Assembly (NCBI GenBank): GCA_049964655.1
Contig: JBMFXC010000007.1
Location: 1-51,818, forward strand
Source of the DNA: Acidimicrobiales bacterium
Lineage (GTDB): Bacteria > Actinomycetota > Acidimicrobiia > Acidimicrobiales > RAAP-2
Length of the DNA stretch: 51,818 bases
Direction: 5' to 3'
The first letter of the stretch is position 1. Every line of letters begins with the position of its first letter. Below are positions 1 to 51,818 of this stretch, one piece after another. A model generated the notes under the pieces. The model had not been told where the DNA came from, did no database searches, and saw only the letters and a program-made list of their open reading frames with translations. The position numbers and the translations under genes were made by a program.

Positions 1-56
1 GGATGAGGAGGATGAGGAGGATGAGGAGGAGGATGATGATGATGATGATGATGATG
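1..56. repeat. Microsatellite: (GGATGAGGA)x3 followed by (GAT)n
   Basis: Direct reading of bases 1-56. On the minus strand it is in frame with the signal-peptide ORF and reads poly-Ser. Confidence 0.9.
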
Positions 57-228
57 GCGACGATGTCGACGAGGTGAGCTGGGGAACGGCGGCGAACGCC
101 GTGGCGGGGACCGCGACCGCGGCGACGACGGTCACGGCCAGGGCGATGAGCCGCCTGCCGCGGCGGCTACCGGTCACCTTCTCGCCATTGGTGGGCTGAG
201 CGGGTCGTGGACGGGTCCTTCCGAACAT
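1..228 (-). CDS. Secreted serine-rich protein, N-terminal part (gene runs off the left window edge)
   Basis: ATG at 228-226 with AGGAGG (complement of 233-238) 4 nt upstream. Translation is MFGRTRPRPAQPTNGEKVTGSRRGRRLIALAVTVVAAVAVPATAFA/AVPQLTSSTSSP(S)n: basic n-region, hydrophobic core and AxA site, then poly-Ser encoded by the repeats at 1-56. Absent from the ORF track because it has no stop in the window. Confidence 0.55.
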   Translation of the reverse strand, partial: MFGRTRPRPAQPTNGEKVTGSRRGRRLIALAVTVVAAVAVPATAFAAVPQLTSSTSSPSSSSSSSSSSSSSSSSSS

Positions 229-288
229 GCTGCCTCCTGAGTCGCTACTAGGCACGCCCCAGCTTCGACGACAACCGTGTGGCCACCG

Positions 289-2817
289 TCAGGAAGATGT
301 GAGGGTTCGATGATGGCGGCGGCGGCGCCAACCGAGGACGACCAGCACCGCTGTTGCTACGACCGCAGCCCCCGAGAGGGCCTCGCCCGACGTCTCGGCA
401 GGAGTCGTCCCATAGCGCAGGGTGACGTGGTGGGAGGTCGGCACGACGACCATCAGGTTCGGGGCCACGCGCCAGGGACCGAGCGCTCCCTTGGCATGCC
501 AGTTGGGGAAGTACGACACCTTCACCTCGACCGGCACCCCGACGCGGCTCACCCGAAACGACACCGTGCTATTGGTCTGGCCCACGTGGTCGACCGTCGT
601 GGCCGGCTCCGGGACGACAGGAGGCTGGGTGTCCCCGGTCGGGACGCGCTGCCACGAGCGCGGTCCGCCTGCCGACGGTACGACGTCCCACCGGGCCGGG
701 TCGAGGTACCACGCCATGCTGGGCTGGAGCCAGCGGGACTGCGACTGGCCCACCCGCCACACCACCGGCTGGTTGGCCAGCGGCTGCACCAGTGGAGCGC
801 GCGCCACCCGGTAGACCTTCCAGACGAGGTCGAGCGCCTCGCCGTCGAAGGTCGTCCGCCACGGGCCCGTCTGCCCCACCAGGGTGAGTGCCGGATCGGC
901 GGCCGCCTGCTGCTCCACGACGGGCGACACCGCCAGGAAGTACCGGACCCCGAGCATCTGGAGGTGCTCGACGCCGAGCGGCACGTCGAGCCCGCCGTAA
1001 GGGAGGCTGACCATGGCGTCCGACGGCGCCGCGGACAGCTCGCTCTGGTCGATGAAGTGGTACGGCGTGGTGGCCGAGGACTCGAAGAGGAGCCCCTCCA
1101 TCGAGTCGATGCACCCGTTCGTCCAGTACGGAAGGAGCATGAGCGACATGGTGGTGCCGAATTGGCCGAGGTCCGGGCTGTTGTACTCCCACATGGCCCG
1201 TCCGCAACCGTCGGTCGCCCCGACGTGGGCCATCATGTCGACGACCGCCCGGTACTCGGGGTAGGCGGGTTTTCCCTGGTAACCGGCGTAGTTCCAGGTA
1301 GCCCAGGCGCTCGGCTGGTCGGCACCCACGGTCACGCCCACCTTGGCCAGTGCCGTGGCGGGGAGGACCATGGGTGGGACGACCACCAGGCACGCGGCCA
1401 AAAGGGCGACCAAGGGTCCTGCGACCGCACCCGCCGGCCACGAAGGTGGCGTAGGCCGGTGGAACCGGGTGATGCGCATGCCCGGCTGCCAGCCCGAGCC
1501 GTGCCCGGCGGCCCGGACGAGCCGGTCACGAGCGGCGATGCTCCAGCGCTCGTAGCGGCGGCGGCGCAACCATCGGGCCGAGGCCGAGACCACCTCGGCC
1601 ACGGCGATCCCGGCCAACAGGTCGAGGCAGAGGAACCACAGGGGCAGGAACCGGACGTTGTAGAGCTTCCCCTGAGGGTCGAGGATGACGGCGGCGGCCG
1701 ACAGCCCGCCCATGACGGAGACGAACCAGCCGACCCGGTTGCGGCGGACCACGGTGGCGACCAGGCCTACGGCGGCAGAGACCTGGAGCCAGCGGTCAGA
1801 AGCCGGGAAGAGCAGGTGGGGGAAGTTGCCGACGTTGACCCAGCCCATGTTGGTCGTATAGGGCAGGTCGATGGCGAAGGGAAGGAGCCACCAGGCAGTG
1901 AGGCCCATGCCCACCACGCCCACCACCGCACACCACCAGAACCGGCGGACCCACCGCGCCCGGGCAGCCCGGCGTAGCGCCGACGGCGGCCCGCCGAGCA
2001 GGGAACGCATCGTGATCAGGAGGTCGCCGTCGAGGACCAGCCAGACGATGGTCCCGACGATGACGAAGAAGGCGGCCACCAGGTGGCTGAGCACGGTGGC
2101 GGCCAGGAAGAGCACGGCGAGGGAGCGGTGGCGCCCGGTGCGCAGTCCGGCCGCCACCAAGCCCAGGGTGACGAGGGCGAGGGACAGCCCGAGCGAGTAG
2201 GCGTACTCCCCTGCCAGGGTGGACAGCAGGTTGCCACCGTCGATGGTGAAGCTGGACTCGAAGAGGAACGGGAGGGTGGCGGCAGCGAGGCACCCGGGTC
2301 CGGGGTCGCGCAGACCGGCCAGGCGTCCGAACAGGTAGGCGGCGACGGGCAGGGTGAGCGACCCGAGTGCCGTGACCACCTTGAAGGAGACGTCGTAGGA
2401 GAGGACGGCGTGGAGGACGACCGCGACGAAGGCCGAGAAGGGGAAGTAGAAGGTGTAGCCGGGGAAGCCGTCATACCAGGCGGGGTCCCAGCCCGACAGC
2501 TTGCCGTGGGCGAGCAGGTGAGCGAGGAAGGCCGGCATCATGACGTGGGCGCCGGTGTCGCCGCCGTCGGTCGTGGTGTTGGAGAGCAGCAGTGACGGGT
2601 GGAGCTGGGTGAGGACCACCACCGTGGCGCCCACCACCGCCAGCGCGGCCGCCCACGCCGGCCAAGGGGCGCTGCCCCGTCGAGGGCGGGGTTCGGTGGG
2701 GCGGACCTGGTCGGGAGCGCCCGACCTCGGCTCGACGCCCGACCTCGGTTCGACGCCCGACCTCGGCTCGACGCCCGACGACGGCTCGACGCCCGACGAC
2801 GGCACGACCCGGCTCAC
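289..2817 (-). CDS. Large polytopic membrane protein, GT-C-like (putative lipid-linked-sugar glycosyltransferase)
   Basis: ORF 289..3057 trimmed to the in-frame GTG at 2817-2815, right after the TAG (2822-2820) of the upstream CPBP gene. Many hydrophobic segments in the N-terminal half (GWDPAWYDGFPGYTFYFPF.., WWLLPFAIDLPYTTNMGW..), a roughly 450-aa soluble C-terminal domain and a terminal TM anchor. It resembles PTPS-related/YfhO-type membrane proteins (from memory, not searched). Confidence 0.78.
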   Translation of the reverse strand: MSRVVPSSGVEPSSGVEPRSGVEPRSGVEPRSGAPDQVRPTEPRPRRGSAPWPAWAAALAVVGATVVVLTQLHPSLLLSNTTTDGGDTGAHVMMPAFLAHLLAHGKLSGWDPAWYDGFPGYTFYFPFSAFVAVVLHAVLSYDVSFKVVTALGSLTLPVAAYLFGRLAGLRDPGPGCLAAATLPFLFESSFTIDGGNLLSTLAGEYAYSLGLSLALVTLGLVAAGLRTGRHRSLAVLFLAATVLSHLVAAFFVIVGTIVWLVLDGDLLITMRSLLGGPPSALRRAARARWVRRFWWCAVVGVVGMGLTAWWLLPFAIDLPYTTNMGWVNVGNFPHLLFPASDRWLQVSAAVGLVATVVRRNRVGWFVSVMGGLSAAAVILDPQGKLYNVRFLPLWFLCLDLLAGIAVAEVVSASARWLRRRRYERWSIAARDRLVRAAGHGSGWQPGMRITRFHRPTPPSWPAGAVAGPLVALLAACLVVVPPMVLPATALAKVGVTVGADQPSAWATWNYAGYQGKPAYPEYRAVVDMMAHVGATDGCGRAMWEYNSPDLGQFGTTMSLMLLPYWTNGCIDSMEGLLFESSATTPYHFIDQSELSAAPSDAMVSLPYGGLDVPLGVEHLQMLGVRYFLAVSPVVEQQAAADPALTLVGQTGPWRTTFDGEALDLVWKVYRVARAPLVQPLANQPVVWRVGQSQSRWLQPSMAWYLDPARWDVVPSAGGPRSWQRVPTGDTQPPVVPEPATTVDHVGQTNSTVSFRVSRVGVPVEVKVSYFPNWHAKGALGPWRVAPNLMVVVPTSHHVTLRYGTTPAETSGEALSGAAVVATAVLVVLGWRRRRHHRTLTSS
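2719..2808. repeat. 18-bp tandem repeat x5 (GCCCGACCTCGGCTCGAC and variants), coding
   Basis: Five consecutive 18-bp units read directly. They encode (S/R)SGVEP x5 in the N-terminal tail of the 289..2817 protein. Confidence 0.9.
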
Positions 2818-2819
2818 GG

Positions 2820-3818
2820 CTAGAGCACCAACCCCGTCCCGGTGTGCAACATGGCCACCACGGCGACCAGGTTGAACGACGCGTGGGCGATCATGTTCAT
2901 CCCGAGGCGCCCGGTCCGGTAGGAGACGGCGGAGAGGATGATGCCGAAGGTGGCCAGGCCGAGGAGCTGGAGCGACTCGGCATGCGCCAAGCCGAAGAGC
3001 ACGCCGGTCGCCACCACCGCCAGCACGGGGCCCAGTCTCCGCCCGAGCCCACCGCACAGACGCACCAGCGCTCGTAGGAGCAGGCCGCGGAAGAACAGCT
3101 CCTCGAAGAACGGGGCACCGACGATCGTGGCCAGTGCGATCACCACGAACCCCAGCCCGTGCGACCCACCGGTCAGCCGTTGGCTCGGCGCGTCGAAGCG
3201 CTGGTTGAAGTGGGGAACCAGGTGGGAGATGGGCAGGTAGATGAGCACGACGAGCAGCTGCCCACCGACCCCGATGGCGATACCGGCCAGGTCGACGGCC
3301 CGAAAGCGGAGCCCGACGTCACGAGCCAGTCGTCCCGTCCCACGCACGGCGCTGGCCAGCCAGGGCCCGATGGCAAAGCCCGCCCACAGCCCCAGCAGCG
3401 TCGAGACGATGTACCAGGTCGGCGGTTCGTTCAGGCTCGCCACACGTGACAGGTCGTGCAGGCTCCCGGTTGCCGCCGCCGCCAGGGCGGCGAAGATGGC
3501 GGCCACCACCTGTCCGATGACGAACCCAAGTCCGGCACAGAAGAGCCACCATCCCGCCGAACCAGGGGTGGCGGGTGCCGCTCCCTGGGCCAGTTGCGCG
3601 GCGAGCGAGCCTCCGTCGCCATCGCCCGGCTGGTCGGGTGCCGACCACGACGGCACAGGTGCACCCGGCGGAGGGACCCACCCCGGCGGGGGGACCCACC
3701 CCGGCGGGGGGACCCAGTCGGGCGGGGGTGGAACGGCAGCCGGTGGCGCCCACGGCGCCGGTTGGCCGGACGGGCGCACACGGCCGGCGTCGTCGCTGCC
3801 CTCGGGCCACTCGGTCAC
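2820..3818 (-). CDS. CPBP family intramembrane glutamic endopeptidase (CAAX protease-like) with a Pro/Trp-rich N-terminal tail
   Basis: Motifs FFEELFFRGLLL, LFGLAHA and HASFN match the three conserved CPBP (PF02517-type) motifs. Multiple TM segments. GTG start at 3818-3816. The N-terminus contains PPPDWVPPPGWVPPPGWVPPPG. Confidence 0.9.
   Translation of the reverse strand: MTEWPEGSDDAGRVRPSGQPAPWAPPAAVPPPPDWVPPPGWVPPPGWVPPPGAPVPSWSAPDQPGDGDGGSLAAQLAQGAAPATPGSAGWWLFCAGLGFVIGQVVAAIFAALAAAATGSLHDLSRVASLNEPPTWYIVSTLLGLWAGFAIGPWLASAVRGTGRLARDVGLRFRAVDLAGIAIGVGGQLLVVLIYLPISHLVPHFNQRFDAPSQRLTGGSHGLGFVVIALATIVGAPFFEELFFRGLLLRALVRLCGGLGRRLGPVLAVVATGVLFGLAHAESLQLLGLATFGIILSAVSYRTGRLGMNMIAHASFNLVAVVAMLHTGTGLVL
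3669..3722. repeat. 18-bp tandem repeat x3, coding (PPPGWV)
   Basis: The unit CGG(A/G)GGGACCCACCCCGG is repeated three times. It encodes GWVPPP repeats on the minus strand. Confidence 0.85.
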
Positions 3819-4001
3819 CCCGTCACGTTATCGACCGGCACCTCAGCGGCGGCGGCGGCCTCCTTCGAGCCCGCGGCGGTCCCCCGCCAGGTTCTCCGGT
3901 CGGCCACCAGGTGCTCCGGCCGGATCGACGGACGGGACCAGTCGCCGATCTCACGCCAGCCCGATGCGCCACGGAGCCCAGCTGGCGCATAGCATGGCGG
4001 G

Positions 4002-6251
<2,250 letters not shown>

Positions 6252-6264
6252 ACCGCTGAGGGCC

Positions 6265-6346
6265 CCGCCGGCCTTCGGCAACCCGCCGGCCTTCGGCAAC
6301 CCGCCGGCCTTCGGCGAACCTGCCGGCCTTCGGCAACCCGCCGGCC
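6265..6346. repeat. Intergenic 18/19-bp tandem repeat x4.5 (CCGCCGGCCTTCGGCAAC)
   Basis: Units at 6265-6282, 6283-6300, 6301-6319 and 6320-6337, plus a partial unit at 6338-6346. The array starts 14 nt after the ftsH stop, between convergent genes. Each unit contains GCC-TTC-GGC, a small stem-loop. Confidence 0.9.
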
Positions 6347-6418
6347 GCCCGCAGCGTTCGCTTTCACCCCGGTCCTGACCGTTCCTCGAGCGAGGGTCGG
6401 GACGCGGGAGGATCGGGC

Positions 6419-7876
6419 TCAGGACGCCAGCCGCTCCACATACGGAATGGCCGGCACCACCACCACGCCCGGAGCTCCGGCCGGGGCGGCGTGCGCCTCG
6501 ACGACGACCGGGGCGCTCGCCCGGACGACCACGGGACCGACCCCGGCCATGAGCGGGCCAGGGACGACACCGACACCGTCCCCGACCACGGCGACGCGAC
6601 GGAGCACGCGTCCGGTGGCGAGCGAGCTGATCGACACGTCGACCGGCACCTCGGCCGGGTCGGCAACGGCGAGGTCGGAGAGCACCGCGCCGGCCACCGT
6701 TGGCGCACCGACCGGGGACGGCCCGGGGACCAGCCACTGCTGGGCCGGGGCCCCGGTACCCAGCCACGAGCCGGTCTTCGGGGGGGCGGCGGACGTCGGC
6801 GCCGTGACGATCCTGGCTGCTATCACCGGGGCTCCGGCCGTCACCTCCACCCCGAACGGCGTGCCGGTGGGGAGCCCTCCGGTCGACGTGAGGTCGACGG
6901 TGACCAGCGCCCGGCCGGGCACCACGACACGGCGGGGCAGAACGGTCGCCTGGCCCAGCTCGAAGGAGATGGTGGCAGTGGTGTCGACCGCACCCGGGTT
7001 GGCCACCTCGATGATCGAGGTCGAGCCCGGGGTGGCGTCCGTGTCGGCAAACGACCACGACGTCCGGGAGGCACGGGCCCCGAGCACCAGCGACAGCCCG
7101 GTACCACCCGCCCACTGCTCGAGCTCGTCGGCCACCACCGAGCCGGACTCCGTCGTCACGAGGGTGGCCACCGCCGCGGCGTTCTGGACATAGGTGCCCA
7201 CGTCCTCGCTCACGAGCTGGCCCGGCGCAAGGTCGATCCCCTGGTAGGGAGCGGGGACGACCGCCCCCGACGGGGTGAGGAAGGTGACGTCGGCCACGGT
7301 CGGTGCCGCCGTCGGGTCGAGCAGGGACAAGGTGAGCGAGCTGCCACCGGCTGTCGACCCACCGGCAAGGACGAGCGACTGGGCGGGACGAGTCGCGCAC
7401 GGGGCTGCGGCCCACCCACCGCTGCCGCGGACCACCTGGGTCGCCACCACCCCACCGCCTCCGAAGACGAACGACGAGGCCATCGGTCCCGCCGGCAGGC
7501 CCACCGTCGGGTCCACCGACACCGACGCATGAGACGGGACGACGAGCGTCGTCGCCTGACCAGCCGGGTGGTCGGAAGACCCCGGCACGGCCGTCCGCAT
7601 GGTGGCACGCACGGGGTGTGCCCCCGTGTTCGTGAGGTAGACCACCGGGTCGGCGGGCTGGCCTGGTCCTGCCGTACCACCGGCACAAAAGGCCGCCGAA
7701 GCAGTGGCCGCCGGGTCGCCGACCACTGCGGTCCCGACCACCTGGGCACGGGACGGGAGCGTGTGACCGACCACGGCGTCGACGACCCCGCCGATCGCCA
7801 CGACCACCACCACCACGAGGGCGAGCAGCGGGCGGGCCCGGTCGGACCGGCCCTGGCGTCGCGCCGACGCCGTCAC
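6419..7876 (-). CDS. Membrane-anchored extracytoplasmic protein, DUF5719-like partner of the upstream giant glycosyltransferase
   Basis: ORF 6419..8143 trimmed to the GTG at 7876-7874, which overlaps the TGA (7875-7873) of the upstream gene (GTGA). N-terminal basic stretch plus a TM segment (LLALVVVVVVAIGGVV), then an Ala/Val/Gly/Thr-rich soluble domain. The family name comes from the remembered actinobacterial gene order GT2(~1100 aa)-DUF5719 and was not searched. Confidence 0.68.
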   Translation of the reverse strand: MTASARRQGRSDRARPLLALVVVVVVAIGGVVDAVVGHTLPSRAQVVGTAVVGDPAATASAAFCAGGTAGPGQPADPVVYLTNTGAHPVRATMRTAVPGSSDHPAGQATTLVVPSHASVSVDPTVGLPAGPMASSFVFGGGGVVATQVVRGSGGWAAAPCATRPAQSLVLAGGSTAGGSSLTLSLLDPTAAPTVADVTFLTPSGAVVPAPYQGIDLAPGQLVSEDVGTYVQNAAAVATLVTTESGSVVADELEQWAGGTGLSLVLGARASRTSWSFADTDATPGSTSIIEVANPGAVDTTATISFELGQATVLPRRVVVPGRALVTVDLTSTGGLPTGTPFGVEVTAGAPVIAARIVTAPTSAAPPKTGSWLGTGAPAQQWLVPGPSPVGAPTVAGAVLSDLAVADPAEVPVDVSISSLATGRVLRRVAVVGDGVGVVPGPLMAGVGPVVVRASAPVVVEAHAAPAGAPGVVVVPAIPYVERLAS

Positions 7877-10800
7877 GCCTGCTCCGGAGGTCGTGGCGGG
7901 CCGGGCTCGGGTCGCTCGTCGTGCGCTGTCAGTGGAGCAGTGCGGTCCTTCCGGTGCCGGAAGCGGAGGAGCAACGGACGTCGAGCCACCGTCAGGGCCC
8001 ACCGAGGCCGCCCCCCCACGGAGACCATCAGCACGGCCAGCCAGGCGAGGACGACGTAGATCGTCGCCACGACCGGCAGAGCACCGCCGTCGAAGCTCAG
8101 GCTGGCCGGTCCGGGGCGTGCCACGGCATAGGTGGCGACCCAACCGGAGGTGAGTCGCTCCGGCGCCGGTCCGGCCGCCCCTACCAGGTGCCAGCGGGAG
8201 GCGGGTGCCAGGGCGGCCACCACCGTGCCCCGACGCAGCGAGCCGCCGAAGCTGGTGCCAGAGGGACGACCGGCCAGCACGGGCGTGGCCCCGGCAAGGA
8301 CCGGACTGCCCGGGGCCCGGTCGACCAGCCCCGGCTCGGAGAGCGTCCCGGGCAGACCGGTGCGCGCGGCGACTTCGGCGCGCACCGGGATCCAGGCCAG
8401 GTTCTGGTAGACGGTGATCCCCCCTTGCGCGAGCACGGGTGTCAGGTCGAGCTGACGGGAGAGCGCCGGCAGCAGGTTGGCCGGGAGCGGGAACGTCGTG
8501 GGCTGCTGGAGCCCGGGGATCAACGGAGCAAGCGAGCCCACAACGACGATGTAGCGGACACCGGCCGGCGCCAGAAGGCTACCGACCTGGTCGGTCAGGC
8601 CCGAGCTCGCCTCGGTCACCGCTTGGGCAAGGCGGGACGCTGGCCCCGGTGCGGCTGCGTCCCACAACCACATCGCGTTAGCCGGACCATCCTCCGAGGT
8701 GGCATAGGCGAGGCCGTCGCCGACCGGCCACGACGCCTGGGTGAGCGAACGAGGGTCGCCGAGCCAGAGCACACGGAAGGCGCCCTCCCGTCGCTGTGCC
8801 GCCATCCAGTTCACCGTCTGGGCGAAGTCCGTGGTGGGAAGGTCGAACCGCCCGGGCAACGCCGACGCCAGGGTGGGGAGCGCACCGAGGACGACAGCCG
8901 CCGCCGCTACCCCTGCGGCGAGCTGGCGCCACCCGAAGGCGGCGACCCGGAGGTCCTCCTCGAAGGCGACGACGCCGGCACCGATGGCCACGGCCAGGCC
9001 GGCGGCGGCGACCGTCAGCACCACGGCGGGCTCGAGTGCCACCACGCCGGTCCAACCTCGGGCTGACGCCCACGCAGCGACCCACGCGGCGACGACGAGC
9101 GCCCAGCACCGTCCGGCCCACGCCGCCCGCGTCGAGCGTCCGAGAAGGAGCGGCAACAGCGCCGCCAGGGCGAACCCCCACGCCAGCGGTGAGTCGCCGA
9201 TCGGCCCCAGCGAGAGGCGCACGATGGTGCCCCAGCTCGGTGCGCCGATGGCCGTGGTCGGCGTCCCGAGCACGGACCACGCGCTGCCGCCGGCGCTCAC
9301 CACCCCGACGAGCCAGGGCAGGCACAAGAGAGCGGCGACGGCCGTCGCCCCGGCGGTGGCGGCGGCGACCCGCCGAGCGGCACCGCGATCGCCGACGACC
9401 AGGTCGACGACGACCAGGACCACACCCGCCCCCACGACGAGCAATGCGGCAGCCGGCACGAACGAGACGAGGACGGCTTCGAGCAGGCCCAGGCGCACCA
9501 CCGTGCGGGCCAGGCCGACCCGTCGGCGATGGTAGGGGGGGCGGGCGGACGCCCCGAAGAGGAGCCCGAGGACCCACGGCATGCCGGCGTAGGTGACCAG
9601 CACGTCGAGGCGGCCCTGGGCGAGGGCGTCGTAGGGCAACGGCATGGCCAGGTAGGCGATACCGGCGACCGTTGCCGCCCGCTGCGAACCGAACGGCCGC
9701 ACGGCCGAGACGGCCCCCCAGGCGCCGAGGGGCAGACAGCCCAGCACCACCACCTTCTCGGCGAGGCCCATGGCTCCAAAGAGGACCGTTCCGAGCACGC
9801 CGAGGAGCGCGAAGGCCGGGGTCGCCGGTGCCGCCTGCCCGACACCGGCCGGGTGCCAGCTGGCGGCAAACTGCGTGAAGGTCGCCGACCAGCTCGGGAA
9901 GGGGACGAACTGGCCGACGACGGGGATCGATCCCACGAGCAGGCTGCGCACCCCCACCACGAGCACGAGGGCGGCGGTCAGCCAGATGGCGGCGCTCACC
10001 TGTGGTGCCAGGGCGCCGCGCCTCCCGGCGGAGGCACGGTCGTCCTCGGCCGTGGCATCGTCGGCGGGCACAAGCCCCGCCTCGTCTGGCACGTCGAGGT
10101 CGTCGAAGGTGTCAGGGTCGAGGTGCGCTCCCTTGAAGCCACGCTCGACCAGGCGCTCTCCGTACGCAGAGAGCCGACTGCTCCCGCCGACCTGTAGCGA
10201 GCGCACCTCGCGGTCGCTCAGCTGCCGCGTCGCCTTCACCGCACGCCGGGCAGCCCGCAGCTCCCGCCCGCGGCCGAGGTTCCATCGCCAGGCACGGATG
10301 ACGGCCACGGCCCGGTCACGGTCGCCGGCGATGGTGGCCACCACCACCTCGGCCACCGCCAGCACGACGACCTGGGGAAGCACGCGCACCAGATGGCCCG
10401 TGCTGTAGCAGGTCAAGACCGCGGCGAGCTCGTGCCGACGCTGGAGCTCGCGCAGGGTGACCGGACGGGCCCCGGCTCGGGGCGCTCCCACCAGGGAGGG
10501 CTCCAGCGGCCGCTGCCCGGAGGCCAGCACCTCGCGATGGCGCACCACGGCGTCGGGAGCGACGATGACCCGTGCCCCGGCCACCTGGGCGCGCCACGAG
10601 AGGTCGAGGTCCTCCCCCATGGCCACGATGTCCCGGTCGAAGCCTCCGAGCGCAGCGAACAGGTCGGCACGCACCAGCGTGCAGCCACCCGGCGCCACGA
10701 ACACGTCCCGAACGGCGTCGTGCTGCCCGTGGTCGATCTCGAAGGGCTGGACCCGGTCGACGACCGAGCCGCCTTTGTCAAGCGCCATCCCCACATGGAG

Positions 10801-11202
10801 GAGCCGGGTGGGGTCGTCCCAGCTGACGAACTTGGGTGAGACGACCCCGGCGTTCGACCGGAACGCCTCCTCGACGAGCCGGTGCACGGCGTCAGGGGCA
10901 AGTGCGACGTCGTCGTGGCAGAAGAGGTAGTAGGCCGCACCCTCCACCATCGAACGGACCTCGTCGGCGGCGGCGGCGAAGCCGACGTTCGCTTCGAGGC
11001 GACGCACGAAGGCATCGGGGAGCCGGGCTGCCACACGCTCGGCCACGGTGGGGCCACCGTCGTCCGGACTTGCCGCGTCGAGGACCAGGACGGACAGCTC
11101 CGGATAGTCCTGCTCGGCCAACGAGCCCAACGCCTCGTCGAACCACTCACCGGGCTGGTGGGCGACGACGACGGCGACGACCGGCGGGGCCAGGGCATCC
11201 AT
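7873..11202 (-). CDS. Giant glycosyltransferase: N-terminal GT2 (GT-A) domain fused to a roughly 750-aa polytopic membrane domain
   Basis: Start taken at ATG 11202-11200 (MDALAPPVVAVVVAHQPGEWFDEALGSLAEQDYPELSVLVLDAAS.., a typical GT2 N-terminus). CHDD and GEDLDLSWR motifs are present. The remainder has many TM helices. Confidence 0.85.
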   Translation of the reverse strand: MDALAPPVVAVVVAHQPGEWFDEALGSLAEQDYPELSVLVLDAASPDDGGPTVAERVAARLPDAFVRRLEANVGFAAAADEVRSMVEGAAYYLFCHDDVALAPDAVHRLVEEAFRSNAGVVSPKFVSWDDPTRLLHVGMALDKGGSVVDRVQPFEIDHGQHDAVRDVFVAPGGCTLVRADLFAALGGFDRDIVAMGEDLDLSWRAQVAGARVIVAPDAVVRHREVLASGQRPLEPSLVGAPRAGARPVTLRELQRRHELAAVLTCYSTGHLVRVLPQVVVLAVAEVVVATIAGDRDRAVAVIRAWRWNLGRGRELRAARRAVKATRQLSDREVRSLQVGGSSRLSAYGERLVERGFKGAHLDPDTFDDLDVPDEAGLVPADDATAEDDRASAGRRGALAPQVSAAIWLTAALVLVVGVRSLLVGSIPVVGQFVPFPSWSATFTQFAASWHPAGVGQAAPATPAFALLGVLGTVLFGAMGLAEKVVVLGCLPLGAWGAVSAVRPFGSQRAATVAGIAYLAMPLPYDALAQGRLDVLVTYAGMPWVLGLLFGASARPPYHRRRVGLARTVVRLGLLEAVLVSFVPAAALLVVGAGVVLVVVDLVVGDRGAARRVAAATAGATAVAALLCLPWLVGVVSAGGSAWSVLGTPTTAIGAPSWGTIVRLSLGPIGDSPLAWGFALAALLPLLLGRSTRAAWAGRCWALVVAAWVAAWASARGWTGVVALEPAVVLTVAAAGLAVAIGAGVVAFEEDLRVAAFGWRQLAAGVAAAAVVLGALPTLASALPGRFDLPTTDFAQTVNWMAAQRREGAFRVLWLGDPRSLTQASWPVGDGLAYATSEDGPANAMWLWDAAAPGPASRLAQAVTEASSGLTDQVGSLLAPAGVRYIVVVGSLAPLIPGLQQPTTFPLPANLLPALSRQLDLTPVLAQGGITVYQNLAWIPVRAEVAARTGLPGTLSEPGLVDRAPGSPVLAGATPVLAGRPSGTSFGGSLRRGTVVAALAPASRWHLVGAAGPAPERLTSGWVATYAVARPGPASLSFDGGALPVVATIYVVLAWLAVLMVSVGGRPRWALTVARRPLLLRFRHRKDRTAPLTAHDERPEPGPPRPPEQA

Positions 11203-11290
11203 CAGGGTGCCGAGGCTACTGGCACCGGGCACACCACCGACAACGCGCCTGTTCGCGTCGGCCGACACCGTGGCCCGTGGCCTCGGATGC

Positions 11291-11319
11291 TTGCAACTGT
11301 TTATCAGTCTGTATACACT
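11291..11319 (+). promoter_or_regulatory. SigA-type promoter: -35 TTGCAA (11291-11296), 17-bp spacer, -10 TACACT (11314-11319)
   Basis: Read directly in the only AT-rich patch of this divergent intergenic region. It lies about 45 nt upstream of the ATG at 11363, which has an AGGAGG RBS at 11352-11357. Confidence 0.45.
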
Positions 11320-11362
11320 TGCATCAACAGGCCGTACCCACGGCACCCATGTAGGAGGACCG

Positions 11363-11752
11363 ATGCCCCGCTTCGAACGATCACTTCCCGACCTCGACCC
11401 CGCCCAGGTGGCCCAAGAGCTCGCACGTCGGGCGCGGGACGCCGCCTACGTCGCCGTCGGTGCTGGCGTGCTCGGCTACCAACGGCTGCAGGTGCAGCGT
11501 CGGGAGCTCGAAGCGCGCCTGGGTCAGCCGCGCACCGACGTCCAGAGCCGGCTGTCGACCGTGCGGGACGACGTCACCGGCGTGCTCGCAGACGTCGACC
11601 AGCGGGTCGAGGCACTCGTCGAGCAGGTCGAGGCGGTGCTGTCGCCGCTCGAGCAGCGCCTTCCCGAGCCTGCCCGCGACCTCGCCGCCCAGGCGCACGA
11701 GCTGGCACGTGACGTGCGCGCCCAGCTCCGCGAGCGGCTGACCAACGCCTGA
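11363..11752 (+). CDS. Small coiled-coil protein (apolipoprotein/phasin-like helical repeats), function unknown
   Basis: ORF 11207..11752 trimmed to the ATG at 11363, which is preceded by AGGAGG. 129 aa, rich in E/R/A/L/Q heptad-like helices (RLQVQRRELEARL.., VEALVEQVEAVLSPLEQRL). Confidence 0.7.
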   Translation: MPRFERSLPDLDPAQVAQELARRARDAAYVAVGAGVLGYQRLQVQRRELEARLGQPRTDVQSRLSTVRDDVTGVLADVDQRVEALVEQVEAVLSPLEQRLPEPARDLAAQAHELARDVRAQLRERLTNA

Positions 11753-11863
11753 CCGCCCGGTCAGCGACGCACGCGACCTTGGCGCCGCCGCTCCCCCCTC
11801 GGCGACGCTGGGCACAGTGGGGCACGATGCCTCACTGCCGCGGACCGGCCCCCTCCGATCCGC

Positions 11864-11898
11864 CGACGACGGGCCCGCTCCAAGCGGGCCCGTCGTCG
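11864..11898. terminator. Perfect 15-bp-stem hairpin between convergent genes (likely bidirectional intrinsic terminator)
   Basis: CGACGACGGGCCCGC (11864-11878), loop TCCAA, then GCGGGCCCGTCGTCG (11884-11898): exact reverse complements. There is no clear U-tract. Confidence 0.55.
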
Positions 11899-12023
11899 CG
11901 CCCGCTCCGCGAGGGCGCGCTGCCCGGGTTCCCGTCAGCCAGCCCCGAGCCCCCGTGGCCACGACACCGGGCCACCAGATCGCTCAGCGCCGCCTGTGGA
12001 CGAGCCGGACCGCTCACGACGGG

Positions 12024-12941
12024 CTAGACGGCTCGGGGCACCCGGCCTTCCCAGTCCTTGAGGACGTCCGCGAGCGTCTCGGTCAGCGGGTGCACGGGCA
12101 CCCAGCCCGTGGCGCGTTGCAGACGACCCGGGTCTCCCCGCAGGACGGGGACCTCGATCGGCCGGACGAGAGCGGGGTCCACCTCGAGCTCGAGCGAGGC
12201 CCCGGCCAGCGCCACCAGCTCGTCGGCTATTTCGCGCATCGAGACGTCTCGACCCGAACAGACGTTGTAGACCGTTCCCGGCTCGCCCGACTCGACGAGC
12301 GCCCGATAGGCGCGCACGACGTCACGGACGTCGGTGAAGTCGCGGCGAGCCGACAGGTTGCCCACGGCGATGGCACGCTGACCGCTCGCCGTCGCTTCGA
12401 CGACCCGCTTGGCAAAGGCGGCGACGGCGAACTCAGGCGACTGCCCGGGGCCCACGTGGTTGAACGGACGCGCCACCACGACATGCTGGCCGTGACCGCG
12501 GAACGCCTGGGTGGCGACGGCCTCGGCCGCCAGCTTGCTCGCCGCATAGGGCGTGACCGGTGCCGGTGCCATGTCCTCGGTGAGCGGGAGCGCCGCTGGG
12601 TCGGCCACGGCCCCGTACACCTCGGCCGAGCTCACCACCAGCACTCGTGGTGCCAGCCCGGACCGGCGGGCAGCCAGGAGCACGCTCGCCGTCCCGAGCA
12701 CGTTCACCTCGAGGACTCCTAGGGGGTCGTCCCACGACCGGCCCACGTGCGACAGCGCAGCCAGGTGGTACACGGCCTCGGGACGCGCCGCTTCGATGGC
12801 AGCGTGGACGGCGTCGGGGTCGGTGACGTCGACCTCGGTGTCCGTCACCTCGACGTCGTCGCCGGCAGCGCGCAGGTGGTCGACCAACCAGGTGCCGACG
12901 AAGCCGCTTCCTCCGGTGATCAGGGCTCGCACGCCGAGCAC
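12024..12941 (-). CDS. NAD-dependent epimerase/dehydratase family, GDP-6-deoxy-hexose (4-keto) reductase-like (Rmd-like)
   Basis: ORF 12024..13142 trimmed to the GTG at 12941-12939, 1 nt after the upstream TAG. Rossmann motif ALITGGSGFVGTWL, catalytic YAASKLAAE (YxxxK). About 305 aa. Confidence 0.83.
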   Translation of the reverse strand: MLGVRALITGGSGFVGTWLVDHLRAAGDDVEVTDTEVDVTDPDAVHAAIEAARPEAVYHLAALSHVGRSWDDPLGVLEVNVLGTASVLLAARRSGLAPRVLVVSSAEVYGAVADPAALPLTEDMAPAPVTPYAASKLAAEAVATQAFRGHGQHVVVARPFNHVGPGQSPEFAVAAFAKRVVEATASGQRAIAVGNLSARRDFTDVRDVVRAYRALVESGEPGTVYNVCSGRDVSMREIADELVALAGASLELEVDPALVRPIEVPVLRGDPGRLQRATGWVPVHPLTETLADVLKDWEGRVPRAV

Positions 12942-12942
12942 C

Positions 12943-14193
12943 CTACCGGGTGCCCCGGGCGCGCCGCCTGCCTCCACGGGCGGCAAGCCGGTACGCCCGG
13001 ACGTGGGCGGCAGCGCTCGCCGACCAGGTGTGGGCCGCAGCCACGGCAAGCCCGCGACGTCGTCGATCTTCGCGGTCGGGATCCCCCACCCCGCGCTCGG
13101 AGAGCACGACGTCGAGGACGTCGGCCAGGGCGGCCGTGTCACCGGGATCGACGAGCAGGGCGGCGGATCCCGCCACCTCCTCCATCGCCGTCCCCCGAGT
13201 GGTCACGAGGGTGGTCCCACAGGCCAGCGCCTCCAGGGCAGGCAGACCGAAGCCCTCGTACCGGGCCGGGTAGACGGCCGCGGCAGCGTGTCGCAACAAC
13301 GCCGGGACGGCGTCGTCGGGGACGTAGCCGGTCCTGACCACCTGGGCGTCGATCCCGGCAGCGTGGAGGGCCCGCTCGACGGCGTCGCCACCCCACCCCG
13401 GTCCCCCGGCCAGCACGAGCAGCGCCTCGGGATGCCGGCGCGCCACGCGGGCAAAGGCCGCCACCAGCGTGGGGACATCCTTGCGAGGCTCGAGGGTGCC
13501 GACGAAGACCACGAAGGGAGCGCCCTGCGAGAGACGGTGGTCGAGGCCGCCCAGGACGACGAGGTCGCTCCCCGGGTCGACCTCCTCGGGTGAGAAGCGA
13601 CGCGCGTCGACGCCGTGATGGGCCACCACCACCTCGGCGTCGGTCGGGCACCACCGTTCGAGCTCGTCAGCCGTCACCTGGCTCGGACAGACGATGACGG
13701 TGGCCCGGCGAGCCGCCACCTCGATCGCCCGCCGGAACAGGAGCACCTTGGAGCGCTCGTGCCACTCGGGAGACACGAAGAAGCTCAGGTCGTGGACGGT
13801 GACGACGACGGGGAGGCGGGTGCGCTCCGGCATCGTGTAGTGGGGTGAGTGATGGACGGCCACTGCCGCGGTGCGCAGCCGGGCCGGCAAGGCCACCTGC
13901 TCCCAGGCCAGGCGGAGCGGGCGGGGAGCCGGGGCGACGTCCACCACGTCGGCTGTTGGTGCAAGCGACCGCCACCGGGTGGCGTCTCCCCGGCGAGCGA
14001 GAAGGACGAGCGACACCTCGCCACCAGCGGCGACGGCCTCGACCAGGCGCAACGTGTACTGGCCGGCACCCACCGGGCGGGCCGGGACCGCCGTCACGTC
14101 GACCGAGCACCGCAGTGCCGTGGTCGACGGACCATCCCCGGAGGCTCCCTCGGCTGCCCCGACGACCTGCTCCTGCGCCGGGACCCTCGTCAC
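12943..14193 (-). CDS. Glycosyltransferase family 4 (GT-B)
   Basis: Only the C-terminal part of ORF 12943..15273 is coding-like. In-frame GTG at 14193-14191 (alternative GTG at 14214-14212 would overlap the upstream TGA). Motifs VGTLEPRKD and YPARYEGFGLPALEA match the GT4 EX7E region. Confidence 0.83.
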   Translation of the reverse strand: MTRVPAQEQVVGAAEGASGDGPSTTALRCSVDVTAVPARPVGAGQYTLRLVEAVAAGGEVSLVLLARRGDATRWRSLAPTADVVDVAPAPRPLRLAWEQVALPARLRTAAVAVHHSPHYTMPERTRLPVVVTVHDLSFFVSPEWHERSKVLLFRRAIEVAARRATVIVCPSQVTADELERWCPTDAEVVVAHHGVDARRFSPEEVDPGSDLVVLGGLDHRLSQGAPFVVFVGTLEPRKDVPTLVAAFARVARRHPEALLVLAGGPGWGGDAVERALHAAGIDAQVVRTGYVPDDAVPALLRHAAAAVYPARYEGFGLPALEALACGTTLVTTRGTAMEEVAGSAALLVDPGDTAALADVLDVVLSERGVGDPDREDRRRRGLAVAAAHTWSASAAAHVRAYRLAARGGRRRARGTR

Positions 14194-14206
14194 GGGCTGC
14201 TCGCCG

Positions 14207-15355
14207 TCAACCACCGGGACCCGCTCCGGTGACGCCAGCCCACACCGCCACGTGACGCTCCGCCGACGTCGTCCACCGCAGGCCGGCAGCGTGCTCGGCG
14301 CCGCGCCGACGGAGGTCGTCGGCGACGTCGTCCTCGCTCGCCACGGTGACGAGCGCCTCAGCGATCCCCTCCACGTCGAGGGGGTCGACCTCGTTGGCGG
14401 CGCCGCCCGTGCTCGGGAGCGGGCTGGCCACCACCGGGACCCCCGCCGCCATGGCCTCGAGAGGAGGCAGGCCGAAGCCCTCGCCGAGCGGCACGTAGGC
14501 GAGCAGCCGGGCTCGGTGGTAGAGGCCGGCGAGGACACCGGCTGGAACGCCCCCGGCCAGCACGACGCCTTCGACGGGCTGCAGCCGGTCACCCCATCCG
14601 GTGGGCCCGACCACCACCAGCGGCCACGGTTCGGGCAACCGGCGGCGCGCCTGTCCATAGGCGTCGAACAGGCGGGCGAGGTTCTTGCGCGGTTCGAGCG
14701 TTCCCACGGCCAACAGGAACGGGGTGCCGACGCCGAGGTGGGCGAGCAGGGCGTCGGTCGCCGAGCTGTCCGGCGGCGGCAGGTGGTCGCTGCCGTGGGG
14801 CACGACCACCACGTCACCCGGCGTCGCTCCGGCGTCGACCAACTGCGTGGCCACGACCTCGCTCGGCACGACGACGCGGGCTGCCCGCTGCAGGAGGCGC
14901 CGGAGCGCTGCCTCGTGCCACGCCCGTCCTCGGGCCGGGTAGGCCTCGGGATACGTCCGCCACAGCAGGTCGTGCACCATCGCCACCACCGGCGCGTCCT
15001 GGCTGGGTGGGGCAGCCAGAGACACGGCGTGGACGACGTCGAAGCTCCGGGGCGCGGAGAGTACCCCGGCGTCCCACAAGCGGGTGAGGACGGGACCGGG
15101 CAGTGGTACGGACCGGACGGGGAACCCGGGTCCGGCCAGCGGGTCTCGACTTGCTTCCCGGTGTCGACGCCGGCTGGCCAGCACGGTGACGTCGGCGCCG
15201 GCACCGGTCCCGAGGCGGCGGAGGCCCCCGAGCAGGCCGAGCGCGTAGGTGCCGATGCCACCGGGCACGGCACGTCGCAGTTGCTCGGCGACGACCAGCA
15301 CGCCGAGTGGTCGGTGACCTGGTCCGAGCGTCGGTCGCTGGGACGAGGAGCTCAT
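14207..15355 (-). CDS. Glycosyltransferase family 4 (GT-B)
   Basis: ATG at 15355-15353 overlaps the upstream TGA at 15354-15352 (ATGA). Motifs GGIGTYALGL, VGTLEPRKN and PLGEGFGLPPLEAMAAG. Confidence 0.88.
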   Translation of the reverse strand: MSSSSQRPTLGPGHRPLGVLVVAEQLRRAVPGGIGTYALGLLGGLRRLGTGAGADVTVLASRRRHREASRDPLAGPGFPVRSVPLPGPVLTRLWDAGVLSAPRSFDVVHAVSLAAPPSQDAPVVAMVHDLLWRTYPEAYPARGRAWHEAALRRLLQRAARVVVPSEVVATQLVDAGATPGDVVVVPHGSDHLPPPDSSATDALLAHLGVGTPFLLAVGTLEPRKNLARLFDAYGQARRRLPEPWPLVVVGPTGWGDRLQPVEGVVLAGGVPAGVLAGLYHRARLLAYVPLGEGFGLPPLEAMAAGVPVVASPLPSTGGAANEVDPLDVEGIAEALVTVASEDDVADDLRRRGAEHAAGLRWTTSAERHVAVWAGVTGAGPGG

Positions 15356-16635
15356 GCCGCGGCGTCGCGGTAGAGCTCGACCATGCCCTCCGCACAGGCG
15401 TCCCAGGTGAACCGGCGAGACCGCTCCCGACCCCGTGCCACCAAGGCGTCGACCTCCGGTCCGCCGGCGAGCACGTCGGCCAGGGCGTCGGCGAGGGCGT
15501 CGGCGTCGCCGGGAGGCACGAGGACGGCGGCGTCGCCGACCACCTCGGGGATGGCACCAGCCCGTGTGGTGACCACGGGCACGCCGGCGGCCATCGCCTG
15601 GAGAGGAGGGAAGCCGAAGCCCTCGTAGAGGGAAGGGTAGGCGAGCGCGGCGGCGCCGGCGAGCAGTCGCGCGAGGGCAACGTCGGCCACGTAGCCGACC
15701 CGGACGACACGGGCCGCCGCCGGCGAGCGGCCCACAGCCTCCTCGACGGCGTCGGCACCCCACCCCGAGGCACCGACGATCACCAGGGCGAGCCCCGGGT
15801 CGGAGGCGGCAACCCGGGTGAAGGCGGCGACGAGCGACGGGTAGTCCTTGCGGGGCTCGACGGTGCCGATGGCGATCACGTAGCGCTCCGTGCCCCGGGG
15901 AAGGTCGACGGGCAGCTGCGGGACGACCGGGGGTCCGTGGCCGATCCCGGTGCCGCCGGCACCGCCGCCCAAATCGGTGCCACCGGTATGCCCAGTGCCC
16001 CCGGCCAGCTCGCTCAGCTCGCTCAGCTCGGTGAGCTCGGTGAGCTCGGTGAGCTCGGCCACCAACGGCACACCGAGGTGGACCGTGCGCACGTGGTCCG
16101 GAGCGGCGCCGAAGGCGTCGACGACCTCGTCGGCGACGAAGTCCGACAAGGTGTGCACGTAGGCGCCGGCAGCGATCGCTCGCCGCACGAGATCAGGAAA
16201 GACCAGGGTGGAGCGGTCGCAGAGGTGTGGATAGCGCAGCGGGGTCAGGTCGTGCACGCTGACCACCCGGGCGGCATGGGCGGGTGGCACCACGAAGTTG
16301 GTCCCGTGGACGACGTCGTGACGCCCGACGAACCAGTCGGCCGGCGGCCACGACAGCCGGCGCCACGACGCGTGCAGCGGCCGCGCCGGCATGGGCCGTT
16401 GCGCACGGTCGACCTCCGGCGGAACGACGGAGTCGATGCCATGGCGGCGGCGCCAGCTCACCGCGAAGGCCGACACGTCGACGTCTTGGCGACGGGCGAG
16501 GCCGTCGATGAGCCCGGCCACGAAGGCCCCGACGCCCGTCGGTCGGCCGAGCAACGGCGTGGCGTCGAGGGCGACGGAGAGCCGGGCGGCATCCGACCGG
16601 TGTCCGTGGCGCGGCACGGCGAGAGCCTTGCACAT
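15352..16635 (-). CDS. Glycosyltransferase family 4 (GT-B) with a low-complexity insertion
   Basis: Start at ATG 16635-16633 (MCKALAV..); the alternative is ATG 16716. Motifs ATPLLGRPTGVGAF, IGTVEPRKD and PSLYEGFGFPPLQAMAAG. A roughly 55-aa insertion includes ELTELTELTELSELSEL. Confidence 0.83.
   Translation of the reverse strand: MCKALAVPRHGHRSDAARLSVALDATPLLGRPTGVGAFVAGLIDGLARRQDVDVSAFAVSWRRRHGIDSVVPPEVDRAQRPMPARPLHASWRRLSWPPADWFVGRHDVVHGTNFVVPPAHAARVVSVHDLTPLRYPHLCDRSTLVFPDLVRRAIAAGAYVHTLSDFVADEVVDAFGAAPDHVRTVHLGVPLVAELTELTELTELSELSELAGGTGHTGGTDLGGGAGGTGIGHGPPVVPQLPVDLPRGTERYVIAIGTVEPRKDYPSLVAAFTRVAASDPGLALVIVGASGWGADAVEEAVGRSPAAARVVRVGYVADVALARLLAGAAALAYPSLYEGFGFPPLQAMAAGVPVVTTRAGAIPEVVGDAAVLVPPGDADALADALADVLAGGPEVDALVARGRERSRRFTWDACAEGMVELYRDAAA
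16006..16059. repeat. 9-bp tandem repeat x6, coding (ELT/ELS)
   Basis: CAGCTCGCT x2, then CAGCTCGGT, GAGCTCGGT x2 and GAGCTCGGC, read directly. The array lies inside the third GT4 gene. Confidence 0.9.
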
Positions 16636-16767
16636 CTCGGCACCCGCACCGGGCAGCCGGACAACGCCCGCTGGTCGGCGCCTCGCGCCGGCGGTAGTGT
16701 GCCCGACCATGCGCATCCGCCGGCACCTCGCCGCCCTGGCGCGGGACCGGCGAGGCGGCAGCCGGTC

Positions 16768-17706
16768 GTGATCACGGCACTGGCCGGCGGGGTCGGCGCC
16801 GCCCGGCTCCTCGAGGGGATGACCGAGGTCGTCGACGCTGCGACGATCACCGCCGTGGTCAACGTCGGCGACGACACCCGACTGCACGGGCTCCACATCT
16901 CTCCCGACCTCGACACCGTGCTCTACACGCTGGCCGGGCTGTCCGACCGCGGCACCGGCTGGGGGCTGGCCGGCGAGTCGTGGACGGTGATGACCGAGCT
17001 CGAGCGACTGGGCGGCGAGACCTGGTTCCGCCTCGGTGACCGCGACCTCGCCACCCACTGCTACCGCACCCACCGGCTCGACCAGGGAGCGACGCTCAGC
17101 GAGGTGACCGCCGAGCTAGCCCGGGCCCGCGGGGTCCGGGTCCGGCTCCTGCCCGTCTCGGACGACCCGGTGCGGACCCACCTGCACGTGGTCGGTGGCC
17201 ACGAGGTGCCCTTTCAGGAGTACTTCGTTCGGCTCCGGCACGACGTCGCCGTCTCTGCCGTCCGGTTCGCCGGGGCCGACCAGGCGCGCCCGGCACCAGG
17301 CGTCCTCGAGGCGGTCGACGACGCCGAGGTAGTGGTGGTGTGCCCGTCGAACCCAGTGGTCTCCATCGGCCCCGTGGTCGCCGTCCCCGGCCTCCTCGAC
17401 CACCTCCGCCGACGGCGGGAGGACGTCGTCGCGGTGTCCCCCATCGTCGCCGGCTCGGCCATCAAGGGACCGGCAGCCCGGCTCATGGCCGAGTCGGGCT
17501 TCGAACCCTCGGTGGTCGGCGTGGCGCGTTGGTACGCGCCGTGGGTCTCGACGCTGGTGGTCGACCGAGCCGACGAGGCGCTCGCCCCGGCCGTCGAGGC
17601 CGAAGGCGTGCGTTGCGTCGTCGCCGACACGGTGATGAGCGACGTCAGACGGGCCGCCGAGCTGTCCCGTGCCGTCCTCGGAGCGATCGGGGACGGTCGG
17701 CGGTGA
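16768..17706 (+). CDS. cofD: 2-phospho-L-lactate (or EPPG) transferase CofD/FbiA, F420 biosynthesis
   Basis: ORF 15307..17706 trimmed to the in-frame GTG at 16768. VITALAGGVGAARLLEG.., VVNVGDD..HGLHISPDLDTVLYTLAG and SNPVVSIGP are hallmark CofD motifs. About 312 aa. Confidence 0.93.
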   Translation: MITALAGGVGAARLLEGMTEVVDAATITAVVNVGDDTRLHGLHISPDLDTVLYTLAGLSDRGTGWGLAGESWTVMTELERLGGETWFRLGDRDLATHCYRTHRLDQGATLSEVTAELARARGVRVRLLPVSDDPVRTHLHVVGGHEVPFQEYFVRLRHDVAVSAVRFAGADQARPAPGVLEAVDDAEVVVVCPSNPVVSIGPVVAVPGLLDHLRRRREDVVAVSPIVAGSAIKGPAARLMAESGFEPSVVGVARWYAPWVSTLVVDRADEALAPAVEAEGVRCVVADTVMSDVRRAAELSRAVLGAIGDGRR

Positions 17707-18437
17707 CCCGGGACGACGGTGGGCTCGCCGTCCATCCGGTCGTCGGCATCGGGGCTGTCGTCCCCGGTGACAACCTGGCCGGGGTCCTCGCCGACGCCCT
17801 CGGTCCCACCTCCAGCGTCCCCGGTGGCCTGGCCGACGGAGACGTGCTCGTCGTCACCCAGAAGGTCGTCTCGAAGGCCGAGGGGCGCCTGGTCCCTGTC
17901 GACCCCGACGACCCGGCAGCCAAGCGCCTCGTCGTCGAGTCCGAGTCGGTCCGGGTGGTCCGCCGACGCGGTGACCTGCTCATCAGCGAGACCCGTCACG
18001 GCTTCGTCTGCGCCAACGCCGGCGTGGACCTCTCCAACGTGGAGGCCGGAACGGCAGCCCTCCTGCCGGTGGACCCCGACCGGTCCGCCCGGAGGATCCG
18101 GGCGGACCTTCGGCGCCGACTGGGCGTCGAGGTGGGGGTCGTCATCTCCGACACGTTCGGACGCACCTGGCGCCGAGGCGTCACCGACGTCGCCATCGGG
18201 GTGGCCGGCGTCGCAGCGGTGGTCGACCTGCGTGGGACACCGGATGCCACCGGTCGGGTGCTCGAGGCCACCGAGGTCTGCGTGGCCGACGAGCTCGCCG
18301 GCGCCGCCGAGCTCGTCATGGGCAAGGACCGGGGCGTCCCCGCCGCCGTCGTGAGGGGCGTGGCACCCGCCTGGCTGCGGGACGGCTCCGTGGCCGAGGA
18401 GATCGTCCGGCCCCCCTCCGAAGACCTGTTCCGCTGA
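17703..18437 (+). CDS. cofE: Coenzyme F420-0:L-glutamate ligase CofE (stand-alone, no FbiB C-terminal domain)
   Basis: GTG at 17703 overlaps the cofD TGA (GTGA). Motifs GDVLVVTQKVVSKAEGR, ETRHGFVCANAGVDLSN and ISDTFGRTWRRG. 244 aa. Confidence 0.9.
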   Translation: MTRDDGGLAVHPVVGIGAVVPGDNLAGVLADALGPTSSVPGGLADGDVLVVTQKVVSKAEGRLVPVDPDDPAAKRLVVESESVRVVRRRGDLLISETRHGFVCANAGVDLSNVEAGTAALLPVDPDRSARRIRADLRRRLGVEVGVVISDTFGRTWRRGVTDVAIGVAGVAAVVDLRGTPDATGRVLEATEVCVADELAGAAELVMGKDRGVPAAVVRGVAPAWLRDGSVAEEIVRPPSEDLFR

Positions 18438-18459
18438 GCGCCGGCCGCGGCACGGCTCC

Positions 18460-19428
18460 TCACCGGGGCCCGGTCGAGCGCCCCTCGTCCCCCCGGAGGT
18501 GCTCGAGCACCGAGCGCACTCCCTCGGCCACCGTCGTCCACGCCTTCCAGCCCAGCTGCATGGCTGCTCGAGACGGGTCGAGGCTACACCTGGGCAGTTC
18601 GCCGGGTCGGGGCGGGGCGTAGCGGGGCTGGAGGTCGGAACCGACCTGCCGGGCCATCTCTGCATAGAGCGCGTTGACCGACGTCTCGCGTCCGGTGCCG
18701 ATGTTGCAGACCAGCCCTCCGCCCTTGGTGGCGGCGCGCACGAAGGCGTCGACGACGTCGTCGACGAAGACGAAGTCGCGCGTCTGGTTCCCGTCGCCGA
18801 CGATCGTCACCTGCTCGCCGGCCAGGAGCCGCCGACCGAAGACGGCGACCATACCGGTCTCGCCGTGGGGGTCCTGACGGGGCCCGTACACGTTGGCCAA
18901 AGCCAGGGCAACGAACTCGAGGGCGTGGAGCTGGCGGTAGGCGACGAGGTAGTCGATGGCCGCCTTCTTCGAGACCCCAAACGGGGTGAGCGGCCGCGCC
19001 GGGAGCGACTCGCGCCAGGGGAGGTCGGAGGGATCCGGCTCGCCGTAGAGGGTCTCGCCACTGGCGGCGAAGACGACTCGCCTGCACCCGGCGGCACGGG
19101 CCCCTTCGAGGACACGAAGCGTCCCCAGCACGTTCACCTCCGCGTCGAAGACCGGGTCGGCGACCGCGATCCTGTCGTCGGCCTGGGCGGCGAGGTGGAA
19201 GACCACCTCGGGGCGGCGGAGGGTGAGGACGTCGACCACCTCGGGCGAGCGCACGTCCAGGTGGTGGACAGTGAGCCGACGGCCACCGCCGGCCCGAGCC
19301 TCGGCCAGGTTGACCAGTGAGCCGCTCGACAAGTCGTCGACGACGTCGACGGTCGCTCCTTCGGCAAGCAGGCGGTCGACCAGCGTCGACCCGATGAAGC
19401 CGGCGCCTCCGGTCACCAGCGCCCGCAC
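18460..19428 (-). CDS. NAD-dependent sugar epimerase (UDP-glucose 4-epimerase-like)
   Basis: MRALVTGGAGFIGSTLVDRL Rossmann motif and an SDR-type YxxxK (YLVAYRQL region). 322 aa. Last gene of the minus-strand operon. Confidence 0.86.
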   Translation of the reverse strand: MRALVTGGAGFIGSTLVDRLLAEGATVDVVDDLSSGSLVNLAEARAGGGRRLTVHHLDVRSPEVVDVLTLRRPEVVFHLAAQADDRIAVADPVFDAEVNVLGTLRVLEGARAAGCRRVVFAASGETLYGEPDPSDLPWRESLPARPLTPFGVSKKAAIDYLVAYRQLHALEFVALALANVYGPRQDPHGETGMVAVFGRRLLAGEQVTIVGDGNQTRDFVFVDDVVDAFVRAATKGGGLVCNIGTGRETSVNALYAEMARQVGSDLQPRYAPPRPGELPRCSLDPSRAAMQLGWKAWTTVAEGVRSVLEHLRGDEGRSTGPR

Positions 19429-19431
19429 CGC

Positions 19432-20523
19432 TCAAGCCCCTTCTGGCACCCGTGCACCCTCGAGCTCGGTCCCGGCCGGGACCACGACGTCGGCGCCGAT
19501 CACTGACACCCCGAGCACACTGCACCGTTGGCCGATGGTCGCCCCGGGGCCGACGATGGTCCGCTCGACGGTCGCTCGCTCCGCCACGCGGGCCCCAGGG
19601 AGCAGTACCGAGCCGCGCACGGTGGCACCGGCCTCGACGACGGCTCCGGCGCCGACGACCGATCCCTCGACCACGGCACCGGCCTCGACGACGGCTCCGG
19701 CGCCGAGCAGCGACGTCGACACCGAGGCGCCGGCGGCGTCGACGGCACCCGTGCGCCAGACCTCCCGACCCACAGCGGCGTCCTCGACCGCCCCGGGGGT
19801 CGGAGGGGATCCCCTTCGGCCTCGCAGGAGGTCGTCGTGGGCACGCAGGTACGCCTCGGGCGTGCCGGTGTCGAGCCAGTAGGTGTCCGATCCACTGGCA
19901 TAGAGGCTCCCGGCCTCGACGAGGGCAGGGAACGTCTCGCGCTCGATGGAGACCCGACGGCCGTCGGGGATCCGGTCGAGGACCTCGGCCTCGAGGACGT
20001 AGGTGCCGGCGTTGATCAGGTTGGTCGGTGCCTCGTCCCGGCGCGGCTTCTCGATGAAGGCCGTCACCCGTCCCGTGGAGTCGGTGGGGACGACGCCGAA
20101 GGCGGACGGGTCGGCCACCGGGGTGAGGGCGATGGTGGCGGCGCCACCCCGCTCCCGGTGGAACCGGACCAGGGCACCGAGGTCGAGGTCGGCGAGGACG
20201 TCGCCGTTCACGACGACGAAGGTGTCGTCCACGCCGGCGTGGAGGGCGGCGAACCGGACTGCGCCGGCCGTGTCGAGGGGTGTCGGCTCGACGGCGTAGG
20301 TGACCGACACGCCGGCGACCACTCCGTCGGGATAGGCGTCGATGAAGGCGTCCGGCCGGTAGCCGAGGGAGAGGACGGCGCGGTCCACGCCATGGAGGGC
20401 CAGCTGCCCGAGCACACGCTCGATCATCGGCTGCTCGACCACGGGGAGCATCTGCTTCGGGGTCGTGAGGGTGAGCGGCCTAAGGCGCGTCCCCTCGCCG
20501 CCCACGAGGACGACTGCCCTCAC
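19432..20523 (-). CDS. manC: Mannose-1-phosphate guanylyltransferase-type NDP-sugar pyrophosphorylase with a C-terminal left-handed beta-helix
   Basis: Signature VVLVGGEGTRLRPLTLTTPKQMLPV; C-terminal hexapeptide-like repeats (GAGAVVEAGAVVEGSVVGAGAVVEAGATV). GTG start overlaps the upstream TGA (GTGA at 20520-20523). Same gene order as M. tuberculosis Rv3264c. Confidence 0.88.
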   Translation of the reverse strand: MRAVVLVGGEGTRLRPLTLTTPKQMLPVVEQPMIERVLGQLALHGVDRAVLSLGYRPDAFIDAYPDGVVAGVSVTYAVEPTPLDTAGAVRFAALHAGVDDTFVVVNGDVLADLDLGALVRFHRERGGAATIALTPVADPSAFGVVPTDSTGRVTAFIEKPRRDEAPTNLINAGTYVLEAEVLDRIPDGRRVSIERETFPALVEAGSLYASGSDTYWLDTGTPEAYLRAHDDLLRGRRGSPPTPGAVEDAAVGREVWRTGAVDAAGASVSTSLLGAGAVVEAGAVVEGSVVGAGAVVEAGATVRGSVLLPGARVAERATVERTIVGPGATIGQRCSVLGVSVIGADVVVPAGTELEGARVPEGA

Positions 20524-21305
20524 TTCGCGGTTCCAGAAGGTGCCGTCGTGGTGGGGGTCTTGGAGGCGCTCGTGGGGGTCGGCACCGACGTCGAGGGCAC
20601 CGACGTCGAGGGCACCGACGTCGGCACCGAGGTCTGGGCTCCGGTCACCGCCTTGATCAGGTTGGTGATGACCGCCGCCGGCGGCTTGGGGACCGCCTTG
20701 GTGGCCGGAACGAAGGCGACCGTGATCATCTGGCCGTTGGAGAACCTGAGCGACCGCGGGTCACCGGGCGCTTCGGTGGACTTCTTGGCACTGAAGTTGG
20801 GCCACTCGTCGACGACGACGAAGCCTTGCCTGCCGGCGTCGGGTGTCTTGGCTGGGCACCGCTCCCCGTTGCTGAAGAGGCGGCCACCGGGGTAGCGCAC
20901 CGTCGTGGTGGTCAACTCGAGCTTCTTGTACTCCGACACGAACGTGCCCAGTGTGGCGTTCGCCCCCGACTCGCTGGCGTTCTTGGGCTGGATGGTCACG
21001 ATGCCCGAGCCGTCGGTGGTGAACCCGGCCGACGGGTTGGTGCTGGCCGGGAGGTTCGGCTCGACCTTGCCGCAGATGTCGACGGCGAGCGCCGCGTACC
21101 ACGTCTGCGACGTCGTCGGCGGGCCCGCCGACGAGGCGGTCTGGTGCGTTCGCTCGTAGCGGCTGTAGCCGATCAGGCCCAGGCCGACCACGCACAGCAG
21201 CACCAGGGCCGCGTACCAGTTGACCGGCATCTGACCGCGGTAGGTCTTGCCGCCACCGGTGGACGCTGCTCGCGCCACCCACTTCCCTGTCGAATTGCCG
21301 GGCAT
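20520..21305 (-). CDS. Membrane-anchored extracytoplasmic protein of unknown function (Thr/Ser/Pro-rich C-terminus)
   Basis: Start at ATG 21305-21303 (MPGNSTGKWVARAASTGGGKTYRGQMPVNWYAALVLLCVVGLGLIGY: basic tail plus one TM). Soluble domain with two Cys. C-terminal TSVPTSVPSTSVPSTSVPTPT. Confidence 0.7.
   Translation of the reverse strand: MPGNSTGKWVARAASTGGGKTYRGQMPVNWYAALVLLCVVGLGLIGYSRYERTHQTASSAGPPTTSQTWYAALAVDICGKVEPNLPASTNPSAGFTTDGSGIVTIQPKNASESGANATLGTFVSEYKKLELTTTTVRYPGGRLFSNGERCPAKTPDAGRQGFVVVDEWPNFSAKKSTEAPGDPRSLRFSNGQMITVAFVPATKAVPKPPAAVITNLIKAVTGAQTSVPTSVPSTSVPSTSVPTPTSASKTPTTTAPSGTAK
20581..20634. repeat. 15/12-bp tandem repeat, coding (TSVPS)
   Basis: GGCACCGACGTCGAG x2, then GGCACCGACGTC and GGCACCGAGGTC. 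Confidence 0.85.
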
Positions 21306-21327
21306 GATCGGGGGACACCCTAGCCCG

Positions 21328-22257
21328 TCACGGACGGTGCGGGGATCGGTGCCGTCCTCGGGACCCGGCCAGGTGGTGGACGACGGCCAAGGTGGCCCGC
21401 ACGGCGAGCCCGGTCGCCACCGCCGGCAGGGCGAGGCGGCGCCAGCCGGTGCTCGAACGGACGGCAAAGCGGAAGAGCGAGACGTGGTGGTGCACGAGCA
21501 TGGCGTAGGGGTGACGGGCGGTGGAGACTCCCTGGACGTGGACGGCCTCGGCGTCGGTCACGTAGCCGATCCGCCAACCTCGGCGCCCGAGCCGCCAGCA
21601 CAGGTCGACGTCCTCGGCGTACATGAAGTACGACTCGTCGAAGCCACCGACCTGTTCGAAGGCGCTGCGTCGAACCACGAAGCAGGCCCCGGACACCCAG
21701 TCCACGTCGTACGTGCCCGACTCGGCAAGATCGTCCATCCGGTAGGCACGGGTGAAGCGGTTGTCGGGAGCGAAGAGCCCGAGCAGCGCGTGCCCGGCGG
21801 CGTCGAGGAGCGACGGGAACCGGCGGGCCGACGGGTACCGCTCGCCGGTGGTAGCACGGACGAGGGGGCCGACCAGGCCGAGGCCGGGGTCACGGTCGAG
21901 GGCGTCGACCAACCGGACGAGCGCTTCGGGGGACACCTCCACGTCCGGATTGCACACGAGGACCACGTCGCCCCGGGTGACGGCGACACCCCGGTTGGCC
22001 CCCGCCCCGTAGCCCACGTTGCGCCCCGGGCGGACCACGGCGCCGACCAGCCCGGTGGCCTCGGCCTCGGCGAGCGATCCGTCGGACGAACCGTTGTCGA
22101 CCACCACCACCTCGTCGGCGCCGGCGACGACCAGGGCGACCACGCACCGGGCAAGGAGCGGCCCCGACTCGTAGTTGACGACGACCGCAGCAGGTCCACC
22201 GGGCCGTCGACCCGCCCGGCCGTTCTCCTCCACGCCCGTCGGCCGTTCGACGGTCAC
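21328..22257 (-). CDS. Glycosyltransferase family 2, WbbL-like rhamnosyltransferase
   Basis: ORF 21328..22689 trimmed to the GTG at 22257-22255, which overlaps the upstream TGA (GTGA). Motifs VVVNYESGPLL, VVVDNGSSDGS, RNVGYGAGAN and YAEDVDLCWR. Sits next to manC and rmlD as wbbL1 does in mycobacteria. Confidence 0.85.
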   Translation of the reverse strand: MTVERPTGVEENGRAGRRPGGPAAVVVNYESGPLLARCVVALVVAGADEVVVVDNGSSDGSLAEAEATGLVGAVVRPGRNVGYGAGANRGVAVTRGDVVLVCNPDVEVSPEALVRLVDALDRDPGLGLVGPLVRATTGERYPSARRFPSLLDAAGHALLGLFAPDNRFTRAYRMDDLAESGTYDVDWVSGACFVVRRSAFEQVGGFDESYFMYAEDVDLCWRLGRRGWRIGYVTDAEAVHVQGVSTARHPYAMLVHHHVSLFRFAVRSSTGWRRLALPAVATGLAVRATLAVVHHLAGSRGRHRSPHRP

Positions 22258-22991
22258 CGGTCGGCGAGCACGGCTGCCTCCGGAGGCGGGGGCGGTAGCG
22301 GGGCGACACGGTACTTGAGCAGCGCCCACAGTGCGCCGAACCCGTCGTGCCAGGTGATCTTCTTGCCCTCGGCGACCTCGCGTCCGGCGTACGAGATCGG
22401 CACTTCGTAGATGCGGTACCCACGCCGGAGCACCTTGGCCGTGAGCTCGGGCTCGATCTCGAAGCGGTCGGACTCGAGGGGGAGCCCGGCGAGGACCCGG
22501 CGGTCGAACACCTTCGAGCAGGTCTCCATGTCCGAGAGCGTGGAGGCGTAGAGGACGTTGGTGACGAGGACGAGGAACCGGTTGCCCATCCAGTGAAGCG
22601 GGAGCATGTTCTTGCGCTCGCCGGTGAACCGGCTTCCGTAGACGACCCGGGCCTTTCCCCGCAGGAGCGGGTCGAGCAGCTTGGGCCAATCGGCCGGGTC
22701 GTACTCGAGGTCGGCGTCCTGGATGAGGACGAGGTCGCCCCGGGCCGCCGCCAGCCCGGTGCGCACGGCTGCGCCCTTCCCCCGGTTGCGAGCGTGGGAA
22801 AGGACGCGCACGGTCGAGTCCTCGAGAGAGGCGAGCACCTGCCGGGTGCCGTCGGTCGACCCGTCGTCGACCACGACGATCTCCAGCTCGAGGGGCACGT
22901 CGACCTGGCGGATACGGCGCACCGCTTCGGCGACCGTGGCGCGCTCGTTGTAGACCGGCACGATCACGCTCAGGGTCTGGTACCCGCTCAC
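22254..22991 (-). CDS. Glycosyltransferase family 2, polyprenyl-phosphate sugar synthase type (Ppm1/DPM1/ArnC/GtrB-like)
   Basis: GTG at 22991-22989 with GGAG 5 nt upstream (alternative GTG at 23006). Motifs LSVIVPVYNERATV, VVVDDGSTDGT, NRGKGAA and IQDADLEYDP. About 245 aa with no membrane domain, as in polyprenol-P hexose/pentose synthases. Confidence 0.85.
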   Translation of the reverse strand: MSGYQTLSVIVPVYNERATVAEAVRRIRQVDVPLELEIVVVDDGSTDGTRQVLASLEDSTVRVLSHARNRGKGAAVRTGLAAARGDLVLIQDADLEYDPADWPKLLDPLLRGKARVVYGSRFTGERKNMLPLHWMGNRFLVLVTNVLYASTLSDMETCSKVFDRRVLAGLPLESDRFEIEPELTAKVLRRGYRIYEVPISYAGREVAEGKKITWHDGFGALWALLKYRVAPLPPPPPEAAVLADR

Positions 22992-23016
22992 GCCAGCTCC
23001 GTCCACACCAGCACCT

Positions 23017-23066
23017 CCGGCTTGCTCACTGCCCGCTCCCGGCTTGCTCACTGCCCGCTCCCGGCT
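23017..23066. repeat. 22-bp tandem duplication (2.3 copies; minus-strand unit CCGGGAGCGGGCAGTGAGCAAG) spanning the uxs stop codon
   Basis: Full units at 23064-23043 and 23042-23021 (minus-strand order), with a partial third unit. The uxs TGA (23028-23026) lies inside the second unit. Confidence 0.92.
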
Positions 23067-24018
23067 CGGGGTCGCTGCCCAGCCGCTGCTCGGCAACCAG
23101 TGCCTCGGCGGTTCGGGCGAGCCCGACGGCGAGCGGCGTGGTCGGCTCCCATCCGAGGAGCTGGCGGGCCAGTGAGATGTCGGGGCGCCGGCGTGCCGGG
23201 TCGTCGGTCGGCAGCGGACGGTGCACGATGGTCGAGGTGGAACCGGTCAGCTCGATGATCGTGCGCGCCAGCTCGAGGACGGTGTGCTCGTCGGGATTGC
23301 CGAGGTTGACCGGACCGGTGACCGAGGCGTCGAGCATGGCCACCAGTCCCCCGACCTCGTCGTCGACGTAGCAGAGGCTCCGGGTCTGGCTCCCGTCCCC
23401 GTAGACGGTGAGCGGATCTCCCCGGAGCGCCTGAGCCAGGAAGTTCGACACGACCCGACCGTCGTCGGTGCGGAGACGGGGGCCGTAGGTGTTGAAGATG
23501 CGCACGACGCCGACGTCCGTCCCCCGGGCCCGGTGGTGGGCGAAGGTGAGCGCCTCGGCGAACCGCTTGGCCTCGTCGTAGACGCTCCGAGGGCCGACCG
23601 GGTTGACGTTGCCCCAGTAGGACTCCGGCTGGGGGTGCACGGCCGGATCTCCGTACACCTCGCTCGTCGACGCCAGTAGGAAGCGGGCGCGGTGGCGCTC
23701 GGCCAGCTCGAGGGCGAGGCGAGTCCCTTCGCTCCCGACCGCCAGCGTGGCGAGCGGGCGGGCCAGGTAGTCGGGGGGGGAAGCCGGGCTGGCCAGGTGG
23801 CAGACCGCGTCGAGGGGGCCGTCCACGGGGACCGAGGTCGACACGTCGGCCTCGACGAGGGTGAAGGCGGAGTTCCCGACCAGGTGGGCGACGTTGGCGC
23901 GGCGCCCGGTGGAGAAGTCGTCCACGCAGACGACCTCGTCCCCTCGGGCCACGAGCCGGTCGCACAGGTGGGAGCCGAGGAAACCGGCGCCCCCGAGGAC
24001 GGCGACACGACCGGTCAC
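23026..24018 (-). CDS. uxs: UDP-glucuronate decarboxylase (UDP-xylose synthase / ArnA-decarboxylase-like extended SDR)
   Basis: ORF trimmed to the GTG at 24018-24016, which overlaps the ugd TGA (GTGA). Motifs [39 protein letters not shown] and YDEAKRFAE (YxxxK). 330 aa. Confidence 0.88.
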
Positions 24019-25433
24019 CTCCGTCCGATCCCCTCGTAGGCGAAGCCGAGCCGCCGGAGCTGGGCGGGATCGAGCAGGTTGCGGGCGTCGACCACCACCG
24101 GCCGGGCGAGCTGGAGCGCCACCCGGCGGAAGTCGACCAGGCGGAACTCGTCCCACTCGGTGAGCACGACGAGCACGTCAGCCCCTGTGCAGGCGTCGTA
24201 CGGGTCGCCATGCGCGGTGACGGCACCGATCACCGGGTCGCCACGCACCCCCGTCAGCCCGTCGAGACGGGCCGGGCCTGCTCCTGCCGGGACGGGCACC
24301 GTCGGGTCGTAGGCGCGAACGGTCGCGCCCTTCCCTGCCACGCGACGCACGACCTCGACGGCAGGAGACGACCGCAGGTCGTCGGTGCCGGCCTTGAAGG
24401 TGAGACCCCAGACGGCAACGACTCGGCCGGCGAGCTCGGCCCCGGCGGCCGTGGGGTCGTCCGCCGCGTCGCTCCGATGTCCTCGCTGGATGGGTGGACC
24501 CTCGGTCGACTGTCGGGTGGCAGCGGCGACCTTCGCCACCACCCGGTCGAACTGCTCGTCGTTGATGGCGATGACCCCACGGAGGAAGGCGAAGTCGTAC
24601 CCGGCGTCCTCGGCGATCCGCACCAGGGCCTGGGTGTCCTTGGGCAGACAGCTCCCCCCCCAACCGGGCCCGGGCCGCAGGTACTCGAAGCCGATCCGCC
24701 GGTCGTAACCGAGGCCGAGGATGACGTCGCGCACGTCGGCACCGACGGCCTCGCACAGGCTGGCCACCGCGTTGACGAAGCTCAGCTTGGTGGCCAAGAA
24801 GGCGTTGGCCGCGTACTTGATCGTCTCGGCGGTGGTGGCGTCCGTGATGAGGACCGGGGCGCGCGTGCCAGCGAACAGCTCGCCGACCCGGGCGGCGGCC
24901 GACTGGTCGGCGGCACCCACCACGACGCGCTCGGGGTGGAGGCTGTCGGAGACCGCCGAGCCCTCGCGCAGGAACTCGGGGTTCGAGACGACCGAGACGT
25001 CGTGACGGCCGAGCACCCGCTCGACGACCAGGGTCGAGCCCACCGGCACGGTGGACTTGTTCACCACCACCGAGCCCGGCTCGAGGTGGGGGCCGATGGC
25101 CGCCGCCGCCGCCTCCACGTAGGACAGGTCCGCCGAGCCGTCCTCGCCCTGAGGGGTGGGCACGCACAGGAAGACGAACTCGCACCCGGCGACGGCCCCG
25201 GCGACGTCGGCGACGAAGCGCAGACGACCGGCGTCGAGGCCTTCACGGACCAGCTCCTCGAGGTGGTCCTCGACGATGGGCACCGACCCGGCAGCGAGCT
25301 GGGCGATCCGGTCCTCGTCCACGTCGGCGCAGGTCACCTGGTGGCCGAGGTGGGCGAGGACAGCGGCGGTGGGCAGACCGACGTAGCCGACGCCGAGCAC
25401 GGCGACCGCGCGCGCTCGCCCGTGGGGGAGCAC
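24015..25433 (-). CDS. ugd: UDP-glucose 6-dehydrogenase
   Basis: Motifs [17 protein letters not shown], catalytic GGSCLPKD, and [16 protein letters not shown]. The start is uncertain: in-frame GTGs at 25433, 25469 and 25622, and the frame stays open upstream. Confidence 0.88.
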
Positions 25434-25674
25434 CCGGACGCCATGCCCTCCGTGCCCGAAGGTCGGCACCTCGGGGACCTGGGACGCGGGCCCGTGCTCG
25501 CCCCGCGGCGGCAACGCCGCGGCGAGCGGGGGCACCGAGCTCGCCGCACCGGGCGTCGAGGTGATGCGGACGGAGCCGGACGAGCCGGCCGGGCGCGCCG
25601 ACGACGGGTCGCCGGGCGTCACGGCGCCGTCCTCACGGCTCGGGTGACGGCTGGGGCTCGGGTGGCGGCTGGGG

Positions 25675-26613
25675 TCACGGTCCGACCACGGCGTCGACGA
25701 GACGGGCCAGCGAGTCCGTCCATTCGGGGAGCAGCGGGAGCCCGGCCAGGCGGAGCCCCAGGTTGTCGAGCCGGGAGTTGGCCGGGCGCGGCGCCGGGCG
25801 CGGCGGATCGAGCTCTGCCGTCGCGATGGGCTCGACGCGCCCGGGGTCGTCGCCCGCTGCCTCGAGCACCGCTCGGACGAACCCGAACCACGTCGTCTCC
25901 CCCCTGTTGGTGACGTGGAACGTCCCCGGCCGCCGTTCGACGCCGAGGCGGACGAGGACAGGGGCCAGGTCGGCCGTGAACGTCGGAGTGCCTTGCTGGT
26001 CGTCCACGAAGTGCAGCGTGGCCGTGGCGTCGGCGCCGGCCAGACGAAGCGCCGTTTTGACCATGTTCGCCCCGTGGGCACCGCTCACCCACGCCGTGCG
26101 GACGACGGTGGCGTCGCCTCCGAGCACGGCGAGCACCTCCCGCTCACCCCCGAGCTTGCTACGGCCGTAGACCGACCGAGGGGCGGGGTCGTCCCACTCG
26201 ACGTAGGGACGCTCCAGCTCGCCGTCGAAGACGTAGTCCGTCGAGACGTAGACGACGTGGGCGCCCACCCGCCGGGCCGCCTCGGCGACGTAGCGGGTGC
26301 CGAGGGCGTTGACCGCGTAGGCGGTGCCCGGGTCGGACTCGCAGGCGTCCACGGCCGTGTAGGCGCCGCCGTGGAGGACGACCTCGGGACGGAACGACTC
26401 GATCGCAGCGAGGACGCCGTCGCGGTCGCGCAGGTCGAGCGTGTCGACGTCGGTGGCCAGCGTCTCGAAGCCTCCCGCCGGTCGGGGCACCGTCAGGCCT
26501 GTCGCGTCCGCCGGGGCACCACCATCAGGAACGGCGCCGGCCAGCACGGCTTGGACGTCCCGTCCCAGCTGTCCGTCCCCGCCGGTGACGAAGACCCGGA
26601 GCGGCGTGGTCAC
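25675..26613 (-). CDS. rmlD: dTDP-4-dehydrorhamnose reductase
   Basis: GTG at 26613-26611 overlaps the rmlB TGA (GTGA). Motifs VFVTGGDGQLG, VVLHGGAYTAVDACE, STDYVFDG and YGRSKLGGE. Confidence 0.9.
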   Translation of the reverse strand: MTTPLRVFVTGGDGQLGRDVQAVLAGAVPDGGAPADATGLTVPRPAGGFETLATDVDTLDLRDRDGVLAAIESFRPEVVLHGGAYTAVDACESDPGTAYAVNALGTRYVAEAARRVGAHVVYVSTDYVFDGELERPYVEWDDPAPRSVYGRSKLGGEREVLAVLGGDATVVRTAWVSGAHGANMVKTALRLAGADATATLHFVDDQQGTPTFTADLAPVLVRLGVERRPGTFHVTNRGETTWFGFVRAVLEAAGDDPGRVEPIATAELDPPRPAPRPANSRLDNLGLRLAGLPLLPEWTDSLARLVDAVVGP

Positions 26614-27635
26614 GGCCGAGCCGGTGGCTGGCTCCCGCCGGTCCATGCCCCCTCGACTACCGGTGCCCGGTCCCGGAGCGGCTCCCACCAACTGCGGTGG
26701 TCGGCGTACCACGCCACCGTGTCGGCGAGCCCGTCCTCGAAGCCGATCGTCGGCTCCCATCCCAAGGCGGTGCGGATCTTGGTGGAGTCGAGGAGGTAGC
26801 GACGGTCGTGGCCCGGGCGGTCCGGGACGATCTCCTTCAACGTCGACGGCCGGCCGGTGGCAGCCAGGACGGCGTCGGCGATCTGCTCGATGCTGGCTTC
26901 CACCCCGCTTCCCACGTTGTAGGTCTCGCCTACCACGCCGCGCTCGAGCACCGCTTCGATGGCCCGGCAGTGGTCGTCCACGTGGAGCCACTCGCGTCGG
27001 TTCTGCGTCGAGGCGTACAGCGGCAGCGGCTGGTCGTCGAGTGCCCGGGCGGTGAACAGCGGGATCACCTTCTCGGGGAACTGGTAGGGCCCGTAGTTGT
27101 TGCAGCAGTTGGTGATGGTGGCGGGCAGCTCGAAGGTCTCGACGTAGGCCCGCACGGCATGGTCGGCGCCGGCCTTGGAGGCGTTGTAGGGCGTCCGCGG
27201 ACGGTAGGGAGTCTCCTCGGTGAAGCAATCGTCGGAGTCGAGCGGGAGATCTCCGTAGACCTCGCAGGTGGAGATGTGGTGGAACCGGGAGACGCCGTGC
27301 CGACGAGCCGCTTCGGCCAGGGTCTGGGTGCCCAGGACGTTGGTGCGGAAGAACCGGCCCGGGTCGAGGATGGCCAGCGAGTTGTGCGACTCCGCGGCAA
27401 AGTTGACGATGACGTCGATATCGTGGGCTGCGAGCACGCCAGCCATGGCGTCGAGGTCGCCGATGTCGGCCTCAACGAAGGAGATCCGGTCCTCCACGTC
27501 GGCCAGGTTCGGCCGGTTCCCCGCGTAGGTGAGGACGTCGAGCGCGACGACACGGTCGTCGGGGTGCCGGCCGACCCAGTAGCGCACGAAGTTCGAGCCG
27601 ATGAACCCGGCCCCGCCGGTGACGAGCAGTCGCAT
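26610..27635 (-). CDS. rmlB: dTDP-glucose 4,6-dehydratase
   Basis: Motifs MRLLVTGGAGFIGSNFV, LDVLTYAGN, ISTCEVYG and YNASKAGADH. 341 aa. First gene of the minus-strand operon. Confidence 0.95.
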   Translation of the reverse strand: MRLLVTGGAGFIGSNFVRYWVGRHPDDRVVALDVLTYAGNRPNLADVEDRISFVEADIGDLDAMAGVLAAHDIDVIVNFAAESHNSLAILDPGRFFRTNVLGTQTLAEAARRHGVSRFHHISTCEVYGDLPLDSDDCFTEETPYRPRTPYNASKAGADHAVRAYVETFELPATITNCCNNYGPYQFPEKVIPLFTARALDDQPLPLYASTQNRREWLHVDDHCRAIEAVLERGVVGETYNVGSGVEASIEQIADAVLAATGRPSTLKEIVPDRPGHDRRYLLDSTKIRTALGWEPTIGFEDGLADTVAWYADHRSWWEPLRDRAPVVEGAWTGGSQPPARP

Positions 27636-27741
27636 AAGTGGGTCAGCATAATCCGCCCGCTACGCCCCGGCTCCGGGGCACAGGGGTCAGGACCAGGCCG
27701 GACAAGGCGCTGCCGGGCGTCGGGCACCCGGGGGCAACGGG

Positions 27742-28509
27742 TCATCCGGTGGTGCGGAGGTGGGTCACGTCACCCGCCGAGACGACCTGGCGTCCGGTGG
27801 TGGTCTCCACGACGAGCCGACCGTCGGCGGTGAGGTCGACGGCCGTTCCCCAGATGTGCTCGTCGGCCAGGTCCACCCGGACCCGGGCACCCAACGTGGT
27901 GCACGCCGAGCGCAGCTCGGCGGCGAGCCGACGCCGGCCCGCCGGCTCGTCGAGCGCGGCGGCGCGGGGCTCGAGGGCGGCGAGCAGGCCGTCGAGCAGT
28001 TCTCCTCGTGGTACGACCCGCCCGGCCAGGGCGACGAGCGAGGTGGCACGTCCAGCCAGGTCGGCAAGGGCCGGCTCGGCGAGGTCGGCGTCGTCGGTCG
28101 GCCAGGTGACGTTGACCCCGATGCCGACGACCACGGCGTCGCCCTCGGCCTCGGCCAACACCCCGGCGACCTTGCGCCCGTCGGACGCGAGCAGGTCGTT
28201 GGGCCACTTGACCCCGAGCACAACCCCGCCCACCTCGGCAGCGGCCTCCGCCGCCGCCAAGGCGACGCACGCTGTGGTCAAGTACCGCTCGGAGAGAGGG
28301 AGGTGGGGGCGGACGAGGACGGAGGCCAGCAGGCAGGCGCCCGGTGGCGCCTCCCACCGCCGACCGAGCCGGCCGCGGCCGGCCGACTGGTGGTCGGCGA
28401 CGACGACAACGCCGTCGGGGGCACCGCGACGGGCCTCATCGAGCAGGTAGCGGTTGGTCGAGTCGAGCTCATCGAAGCGACGCACGTCGGCGAAGCGAGA
28501 GGCCGGCAT
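27742..28509 (-). CDS. birA: Biotin-[acetyl-CoA-carboxylase] ligase, group I (no N-terminal HTH)
   Basis: ORF trimmed to the ATG at 28509-28507. Motifs STNRYLLD, QSAGRGRLGRRWEAPPG (GRGRxGRxW) and KWPNDLL. 255 aa. Confidence 0.9.
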   Translation of the reverse strand: MPASRFADVRRFDELDSTNRYLLDEARRGAPDGVVVVADHQSAGRGRLGRRWEAPPGACLLASVLVRPHLPLSERYLTTACVALAAAEAAAEVGGVVLGVKWPNDLLASDGRKVAGVLAEAEGDAVVVGIGVNVTWPTDDADLAEPALADLAGRATSLVALAGRVVPRGELLDGLLAALEPRAAALDEPAGRRRLAAELRSACTTLGARVRVDLADEHIWGTAVDLTADGRLVVETTTGRQVVSAGDVTHLRTTG

Positions 28510-28627
28510 GGCGGAGACCCTACGGCTCGTGCCACTCTGGTAGCCATACCCCACCTGCCGGCGGCCACCGCCGCCGGTCGACGCGGTCACGACACCCCGG
28601 CCGCGCTCACGAACGGAAAGGTGCAGC

Positions 28628-30400
28628 GTGCTCACGAAGGTCCTCATCGCCAATCGGGGAGAGATCGCCGTACGGGTCATCCGGACCTGCCGCGAGCTGG
28701 GCGTGGCAACCGTCGCCGTGTACTCCGAGCTCGACCGCGACGCCCTCCACGTCCGCCTGGCCGACGAGGCCTACGCCCTGGGCGGGCAGACAGCCGCCGA
28801 GAGCTACCTGAACACCGAGGCGATCCTGTCGGCCATCGAGCGCAGCGGGGCCGACGGGGTCCATCCGGGCTACGGCTTCTTCTCGGAGAACGCTGCGTTC
28901 GCCCGGGCGATCACCGAGCGAGGCGTGACCTTCATCGGGCCTCCCCCCGAGGCCATCGAAGTGATGGGCGACAAGATCAGCTCCCGGCACGCTGCCGAAC
29001 GGGCCGGCGTCTCCGGCGTCCCGGGCCGCTCGGAGACCCTCCGCTCTCCGGACGAGGTGGTGGCCTTCGGGGAGGAGTTCGGATGGCCCGTGGCCATCAA
29101 GGCCGCCTATGGCGGCGGTGGGCGAGGCATGAAGGTGGTCGCCTCGGCCGGCGAAGCGGCGCATGCGCTCGAGTCGGCCCAGCGCGAGGCCCAGGCCTAC
29201 TTCGGCCGTAGCGAGTGCTACCTCGAGCGCTACCTTCCCTGGCCCCGGCACGTCGAGATGCAGATCATCGCCGACACCTTCGGCAACACGGTGTGGCTCG
29301 GCGAGCGCGACTGCTCGTGCCAGCGTCGGCACCAGAAGCTCATCGAGGAGAGCCCGGCGCCCGACTTTCCCGACGAGGTCCGCCACGCCATGGGAGAAGC
29401 CTCGGTGCGCGTCGCCGAGGCGTGCGGCTACGTCAACGCCGGGACCGTCGAGTTCCTCTACCAGGACGGCGAGTTCTTCTTCCTCGAGATGAACACGCGC
29501 CTGCAGGTGGAGCACCCGGTGACCGAGCTGGTCACCGGGCTCGACTTGGTCGAGTGGCAGCTCCGGGTGGCTTCGGGTGAGGCGCTCGGCTTCACCCAGC
29601 AGGACGTCCGTCGTGACGGACACGCCATCGAAGTCCGGATCAACGCCGAAGACCCTGCCGGCGGCGCCTTCACTCCCTCGCCGGGGACGATCACCTCGCT
29701 CGTCCCTCCCGGAGGGCCGGGCGTCCGGCTCGACGCCGGCTACCAGGCTGGGGACACGGTCAGCCAGTTCTACGACAACCTGGTGGCAAAGCTGGTGGTC
29801 TGGGGGCACGACCGCGAGGCGGCCCGTCGGCGCATGCTGCGCGCCATCGACGAGACGAAGATCGAGGGGGTGGCCACCACGCTGCCGGCAGACATCGCCA
29901 TCTTGGCGCACGAGGACTTCGCCTCGGCCACCCACTCGACCAACTGGGTCGAACAGCGGCTCGACCTGTCCGAGGTGCGCTCGGGCCCCGGCCCGGTGGC
30001 ACCGGCCGGCGAGGGCGAAGAAGCCCGGGTCCTGCGCGACGTGACGGCCGAAGTCGACGGGCGCCGCTACCAGGTCAAGCTCTGGGTACCTGACACCGGT
30101 GACGCGGTGGTGGCTTCGGGACGCACGGCGGCGGCAAACCGTCCTGCCGGAGGACGCCGGCCCAAGGCAGTGACGGGTGCCTCCGGGTCCGGCACCGTGT
30201 CGGTCCCCATGCAGGGGACGATCGTCAAGGTGGCTGTGTCCGAGGGCGACGAGGTCGAAGTCGGACAAGTCGTCTGCGTGCTCGAAGCCATGAAGATGGA
30301 GAACAACGTGGTCGCCGAGAAGGCCGGCACGGTGACGGACGTCCGCGTGTCCGCCGGCGACTCCGTCGCTCCCGGCGACGTCATCGCCGTGATCGAGTAG
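28628..30400 (+). CDS. accA: Acyl-CoA (acetyl/propionyl) carboxylase alpha subunit: biotin carboxylase + BCCP domain
   Basis: [22 protein letters not shown], an ATP-grasp region, [14 protein letters not shown], and a C-terminal biotinyl motif EAMKMEN. 590 aa. Confidence 0.95.
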
Positions 30401-30413
30401 ACGAGACCGGGCA

Positions 30414-31622
30414 GTGGGCGCCCCCGGGTCGGCCACGTCGGGACGGGTCGGCGAGACCGACGAGACGAAACAGCAGGCCAGGTCGGTGGTCGGCCAAGTC
30501 TTCGGGGAGCTGGTCGAGCTCAGCCACACCATCCATGCCCACCCGGAGACGAACTTCGCCGAGGAGCGCTCCGCGGCGGCCACGGCCGGGTTCCTCGCCG
30601 CCCACGGGCTGGTCGTGACCGAGGGCGTGGGCGGCCTTCCTACCGCGTTCGTCGCCACAGCCGGCTCGGGCCCCGTGACCGTGGCGATCTGCGCCGAGTA
30701 CGACGCCCTCCCCGGCGTCGGCCATGCTTGCGGCCACAACGTCATCGCCGCCGCCGCCGCCGGTGCCGGCGCGGCGCTGGCCGCGGTCGCCGACGACGTC
30801 GGTCTCACCGTGCGGGTGGTCGGCACGCCCGGCGAAGAGGGCGGCGGCGGGAAGATCACCCTTCTCGACCAGGGTGTCTTCGACGGCGTCCACGCCGCCT
30901 TGATGGTCCACCCGTGGCCGGAAGACCGGCTGACGGCCACCTGCCTGGCCGTGTCGCACTTCGACGTGGTCTTCGAGGGCCGGAGTGCGCACGCGTCGGC
31001 AGCCCCCTGGGAGGGGGCGAACGCCGCCGACGCGATGGTGGTCGCCCAGGTGGCCATCGGGCTCCTCCGCCAGCAGCTGCCAGTCGACGACCAGGTCCAC
31101 GGCATCGTGACCTCGGGCGGCGAAGCGGCGAACATCGTCCCCGGGCGGGTGAGCGGCCGCTTCATGGCTCGGTCTCGCACCCTCGAGGGCCTCCGGTCCC
31201 TCGAGCCCCGCGTCATGGCGTGCTTCGAGGCCGGTGCCCTCGCTGCCGGCGTGCACCTGACCCGTACCGAGCTCGCCCCCGTCTACAGCCACATGGTCAC
31301 CGACGCCCCCTTGCTCGCCGCCTACCGGGCCAATGCCGAGGCGCTCGGCCGCTCCTTCGCTGCCGACGACGCCGGCCTCCCGCCGCCCACGCTCTCCACC
31401 GACATGGCGAACGTGTCCCTCGCCGTGCCCACCATCCACCCGCTGCTCGGCATCGAGGCGGGCGGGGCAGTGAACCACCAGCCCGAATTCGCCGCCGCCT
31501 GCGTCACGCCGTCGGCCGACCGAGCCATCTCGGACGGTGCCGTGGCCCTGGCCTGGACGGCGATCGACGCCGCCAGCGATCCCGCTCTCCGCCGCCATCT
31601 CCTCGGTGGTGCCGGGGTCTGA
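30414..31622 (+). CDS. M20D family amidohydrolase (aminoacylase/hippurate hydrolase-like)
   Basis: Motifs HAHPETNFAE, GHACGHNVIAAAAAG and PGEEGGGGK. Confidence 0.83.
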   Translation: MGAPGSATSGRVGETDETKQQARSVVGQVFGELVELSHTIHAHPETNFAEERSAAATAGFLAAHGLVVTEGVGGLPTAFVATAGSGPVTVAICAEYDALPGVGHACGHNVIAAAAAGAGAALAAVADDVGLTVRVVGTPGEEGGGGKITLLDQGVFDGVHAALMVHPWPEDRLTATCLAVSHFDVVFEGRSAHASAAPWEGANAADAMVVAQVAIGLLRQQLPVDDQVHGIVTSGGEAANIVPGRVSGRFMARSRTLEGLRSLEPRVMACFEAGALAAGVHLTRTELAPVYSHMVTDAPLLAAYRANAEALGRSFAADDAGLPPPTLSTDMANVSLAVPTIHPLLGIEAGGAVNHQPEFAAACVTPSADRAISDGAVALAWTAIDAASDPALRRHLLGGAGV

Positions 31623-31670
31623 GCCCGGCACCACGGGAGCCCGGCCGGACGAGTGACGGTCGGCAGAGAT

Positions 31671-31692
31671 AGTTGCTTGCCGGCAAGCAACT
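31671..31692. promoter_or_regulatory. Perfect 22-bp palindrome AGTTGCTTGCCGGCAAGCAACT, probable MarR operator overlapping the marR promoter
   Basis: Exact self-complementarity checked base by base. It is followed by a -10-like TAGGCT (31699-31704) 6 nt before the GTG at 31711, which implies a leaderless mRNA. TTGCCG (31677-31682) is a possible -35. Confidence 0.6.
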
Positions 31693-31710
31693 TATTGCTA
31701 GGCTGACGAC

Positions 31711-32277
31711 GTGATCGAGGGTGTGGCACGGACCGATGCTCCAGAGGCGAACGACCGGGCAAGGGCGGCGAGGCGAGCACGCCGGGGCGACGACCGCGCT
31801 CCTGTTGCCGGCACCCACTCGAACCATCCCCGTGCCGCGCTCACCGAGGACCGCCTCGTCCGCCTCCGAAGGGCCGTGGGGCGGAGCGCCCGAGGCCTTC
31901 GTCACACGGCGGCGGCCGGCATCGACCTCACTCCCACACAGGTCGACGTACTGGCCACCGTCGCCCGGACGGGGCCCGTCCGCCTGGCGGAGCTGACGGT
32001 CACCGAGCAGCTCCACCCGTCGATGCTGTCGCGGATCGCCGGCAGGCTCGAAGCCGCCGGGCTGGTGGAGCGTCGCCCTGACCCGACCGACGGGCGTGCG
32101 GCCGCCCTCGTCGTCACCGCGACCGGCGCGGCACTCTCCGCCGAGGTTCGCCGCGTCCGCACCGAAGCGTTGCGCTCCGCCCTCGGGCGGCTCGACCCTG
32201 GCACGCGCCGTGTCCTGGCCGAAGCCGTCCCCGCCCTCGAAGCACTGGCCGAGGCGCTCCAGCAGGGGATGTCGTGA
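31711..32277 (+). CDS. MarR family transcriptional regulator
   Basis: Winged-helix core LTPTQVDVLATVARTGPVRLAELTVTEQLHPSMLSRIAGRLEAAGLVERRPDPTDGRAAALVVTATG. Its stop overlaps the MFS start (GTGA). Confidence 0.85.
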   Translation: MIEGVARTDAPEANDRARAARRARRGDDRAPVAGTHSNHPRAALTEDRLVRLRRAVGRSARGLRHTAAAGIDLTPTQVDVLATVARTGPVRLAELTVTEQLHPSMLSRIAGRLEAAGLVERRPDPTDGRAAALVVTATGAALSAEVRRVRTEALRSALGRLDPGTRRVLAEAVPALEALAEALQQGMS

Positions 32278-33536
32278 CCTTGCGGGCCACCGGGCGGCGG
32301 ACGTTCTCGTCGCTGTCGGTCCCGAACTACCGGAAGTACTTCACCGGTCAGGCGATCTCGCTGGTCGGGACGTGGATGCAGACCACTGCCCAGTCGTGGC
32401 TGGTCCTCACCGTCACGCACTCAGCCACCGACCTCGGCCTGGTGGTGGCCTTGCAGACGCTGCCAGTCCTGTTGCTCGGTCCCTACGCCGGCGTCATCGC
32501 CGACCGAGTCGACAAACGGCGTCTGATGGTGGTCCTCCAGTCGGCCATGGGCATCCAGGCGCTGGCACTCGGCGTGCTCACGCTCGCCGGCTCCGCCACC
32601 TTCGTCGACATCAGCGTGCTCGCCGTCGTCCTCGGGCTCAACAACTGCTTCGAGAACCCGGCCCGCCAGGCCTTCGTCCTCGAGATGGTGGGCGCGGGCG
32701 ACCTCCGCAACGCCGTCAGCCTGAACTCGACACTGGTCAACGCCGCTCGAGCGGTGGGCCCGGCCATCGCCGGTGTGTTCATCGCCACTGTCGGCACCGG
32801 GTGGTGCTTCGTGGCCAATGCAGTGAGCTTCGTCGCCGTCGTGGTCTCACTCGTCACCATGGACGTCCGCTCGCTCGAGCCCACCCCGCCGGCCCAGCGC
32901 CAGAAGGGCCAGATGCGCGAAGGGCTGCGCTACGTGGCCCGGACGCCCGAGCTCGGCATCCCGCTTCTCATGATGGGCCTGGTCGGGATGCTCGCCTACG
33001 AGTTCCAGGTCACGCTCCCCGTCGCTGCCCAACGGGTGTTCCACGGCGGCTCGGAGTCCTACGGCCTCATGACTGCAGCCATGGGGATCGGGGCCGCTGT
33101 CGGCGGTCTGGTGAGCGCTGCCCGGGGCCGGACCGGCATCCGTTCGCTCGTCGTGACAGCCGTGCTCTTCGGCGTGGTGATCATGGCTACGGCACTCTCT
33201 CCCGATGCCGCGGTGGCCTACGTCGCCCTCGTCTTCGTGGGCTTCGCCAGCGTCTCCTTCCTCGCCATGGGCAACTCGACCCTGCAGCTCGAAGCCGAGC
33301 CCCAGATGCGCGGCCGGGTGATGGCACTGTGGTCGGTCGCCTTCCTCGGCTCGACGCCCGTGGGCGGTCCGCTGATCGGCTGGGTGAGCGCTCGCGCCGG
33401 AGCACGCGTCGGTCTCGCTGTCGGCGCCGCCTCCTGCCTGGTGGCCGCCGGCCTTGGCGTCGTCGCCCTCCGGGCTCGCCGAGCCCGTGGAGGTGCACCC
33501 CCGCTCCCCCGGGTGATCGACCCCCGACCGTTGTGA
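32274..33536 (+). CDS. MFS transporter (EntS/DHA3-like efflux type)
   Basis: 12 predicted TM segments. N-terminal FRKYFTGQAISLVGTWMQ.. and GVIADRVDKRRLM motifs typical of this MFS subfamily. Translationally coupled to marR. Confidence 0.88.
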   Translation: MTLRATGRRTFSSLSVPNYRKYFTGQAISLVGTWMQTTAQSWLVLTVTHSATDLGLVVALQTLPVLLLGPYAGVIADRVDKRRLMVVLQSAMGIQALALGVLTLAGSATFVDISVLAVVLGLNNCFENPARQAFVLEMVGAGDLRNAVSLNSTLVNAARAVGPAIAGVFIATVGTGWCFVANAVSFVAVVVSLVTMDVRSLEPTPPAQRQKGQMREGLRYVARTPELGIPLLMMGLVGMLAYEFQVTLPVAAQRVFHGGSESYGLMTAAMGIGAAVGGLVSAARGRTGIRSLVVTAVLFGVVIMATALSPDAAVAYVALVFVGFASVSFLAMGNSTLQLEAEPQMRGRVMALWSVAFLGSTPVGGPLIGWVSARAGARVGLAVGAASCLVAAGLGVVALRARRARGGAPPLPRVIDPRPL

Positions 33537-33653
33537 GCCCCAGCCTGCGTCTTGGCGGCTTGGTGCGGCCTGGCGGCGCGGAGGACCGGCGCGGCCGGCG
33601 AGCACCTCGGCGTCGTCGTGACAGACGGCCTCGCTCGGGCGGGTAGCGGGGCC

Positions 33654-35249
33654 TCAGCCGCCAGGGTGGTACTCGCCGAACACGCCCCGCAGCACGTCGG
33701 ACACCTCACCGAGCGTCGCCATCCGGCCGAGCGCGGCCTTCATGGGCACGAGCAGGTTCTGCGTCCCTCTCGCCGCGGCTTCGACGTCGGCCAAGGCGGC
33801 GTCGACCGCGGCCTGGTCGCGCTCGGCCCGGACCCGGCGGACTCGGCGGACCTGCTCCTCCTGGAGCTCGACGTCGACCGGGAACACCTCGGTGTCGTCC
33901 GGCGCGTCGTCACGGAAGCGATTGACCCCGACGACGACTTTGTCGCCGGCGTCGATCGCCTTGGTGTAGGCGTAGGCGGCTTGCTCGATCTCCTGCTGCA
34001 TGAACTGGGCCTCGATGGCGCTCACCGCGCCGCCCATGGCGTCGATGCGCTCGAGATAGGCCCATGCTGCCGCCTCGACCTCGTCGGTGAGGGACTCGAC
34101 GAAGTACGAGCCGGCCAGCGGATCGACGGTGTCGGCGATCCCGGACTCGTAGCCGACGATCTGCTGGGTGCGCAGGGCGATCTTGGCGGCACGCTCGGTC
34201 GGGAGCCCGAGCGCCTCGTCGAAGCCGTTGGTGTGCAGGCTCTGGGTGCCACCGAGAGCGGCAGCGAGAGCTTGGATGGTGACGCGAACGATGTTGTTCT
34301 CGGGTTGCTGGGCAGTAAGAGTGGAACCGCCGGTCTGCGTGTGGAAGCGGAGCAGCTTCGAGCGTTCGTCCTTCGCCTCGAAGCGCTCGGTCATCACCCG
34401 GGCCCACATCCGACGAGCCGCACGGAACTTCGCCACCTCCTCGAAGAGGTGGTTGTGGGCGTTCCAGAAGAAGCTCAGGCGGGGAGCGAACGCGTCCACG
34501 TCGAGCCCGGCGGCAAGCGCCGCCTCCACGTAGGCGATCCCGTTGGCGATGGTGAAGGCGATCTCTTGCACGGCCGTCGACCCGGCCTCGCGGATGTGGT
34601 AGCCGGAGATCGAGATGGTGTTCCACGACGGCAGGTGCTCGGCGCAGTAGGCGAAGGTGTCCGTCACCAGCCGCATCGACGGGCGGGGCGGGTACACGTA
34701 GGTCCCCCGGGCCACGTACTCCTTCAGGATGTCGTTCTGGATGGTCCCCCCCAAGGCGGAGGGCGCGACACCGTTCTCCTCGGCCACCAGCTGGTAGAGC
34801 AGGAGGAGGATAGCGGCGGTGGCATTGATCGTCATCGACGTGGTCACCCGATCGAGCGGGAGGTCGGCGAGCAGCAGGCGCATGTCGGCGAGCGAGTCGA
34901 TGGCGACCCCGACCTTGCCGACCTCGCCTTCCGAGCGAGGATGGTCGGAGTCGTACCCCATCTGGGTCGGCAGGTCGAAGGCGCACGACAGACCGGTCTG
35001 GCCGGCGTCGAGCAGGAACTTGAAGCGCTGGTTCGTCGCCTCTGCCGTGCCGAACCCGGCATACTGCCGCATGGTCCACAGACGTCCGCGGTACATGTCG
35101 GGACGGACACCCCGGGTATAGGGGTACCGGCCCGGCTCACCGAGCTTGACGGAGGGGTCGAACCCCTCGAGGTCTTCGGGACCGTAGACGACCTTGATGT
35201 CGATCCCCGAATCGGTCGAGCGACCGGAGTGCGTCGGCGCAGATGACAT
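33654..35249 (-). CDS. Acyl-CoA (methylmalonyl/isobutyryl-CoA) mutase large subunit, catalytic TIM-barrel domain only
   Basis: Motifs [64 protein letters not shown] and [12 protein letters not shown]. 531 aa, with no C-terminal B12-binding domain. Confidence 0.92.
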
Positions 35250-35317
35250 GCGAGCAGGTTAGGCCCTTCGAGGAGCCTGCTTCGACGGCAGCCGGTCCGG
35301 AGATGAGCAACGTGGAT

Positions 35318-35350
35318 GGCCGGGTCGCGGCCGGGTCGCGGCCGGGTCGC
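35318..35350. repeat. 11-bp tandem repeat x3 (GGCCGGGTCGC) with an adjacent complementary arm
   Basis: Read directly. It is followed by TTGGCGACCGGC, which can pair with the last unit. Lies between the desaturase stop (35368) and the mutase start (35249). Confidence 0.8.
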
Positions 35351-35367
35351 TTGGCGACCGGCAGTCG

Positions 35368-36402
35368 TCAGTCGAGACCGAGGACCGAAAGGCCGAGACC
35401 GGCGGCACGCAGGTGGCGAAGCACGTCGGCGTACGCCCCGACGAGGCTGCGCTCGGCGTAGTGGATCCGGTGCTCGTCGCAGAAGGGCCGGACGAGCGTC
35501 CGGGCACGTCGCAAGTTCGCCCGCGGCATGGAGGGGAAGAGGTGGTGCTCGATCTGTGCGTCGAGCCCCCCGAACAGGAAGCCCACCACGGCGCCCGGAG
35601 ACAGGTTGCGCGACGTGAGCACTTGGCGACGGAGGAACCCGAGCCCGTCGCCGCGGGCCACGGTCGGCATGCCCACGTGGTTGGTGAGGAAGGTCGCGCC
35701 GAGGTAGAAGCCGAAGAGGCCCTGGCTCACGGCGATGAACGCGAGGGCCCGGACGGGCGAGAGCACGAGGAACGGACCGCCGAAGAACACCGCGGCGTGG
35801 GCGACGAGGAGCACCGCCTCGACCACCGCCCCCCGGTCGCGGCGCCTGGCCACGGCCACCGCGCTCGCCACCTCCAGATTGAGCCCCTCGAGGAACAACA
35901 GCGGTGCGACGAAGAGCGCCTGGCTCCGAGCGAAGCGGCGCCCCACCGGGCCGCGGGCGGCGGCCTGGGACGACGAGTAGACGAGCGCGCCCGGGGACAG
36001 GTCGGGGTCCTTGTCCGGCCAGTTGGTGTAGGCGTGGTGCCGGTTGTGCTTGGCCAGCCACCACGTGAAGCTCATCCCCATCAGGAGGTCGGCGGCGACG
36101 AACCCGATGAGGTCGTTGCCGCGTCTGCGTGCGCAGATCTGGCGGTGCCCGGCATCGTGACCGAGGAACCCGAGCTGCGCCAGCACCACGGCGAGACCAG
36201 CGGCAACGGCCAGGTTCCACCACCGGTCGCCGACGACGACGACGAGAGCGGCGAGGACAACCAGGGCGCCGACGACCACGCCGATCTTCACGACGTAGTA
36301 GGACCTGCGTCGCTCCAGCAACCCCCCTGCCCGCACGATGCGGGCGAGCTCCGCGTACTCGCTTTGGGCGGGCTCGACGTGGCCCAGCTCCCCAGTGATC
36401 AC
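35368..36402 (-). CDS. Membrane fatty-acid (acyl-CoA/acyl-lipid) desaturase, three His-box type
   Basis: His boxes HDAGHRQ, HNRHHAYTN and QIEHHLFPSMP, plus TM segments. Start set at the in-frame GTG 36402-36400 (VITGELGHVEPAQSEYAEL..); other GTGs nearby are possible. Confidence 0.84.
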   Translation of the reverse strand: MITGELGHVEPAQSEYAELARIVRAGGLLERRRSYYVVKIGVVVGALVVLAALVVVVGDRWWNLAVAAGLAVVLAQLGFLGHDAGHRQICARRRGNDLIGFVAADLLMGMSFTWWLAKHNRHHAYTNWPDKDPDLSPGALVYSSSQAAARGPVGRRFARSQALFVAPLLFLEGLNLEVASAVAVARRRDRGAVVEAVLLVAHAAVFFGGPFLVLSPVRALAFIAVSQGLFGFYLGATFLTNHVGMPTVARGDGLGFLRRQVLTSRNLSPGAVVGFLFGGLDAQIEHHLFPSMPRANLRRARTLVRPFCDEHRIHYAERSLVGAYADVLRHLRAAGLGLSVLGLD

Positions 36403-36541
36403 GAACCAGGCTACACCGACGACCGCCGGCGTCAGCCGGCGCACGTCACCGAGCACCCGGTTGTCGACCCGGCCGATCCACGAACAGCGAGCGCCTCCTG
36501 GCGGCGGGCCCCGAGGTAACCCCCAAGGCCCGCCGGGTCGT

Positions 36542-37726
36542 TCAGGCGGGAGGCGCGACGACGTGAGGCATGCAGAGGTCGTCGTACTCGGCGATGACGA
36601 TCTCACCGGCGTCCGGCCCGCAGGTCGGGCATGCCGGGTCCTGGTGCACCTTGAAGGTGCGGAAGCTCTGTTCGAGCGCGTCGTAGGAGAGCAGACGGCC
36701 CTGCAGGGTGTCACCCAGGTCGAGGAGGAGCTTGATGGTCTCGATGGCCTGGAGCGAGCCGATGATGCCGGGGAGCACGCCCAGGACACCGGCCTCCGAG
36801 CAGCTCGGAGCGAGCTCGGCGGGGGGCGGCTCGGGGACCATGCAGCGGTAGCAGGGCCCGTAGTAGGGGTTGAAGACGGTCACCGCACCCTCGAACCGGA
36901 AGATCGAGCCGTGGACGACGGGGATCCGCTTGAGCACCGAGGCGTCGTTGACGAGGTACCGGGTCGGGAAGTTGTCGGTACCGTCCACGATGACGTCGTA
37001 GCCGTCGATGATGTCGAGCACGTTGTCGGCGCCGAGCCGAACGTCGTAGGTGACCACGTCGATGTCGGGGTTCATCGCCGTCAGCGTCTTCTTCGCCGAG
37101 TCGACCTTGCGCTCGCCGATCCGCTCGGTGTTGTGGAGGATCTGGCGCTGCAGGTTGGAGGCGTCGACGACGTCCATGTCGATGATGCCGAGGGTGCCTA
37201 CCCCGGCGGCGGCCAGGTACAGGGCAGCGGGCGAGCCAAGCCCGCCCGCCCCGAGCAGGAGCACCTTGGAGTCGAGCAGCTTCAGCTGCCCTGCCTCACC
37301 GACCTCGGGAAGGAGCAGGTGACGCTGGTAGCGGTTGCGCTGCTCGGCCGTGAGCGCACGCGGCGTCGACCACGGCCGGCCCTCGTCCTTCCAGCGGTTG
37401 AACCCTCCGAGCACCGAGGAGACGTCGGTGTAGCCGAGCTCCTGCAGGGTCTGGGCGGCGAACGCCGACCGCACGCCACCGGCGCAGTAGATGAGCACGT
37501 GGGCGCCCTTGTCGGGGATGCGCCCCTCCACCGACAGCTCGAGGTTCCCCCGTGGGATGTGCACGGCACCGGGCACCGACCCCTGCTGGTACTCGTCGGG
37601 CTCGCGTACGTCGAGGAGCACGGCGCCCGGATGCGCCATCTCTTCCTCCGCCGTCTGCGGGTCGACCTCGCGGATGGCCGCTTTGGCTGCGGCCAGCATC
37701 TCCCTGAACGTCGGCACGGCGATCAC
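36542..37726 (-). CDS. Rhodanese-ThiF/MoeB fusion (MoeZ-like adenylyltransferase/sulfurtransferase) with the rhodanese domain at the N-terminus
   Basis: aa 1-~125: rhodanese with active-site loop CAGGVRS. After that: ThiF/MoeB domain (LLLGAGGLGSPAALYLAAAGVG, NLQRQILH, Zn motifs CYRC and CPTC). 394 aa. Confidence 0.9.
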   Translation of the reverse strand: MIAVPTFREMLAAAKAAIREVDPQTAEEEMAHPGAVLLDVREPDEYQQGSVPGAVHIPRGNLELSVEGRIPDKGAHVLIYCAGGVRSAFAAQTLQELGYTDVSSVLGGFNRWKDEGRPWSTPRALTAEQRNRYQRHLLLPEVGEAGQLKLLDSKVLLLGAGGLGSPAALYLAAAGVGTLGIIDMDVVDASNLQRQILHNTERIGERKVDSAKKTLTAMNPDIDVVTYDVRLGADNVLDIIDGYDVIVDGTDNFPTRYLVNDASVLKRIPVVHGSIFRFEGAVTVFNPYYGPCYRCMVPEPPPAELAPSCSEAGVLGVLPGIIGSLQAIETIKLLLDLGDTLQGRLLSYDALEQSFRTFKVHQDPACPTCGPDAGEIVIAEYDDLCMPHVVAPPA

Positions 37727-37786
37727 GTCCCTCCTGCCGGTAGACCCCTCGCGAGTCCAGCGCGGCCAGTGTGTTGTGCGTCCCTA

Positions 37787-37812
37787 AACCCTACCAGGAG
37801 GGTCGACATTCC
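37787..37812 (-). promoter_or_regulatory. SigH/SigR-type ECF promoter GGAAT-N18-GTT directed towards the MoeZ-like gene
   Basis: Minus strand: GGAAT (complement of 37808-37812), an exactly 18-nt spacer, and GTT (complement of 37787-37789). It sits about 60 nt upstream of the ATG at 37726. Confidence 0.45.
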
Positions 37813-38130
37813 TGACAGGCCGGGGCGCTGCTGCCGCTCGTCTCGGGCGGTGTGCCCAGCCCGTCGACATTCCCGACAGGCCGCGGGCACGGGACTGCAG
37901 GACACAGAGCAGTGGTTCGGCGCCTACTGCTCGCAACGGCGGACGACCGAGCTCGATGGACCGGTGTTGCGGCCTCCGTCGACGGTCCGAGACCTTCACC
38001 TGCTCGCCCACCTCTCTAGTACCGTCGCCACGGTGCCGTTCCGCCTCGATGCCCTGCCCCGGCAGCCGCTGGACGACCGGGCCGGACCCGGGTGGGCAGG
38101 CGGGGGGCTCTCCAGAGGAGGTCCGCGTCC

Positions 38131-38733
38131 ATGGAGCTGACATCGGCCGTCGCCCGCCGCCGCATGACGCGCAACTTCACCGGACGTCCGCCGACCCCCG
38201 GGGTCATAGACGGGCTCCTCAACGACGCCCTCAAGGCACCGTCAGCCGGGTTCACCCAAGGCGTCGACCTCGTGGTCCTCGAGGGTCCCGAGCAGACGGT
38301 CCGCTTCTGGGAAGCGACCACCGACGAGGCGTGGCGCCAGCGGTCGTCCCGCTACCCGGGGCTCGTTCGGGCGCCCGTCGTGGTCCTGCCCTTCTGCGAT
38401 CCGGCGGCCTACGTCGCGCGCTACGCAGAGCCCGACAAGGTGCCGCCGCCAGGCGAGCCGCCAGTCGAGTGGGTCGTGCCGTTCTGGTTCGTCGACGCTG
38501 CCTTCTGCACGATGTCGTTGCTCCTGCTGGCCGTCGACGCCGGTCTCGGGGCGGCCTTCCTCGGCAACTTCCGGGGCGAGGAGACCCTCCGCAGGGCCCT
38601 CGGCGTGCCCGAGGGCAGGCGGTGGCTCGGGGCCGTCCTCCTCGGTGAAGCGGCAGAACCCGACCCGCCCTCTGGGTCGCTGCGGCGGGGCCGCCGGCCC
38701 TTCGACGAGGCAGTCCACCGGAGCGAGTGGTAG
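38131..38733 (+). CDS. Nitroreductase-family flavoprotein
   Basis: ORF 38092..38733 trimmed to the ATG at 38131, with GGAGG (38122-38126) 4 nt upstream of the ATG. N-terminal RRRMTRNF (RRSxRxF-type) motif, APSAGFTQG, and C-terminal LGAAFLG. Confidence 0.8.
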   Translation: MELTSAVARRRMTRNFTGRPPTPGVIDGLLNDALKAPSAGFTQGVDLVVLEGPEQTVRFWEATTDEAWRQRSSRYPGLVRAPVVVLPFCDPAAYVARYAEPDKVPPPGEPPVEWVVPFWFVDAAFCTMSLLLLAVDAGLGAAFLGNFRGEETLRRALGVPEGRRWLGAVLLGEAAEPDPPSGSLRRGRRPFDEAVHRSEW

Positions 38734-38819
38734 CCCCAGGGAGCGGCGACGACGACGGCGACGGCCCGGCTCCGCGGCTGGCGCGCCGACAGTCGGTCAG
38801 CGAGGTCGGGCGGTGCCGC

Positions 38820-39947
38820 TCAGCACCTCAAGCCGGCGATGACGACCAGGCCCTTCGCACAGCGAGCCGACGTCGGCTGGCTGTGGGACCAGGTCCCCGT
38901 GGCACCCAGCGGCGCGAAGACGACGACGCCCCCGACCGTCGAGCCCGTGACGGTCAGGTCGGTGACGTTGCCGACGTGCAGGATGCCGGCCGGCGCCGCT
39001 TCGTCTTCGATGGTGACGTGTGAGCACGGTCGGGTGTTGGCCAGGGCGCAGACGTCACCCGCCGCGCCAGACGAGACGAAGTGCTCGATGGTGACGTCGC
39101 TCGTCGGTTGGGTGATCCAGAAGCCGTCGTCGGACGGCGCGCACGGGCCGGGGGTGTAGCGGTAGCCGTCGACGGTCGTGCCGGTATCGGCGTAGAGGGC
39201 CAGGCGCGACCCCGTCTCGCTCACGTCAGAGATCGTCCCGTCGTGCTGGAACGACCACGAGACGCCGTCGTCGCAGATCTGGTCGCTCACGGTGACGTCC
39301 TCCAGCACATTGCCCGTGGAGTAGCGAGGGGCGTCGAGGCTGGCTCCGGGCGGACCGGCGAAGTACAGGGCGAAGTGGCCGGGTGTGCGTCCGCTCAGCA
39401 CGTGGGCGTGGCGCAGGGTGACGTGGCTCGCCCCCGTCGAGAAGGCGATGCCGCCCTGGTGGGTCTGGGTGTCGAGGGTCAGGTCCTCGACGACGGTGCC
39501 GTCGGCCCGGTCCGCCAGCAGATTGTGCCCCGCCACGGTCTCGACGAGGGTCGTCGCCGAGGCACCCGCTCCGGTCAGCACCTCCGCTCCTTTGATGACG
39601 ACTTCGGAGGTGAAGGCGAAGGTGCCGGCTGGCACGCAGACGGTCCCGCCGGCACCGGCGTCGACAGCCGCCTGGAACGCCGGCGAGTTGTCAGGCGACG
39701 ACGTGCTGGCGCCGTAGCTCGTCACCGACACGGTGCAGTGGACATCCCCGGTGCTGGTGCCGATGCCAGTGCCGATGCCACGCGGTGCCGTCACCGCCCG
39801 GGACCGGTGCGCCGACGGCGCCGTCGCTCTGCCAGAGGACCAGGCCAATCCCCAGGCAAGGAGGCCAGCAGCGAGGACCACGGCGACGACAAGAGCCACG
39901 ACGACACGAGGGACTCGCTGTGGCCCAGGCGAGCTCGGCGGCGGCAT
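38820..39947 (-). CDS. Membrane-anchored/secreted right-handed beta-helix protein (pectate-lyase superfamily fold)
   Basis: N-terminal TM/signal anchor RVVVALVVAVVLAAGLLAWGLAW. The segment SYGASTSSPDNSPAFQAAVDAGAGGTVCVPAGTFAF matches the pectate_lyase_3-type N-terminus. Repetitive Gly/Thr/Val-rich beta-helix turns follow. Confidence 0.78.
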   Translation of the reverse strand: MPPPSSPGPQRVPRVVVALVVAVVLAAGLLAWGLAWSSGRATAPSAHRSRAVTAPRGIGTGIGTSTGDVHCTVSVTSYGASTSSPDNSPAFQAAVDAGAGGTVCVPAGTFAFTSEVVIKGAEVLTGAGASATTLVETVAGHNLLADRADGTVVEDLTLDTQTHQGGIAFSTGASHVTLRHAHVLSGRTPGHFALYFAGPPGASLDAPRYSTGNVLEDVTVSDQICDDGVSWSFQHDGTISDVSETGSRLALYADTGTTVDGYRYTPGPCAPSDDGFWITQPTSDVTIEHFVSSGAAGDVCALANTRPCSHVTIEDEAAPAGILHVGNVTDLTVTGSTVGGVVVFAPLGATGTWSHSQPTSARCAKGLVVIAGLRC

Positions 39948-40046
39948 GACAGGTGTATCGATCGAAACGGGCCCCCGGTTGAGGAGCCTGTGGGGCGGGG
40001 CGACCCAAGTGCCGCAGCGGAGCGTCGGGAAGCCGACGGGTGGGCC

Positions 40047-40481
40047 TCAGCGACGGCGGCGGGAGGACTCGTTCAACGAGACCGCAGCCCGGACGAGCTC
40101 GACGAACGCCACGGTGTCGAGGCTGTCGCCCTCACGCAGGTCGACGGCCCGGCGCAGCGCGCCGTCGAGGCTGGCGTTGAAGAGGCCACCGGGGTCCTCG
40201 AGGTGCGCCCCTTTGGCGAACGTCACCTTCACGTGGTCCTTGTAGGTCTCTCCCGTGCAGAGCAGCCCGTCGTGCGACCAGGCCAGGACGCCCGCGGGGT
40301 TCGACGGCCTGCGCCACTTCACCTCCTCGACCACGTCGGGGTCCGCCTCGGTGACGAGGGCCCGGACGCCCGCCAGTGCCGCGACGCGCCAGTCGCCGGC
40401 TGCCGAGGCAGCGTCCTCGTCCCGGTGGGTTCCCTCACCCGAGGGCGCCGCGGGGCGAGGTGGGGCGCCATGCTGGGTCAC
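40047..40481 (-). CDS. DUF1801 (YdhG-like) domain protein
   Basis: Only the C-terminal 144 codons of ORF 40047..42098 look coding. In-frame GTG at 40481-40479. The pattern VRALVTEADPDVVEEVKWRRP...HVKVTFAKGAHLEDPGGLFN matches DUF1801. Confidence 0.68.
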   Translation of the reverse strand: MTQHGAPPRPAAPSGEGTHRDEDAASAAGDWRVAALAGVRALVTEADPDVVEEVKWRRPSNPAGVLAWSHDGLLCTGETYKDHVKVTFAKGAHLEDPGGLFNASLDGALRRAVDLREGDSLDTVAFVELVRAAVSLNESSRRRR

Positions 40482-40632
40482 CTCGGCGTCGTCCCCTCGG
40501 TCGACGTCGAACCGGCCGTACAGAGGGGCACGGGGGGCGCCCAGCGCGATCCAGCCGCCGGGTCGGACGGGGTCGGACGGTCGGGCTGCAGGAGGCGTGG
40601 TGCAGCTCCGGGCCGGGGGACGACGTCCGCCA

Positions 40633-40938
40633 CTACCACCGCTCCCGGTGTACGACCTCGTCGAAGGGTCGGCGGTCCGGGTGGGCGATCGGGGCGAGTG
40701 GCCGGTCCGCCGGGTAGCCGAGAGCCACCAGGTAGGAGCACGTCCGGTCAGCAGGAATACCGAGGATGCGCCGACAGGCATCCTGGTCGCCGACCGCCGA
40801 GTGGCCCGAGCCGATGCCCAGGTCGGTGGCAGCGAGCAGCATGGCCATGGTCGCCCGACCGAGGTCGTCGGGGGCGAGCGATCGGTCCTCGTAGGAGCGG
40901 ACGTTCCTCCGGGCCCTGATGGCGTCCCACGTCTCCAC
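40633..40938 (-). CDS. Nitroreductase-family remnant (101 aa; central ~90-100 residues missing), possibly a pseudogene
   Basis: An N-terminal WDAIRARRNVRSYEDRSL motif is joined directly to the C-terminal part ATMAMLLAATDLGIGSG...RRPFDEVVHRERW. That tail is paralogous to the C-terminus of 38131..38733 (RRPFDEAVHRSEW). Confidence 0.55.
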   Translation of the reverse strand: METWDAIRARRNVRSYEDRSLAPDDLGRATMAMLLAATDLGIGSGHSAVGDQDACRRILGIPADRTCSYLVALGYPADRPLAPIAHPDRRPFDEVVHRERW

Positions 40939-41057
40939 GGGTTCAGGCTAGTGGGCGGCGGCGCCGGGCGGTCGTCCGCTCCGCGCCGGCGCACCCGTGT
41001 ACCGTCGGTCGAGCGCCGCACGACGAGTGCGGGGGACCGAGCGACGAGGAGGGGGGC

Positions 41058-42026
41058 GTGCGGGCAGCCGTCTATCGAGCGACAGGCGACAGTGGCGTCC
41101 TGTCGGTGGAGGAGCTCCCGAGGCCCGAGCCCGGGCCGGGCGAGGTGCGCGTGCGGATCGTGTGGTCGGGAGTCAACCCGACCGACTGGAAGACCCGGTC
41201 GGGAGCGACCGGCGCTCCCCCGACCGACTTCCAAGTGCCCCATCAGGACGGTGCCGGAGTGGTCGACGCCGTCGGCCCAGGGGTCACCGACCGGTCCCCC
41301 GGCCAGCGGGTCTGGGTGTACCTCGCGGCATTCGGGAACCGTTGGGGCACGGCTGCGGAGTACTGCGTGGTGCCGGCCGAGCGCACCGTCCCTCTCCCCC
41401 GCGACGTGACGGACGAACTGGGGGCCTCCCTCGGGGTCCCGGCGGTCACGGCGGCTCACTGTCTCGGCGGCGTGCCCGAGCAGCTCGCCGGGAGGACCGT
41501 GCTCGTCGCCGGGGGAGCCGGGGGCGTCGGGCACTTCGCCATCGAACTGGCCAAGCACGCCGGTGCACGCGTCGTCACGACGGTGAGCTCCTCCGAGAAG
41601 GCCGAACTGGCCCGAGCCGCCGGTGCCGACCTGGTGGTGGACTACCGCCGGCCCGGTCTCCTCGAGCAGGTGCGGTCGTTCACCCCGACAGTCGACCGGG
41701 TCGTCGAGGTGGCGCTCGGAGCCAACCTCGAGCTCGACCTGGCGCTGTCCCGGCCCGGCACCGAGCTCGTCACCTATGCCACCGAGGCCGACGATCCAGT
41801 CCTGCCCACCCGTCGGCTGATGAACGCCAACGCGACGCTCCGGTTCGTGCTCCTCTACGGCGTGCCGGCGACCGAGCTCGCTGCCGCGGTGGCGTGGGTG
41901 GAGCGGGCAGTTGGAACAGGGGCGTTGACGGCGCTTCCCCTCCATCGTTTCCCCCTCGACGAGGTGGCGGCTGCCCAGGATGCCGTCGAAGGCGGAGCCG
42001 TCGGCAAGGTCCTGGTCGCCCCCTGA
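41058..42026 (+). CDS. NADPH:quinone oxidoreductase (zeta-crystallin-type MDR, zinc-independent)
   Basis: Motifs GEVRVRIVWSGVNPTDWK, VLVAGGAGGVGHFAIELAK (AxxGxxG) and a C-terminal GKVLV. Confidence 0.87.
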   Translation: MRAAVYRATGDSGVLSVEELPRPEPGPGEVRVRIVWSGVNPTDWKTRSGATGAPPTDFQVPHQDGAGVVDAVGPGVTDRSPGQRVWVYLAAFGNRWGTAAEYCVVPAERTVPLPRDVTDELGASLGVPAVTAAHCLGGVPEQLAGRTVLVAGGAGGVGHFAIELAKHAGARVVTTVSSSEKAELARAAGADLVVDYRRPGLLEQVRSFTPTVDRVVEVALGANLELDLALSRPGTELVTYATEADDPVLPTRRLMNANATLRFVLLYGVPATELAAAVAWVERAVGTGALTALPLHRFPLDEVAAAQDAVEGGAVGKVLVAP

Positions 42027-42182
42027 CCGGCGTCGTCCCCGCCGGGGACGACGCCGCGGGCGGAGCCCGCACGACGCCTCCAGTGGCCACGTCACCACCT
42101 TTCCGTCACTGCCGAGGCAGCCCGCCCGACGCCCGCGAGCCCAACGGCAGGGCCGACCGCCTGGGGTCGGACCGACCTCCGG

Positions 42183-42539
42183 TCACGTCCGAGCGGCCTT
42201 GTCCTTCCTGATGCGGACATCGGCGAGAGCGGCGAGGAGCTCGCCGACCCGGTGCGGCTGCTCGACCGGGTGCCTAACCGGAACGTCGGGGTGGACCTCG
42301 TAGGAGTTGCGCCGGCCGACCCGCTTGCGGGTGACGTACCCGGCGGCCACCAGGTCGGCGACGATCGCCTGGGCAGCCCGCTCGGTGATGCCCACGCGGT
42401 CGGCGATGTCGCGCCCTCGGATGCCCGGGTCTTTGGCGATGCACACCAAGACGTGCCCGTGGTTGGTCAGGAACGTCCATGTCGGCTTGGTCGGGCCGTC
42501 GGGCGGCCGACCGGGGACGTCGGGCTTCTTGGTGGCCAC
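42183..42539 (-). CDS. Small winged-helix (ArsR/MarR-like) transcriptional regulator, divergent from the dab operon
   Basis: HTH core GIRGRDIADRVGITERAAQAIVADLVAAGYVTRKRVGRRNSYEV. 118 aa. Confidence 0.8.
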   Translation of the reverse strand: MATKKPDVPGRPPDGPTKPTWTFLTNHGHVLVCIAKDPGIRGRDIADRVGITERAAQAIVADLVAAGYVTRKRVGRRNSYEVHPDVPVRHPVEQPHRVGELLAALADVRIRKDKAART

Positions 42540-42585
42540 ACGCGGATGGTAGCGCCGTTCGTGAACTCGGGACCGTACATCGGGC

Positions 42586-42614
42586 TTGTCGACACTCCCA
42601 TCATGATGTATAAC
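42586..42614 (+). promoter_or_regulatory. Candidate dab promoter (-35 TTGTCG, 17-bp spacer, -10 TATAAC) with the 10-bp palindrome CATCATGATG (42599-42608) in the spacer
   Basis: Read directly in the AT-richest patch of the window. GAGGAGGG RBS at 42641-42648 and GTG start at 42652. Confidence 0.3.
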
Positions 42615-42651
42615 TCACGAAGTTTGTTTCGCGAGTTTTCGAGGAGGGATT

Positions 42652-44193
42652 GTGGTCGCACTGTGGATCGGACGGATCGCCCTGGTGTCCTCGGTCGTCC
42701 TGCCACTGCTGGGCGGCACCGTCGGCCGCTTTCGCCGCGGACGGTCGGCCTGCGTGCCGCTGTCGTGGGCGGCGGCGGCGGCGGCGCTCGTCGTCCTCGG
42801 GGTGGTCGTCGTCCACGGCCCCGACGCTCTCGCGGTGCGCGGCGGTCCCGGGCTGGTGGCCGATCCCGTCTCCGCAGTGGTCCTCCTGCTGGTGACCGGG
42901 GTCGGCGCCGTCGTGCAGAGCTTCTCGGTCCGCTACCTGCAGGCCGACCCGTCGTCGGGCCGCTTCGCCGGACGGGTCGGCGCCGTGGTGACCGCCATGA
43001 CCCTGGTCGCCGCCTCTGCCGACCTCGTCGGGCTGGCCGTGGGCTGGACGGTGGCGGGCGTGGCGTTCCTCGGGGTGCTCTCCTGTCGGAACGACCTCCC
43101 CGGAGTGGCCGGGTGCTCCCGGGCGCTCCGCCGCGCCCTCGTCGTCGGCGACGGCTGCCTGCTGGCAGCGATCGCGCTCGTCCTCGACCGGGCCGGCGAC
43201 GTGCAGCTCAGCTCGGCGCACGCGCTCGAGCTGGCCGTCCGACAGCTGGGTCCGTGGCACGGCGTAGTCGCCGTGCTGGTCACGGTGGCAGCGCTGGCCC
43301 GCGGCGCCCAAGGCATCTTCTCCCGCTGGCTTCCTCGGACGATCTCCGCTCCCACGCCCGCCTGCGCGCTCCTCCACGCCGGGGTGGTCAACGGCGGCGG
43401 GGTGCTGCTCGTCCGCACCGGTGCGCTGGGTGCCTGGGGACCGGCCATGGTCGGCCTGCTGGTCATCTCGGGAGCAACGGCGGTCCGGGCCAGCCTGATC
43501 ATGCGCCGGCAAGCCGACGTGAAGGGCAAGCTGGCCTACTCGACGATGGCCCAGATGGGCTTCATGTTGTCCGAATGTGCGGTGGGCGCCTACCCGGCCG
43601 CGGTCATCCACCTGGTCGCCCACGGCTGTTACAAGGCGTCACTGTTCTTCTCTTCCGGCTCGGCCGTTCGTCGGCCCGGCCGACCCACCACCACCTCGGC
43701 GGCGTCAGCGCCCGTCCTGGCCACGGCAGCGATGGCTCTCGCCGCCACCATCGCCGTGGTGCCGGGGCTGGTGATCGGCGACGGTGTGGTACTGGCCGCC
43801 TTCGCTGCCGTGACGGCGGCGTCGCTGGCGGCAGCCGTAGGTTCGTCGCTGTCGGTGGGTCCGAGGTCCGGCCGGGGTCGGTGGAGCGTGCTCCTCTTCG
43901 CCGCTGCTGCCGGCTACGGGTCGCTGGTCGCCGTCGTCGGCCGATTTCTGGCCCATGGTGCGGTGGCCGTCGCCGGCAGCACCGTCGACCCGTGGTGGCT
44001 GGTCGCAGGGGCGATCGTCGCCGGCTCCGCCGCGTGGATGGCGGAGCGCAGCCCATGGGCGGGAGCCGTTCGGGGGCGGCTCCTCGACGCCGGGTGTCCC
44101 CGAGCGACCACCGACCAGCCTCCGCGTCGCCCGGTTACCGACGTGCCGGCAGATGCCAGCTGCGCTCTGGCCGTCGAGGGGAGGGCGGCATGA
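42652..44193 (+). CDS. dabB: DabB: proton-conducting membrane subunit (NuoL/MrpA/PF00361-like) of the DAB inorganic-carbon pump
   Basis: 513 aa, with about 12-14 TM helices and the NuoL-type core AYSTMAQMGFM. GTG start with a strong RBS. Its stop overlaps the dabA ATG. Confidence 0.87.
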   Translation: MVALWIGRIALVSSVVLPLLGGTVGRFRRGRSACVPLSWAAAAAALVVLGVVVVHGPDALAVRGGPGLVADPVSAVVLLLVTGVGAVVQSFSVRYLQADPSSGRFAGRVGAVVTAMTLVAASADLVGLAVGWTVAGVAFLGVLSCRNDLPGVAGCSRALRRALVVGDGCLLAAIALVLDRAGDVQLSSAHALELAVRQLGPWHGVVAVLVTVAALARGAQGIFSRWLPRTISAPTPACALLHAGVVNGGGVLLVRTGALGAWGPAMVGLLVISGATAVRASLIMRRQADVKGKLAYSTMAQMGFMLSECAVGAYPAAVIHLVAHGCYKASLFFSSGSAVRRPGRPTTTSAASAPVLATAAMALAATIAVVPGLVIGDGVVLAAFAAVTAASLAAAVGSSLSVGPRSGRGRWSVLLFAAAAGYGSLVAVVGRFLAHGAVAVAGSTVDPWWLVAGAIVAGSAAWMAERSPWAGAVRGRLLDAGCPRATTDQPPRRPVTDVPADASCALAVEGRAA

Positions 44194-46805
44194 GCACACG
44201 GACGTTCTCCACCAGCCACGTCGTGGCACTCGTCGAGCGGGCCACCCGTGTGGTCCCCGTGCTGTGGCCTCTCGAGTCGGCTGTGGCGGCCAACCCCCTC
44301 TGGGACCTGCGCTCCCACTCCTTCTCCACCGCGCTCGCCCACGCCCGACGGGCACTTGGCATCGTCGGGCTGCCGTCTGCCGACGTACTGGCCGACGCCT
44401 TCCGGGTGGGACGCCTGACCGTCGCCGACCTCGAGGCCGCCCTCGACGACGTCGGCGACCTCGAACAGTCCGACAGGGTGGCAGAGGCGGAGCCCGTCCA
44501 CCGCGGAGCACCCACCTCCTCGCCGAGCACGATCGTCACCGTCCTCGAACGCCACGACCAGCTCACCGGAGGGACGGCGGCCACCGAGGTCGACCGCGAG
44601 GTGGCCAAGTACTGCGCGGCCTACCTGGGCGGCCTGCTCGGCCCCTCGGGCGCGGCCGGCCCCTCGGGCACGGCCGGCCCCTCGGGCACGGCCGGCAACG
44701 GCTTCCTCGACCAGTGGAGGGCGGCCGTGGTCGACGATCCCGTCGCTCGGCGCTTGGGCCTCCGAGGCGTGCTCGAAGCGGTGGTCGGTGGCCCCGAGAC
44801 GGTGATCGCCACCGTCCTCGCCCGGCTCGCGCTCGACGAGATGGGTGCCGTGGAGGAGCTGACCGGGCAGTCGGCACGCCTGCTCGGGTGGGCGGCGCAC
44901 GCCAAGTGGCGGTCGCGCTGGGCCGCCGCCGACCATCCCGGCCCTGCCCTTCACCTCGTCGACTACCTCGCCGTCCGGCTCCTCTACGACCTGGCCGCCC
45001 TGGAGCACCTCGGGCACCGAGCCGGCGCCGGGGCCTGCTGCGACCACCTCCGTCCCGCTCCGGGCAACCCGCCCGAGGTCCCACCCGCTGCGCTCGTCGG
45101 GGGGGCCACCGGCGACCGCCTGGCTGGGCTCGATCCCGGTGCGGCCGCGGCGGTGTGGCTGGCCGCCTACGAGGCCCACTACCGCGACGACCTCCTGGCC
45201 GTCCTCGAGCGGCCGTCGTCGCGGCCGTCGGCACCTCCGTCACCACGAGCCCTACGTGCACAGGTGGTCTGCTGCATCGACGTCCGCTCGGAGGGGCTCC
45301 GCCGGCACCTCGAGGCGTCCGGTCACTACGAGACCTTCGGCTTCGCCGGGTTCTTCGGCGTCCCTGCTCGCGTCTGGCCCTTCGACGGCGGCAGACCCCT
45401 CGACCTGTGCCCCGTCTTGCTGCACCCGACGGTGGAACTGACCGAGGAGGCCGGCGAGGAGACCGCCGGTGAGGCGAGGCATGCCGGGCTCCGGCAGCTC
45501 GTCGTCGTCGAACGAGCGGTGGAGACCACCCGCGAAGGGCCGGTCACCTCGTACCTGCTGGCCGAGTCCGCCGGCATGGGCCTCGGACCGTTGGCAGTGC
45601 TGCGGACGGCCGCTCCGGCCACGTTCGCCCGCCTGCGCCGTTGGGTCCTCGCTCGCCTGGCTCCACCTGTGGATGTGCACCCGGTCCTGTCCGGCCCGGG
45701 AGCCCCGAGCGACGACGAGCAGGCGCTCTTCGTCGAGACGGCACTCCGGACGATGGGGCTCACCGACCGGTTCGCTCCCGTGGTGGTCCTCTGCGGGCAC
45801 GGCAGCACGACCGAGAACAACCCCTACGGCTCGGCACTCGACTGCGGTGCCTGTGGTGCGGCACGGGGAGGGACGAGCGCTCGCCTGGCCGCGGCCATGG
45901 GCAACCGGGCGGACGTGCGAGCGCTCCTGGCGGCTCGGGGCATCGTCGTCCCCGACGAGACGGTGTTCGTCGCCGCCGAGCACGACACGGCGACCGACAC
46001 CGTCACCGTCTTCCCCCCGGCCGAGCTGACACCGACCCAGGCGGACCGGCTTGCCTTGGTCGAGCAGGACCTCGCTCACGCCGGAGCCGAGCTGGCCGTG
46101 GAACGGGCTGCCACCCTGCCTGGCGCGGTGCGGCGTCCCCGCCGAGGTGCCGCTCGCCACCTGGCCACTCGTTCTGCGGACTGGGCCCAGGTCCAGCCCG
46201 AGTGGGGCCTGGCCCGCTGCGCCGCACTGGTGGTCGGACCGCGCCGGCTCACGGTGGGTGTCGACCTCGAGCGGCGCACCTTCCTCCACTCCTACGATCC
46301 CGGGACCGATCCAGACGGTGCCGCCCTCGAAGCGATCCTCACCGGGCCCATGGTCGTCGCCCAGTGGATCTCGTCCGCCTACTACCACTCGGTCGTCGAC
46401 CCCGACGTCCTCGGTGCCGGCGACAAGGTGTCCCACAACGTGGTGGCCGGCGTCGGCGTGTACCAGGGAGCCGGCGGCGACCTTCGCCTCGGCCTGCCCC
46501 GTCAGTCCGTCTTCGTCGGCGACGAGCCGTACCACGAGCCCATGCGCCTGCTCGTCGTGGTCGTCGCCCCTCGGGACCGCGTCGACGCCGTCGTCGCCCG
46601 CAACCCTGTCGTCGCCGAGCTGGTCGACGGCGAGTGGGTCCACCTCGCGGTACTCGACGACGACCGGTTCTGGCGGCGTCTGCCGGGCGGGGGCTGGCGG
46701 CAGTGGCAGCACGCCCGGACCGGCGAGCACCAACCGGACCGACTGGGCAGACCGTACGAGGTGGCCCCCACCGGTGGCCACGGAGAGGAGGAACAACATG
46801 GATGA
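44190..46805 (+). CDS. dabA: DabA (DUF2309/PF10070): beta-carbonic-anhydrase-like subunit of the DAB pump
   Basis: ATG at 44190 overlaps the dabB TGA (ATGA). Only the last 871 codons of the 1517-aa track ORF are used. Conserved Zn-site elements are CCIDVRSEG (Cys 45270-45275, Asp 45279-45281), CGHGS (His 45798-45800) and LDCGACGG (Cys 45843-45845). Confidence 0.92.
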   Translation: MSTRTFSTSHVVALVERATRVVPVLWPLESAVAANPLWDLRSHSFSTALAHARRALGIVGLPSADVLADAFRVGRLTVADLEAALDDVGDLEQSDRVAEAEPVHRGAPTSSPSTIVTVLERHDQLTGGTAATEVDREVAKYCAAYLGGLLGPSGAAGPSGTAGPSGTAGNGFLDQWRAAVVDDPVARRLGLRGVLEAVVGGPETVIATVLARLALDEMGAVEELTGQSARLLGWAAHAKWRSRWAAADHPGPALHLVDYLAVRLLYDLAALEHLGHRAGAGACCDHLRPAPGNPPEVPPAALVGGATGDRLAGLDPGAAAAVWLAAYEAHYRDDLLAVLERPSSRPSAPPSPRALRAQVVCCIDVRSEGLRRHLEASGHYETFGFAGFFGVPARVWPFDGGRPLDLCPVLLHPTVELTEEAGEETAGEARHAGLRQLVVVERAVETTREGPVTSYLLAESAGMGLGPLAVLRTAAPATFARLRRWVLARLAPPVDVHPVLSGPGAPSDDEQALFVETALRTMGLTDRFAPVVVLCGHGSTTENNPYGSALDCGACGAARGGTSARLAAAMGNRADVRALLAARGIVVPDETVFVAAEHDTATDTVTVFPPAELTPTQADRLALVEQDLAHAGAELAVERAATLPGAVRRPRRGAARHLATRSADWAQVQPEWGLARCAALVVGPRRLTVGVDLERRTFLHSYDPGTDPDGAALEAILTGPMVVAQWISSAYYHSVVDPDVLGAGDKVSHNVVAGVGVYQGAGGDLRLGLPRQSVFVGDEPYHEPMRLLVVVVAPRDRVDAVVARNPVVAELVDGEWVHLAVLDDDRFWRRLPGGGWRQWQHARTGEHQPDRLGRPYEVAPTGGHGEEEQHG
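44640..44693. repeat. 18-bp tandem repeat x3 inside dabA (GPSG(A/T)A)
   Basis: GGCCCCTCGGGC(G/A)CGGCC x3, read directly. Confidence 0.9.
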
Positions 46806-47124
46806 ACGATGGGGGCTTGCCCCCATGGTCAAGGTCGAGGTCGTCGTCTCGGGCGAGGACACCCAGGTGGTCACCGACCTGTTCTCGACGGCAGGGGCGG
46901 TGGGGTTCACCGCGGTGGCCAACGTGTCGGGCGTCGGCCACGGCGGTGCCCACCAGGGGAGACTGGCCTTCAACGACAGGAACGCCCTGGCGCTCCTGAT
47001 GGTGGTCCTTCCCCCCGACGGCGTGGACCGCCTCCTCGACGGGCTGCGGTCGCTCCTCGCCGAGCGTCCCGGCGTGCTGTTCGTGTCCGACACGTATGTG
47101 AGCCGTCCGGAGTACTTCCGATGA
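46798..47124 (+). CDS. PII-like signal-transduction protein (CPII/SbtB-analogous position)
   Basis: ATG at 46798 with GGAGAGGAGGAA just upstream; it overlaps the dabA stop by 8 nt. An alternative ATG at 46825 gives the canonical MVKVEVVV N-terminus. Beta-alpha-beta / loop / beta-alpha-beta pattern and a size of about 100-108 aa fit the PII superfamily. Confidence 0.72.
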   Translation: MDERWGLAPMVKVEVVVSGEDTQVVTDLFSTAGAVGFTAVANVSGVGHGGAHQGRLAFNDRNALALLMVVLPPDGVDRLLDGLRSLLAERPGVLFVSDTYVSRPEYFR

Positions 47125-48080
47125 CCCGCACCGCACCGTCCTCGGGGTCGCGGGCCGACGAACGCCTCGACACCGGCGGCCGGCTCGACGGGTTCCGGCT
47201 GCTCGTGACCGGCATCGCCACCGCAGACAGCATTGCCTTTGCGACTGCTCGCTCCGCCCAGCGCGCCGGGGCACGGGTGGTCGCAAGTGCCTTTCCCCGC
47301 GACGGCGACCGAGCCCGCCAGGCCGTCGCAACGCTGGACAACCCCATCCCCGTCGTCGAGTGCGACGCGACGTCCGCGGACGACCTGGGCCGACTCGGAG
47401 CAATCGTCGACAAGCTTCTCGGAGGGCTCGACGGCGTCGTGCACGCCATCGCCTACGCCCCGGCCGAGCTGCTCGGCGGGACGCTGCTTGACGCGCCGAC
47501 CGACAGGGTCGGGATCGCCTTCACGACCAGCGTGGTGAGCTACGTCGCCCTCGGCCGGCTCCTCGCCGGACTGGCGCCGACGGCCGGCGGGTCGCTCGTC
47601 GGGCTCGACTTCGACGCCTCGGGGGCTTGGCCCGTCTACAACTGGATGGGCATCTGCAAGGCAGCCCTCGAGTCGGCCAACCGCTACCTGGCCCGCGACC
47701 TCGGACCGCGGCGGATCCGGGCCAACTTGGTCGCCGCCGGCCCGCTCCACACCCGGGCGGCCGACGCCATCCCCGGGTTCGGGCACCTCCTCGAGGCATG
47801 GGAGACGACCGCCCCGCTCGGATGGGACCCCACCGACGCCGACGTCGCGGCCGACGCGGTGTGCTTCCTCCTGTCGGAGGCCGCCGCGGCCATCACCGGC
47901 GAGATCCTCCATGTCGACGGCGGCTACCACGCCATGGCGGCGCCGCTGCGTCCGATCGCCGGCGAGCCGACAGACCCGTCGACAAGCCAGGCGGCGACGC
48001 ACGACGACGACGTCACGGACGTGGACGACGGCCGACCGTTCGACATGACGCAAGCGGTCAGGGAAGGAGTAACGCGATGA
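47121..48080 (+). CDS. InhA/FabI-type NADH-dependent enoyl-[ACP] reductase homologue
   Basis: ATG at 47121 overlaps the PII-like TGA (ATGA). LLVTGIATADSIAF, and WPVYNWMGICKAALESANRYLARDLG..IRANLVAAGPL with Tyr-x6-Lys, closely resemble mycobacterial InhA. 319 aa, with a roughly 50-aa acidic C-terminal tail. Confidence 0.86.
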   Translation: MTRTAPSSGSRADERLDTGGRLDGFRLLVTGIATADSIAFATARSAQRAGARVVASAFPRDGDRARQAVATLDNPIPVVECDATSADDLGRLGAIVDKLLGGLDGVVHAIAYAPAELLGGTLLDAPTDRVGIAFTTSVVSYVALGRLLAGLAPTAGGSLVGLDFDASGAWPVYNWMGICKAALESANRYLARDLGPRRIRANLVAAGPLHTRAADAIPGFGHLLEAWETTAPLGWDPTDADVAADAVCFLLSEAAAAITGEILHVDGGYHAMAAPLRPIAGEPTDPSTSQAATHDDDVTDVDDGRPFDMTQAVREGVTR

Positions 48081-48853
48081 CCGTGCCAGCTGGGCTACAA
48101 CGAGGTGGCACCCCCCGCCACGGTGGTGGCGAGCGCCGACGGCGATCCAACCAGTGGAGTCCCGACCCGGGAAGCTCACCCCCGCCGTGCTGGCAGGAGG
48201 CGGCGAGCGACGGCGACCGGCTGCGGTTCGCCTGTGCCACGCTCGCCCGCCACGGCATCGCCGTCGCCCCCGCCCAGGACGGCCATCCCGCACAGATCGA
48301 GCGTCGCTTGGTGGCCGACGTCCGCTCCGCCTTCGAGGCCTCCGATGGCGCCGTGGTGTTCTGGACCGCCGAAGAGCACGCCCGCTCCCTCGGACCCGAC
48401 GGCACGTTGCTCGGTCGCCTGGTGGTCCACGTGCACGGTCCCGGCGTGGCGCGAGCCGCCACCGCCGCCTTCGAGCAGGCCGGACTCGCCGTGGATCCAG
48501 GACCAGTGCCGGGCGTCCTGCTCGTCGGTCCGGACCAGACCGAGGAGGACCCGACCACCGACTGGTTCGCGGGCATCGAGGTGCGGGGGGTCCGCACGGC
48601 ACGCCACCAGCCCGACGCCTCCGAGGTGAGCCGGAGGCTCGAGGCGACGACTCTTTGCGTCGAACGCGTCGACGCTCGTGACGACGGTTCGTTCGTCGTC
48701 GTGCTCACTCGCCACGACGGGGCACTGCTCACCGACTCCGACGTCGCCGACGCGCTCTCTGCACTGGGAGGCTTCTTCGGCTGGGAGAGCCTCGCCAAGG
48801 TGCGACCCGACGTCCTCGCTCCTCGCGGCGAGCAGCGTCGTCGCCTCCCGTGA
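48077..48853 (+). CDS. Hypothetical protein (258 aa), operon member
   Basis: ATG at 48077 overlaps the upstream TGA (ATGA), and its stop overlaps the next GTG. No motif I can assign. Composition is coding-like from about aa 45 onward. Confidence 0.62.
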   Translation: MTVPAGLQRGGTPRHGGGERRRRSNQWSPDPGSSPPPCWQEAASDGDRLRFACATLARHGIAVAPAQDGHPAQIERRLVADVRSAFEASDGAVVFWTAEEHARSLGPDGTLLGRLVVHVHGPGVARAATAAFEQAGLAVDPGPVPGVLLVGPDQTEEDPTTDWFAGIEVRGVRTARHQPDASEVSRRLEATTLCVERVDARDDGSFVVVLTRHDGALLTDSDVADALSALGGFFGWESLAKVRPDVLAPRGEQRRRLP

Positions 48854-49704
48854 CGGCGACCCAGGCCACCTACTCGGGGCGGACGGCGGCGCTGGCCACC
48901 AAGCACGGTAAAGGGCCGCTCATCGCTACCCCCCTCGCTGCCGTCGGCCTCGAGGTAGTCGTGACGCCCGTCGACACCGACAGCTTCGGCACCTTCACCG
49001 GCGAGGTCCCGCGTCGTGGTTCGCCCCTCGAGGTGGCCGTGCGCAAAGCCCGAGCCGCCATCGAGGCCTCTGGGCTCGACGTGGGCCTGGCCTCCGAAGG
49101 GTCCTTCGGTCCGCATCCGGCGATGCCCGTCGTGACCACCGATCTCGAGCTGGTCGTCCTGGTCGACGACCGCCTCGGGGTCACCGTGTCGGAACGGGTC
49201 GTCACCACGGCGACGGCGGCGGCATCACTCGAAGTGACCGCCACCACCGGCTCCGCCGAGCTCGAACGCTTCTGCAACCAGGTCGGCTTTCCCGACCAGG
49301 CGCTGATCTGCCGGCCGGCCGACGGCACGCGGCAGGCGATCACCAAGGCCATCACCTCCCTCGACGAGCTCCGCCGGGCCGTCCGCACCGCCACGGGGGC
49401 CTCCCGCGACCGACGCGCCGTGGTCGAGACCGACCTGCGCGCCCACCTCTGCCCCACGCGCCGGGTAGCCATCGTCGAGGCCGCGACCCGCCTGGCCCGG
49501 CGCCTGGCCTCACGCTGTCCCCGGTGCGACACCCCTGGCTTCGGACAGGTGGGGACCGAGGCAGGGCTCCCGTGCCGGTGGTGTGGCCTGCCCACCGACG
49601 CGCCAGCTGCACTCGTCGACGCGTGTGCGCGCTGCGACTTCCGGCAACGCCGGCCCGTCGCCGGCGACGCCGACCCGTCGACCTGTCCGGCCTGCAACCC
49701 CTGA
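48850..49704 (+). CDS. Hypothetical protein (284 aa) with a C-terminal 4xCxxC zinc-ribbon module
   Basis: GTG at 48850 overlaps the upstream TGA (GTGA). Conserved-looking N-domain (ATKHGKGPLIA, DTDSFGTFTGE, ASEGSFGPHP). C-terminal CPRC..CRWC..CARC..CPAC (49516-49701). Possibly DUF6671-like (memory only). Confidence 0.72.
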   Translation: MTATQATYSGRTAALATKHGKGPLIATPLAAVGLEVVVTPVDTDSFGTFTGEVPRRGSPLEVAVRKARAAIEASGLDVGLASEGSFGPHPAMPVVTTDLELVVLVDDRLGVTVSERVVTTATAAASLEVTATTGSAELERFCNQVGFPDQALICRPADGTRQAITKAITSLDELRRAVRTATGASRDRRAVVETDLRAHLCPTRRVAIVEAATRLARRLASRCPRCDTPGFGQVGTEAGLPCRWCGLPTDAPAALVDACARCDFRQRRPVAGDADPSTCPACNP

Positions 49705-49901
49705 CCGACTGCCTCCCCGGGGGTGACCAGGGCGCCGGCCAGCCTGCAACCCCGGACGGTCGAGCGCCGGCCCGGCCCGGTCCCGTCCACTCCGCCTGGC
49801 AACAGCACGTGCCAGCTCCCCGGCGAGCCGACGCGCAAGGAGCCGAGCAAGTGCGGTGACGACGGTGGGATCGACCCGTCCAGATCACCATCGGAGCTGC
49901 C

Positions 49902-50693
49902 GTGCCCTCGACCACAGACTCGACCACAGACCCTCGGCCGATGGCGGCCGTCCTGCAGGTGACCGCCTGGCACGACCCGGTCGTCGACGCCCACGGGATG
50001 CATCCCTGTTCGCGCTACGTCGAGCTCTACTGGCTCGGCGTGCTCGGTCCGTCGACGACGTGGTTGCTGCGCCGCGTCACCTACGGCCTCGAAGTGCACG
50101 AAACGGGCTTCGCCCTCGACCTCGTCGAGACCGCCTGCTCCCTCGGACTGGGAGGGAGACTGGGCCCCAACTCGTCCTTCCGGCGGGCCCTTCGCCGGCT
50201 CGTCACCTTCGAGCTGGCTCGCCCCTCCGGTCCCTCGGGCCTCGCCGTCCGTACACGGGTTCCCCCACTCCCGCTCCGTCATCTCCAACGACTTCCGGTG
50301 TCGTTGCAACGGAGCCACCAGCGCTACCTCGAAGAGCAGCTGCTCGACGACGTCGAGCGCAGTCGACGACGAGCGACCCGTCTGGCCGCCGGGCTGGCCG
50401 CCTCGGGGCAGGATGCTCGGGCCATCGAAGCCGCGCTCGCCCGCTGGCAGTTCCACCCCGCCGTCGCCTACCAGGTCGCTCGCGACGTCTTGGGCGGGGG
50501 CGGCGTCGCGGCAGCCGTCCCCGCTCGCACCGGTGACGCCAGCACCGGTGACGCTCGCACCGGTGACGCTCGCACCGGTGACGCCAGCACCGGTGACGCC
50601 AGCACCGGTGACGCCAGCCAGGACGGGACAGCCGCCCTCGGCGGAGGGCTCTACCCGGACGGGCCGCGACCGGTCTTGAGGGTTCCCCGGTAG
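49902..50693 (+). CDS. Hypothetical protein with a C-terminal (T/S)GDA(S/R) pentapeptide array
   Basis: GTG at 49902 with GGAG 5 nt upstream (alternative ATG at 49941). The N-domain YVELYWLGVLGPSTTWLLRRV...FRRALRRLVTFELA looks like a conserved actinobacterial, possibly winged-helix, protein. Confidence 0.62.
   Translation: MPSTTDSTTDPRPMAAVLQVTAWHDPVVDAHGMHPCSRYVELYWLGVLGPSTTWLLRRVTYGLEVHETGFALDLVETACSLGLGGRLGPNSSFRRALRRLVTFELARPSGPSGLAVRTRVPPLPLRHLQRLPVSLQRSHQRYLEEQLLDDVERSRRRATRLAAGLAASGQDARAIEAALARWQFHPAVAYQVARDVLGGGGVAAAVPARTGDASTGDARTGDARTGDASTGDASTGDASQDGTAALGGGLYPDGPRPVLRVPR
50528..50617. repeat. 15-bp tandem repeat x6 (CACCGGTGACGC(C/T)(A/C)G), coding
   Basis: Six exact-length units read directly. 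Two sequence variants occur in the order A-B-B-A-A-A. Confidence 0.92.
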
Positions 50694-50702
50694 GTTGGGC
50701 CC

Positions 50703-51674
<972 letters not shown>

Positions 51675-51763
51675 GCCAGAGCACGCGCCGCGAAGGGGCA
51701 GGCCCTCTCCGACGGGCTCGCCTCGGGGCATCCACCCGGCCTTGCCCCTACTCGCTCAGCTGA

Positions 51764-51818
51764 CGGCTCCTCCGGGTCGGCGGCTCCTCCGGGTCGGCGG
51801 CTCCTCCGGGTCGGCGGC
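51764..51818. repeat. 17-bp tandem repeat x3.2 (CGGCTCCTCCGGGTCGG), runs off the right edge
   Basis: Units at 51764-51780, 51781-51797 and 51798-51814, plus a partial unit. The unit length is not a multiple of 3. Confidence 0.88.

What the first reader, a model, noticed from the sequence alone, without database searches (positions are those of the whole stretch)
42183..49704. Extended, fully translationally coupled DAB operon: DabB-DabA + PII-like + InhA-type reductase + two unknown proteins, with a divergent wHTH regulator
SEEN:
- Six + strand genes are joined without a single intergenic base: dabB/dabA ATGA at 44190, dabA/PII-like 8-nt overlap at 46798-46805, PII-like/reductase ATGA at 47121, reductase/hyp1 ATGA at 48077, and hyp1/hyp2 GTGA at 48850.
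- A 118-aa winged-helix regulator is divergently transcribed across a 112-bp AT-rich gap.
- DabA carries the Cys/Asp...His...Cys elements (CCIDVRSEG, CGHGS, LDCGACG). DabB is a NuoL/MrpA-like antiporter-type subunit.

ESTABLISHED:
- DabA (DUF2309/PF10070) and DabB (PF00361) form an energy-coupled CO2-hydrating inorganic-carbon pump, known as DAB in Halothiobacillus and MpsAB in Staphylococcus.
- PII-like proteins (CPII, SbtB) are known partners of Ci-uptake systems in autotrophs.

INFERENCE:
- To my knowledge, a six-gene module that hard-wires a Ci pump to a PII-like sensor, an enoyl-ACP reductase paralogue and two uncharacterised proteins (one a Zn-ribbon protein) has not been described.
- There is no RuBisCO or carboxysome context in the window.
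- This suggests a heterotroph-type module coupling bicarbonate supply to carboxylase-dependent lipid synthesis, or to an unknown carboxylation chemistry.
- AccA and BirA lie 12 kb upstream in the same window.
Basis: partly seen in the sequence, partly recalled or inferred. Interest (0 to 1): 0.85.

Follow-up and report, generated by a model that had tools for sequence, protein, structure and literature searches.

The report
Extended DAB carbon-pump operon with partners
An uncultured actinobacterium has welded a known CO2-to-bicarbonate pump (DabBA) into one operon with a bicarbonate-sensing PII protein, a fatty-acid reductase and two uncharacterised proteins, and one of those proteins (DUF6671) also sits beside three unrelated carbon-uptake systems in many other bacteria, which makes it a new candidate player in bacterial CO2 handling.

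Summary
Six + strand genes are joined by 4- or 8-nt start/stop overlaps, opposite a divergent 118-aa winged-helix (wHTH) regulator:
- dabB
- dabA
- a CPII-type PII gene
- fabI
- a tandem ACT-like gene
- DUF6671

The core is a known two-subunit DAB pump with its known PII partner.

Three things are new.
1. The accessory genes recur with DAB in shuffled arrangements across Actinomycetota. A widespread form is dabB-dabA-(PII)-purK-purE-fabI, and 5 of 5 sampled FabI homologues were DAB-linked.
2. In 80 metagenome loci chosen only for DUF6671, 22 carry DabA, an SbtA-type transporter or a β-carbonic anhydrase within 6 kb. The rate is 11 of 23 where flanks are adequate.
3. A conserved inverted repeat, TCACGAA-N6-TTCGTGA, sits between a −10-like box and dabB. 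It also lies upstream of a separately transcribed DUF6671 in another genome.

Best reading: a bicarbonate supply-and-demand regulon of a probably heterotrophic, acid-habitat actinobacterium.

Still unproven:
- the exact six-gene order occurs in only two genomes;
- the FabI "paralogue" status is untested;
- the functions of DUF6671 and the ACT-like protein are unknown.

Rating: new variant of a known kind, moderately high interest.

The parts
42183..42539 (-). 118-aa winged-helix (HTH_24/MarR_2) regulator, divergent from dabB
   Evidence: Pfam HTH_24 30.2 bits and MarR_2 30.8 bits. It is 68-86% identical in most relatives (55% in L019) whose DabA is only 42-61% identical. Homologues lie next to DAB, Sbt_1, β-CA or DUF6671 in other phyla.
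42558..42565 (.). TTCGTGAA half-palindrome close to the regulator's start codon; possible autoregulatory site
   Evidence: Read. Equivalent TTCACGAA/TTCGTGAA elements occupy the same position in L004, L006, L009, L013 and L112. The functional reading is inference.
42609..42614 (+). -10-like hexamer TATAAC of the putative dabB promoter
   Evidence: Conserved as TGTATAA(C/A) immediately 5' of the operator in L001-L004 and L016. The consensus scan reported no sigma-70 promoter, so this is inference.
42615..42634 (+). Operator-like inverted repeat TCACGAA-N6-TTCGCGA, 17 nt upstream of the dabB GTG
   Evidence: It is the only match in the window at 2 mismatches or fewer (expected 0.09). The same motif lies upstream of dabB (in the reg|dabB gap where reg is present) in L001-L004, L006, L013, L017, L019, L024 and L112. 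It also lies 37 nt upstream of DUF6671 in L027/L028.
42652..44193 (+). dabB: NuoL/MrpA-like proton-conducting membrane subunit (513 aa)
   Evidence: PF00361 100.6 bits and PF00662 38.1 bits. A GGAGG Shine-Dalgarno sequence lies upstream.
44190..46805 (+). dabA: β-CA-like CO2-hydrating subunit (871 aa)
   Evidence: PF10070 730.6 bits, covering 1-747 of 747 profile positions. C362/D364/H537/C552 are spaced as in Hnea DabA2.
46798..47124 (+). CPII-type PII-like protein (108 aa)
   Evidence: PF00543 56.4 bits. The best solved relatives are CPII entries 5d4n/5d4l at E 1e-18, against E about 1e-3 for GlnK. It lies directly downstream of dabA in 16 of 25 related genome loci.
47121..48080 (+). FabI-family enoyl-ACP reductase (319 aa) with N- and C-terminal extensions
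   Evidence: NCBIfam PRK07889 FabI 301.2 bits (cut-off 299). InhA structures match at E 1e-52, and the DFD...YNWMGICK catalytic Phe/Tyr/Lys are kept. Five of 5 sampled homologues lie in DAB operons.
48077..48853 (+). hyp1: two-domain protein (258 aa). The N-domain (about residues 25-151) is a DUF6891-related family; the C-domain is lineage-restricted.
   Evidence: 52 relatives among 1.8 billion cluster representatives. 14 of 49 aligned members hit DUF6891. AF2 pLDDT 86, with ACT/ferredoxin-like top fold hits. N-domain homologues follow dabA, PII, FabI or ICDH.
48850..49704 (+). DUF6671 protein (284 aa): ITPase-like α/β domain plus a C-terminal domain with four invariant CxxC pairs
   Evidence: PF20376 152.5 bits. 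At least 1095 homologues. Invariant H19, K21, R55, K66, E83, E100, D106, D195, R197 and R204, plus 8 Cys. AF2 pLDDT 95.8. Ham1/ITPase are the top fold hits in two libraries. It is linked to DAB, Sbt_1 or β-CA in 22 of 80 independently seeded loci.

Best explanation
WHAT IT IS
The locus is a DAB2-type (two-subunit, no DabC) vectorial CO2-hydrating pump operon of an uncultured, high-GC actinobacterium. Its DAB relatives come mainly from Acidimicrobiia, including named acidophiles, and from uncultured Actinomycetes MAGs.

HOW IT MOST LIKELY WORKS
1. CO2 diffuses into the cell.
2. DabA hydrates it to bicarbonate at a β-CA-like zinc site, driven by proton flow through DabB. This mechanism is established for the family.
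3. A CPII-type PII protein probably tunes the pump according to bicarbonate and adenylate status. This step is inferred from homology.
4. The divergent small wHTH protein probably binds the TCACGAA-N6-TTCGTGA inverted repeat that abuts the -10-like box, and so controls transcription. This step is inferred from position and conservation.
5. The pump is co-expressed, through translational coupling, with FabI, a tandem ACT-like protein and DUF6671.

WIDER CONTEXT
- These genes belong to a conserved actinobacterial neighbourhood that ties bicarbonate supply to bicarbonate-demanding or CO2-linked metabolism.
- The supply side is DAB, and sometimes β-CA or SbtA.
- The demand side is PurK/PurE, TsaC, fatty-acid synthesis via FabI, and isocitrate dehydrogenase.
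- The window is one permutation of this neighbourhood, in which purK-purE were replaced by the ACT-like gene and DUF6671.
- DUF6671 is most likely a nucleotide-binding accessory enzyme or sensor of inorganic-carbon homeostasis. Its substrate is unknown.
For: SHOWN
- Family identities and zinc-site residues.
- CPII orthology.
- Absence of a DabC-like membrane ORF, because the genes abut one another, set against the DAB1 definition.
- Junction overlaps conserved in relatives.

RECURRENCE IN DIFFERENT ORDERS
- wHTH is present in 12 of 25 DabA-seeded genome loci, PII in 16, DUF6671 in 9, FabI in 5 and the hyp1 N-domain in 4.
- DUF6671 lies upstream and divergent in L007-L009, L011 and L013.
- DUF6671 lies downstream in L005, L019 and L023.
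- FabI lies between DUF6671 and reg in L009 and L013, and upstream of dabB in L010.

FabI
- The same order occurs in L027/L028.

DUF6671
- Of 80 DUF6671-seeded metagenome loci, 22 have a Ci system within 6 kb: DabA in 10, Sbt_1 in 11 and β-CA in 2, with one locus holding both Sbt_1 and β-CA.
- Among the 23 loci with at least 3 kb on both flanks, 11 have a Ci system.
- Other recurrent neighbours are ICDH (14), PurE (7), PurK (5) and TsaC (4).
- The neighbour identities were confirmed with Pfam.

OPERATOR
- One site in the window against 0.09 expected.
- The same motif lies upstream of dabB in 10 further loci, in the reg|dabB gap wherever reg is present. It also lies upstream of a separately transcribed DUF6671.

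LITERATURE
- DABs occur in RuBisCO-less heterotrophs and are proposed to feed bicarbonate-dependent carboxylases (10.1101/476713).
- B. subtilis has a canC-ndhF-mpsB operon and needs bicarbonate for anabolism (10.64898/2026.09.08.750065).
Against: - No expression, binding or activity data exist for any part of the locus.
- Only 52 kb of the genome is visible, so RuBisCO elsewhere cannot be excluded.
- FabI does not itself use CO2 or bicarbonate, so its link is indirect.
- If fabI and purKE are single-copy housekeeping genes, simple repression by a Ci-responsive repressor would be lethal. Regulation must then be leakier or different.
- About half of the well-flanked DUF6671 loci show no Ci gene within 6 kb. 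A Sulfobacillus locus also has none.
- The operator consensus is not found in more distant lineages, which carry other palindromes.
- The ITPase-like assignment is weak: TM 0.27-0.45 and hhalign probability 32%.
- Some related loci are near-duplicates (L004/L016, L007/L008, L014/L018, L027/L028), so the independent counts are somewhat lower than stated.
Confidence: 0.7

Rival explanations
1. The pump is part of an autotrophic CO2-concentrating mechanism. In this reading the DAB operon feeds a RuBisCO, with or without a carboxysome, encoded elsewhere in the genome, and the accessory genes are incidental.
For: - DabA is most often found in RuBisCO-bearing genomes, and CPII was described next to carboxysome loci.
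- From my own knowledge, some Acidimicrobiia fix CO2.
- Only 52 kb of the genome is visible.
Against: - No RuBisCO, carboxysome shell or CbbQO gene was found in the window.
- None was seen among the called genes with Pfam listings around related DAB loci.
- The recurrent partners are anabolic bicarbonate users and housekeeping enzymes (PurK/PurE, FabI, TsaC), not CBB-cycle genes.
- From my own knowledge, Ferrimicrobium, which carries the same gene set (L013), is described as a heterotroph.
Confidence: 0.15
2. The downstream genes are passengers. FabI, hyp1 and DUF6671 were captured into a tightly packed operon by genome streamlining and have no functional relation to inorganic carbon.
For: - The exact six-gene order is confined to the window and one 90%-identical relative.
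- 4-nt overlaps are common in this genome.
- FabI chemistry does not involve CO2.
- Roughly half of the DUF6671 loci lack a visible Ci gene.
Against: - Each accessory gene recurs with DAB in different orders and orientations and at low sequence identity (DabA 37-61%).
- DUF6671 associates with three non-homologous Ci systems across phyla.
- Five of 5 sampled FabI homologues are DAB-linked.
- The operator motif precedes DUF6671 where that gene is a separate transcription unit.
Confidence: 0.1
3. The module performs a new carboxylation chemistry. The DAB-linked FabI clade would act as a reductive carboxylase or otherwise use pump-derived Ci on an enoyl-thioester. DUF6671 would process a carboxylated or carbamoylated nucleotide such as N5-CAIR or threonylcarbamoyl-AMP.
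For: - FabI is tightly and repeatedly coupled to DAB and PurK/PurE.
- DUF6671 has enzyme-like invariant charged residues and an ITPase-like fold.
- DUF6671 sits next to PurE, PurK and TsaC in several loci.
Against: - FabI passes the FabI equivalog model and keeps the normal catalytic residues.
- Nothing indicates a CO2-binding pocket.
- From my own knowledge, the known reductive carboxylases belong to the MDR family, not the SDR family.
- No biochemical data exist.
Confidence: 0.05

Closest known systems
DAB2 (DabA2/DabB2) of Halothiobacillus neapolitanus; MpsAB of Staphylococcus aureus and Bacillus subtilis
   Same: - A two-gene PF00361 + PF10070 pair with the Cys/Asp/His/Cys β-CA-like zinc site at the same spacing.
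- No DabC subunit.
- Presumed proton-coupled, one-way CO2 hydration.
- B. subtilis also places a β-CA in its operon (canC-ndhF-mpsB), as does L019 here.
   Different: - The gene order is dabB then dabA, with an overlapping stop and start.
- The pump is embedded in a six-gene translationally coupled unit with FabI, an ACT-like protein and DUF6671.
- Control is by a small wHTH regulator rather than the LysR regulators seen next to proteobacterial-type loci.
CPII, the carboxysome-associated PII-like protein of Thiomonas intermedia (PDB 5D4L/5D4N)
   Same: - The protein aligns over its full length at E 1e-18.
- It is encoded directly after a DUF2309/NuoL-like Ci pump.
   Different: - There is no carboxysome context here.
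- The gene overlaps dabA by 8 nt, and that junction is conserved as far as Ferrimicrobium.
- Ligand binding is untested.
SbtA-SbtB bicarbonate transporter module of cyanobacteria
   Same: - The logic is the same: a Ci transporter followed by a PII-like regulator.
- In metagenome loci, Sbt_1 (PF05982) is followed by DUF6671, once with a small PII-like ORF between them (L085).
   Different: - The transporter family is different.
- DUF6671 has not, to my knowledge, been described as a partner of SbtA in cyanobacteria.
ITPase/Ham1/RdgB (and Maf/YjjX) house-cleaning NTP pyrophosphatases
   Same: - They are the best fold matches for the DUF6671 N-domain in both PDB and BFVD.
- hhalign aligns LAT..GK..E and ..KAR motifs (K21 and K66 of DUF6671 with K13 and K53 of RdgB).
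   Different: - TM-scores are low and hhalign probability is 32%.
- The set of invariant residues differs.
- DUF6671 has an added C-terminal four-CxxC zinc-ribbon domain.
- Genomic context is Ci uptake, not nucleotide sanitation.
FabI / InhA enoyl-ACP reductases
   Same: - It matches the equivalog-level FabI model.
- It keeps the Phe/Tyr/Lys catalytic residues and is closest to mycobacterial InhA structures.
   Different: - It has a shorter substrate-binding loop than InhA and fails the InhA-specific model.
- It has about 20-aa N-terminal and about 45-aa C-terminal extensions.
- Its clade is encoded inside DAB operons.

Membership tests
DAB (DabA/DabB vectorial carbonic anhydrase) | DabA: full-length PF10070 domain | tested here: met
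   730.6 bits, profile positions 1-747 of 747.
DAB (DabA/DabB vectorial carbonic anhydrase) | β-CA-like zinc ligands Cys-x-Asp ... His ... Cys | tested here: met
   C362/D364/H537/C552 have the same spacing as C351/D353/H524/C539 of Hnea DabA2.
DAB (DabA/DabB vectorial carbonic anhydrase) | Adjacent PF00361 membrane subunit (DabB) | tested here: met
   PF00361 100.6 bits, with a 4-nt overlap onto dabA.
DAB (DabA/DabB vectorial carbonic anhydrase) | Energy-coupled Ci uptake, shown by rescue of CA-free E. coli | not testable with these tools
   This needs an experiment.
DAB1 subtype | A small third membrane subunit, DabC, in the operon | tested here: not met
   All six genes abut one another and none is a small membrane protein. 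DabC defines DAB1. The locus is therefore DAB2-like.
CPII-type PII-like protein | PII fold/domain, closer to CPII than to GlnB/GlnK | tested here: met
   PF00543 56.4 bits. 5d4n/5d4l match at E 1e-18, against E about 1e-3 for GlnK.
CPII-type PII-like protein | Bicarbonate-dependent adenine-nucleotide binding | not testable with these tools
   This needs biochemistry.
FabI enoyl-ACP reductase | Equivalog HMM score above the curated cut-off | tested here: met
   NF005908 (PRK07889) scores 301.2 bits against a cut-off of 299, a narrow pass.
FabI enoyl-ACP reductase | Catalytic Tyr-x6-Lys plus the upstream Phe | tested here: met
   DFD...YNWMGICK aligns with InhA DFD...YNWMTVAK.
InhA (mycolate-type, long-chain) | InhA-specific NCBIfam model above its cut-off | tested here: not met
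   NF040631 scores 222.4 bits against a cut-off of 430. The substrate-binding loop is shorter than in InhA.
FabI 'paralogue' (a second copy beside a housekeeping FabI) | A second fabI in the same genome | not testable with these tools
DUF6671 (PF20376) | Pfam domain above the gathering score | tested here: met
   152.5 bits against 23.8. The family invariants are present.
ITPase-like superfamily (Ham1/RdgB/Maf) | Shared fold and the phosphate-binding Lys motifs | tested here: inconclusive
   Foldseek top hits have probability 1.0 but TM only 0.27-0.45. hhalign against E. coli RdgB gives probability 32% and E 5e-4 over 60 columns.
DUF6891 (PF21831), for hyp1 | Pfam domain hit | tested here: inconclusive
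   The window protein has no hit. 14 of 49 aligned homologues hit the family, best E 6e-10.
MarR/wHTH transcription factor | Winged-helix DNA-binding domain above threshold | tested here: met
   HTH_24 scores 30.2 bits (cut-off 21.9) and MarR_2 scores 30.8 bits (cut-off 27).
Carboxysome/RuBisCO-linked CCM locus | RuBisCO, shell or CbbQO genes nearby | tested here: not met
   None was found among the ~41 window ORFs scanned with Pfam.

The most novel reading that the evidence does not exclude
DUF6671 would be a previously unrecognised, widespread component of bacterial inorganic-carbon homeostasis. It would be an ITPase-fold, zinc-ribbon enzyme or sensor acting on a nucleotide: a signal, or a carboxylated or carbamoylated nucleotide such as N5-CAIR or TC-AMP. 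It would work alongside three unrelated Ci-acquisition systems (DAB, SbtA, β-CA). Together with a dedicated small wHTH regulator, its operator, a DAB-linked FabI clade and PurK/PurE, it would define a 'bicarbonate regulon' in heterotrophic Actinomycetota.
Probability: 0.35. Interest if true: 0.8.

Novelty: new variant of a known kind. Interest (0 to 1): 0.64.

Why it matters
DAB pumps are being engineered into crops and industrial microbes, and they matter for pathogens that must obtain bicarbonate in air. Their partners and regulation outside autotrophs are essentially unknown.

This locus and its relatives nominate concrete, testable accessory factors:
- a CPII regulator welded to dabA;
- a compact regulator-operator pair;
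- two uncharacterised protein families.

One of those families, DUF6671, tracks three unrelated carbon-uptake systems across phyla.

The repeated fusion of the pump with purK-purE and fabI also gives genomic evidence for which pathways are limited by bicarbonate in heterotrophs. Until now this question has been addressed mainly by supplementation experiments in carbonic-anhydrase mutants.

Tried and rejected
1. hyp1 related to the extra C-terminal domain of bacterial isocitrate dehydrogenase. This was suggested by the top Foldseek hit 2d1c and by ICDH neighbours. hhalign probability was about 0 against two such domains, so the idea was dropped.
2. Promoter and terminator consensus scan of 41900-50800. 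It found no promoter and only one terminator-like site, inside the regulator gene, at chance level. This is uninformative for a 72% GC actinobacterium.
3. DUF6671 profile against all PDB sequences. It returned only zinc-ribbon noise at E of 0.1 or higher.
4. NCBIfam. It has no model that hits DabA, hyp1 or DUF6671.
5. Word-indexed homologue search for hyp1. It found only one relative. The exhaustive phmmer search was needed.
6. The operator consensus was not found in the more distant dab-purKE-fabI loci L117-L121. Those have other palindromes around TTGACA-type promoters, so the operator claim is limited to the window's clade. Related ACAyGAA...TTCrTGT palindromes in other phyla are suggestive only.
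7. A Sulfobacillus DUF6671 locus has no Ci gene on its 9-kb contig, which shows the association is not universal.
8. Literature searches. DUF6671 appears in 0 papers. The search combining dab with purK, purE and fabI returned only noise.
The spatial clustering of the invariant DUF6671 residues could therefore not be examined.

Full report
**1. Observation**

The window is 72% GC. Reading the sequence confirms every coordinate in the finding.
- An 118-aa regulator lies on the − strand at 42183-42539.
- Six + strand genes follow: 42652-44193, 44190-46805, 46798-47124, 47121-48080, 48077-48853 and 48850-49704.
- Their junctions are ATGA, ATGGATGA, ATGA, ATGA and GTGA. No intergenic base is present.
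- All frames have GC3 of 0.82-0.89.
- Four of the six starts have a Shine-Dalgarno-like purine run; the fabI start has only a weak one. The GTG of the last gene has none, but it is the only start that keeps the conserved N-terminus of its family.
- The divergent gap is 112 bp at 52.7% GC.

How unusual is the coupling? Four-nucleotide overlaps occur at 6 of 24 other same-strand junctions in the window. Coupling as such is therefore normal for this genome. The run of five is still the longest in the window. It is conserved junction for junction in the closest relative (L001), and partly in L002 and Ferrimicrobium.

**2. Identities**

Pfam:
- Regulator: HTH_24/MarR_2.
- DabB: PF00361 (100.6 bits) plus PF00662.
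- DabA: PF10070 (730.6 bits, full length).
- P-II: 56.4 bits.
- adh_short_C2: 207 bits.
- hyp1: no hit.
- hyp2: DUF6671 (152.5 bits).

Further detail:
- DabA carries C362/D364/H537/C552. The spacing matches the mutationally validated zinc site of H. neapolitanus DabA2.
- No small membrane ORF is present. The pump is therefore DAB2-like, not the DabC-containing DAB1 type.
- The PII protein is a CPII orthologue. Its best solved relatives are 5D4N/5D4L at E 1e-18, against about 1e-3 for GlnK.
- The reductase passes the NCBIfam FabI equivalog PRK07889 narrowly (301.2 against 299) and fails the InhA model (222 against 430).
- It aligns to InhA structures at E 1e-52, with the catalytic Phe/Tyr/Lys conserved and a shorter substrate loop.

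**3. Organism and context**

- The nearest genome is a MAG, 'Actinomycetes bacterium HSP2.bin32' (DabA 90% identical).
- Other DabA relatives come from Acidimicrobiales MAGs, Ferrimicrobium acidiphilum, Aciditerrimonas and Mycobacteriaceae MAGs.
- Pfam scans of ~41 window ORFs show the following:
  - cell-envelope polysaccharide genes;
  - F420 biosynthesis genes;
  - FtsH;
  - BirA;
  - an AccA-type carboxylase;
  - methylmalonyl-CoA mutase;
  - a fatty-acid desaturase.
- No RuBisCO or carboxysome gene was found.

**4. Are the downstream genes linked to DAB elsewhere?**

Yes. I mapped the seven proteins by tblastn onto 25 genome loci chosen only for a DabA relative. Counts were:
- regulator: 12 loci
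- PII: 16 loci
- DUF6671: 9 loci
- FabI: 5 loci
- hyp1 N-domain: 4 loci
- purK/purE: 2 loci
- β-CA: 2 loci

The orders differ:
- DUF6671 is upstream and divergent in L007-L009, L011 and L013.
- DUF6671 is downstream in L005, L019 and L023.
- FabI lies between DUF6671 and the regulator in L009 and L013, and upstream of dabB in L010.

Conservation of a gene set through rearrangement is the classical sign of a functional link. Some loci are near-duplicates (L004/L016, L007/L008, L014/L018). The exact six-gene order exists only in the window and L001.

**5. FabI**

The FabI-like protein has thousands of homologues. The closest are 56-66% identical and are annotated FabI in Acidimicrobiales and Solirubrobacterales. 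All five lie in DAB operons:
- dabB-dabA-purK-purE-fabI (L117, L119)
- dabB-dabA-PII-purK-purE-fabI (L120, L121)
- dabB-dabA-fabI (L118)

L027/L028 show the same order. A widespread actinobacterial operon therefore joins the pump to PurK/PurE and FabI. PurK is the bicarbonate- and ATP-dependent N5-CAIR synthetase (established biochemistry). The window's lineage has swapped purK-purE for hyp1 and DUF6671. Whether this FabI is the only copy in these genomes could not be tested.

**6. DUF6671**

Family and fold:
- The family has at least 1095 members.
- Invariant residues are H19, K21, T43, R55, K66, E83, E100, D106, D195, R197 and R204, plus four CxxC pairs.
- AlphaFold gives pLDDT 95.8.
- The best fold matches in both PDB and BFVD are Ham1/RdgB-type ITPases, at probability 1.0 but TM only 0.27-0.45.
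- hhalign against E. coli RdgB aligns the LAT..GK and KAR motifs (probability 32%, E 5e-4).
- Profile search against PDB sequences finds nothing.
- I read it as a divergent ITPase-like, probably nucleotide-binding, domain fused to a double zinc ribbon. This is a lead, not a membership.

Context survey:
- Individual look-ups showed:
  - MarR(−)|DabB-DabA fusion-DUF6671 in Isoptericola;
  - LysR(−)|dabB-dabA-x-DUF6671 in a metagenome contig;
  - no Ci gene in a Sulfobacillus contig.
- A scan seeded only with the DUF6671 alignment returned 80 metagenome loci.
- Neighbour clustering, Pfam checks and tblastn show a Ci system within 6 kb in 22 of 80 loci: DabA in 10, SbtA-type Sbt_1 in 11 and β-CA in 2 (one locus has both Sbt_1 and β-CA).
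- The rate is 11 of 23 where both flanks are at least 3 kb.
- Other recurrent neighbours:
  - an isocitrate dehydrogenase with the bacterial C-terminal domain (14);
  - PurE (7);
  - PurK (5);
  - Sua5/TsaC (4);
  - a dihydroorotase-like amidohydrolase (6);
  - SOUL (6);
  - the wHTH regulator (9).
- For scale, a random gene should lie within 6 kb of any of a handful of Ci genes in roughly 1-2% of cases. This is my own estimate, not a computed control.
- No paper in the library mentions DUF6671.

**7. hyp1**

- Exhaustive phmmer found 52 relatives.
- Only residues about 25-151 are widely conserved. 14 of 49 aligned members hit DUF6891.
- The C-terminal half is limited to a few relatives.
- The AF2 model (pLDDT 86) has two α/β domains whose best fold matches are ACT/ferredoxin-like regulatory domains. 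The C-terminal one is a βαββαβ unit.
- N-domain homologues sit in several DAB-linked positions:
  - directly after dabA (L003, L112, L113);
  - after PII (L004, L016);
  - after FabI with a 4-nt overlap (L114);
  - after the same ICDH type, next to the regulator (L115).

**8. Regulator and operator**

- The regulator is much better conserved than the pump: 68-86% identical in most relatives (55% in L019), against 42-61% for DabA.
- The gap holds TATAAC (42609-42614) followed immediately by the inverted repeat TCACGAAGTTTGTTTCGCGA (42615-42634), 17 nt before the dabB GTG.
- This is the only match in the window (expected 0.09).
- The same motif lies upstream of dabB in L001-L004, L006, L013, L017, L019, L024 and L112, in the reg|dabB gap wherever reg is present.
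- It also lies 37 nt upstream of the separately transcribed DUF6671-ICDH unit in L027/L028.
- A TTCGTGAA element lies near the regulator's own start (42558-42565).
- The position next to the −10 suggests repression. This is inference.
- More distant lineages carry other palindromes.

**9. Interpretation**

Shown:
- a DAB2-type pump with a CPII partner;
- translational coupling;
- a conserved operator-like repeat;
- a conserved, shuffled gene neighbourhood.

Inferred:
- the pump supplies cytoplasmic bicarbonate for anabolic carboxylations, as proposed for heterotrophic DABs and MpsAB. From my own knowledge, CO2 is the main Ci species in acidic habitats, which would make such a supply especially useful there;
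- the wHTH protein controls the operon;
- FabI and PurK/PurE are co-expressed because their pathways depend on that bicarbonate;
- DUF6671 and the ACT-like protein are accessory regulators or enzymes.

Weak points are listed in the Against line. The main ones are that FabI has no direct chemical link to CO2, that no experimental data exist, and that only 52 kb of the genome is visible.

**10. Novelty**

- Already known: DabBA, its heterotrophic distribution, and PII next to DAB.
- Absent from the searchable literature: the DAB-purKE-fabI operon type, the DAB/SbtA/β-CA-DUF6671 association, the DUF6891-like partner, and the wHTH-operator pair.
- I rate the finding a new variant of a known kind, with moderately high interest.
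- From memory only, and not tested here: M. tuberculosis has purK-purE-fadE25 next to a SulP-β-CA fusion gene near birA. That would be a parallel arrangement.

Noticed in passing
L117-L121, L027/L028 (related loci): A widespread actinobacterial operon, dabB-dabA-(PII)-purK-purE-fabI, places the bicarbonate-dependent purine step and FabI directly behind the Ci pump. I found no description of it in the literature searches.
   Followed up: partly
L042, L051, L067, L073, L076, L085, L093, L095, L107, L108, L111: DUF6671 lies immediately next to an SbtA-type (PF05982) bicarbonate transporter. A LysR gene is often divergent, or the wHTH homologue sits directly upstream of DUF6671.
   Followed up: partly
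L019 (Mycobacterium sp. MAG) 5472-11579; L055 8645-10855: A β-carbonic anhydrase (Pro_CA confirmed by Pfam in L055; by tblastn to that protein in L019) is inserted between PII and DUF6671 in a DAB operon (L019). It also lies between the wHTH regulator and DUF6671 in a locus without DAB (L055).
   Followed up: partly
L026 3872-8008 (Isoptericola sp. b441): DabB and DabA are fused into one 1378-aa protein, followed by DUF6671 with an 8-nt overlap. The operator-like palindrome here is different: ACAGGAAA-N4-TTTCCTGT.
   Followed up: no
L035, L041, L047, L049, L052, L056, L057, L062, L071, L073, L086, L115 and others: An isocitrate dehydrogenase carrying the bacterial C-terminal domain (PF18324) is a frequent immediate upstream neighbour of DUF6671, and once of the hyp1 N-domain. 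The reason is unknown.
   Followed up: no
window 49941-50693 (+): A 250-aa ORF with no Pfam hit and a C-terminal run of TGDA(S/R) pentapeptide repeats. It lies 236 nt downstream of the operon and is conserved only in L001 (83% identical).
   Followed up: partly
window 15307-18437 (+): A 799-aa protein with a CofD domain only in its C-terminal third (residues 489-775). It overlaps a CofE (F420 ligase) gene by 4 nt. The roughly 480-aa N-terminal part has no Pfam hit.
   Followed up: no
window 289-2817 (-): An 842-aa ORF with strong coding signal (GC3 0.91) and no Pfam domain.
   Followed up: no
window 27742-28680 (-) / 28628-30400 (+): The BirA and AccA-type carboxylase genes are divergent, and the longest ORFs overlap by 53 nt at their 5' ends. 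At least one start is probably further downstream.
   Followed up: no
L088 about 9340-9385: Six tandem copies of CTGACC lie just past the 5' end of the (− strand) dabB match in a DAB locus.
   Followed up: no
L032 and L072: A BioD-like (dethiobiotin synthetase) gene, judged from its sequence motif only, and a dihydroorotase-like amidohydrolase precede DUF6671. These are further genes of bicarbonate- or carboxylase-related pathways.
   Followed up: no
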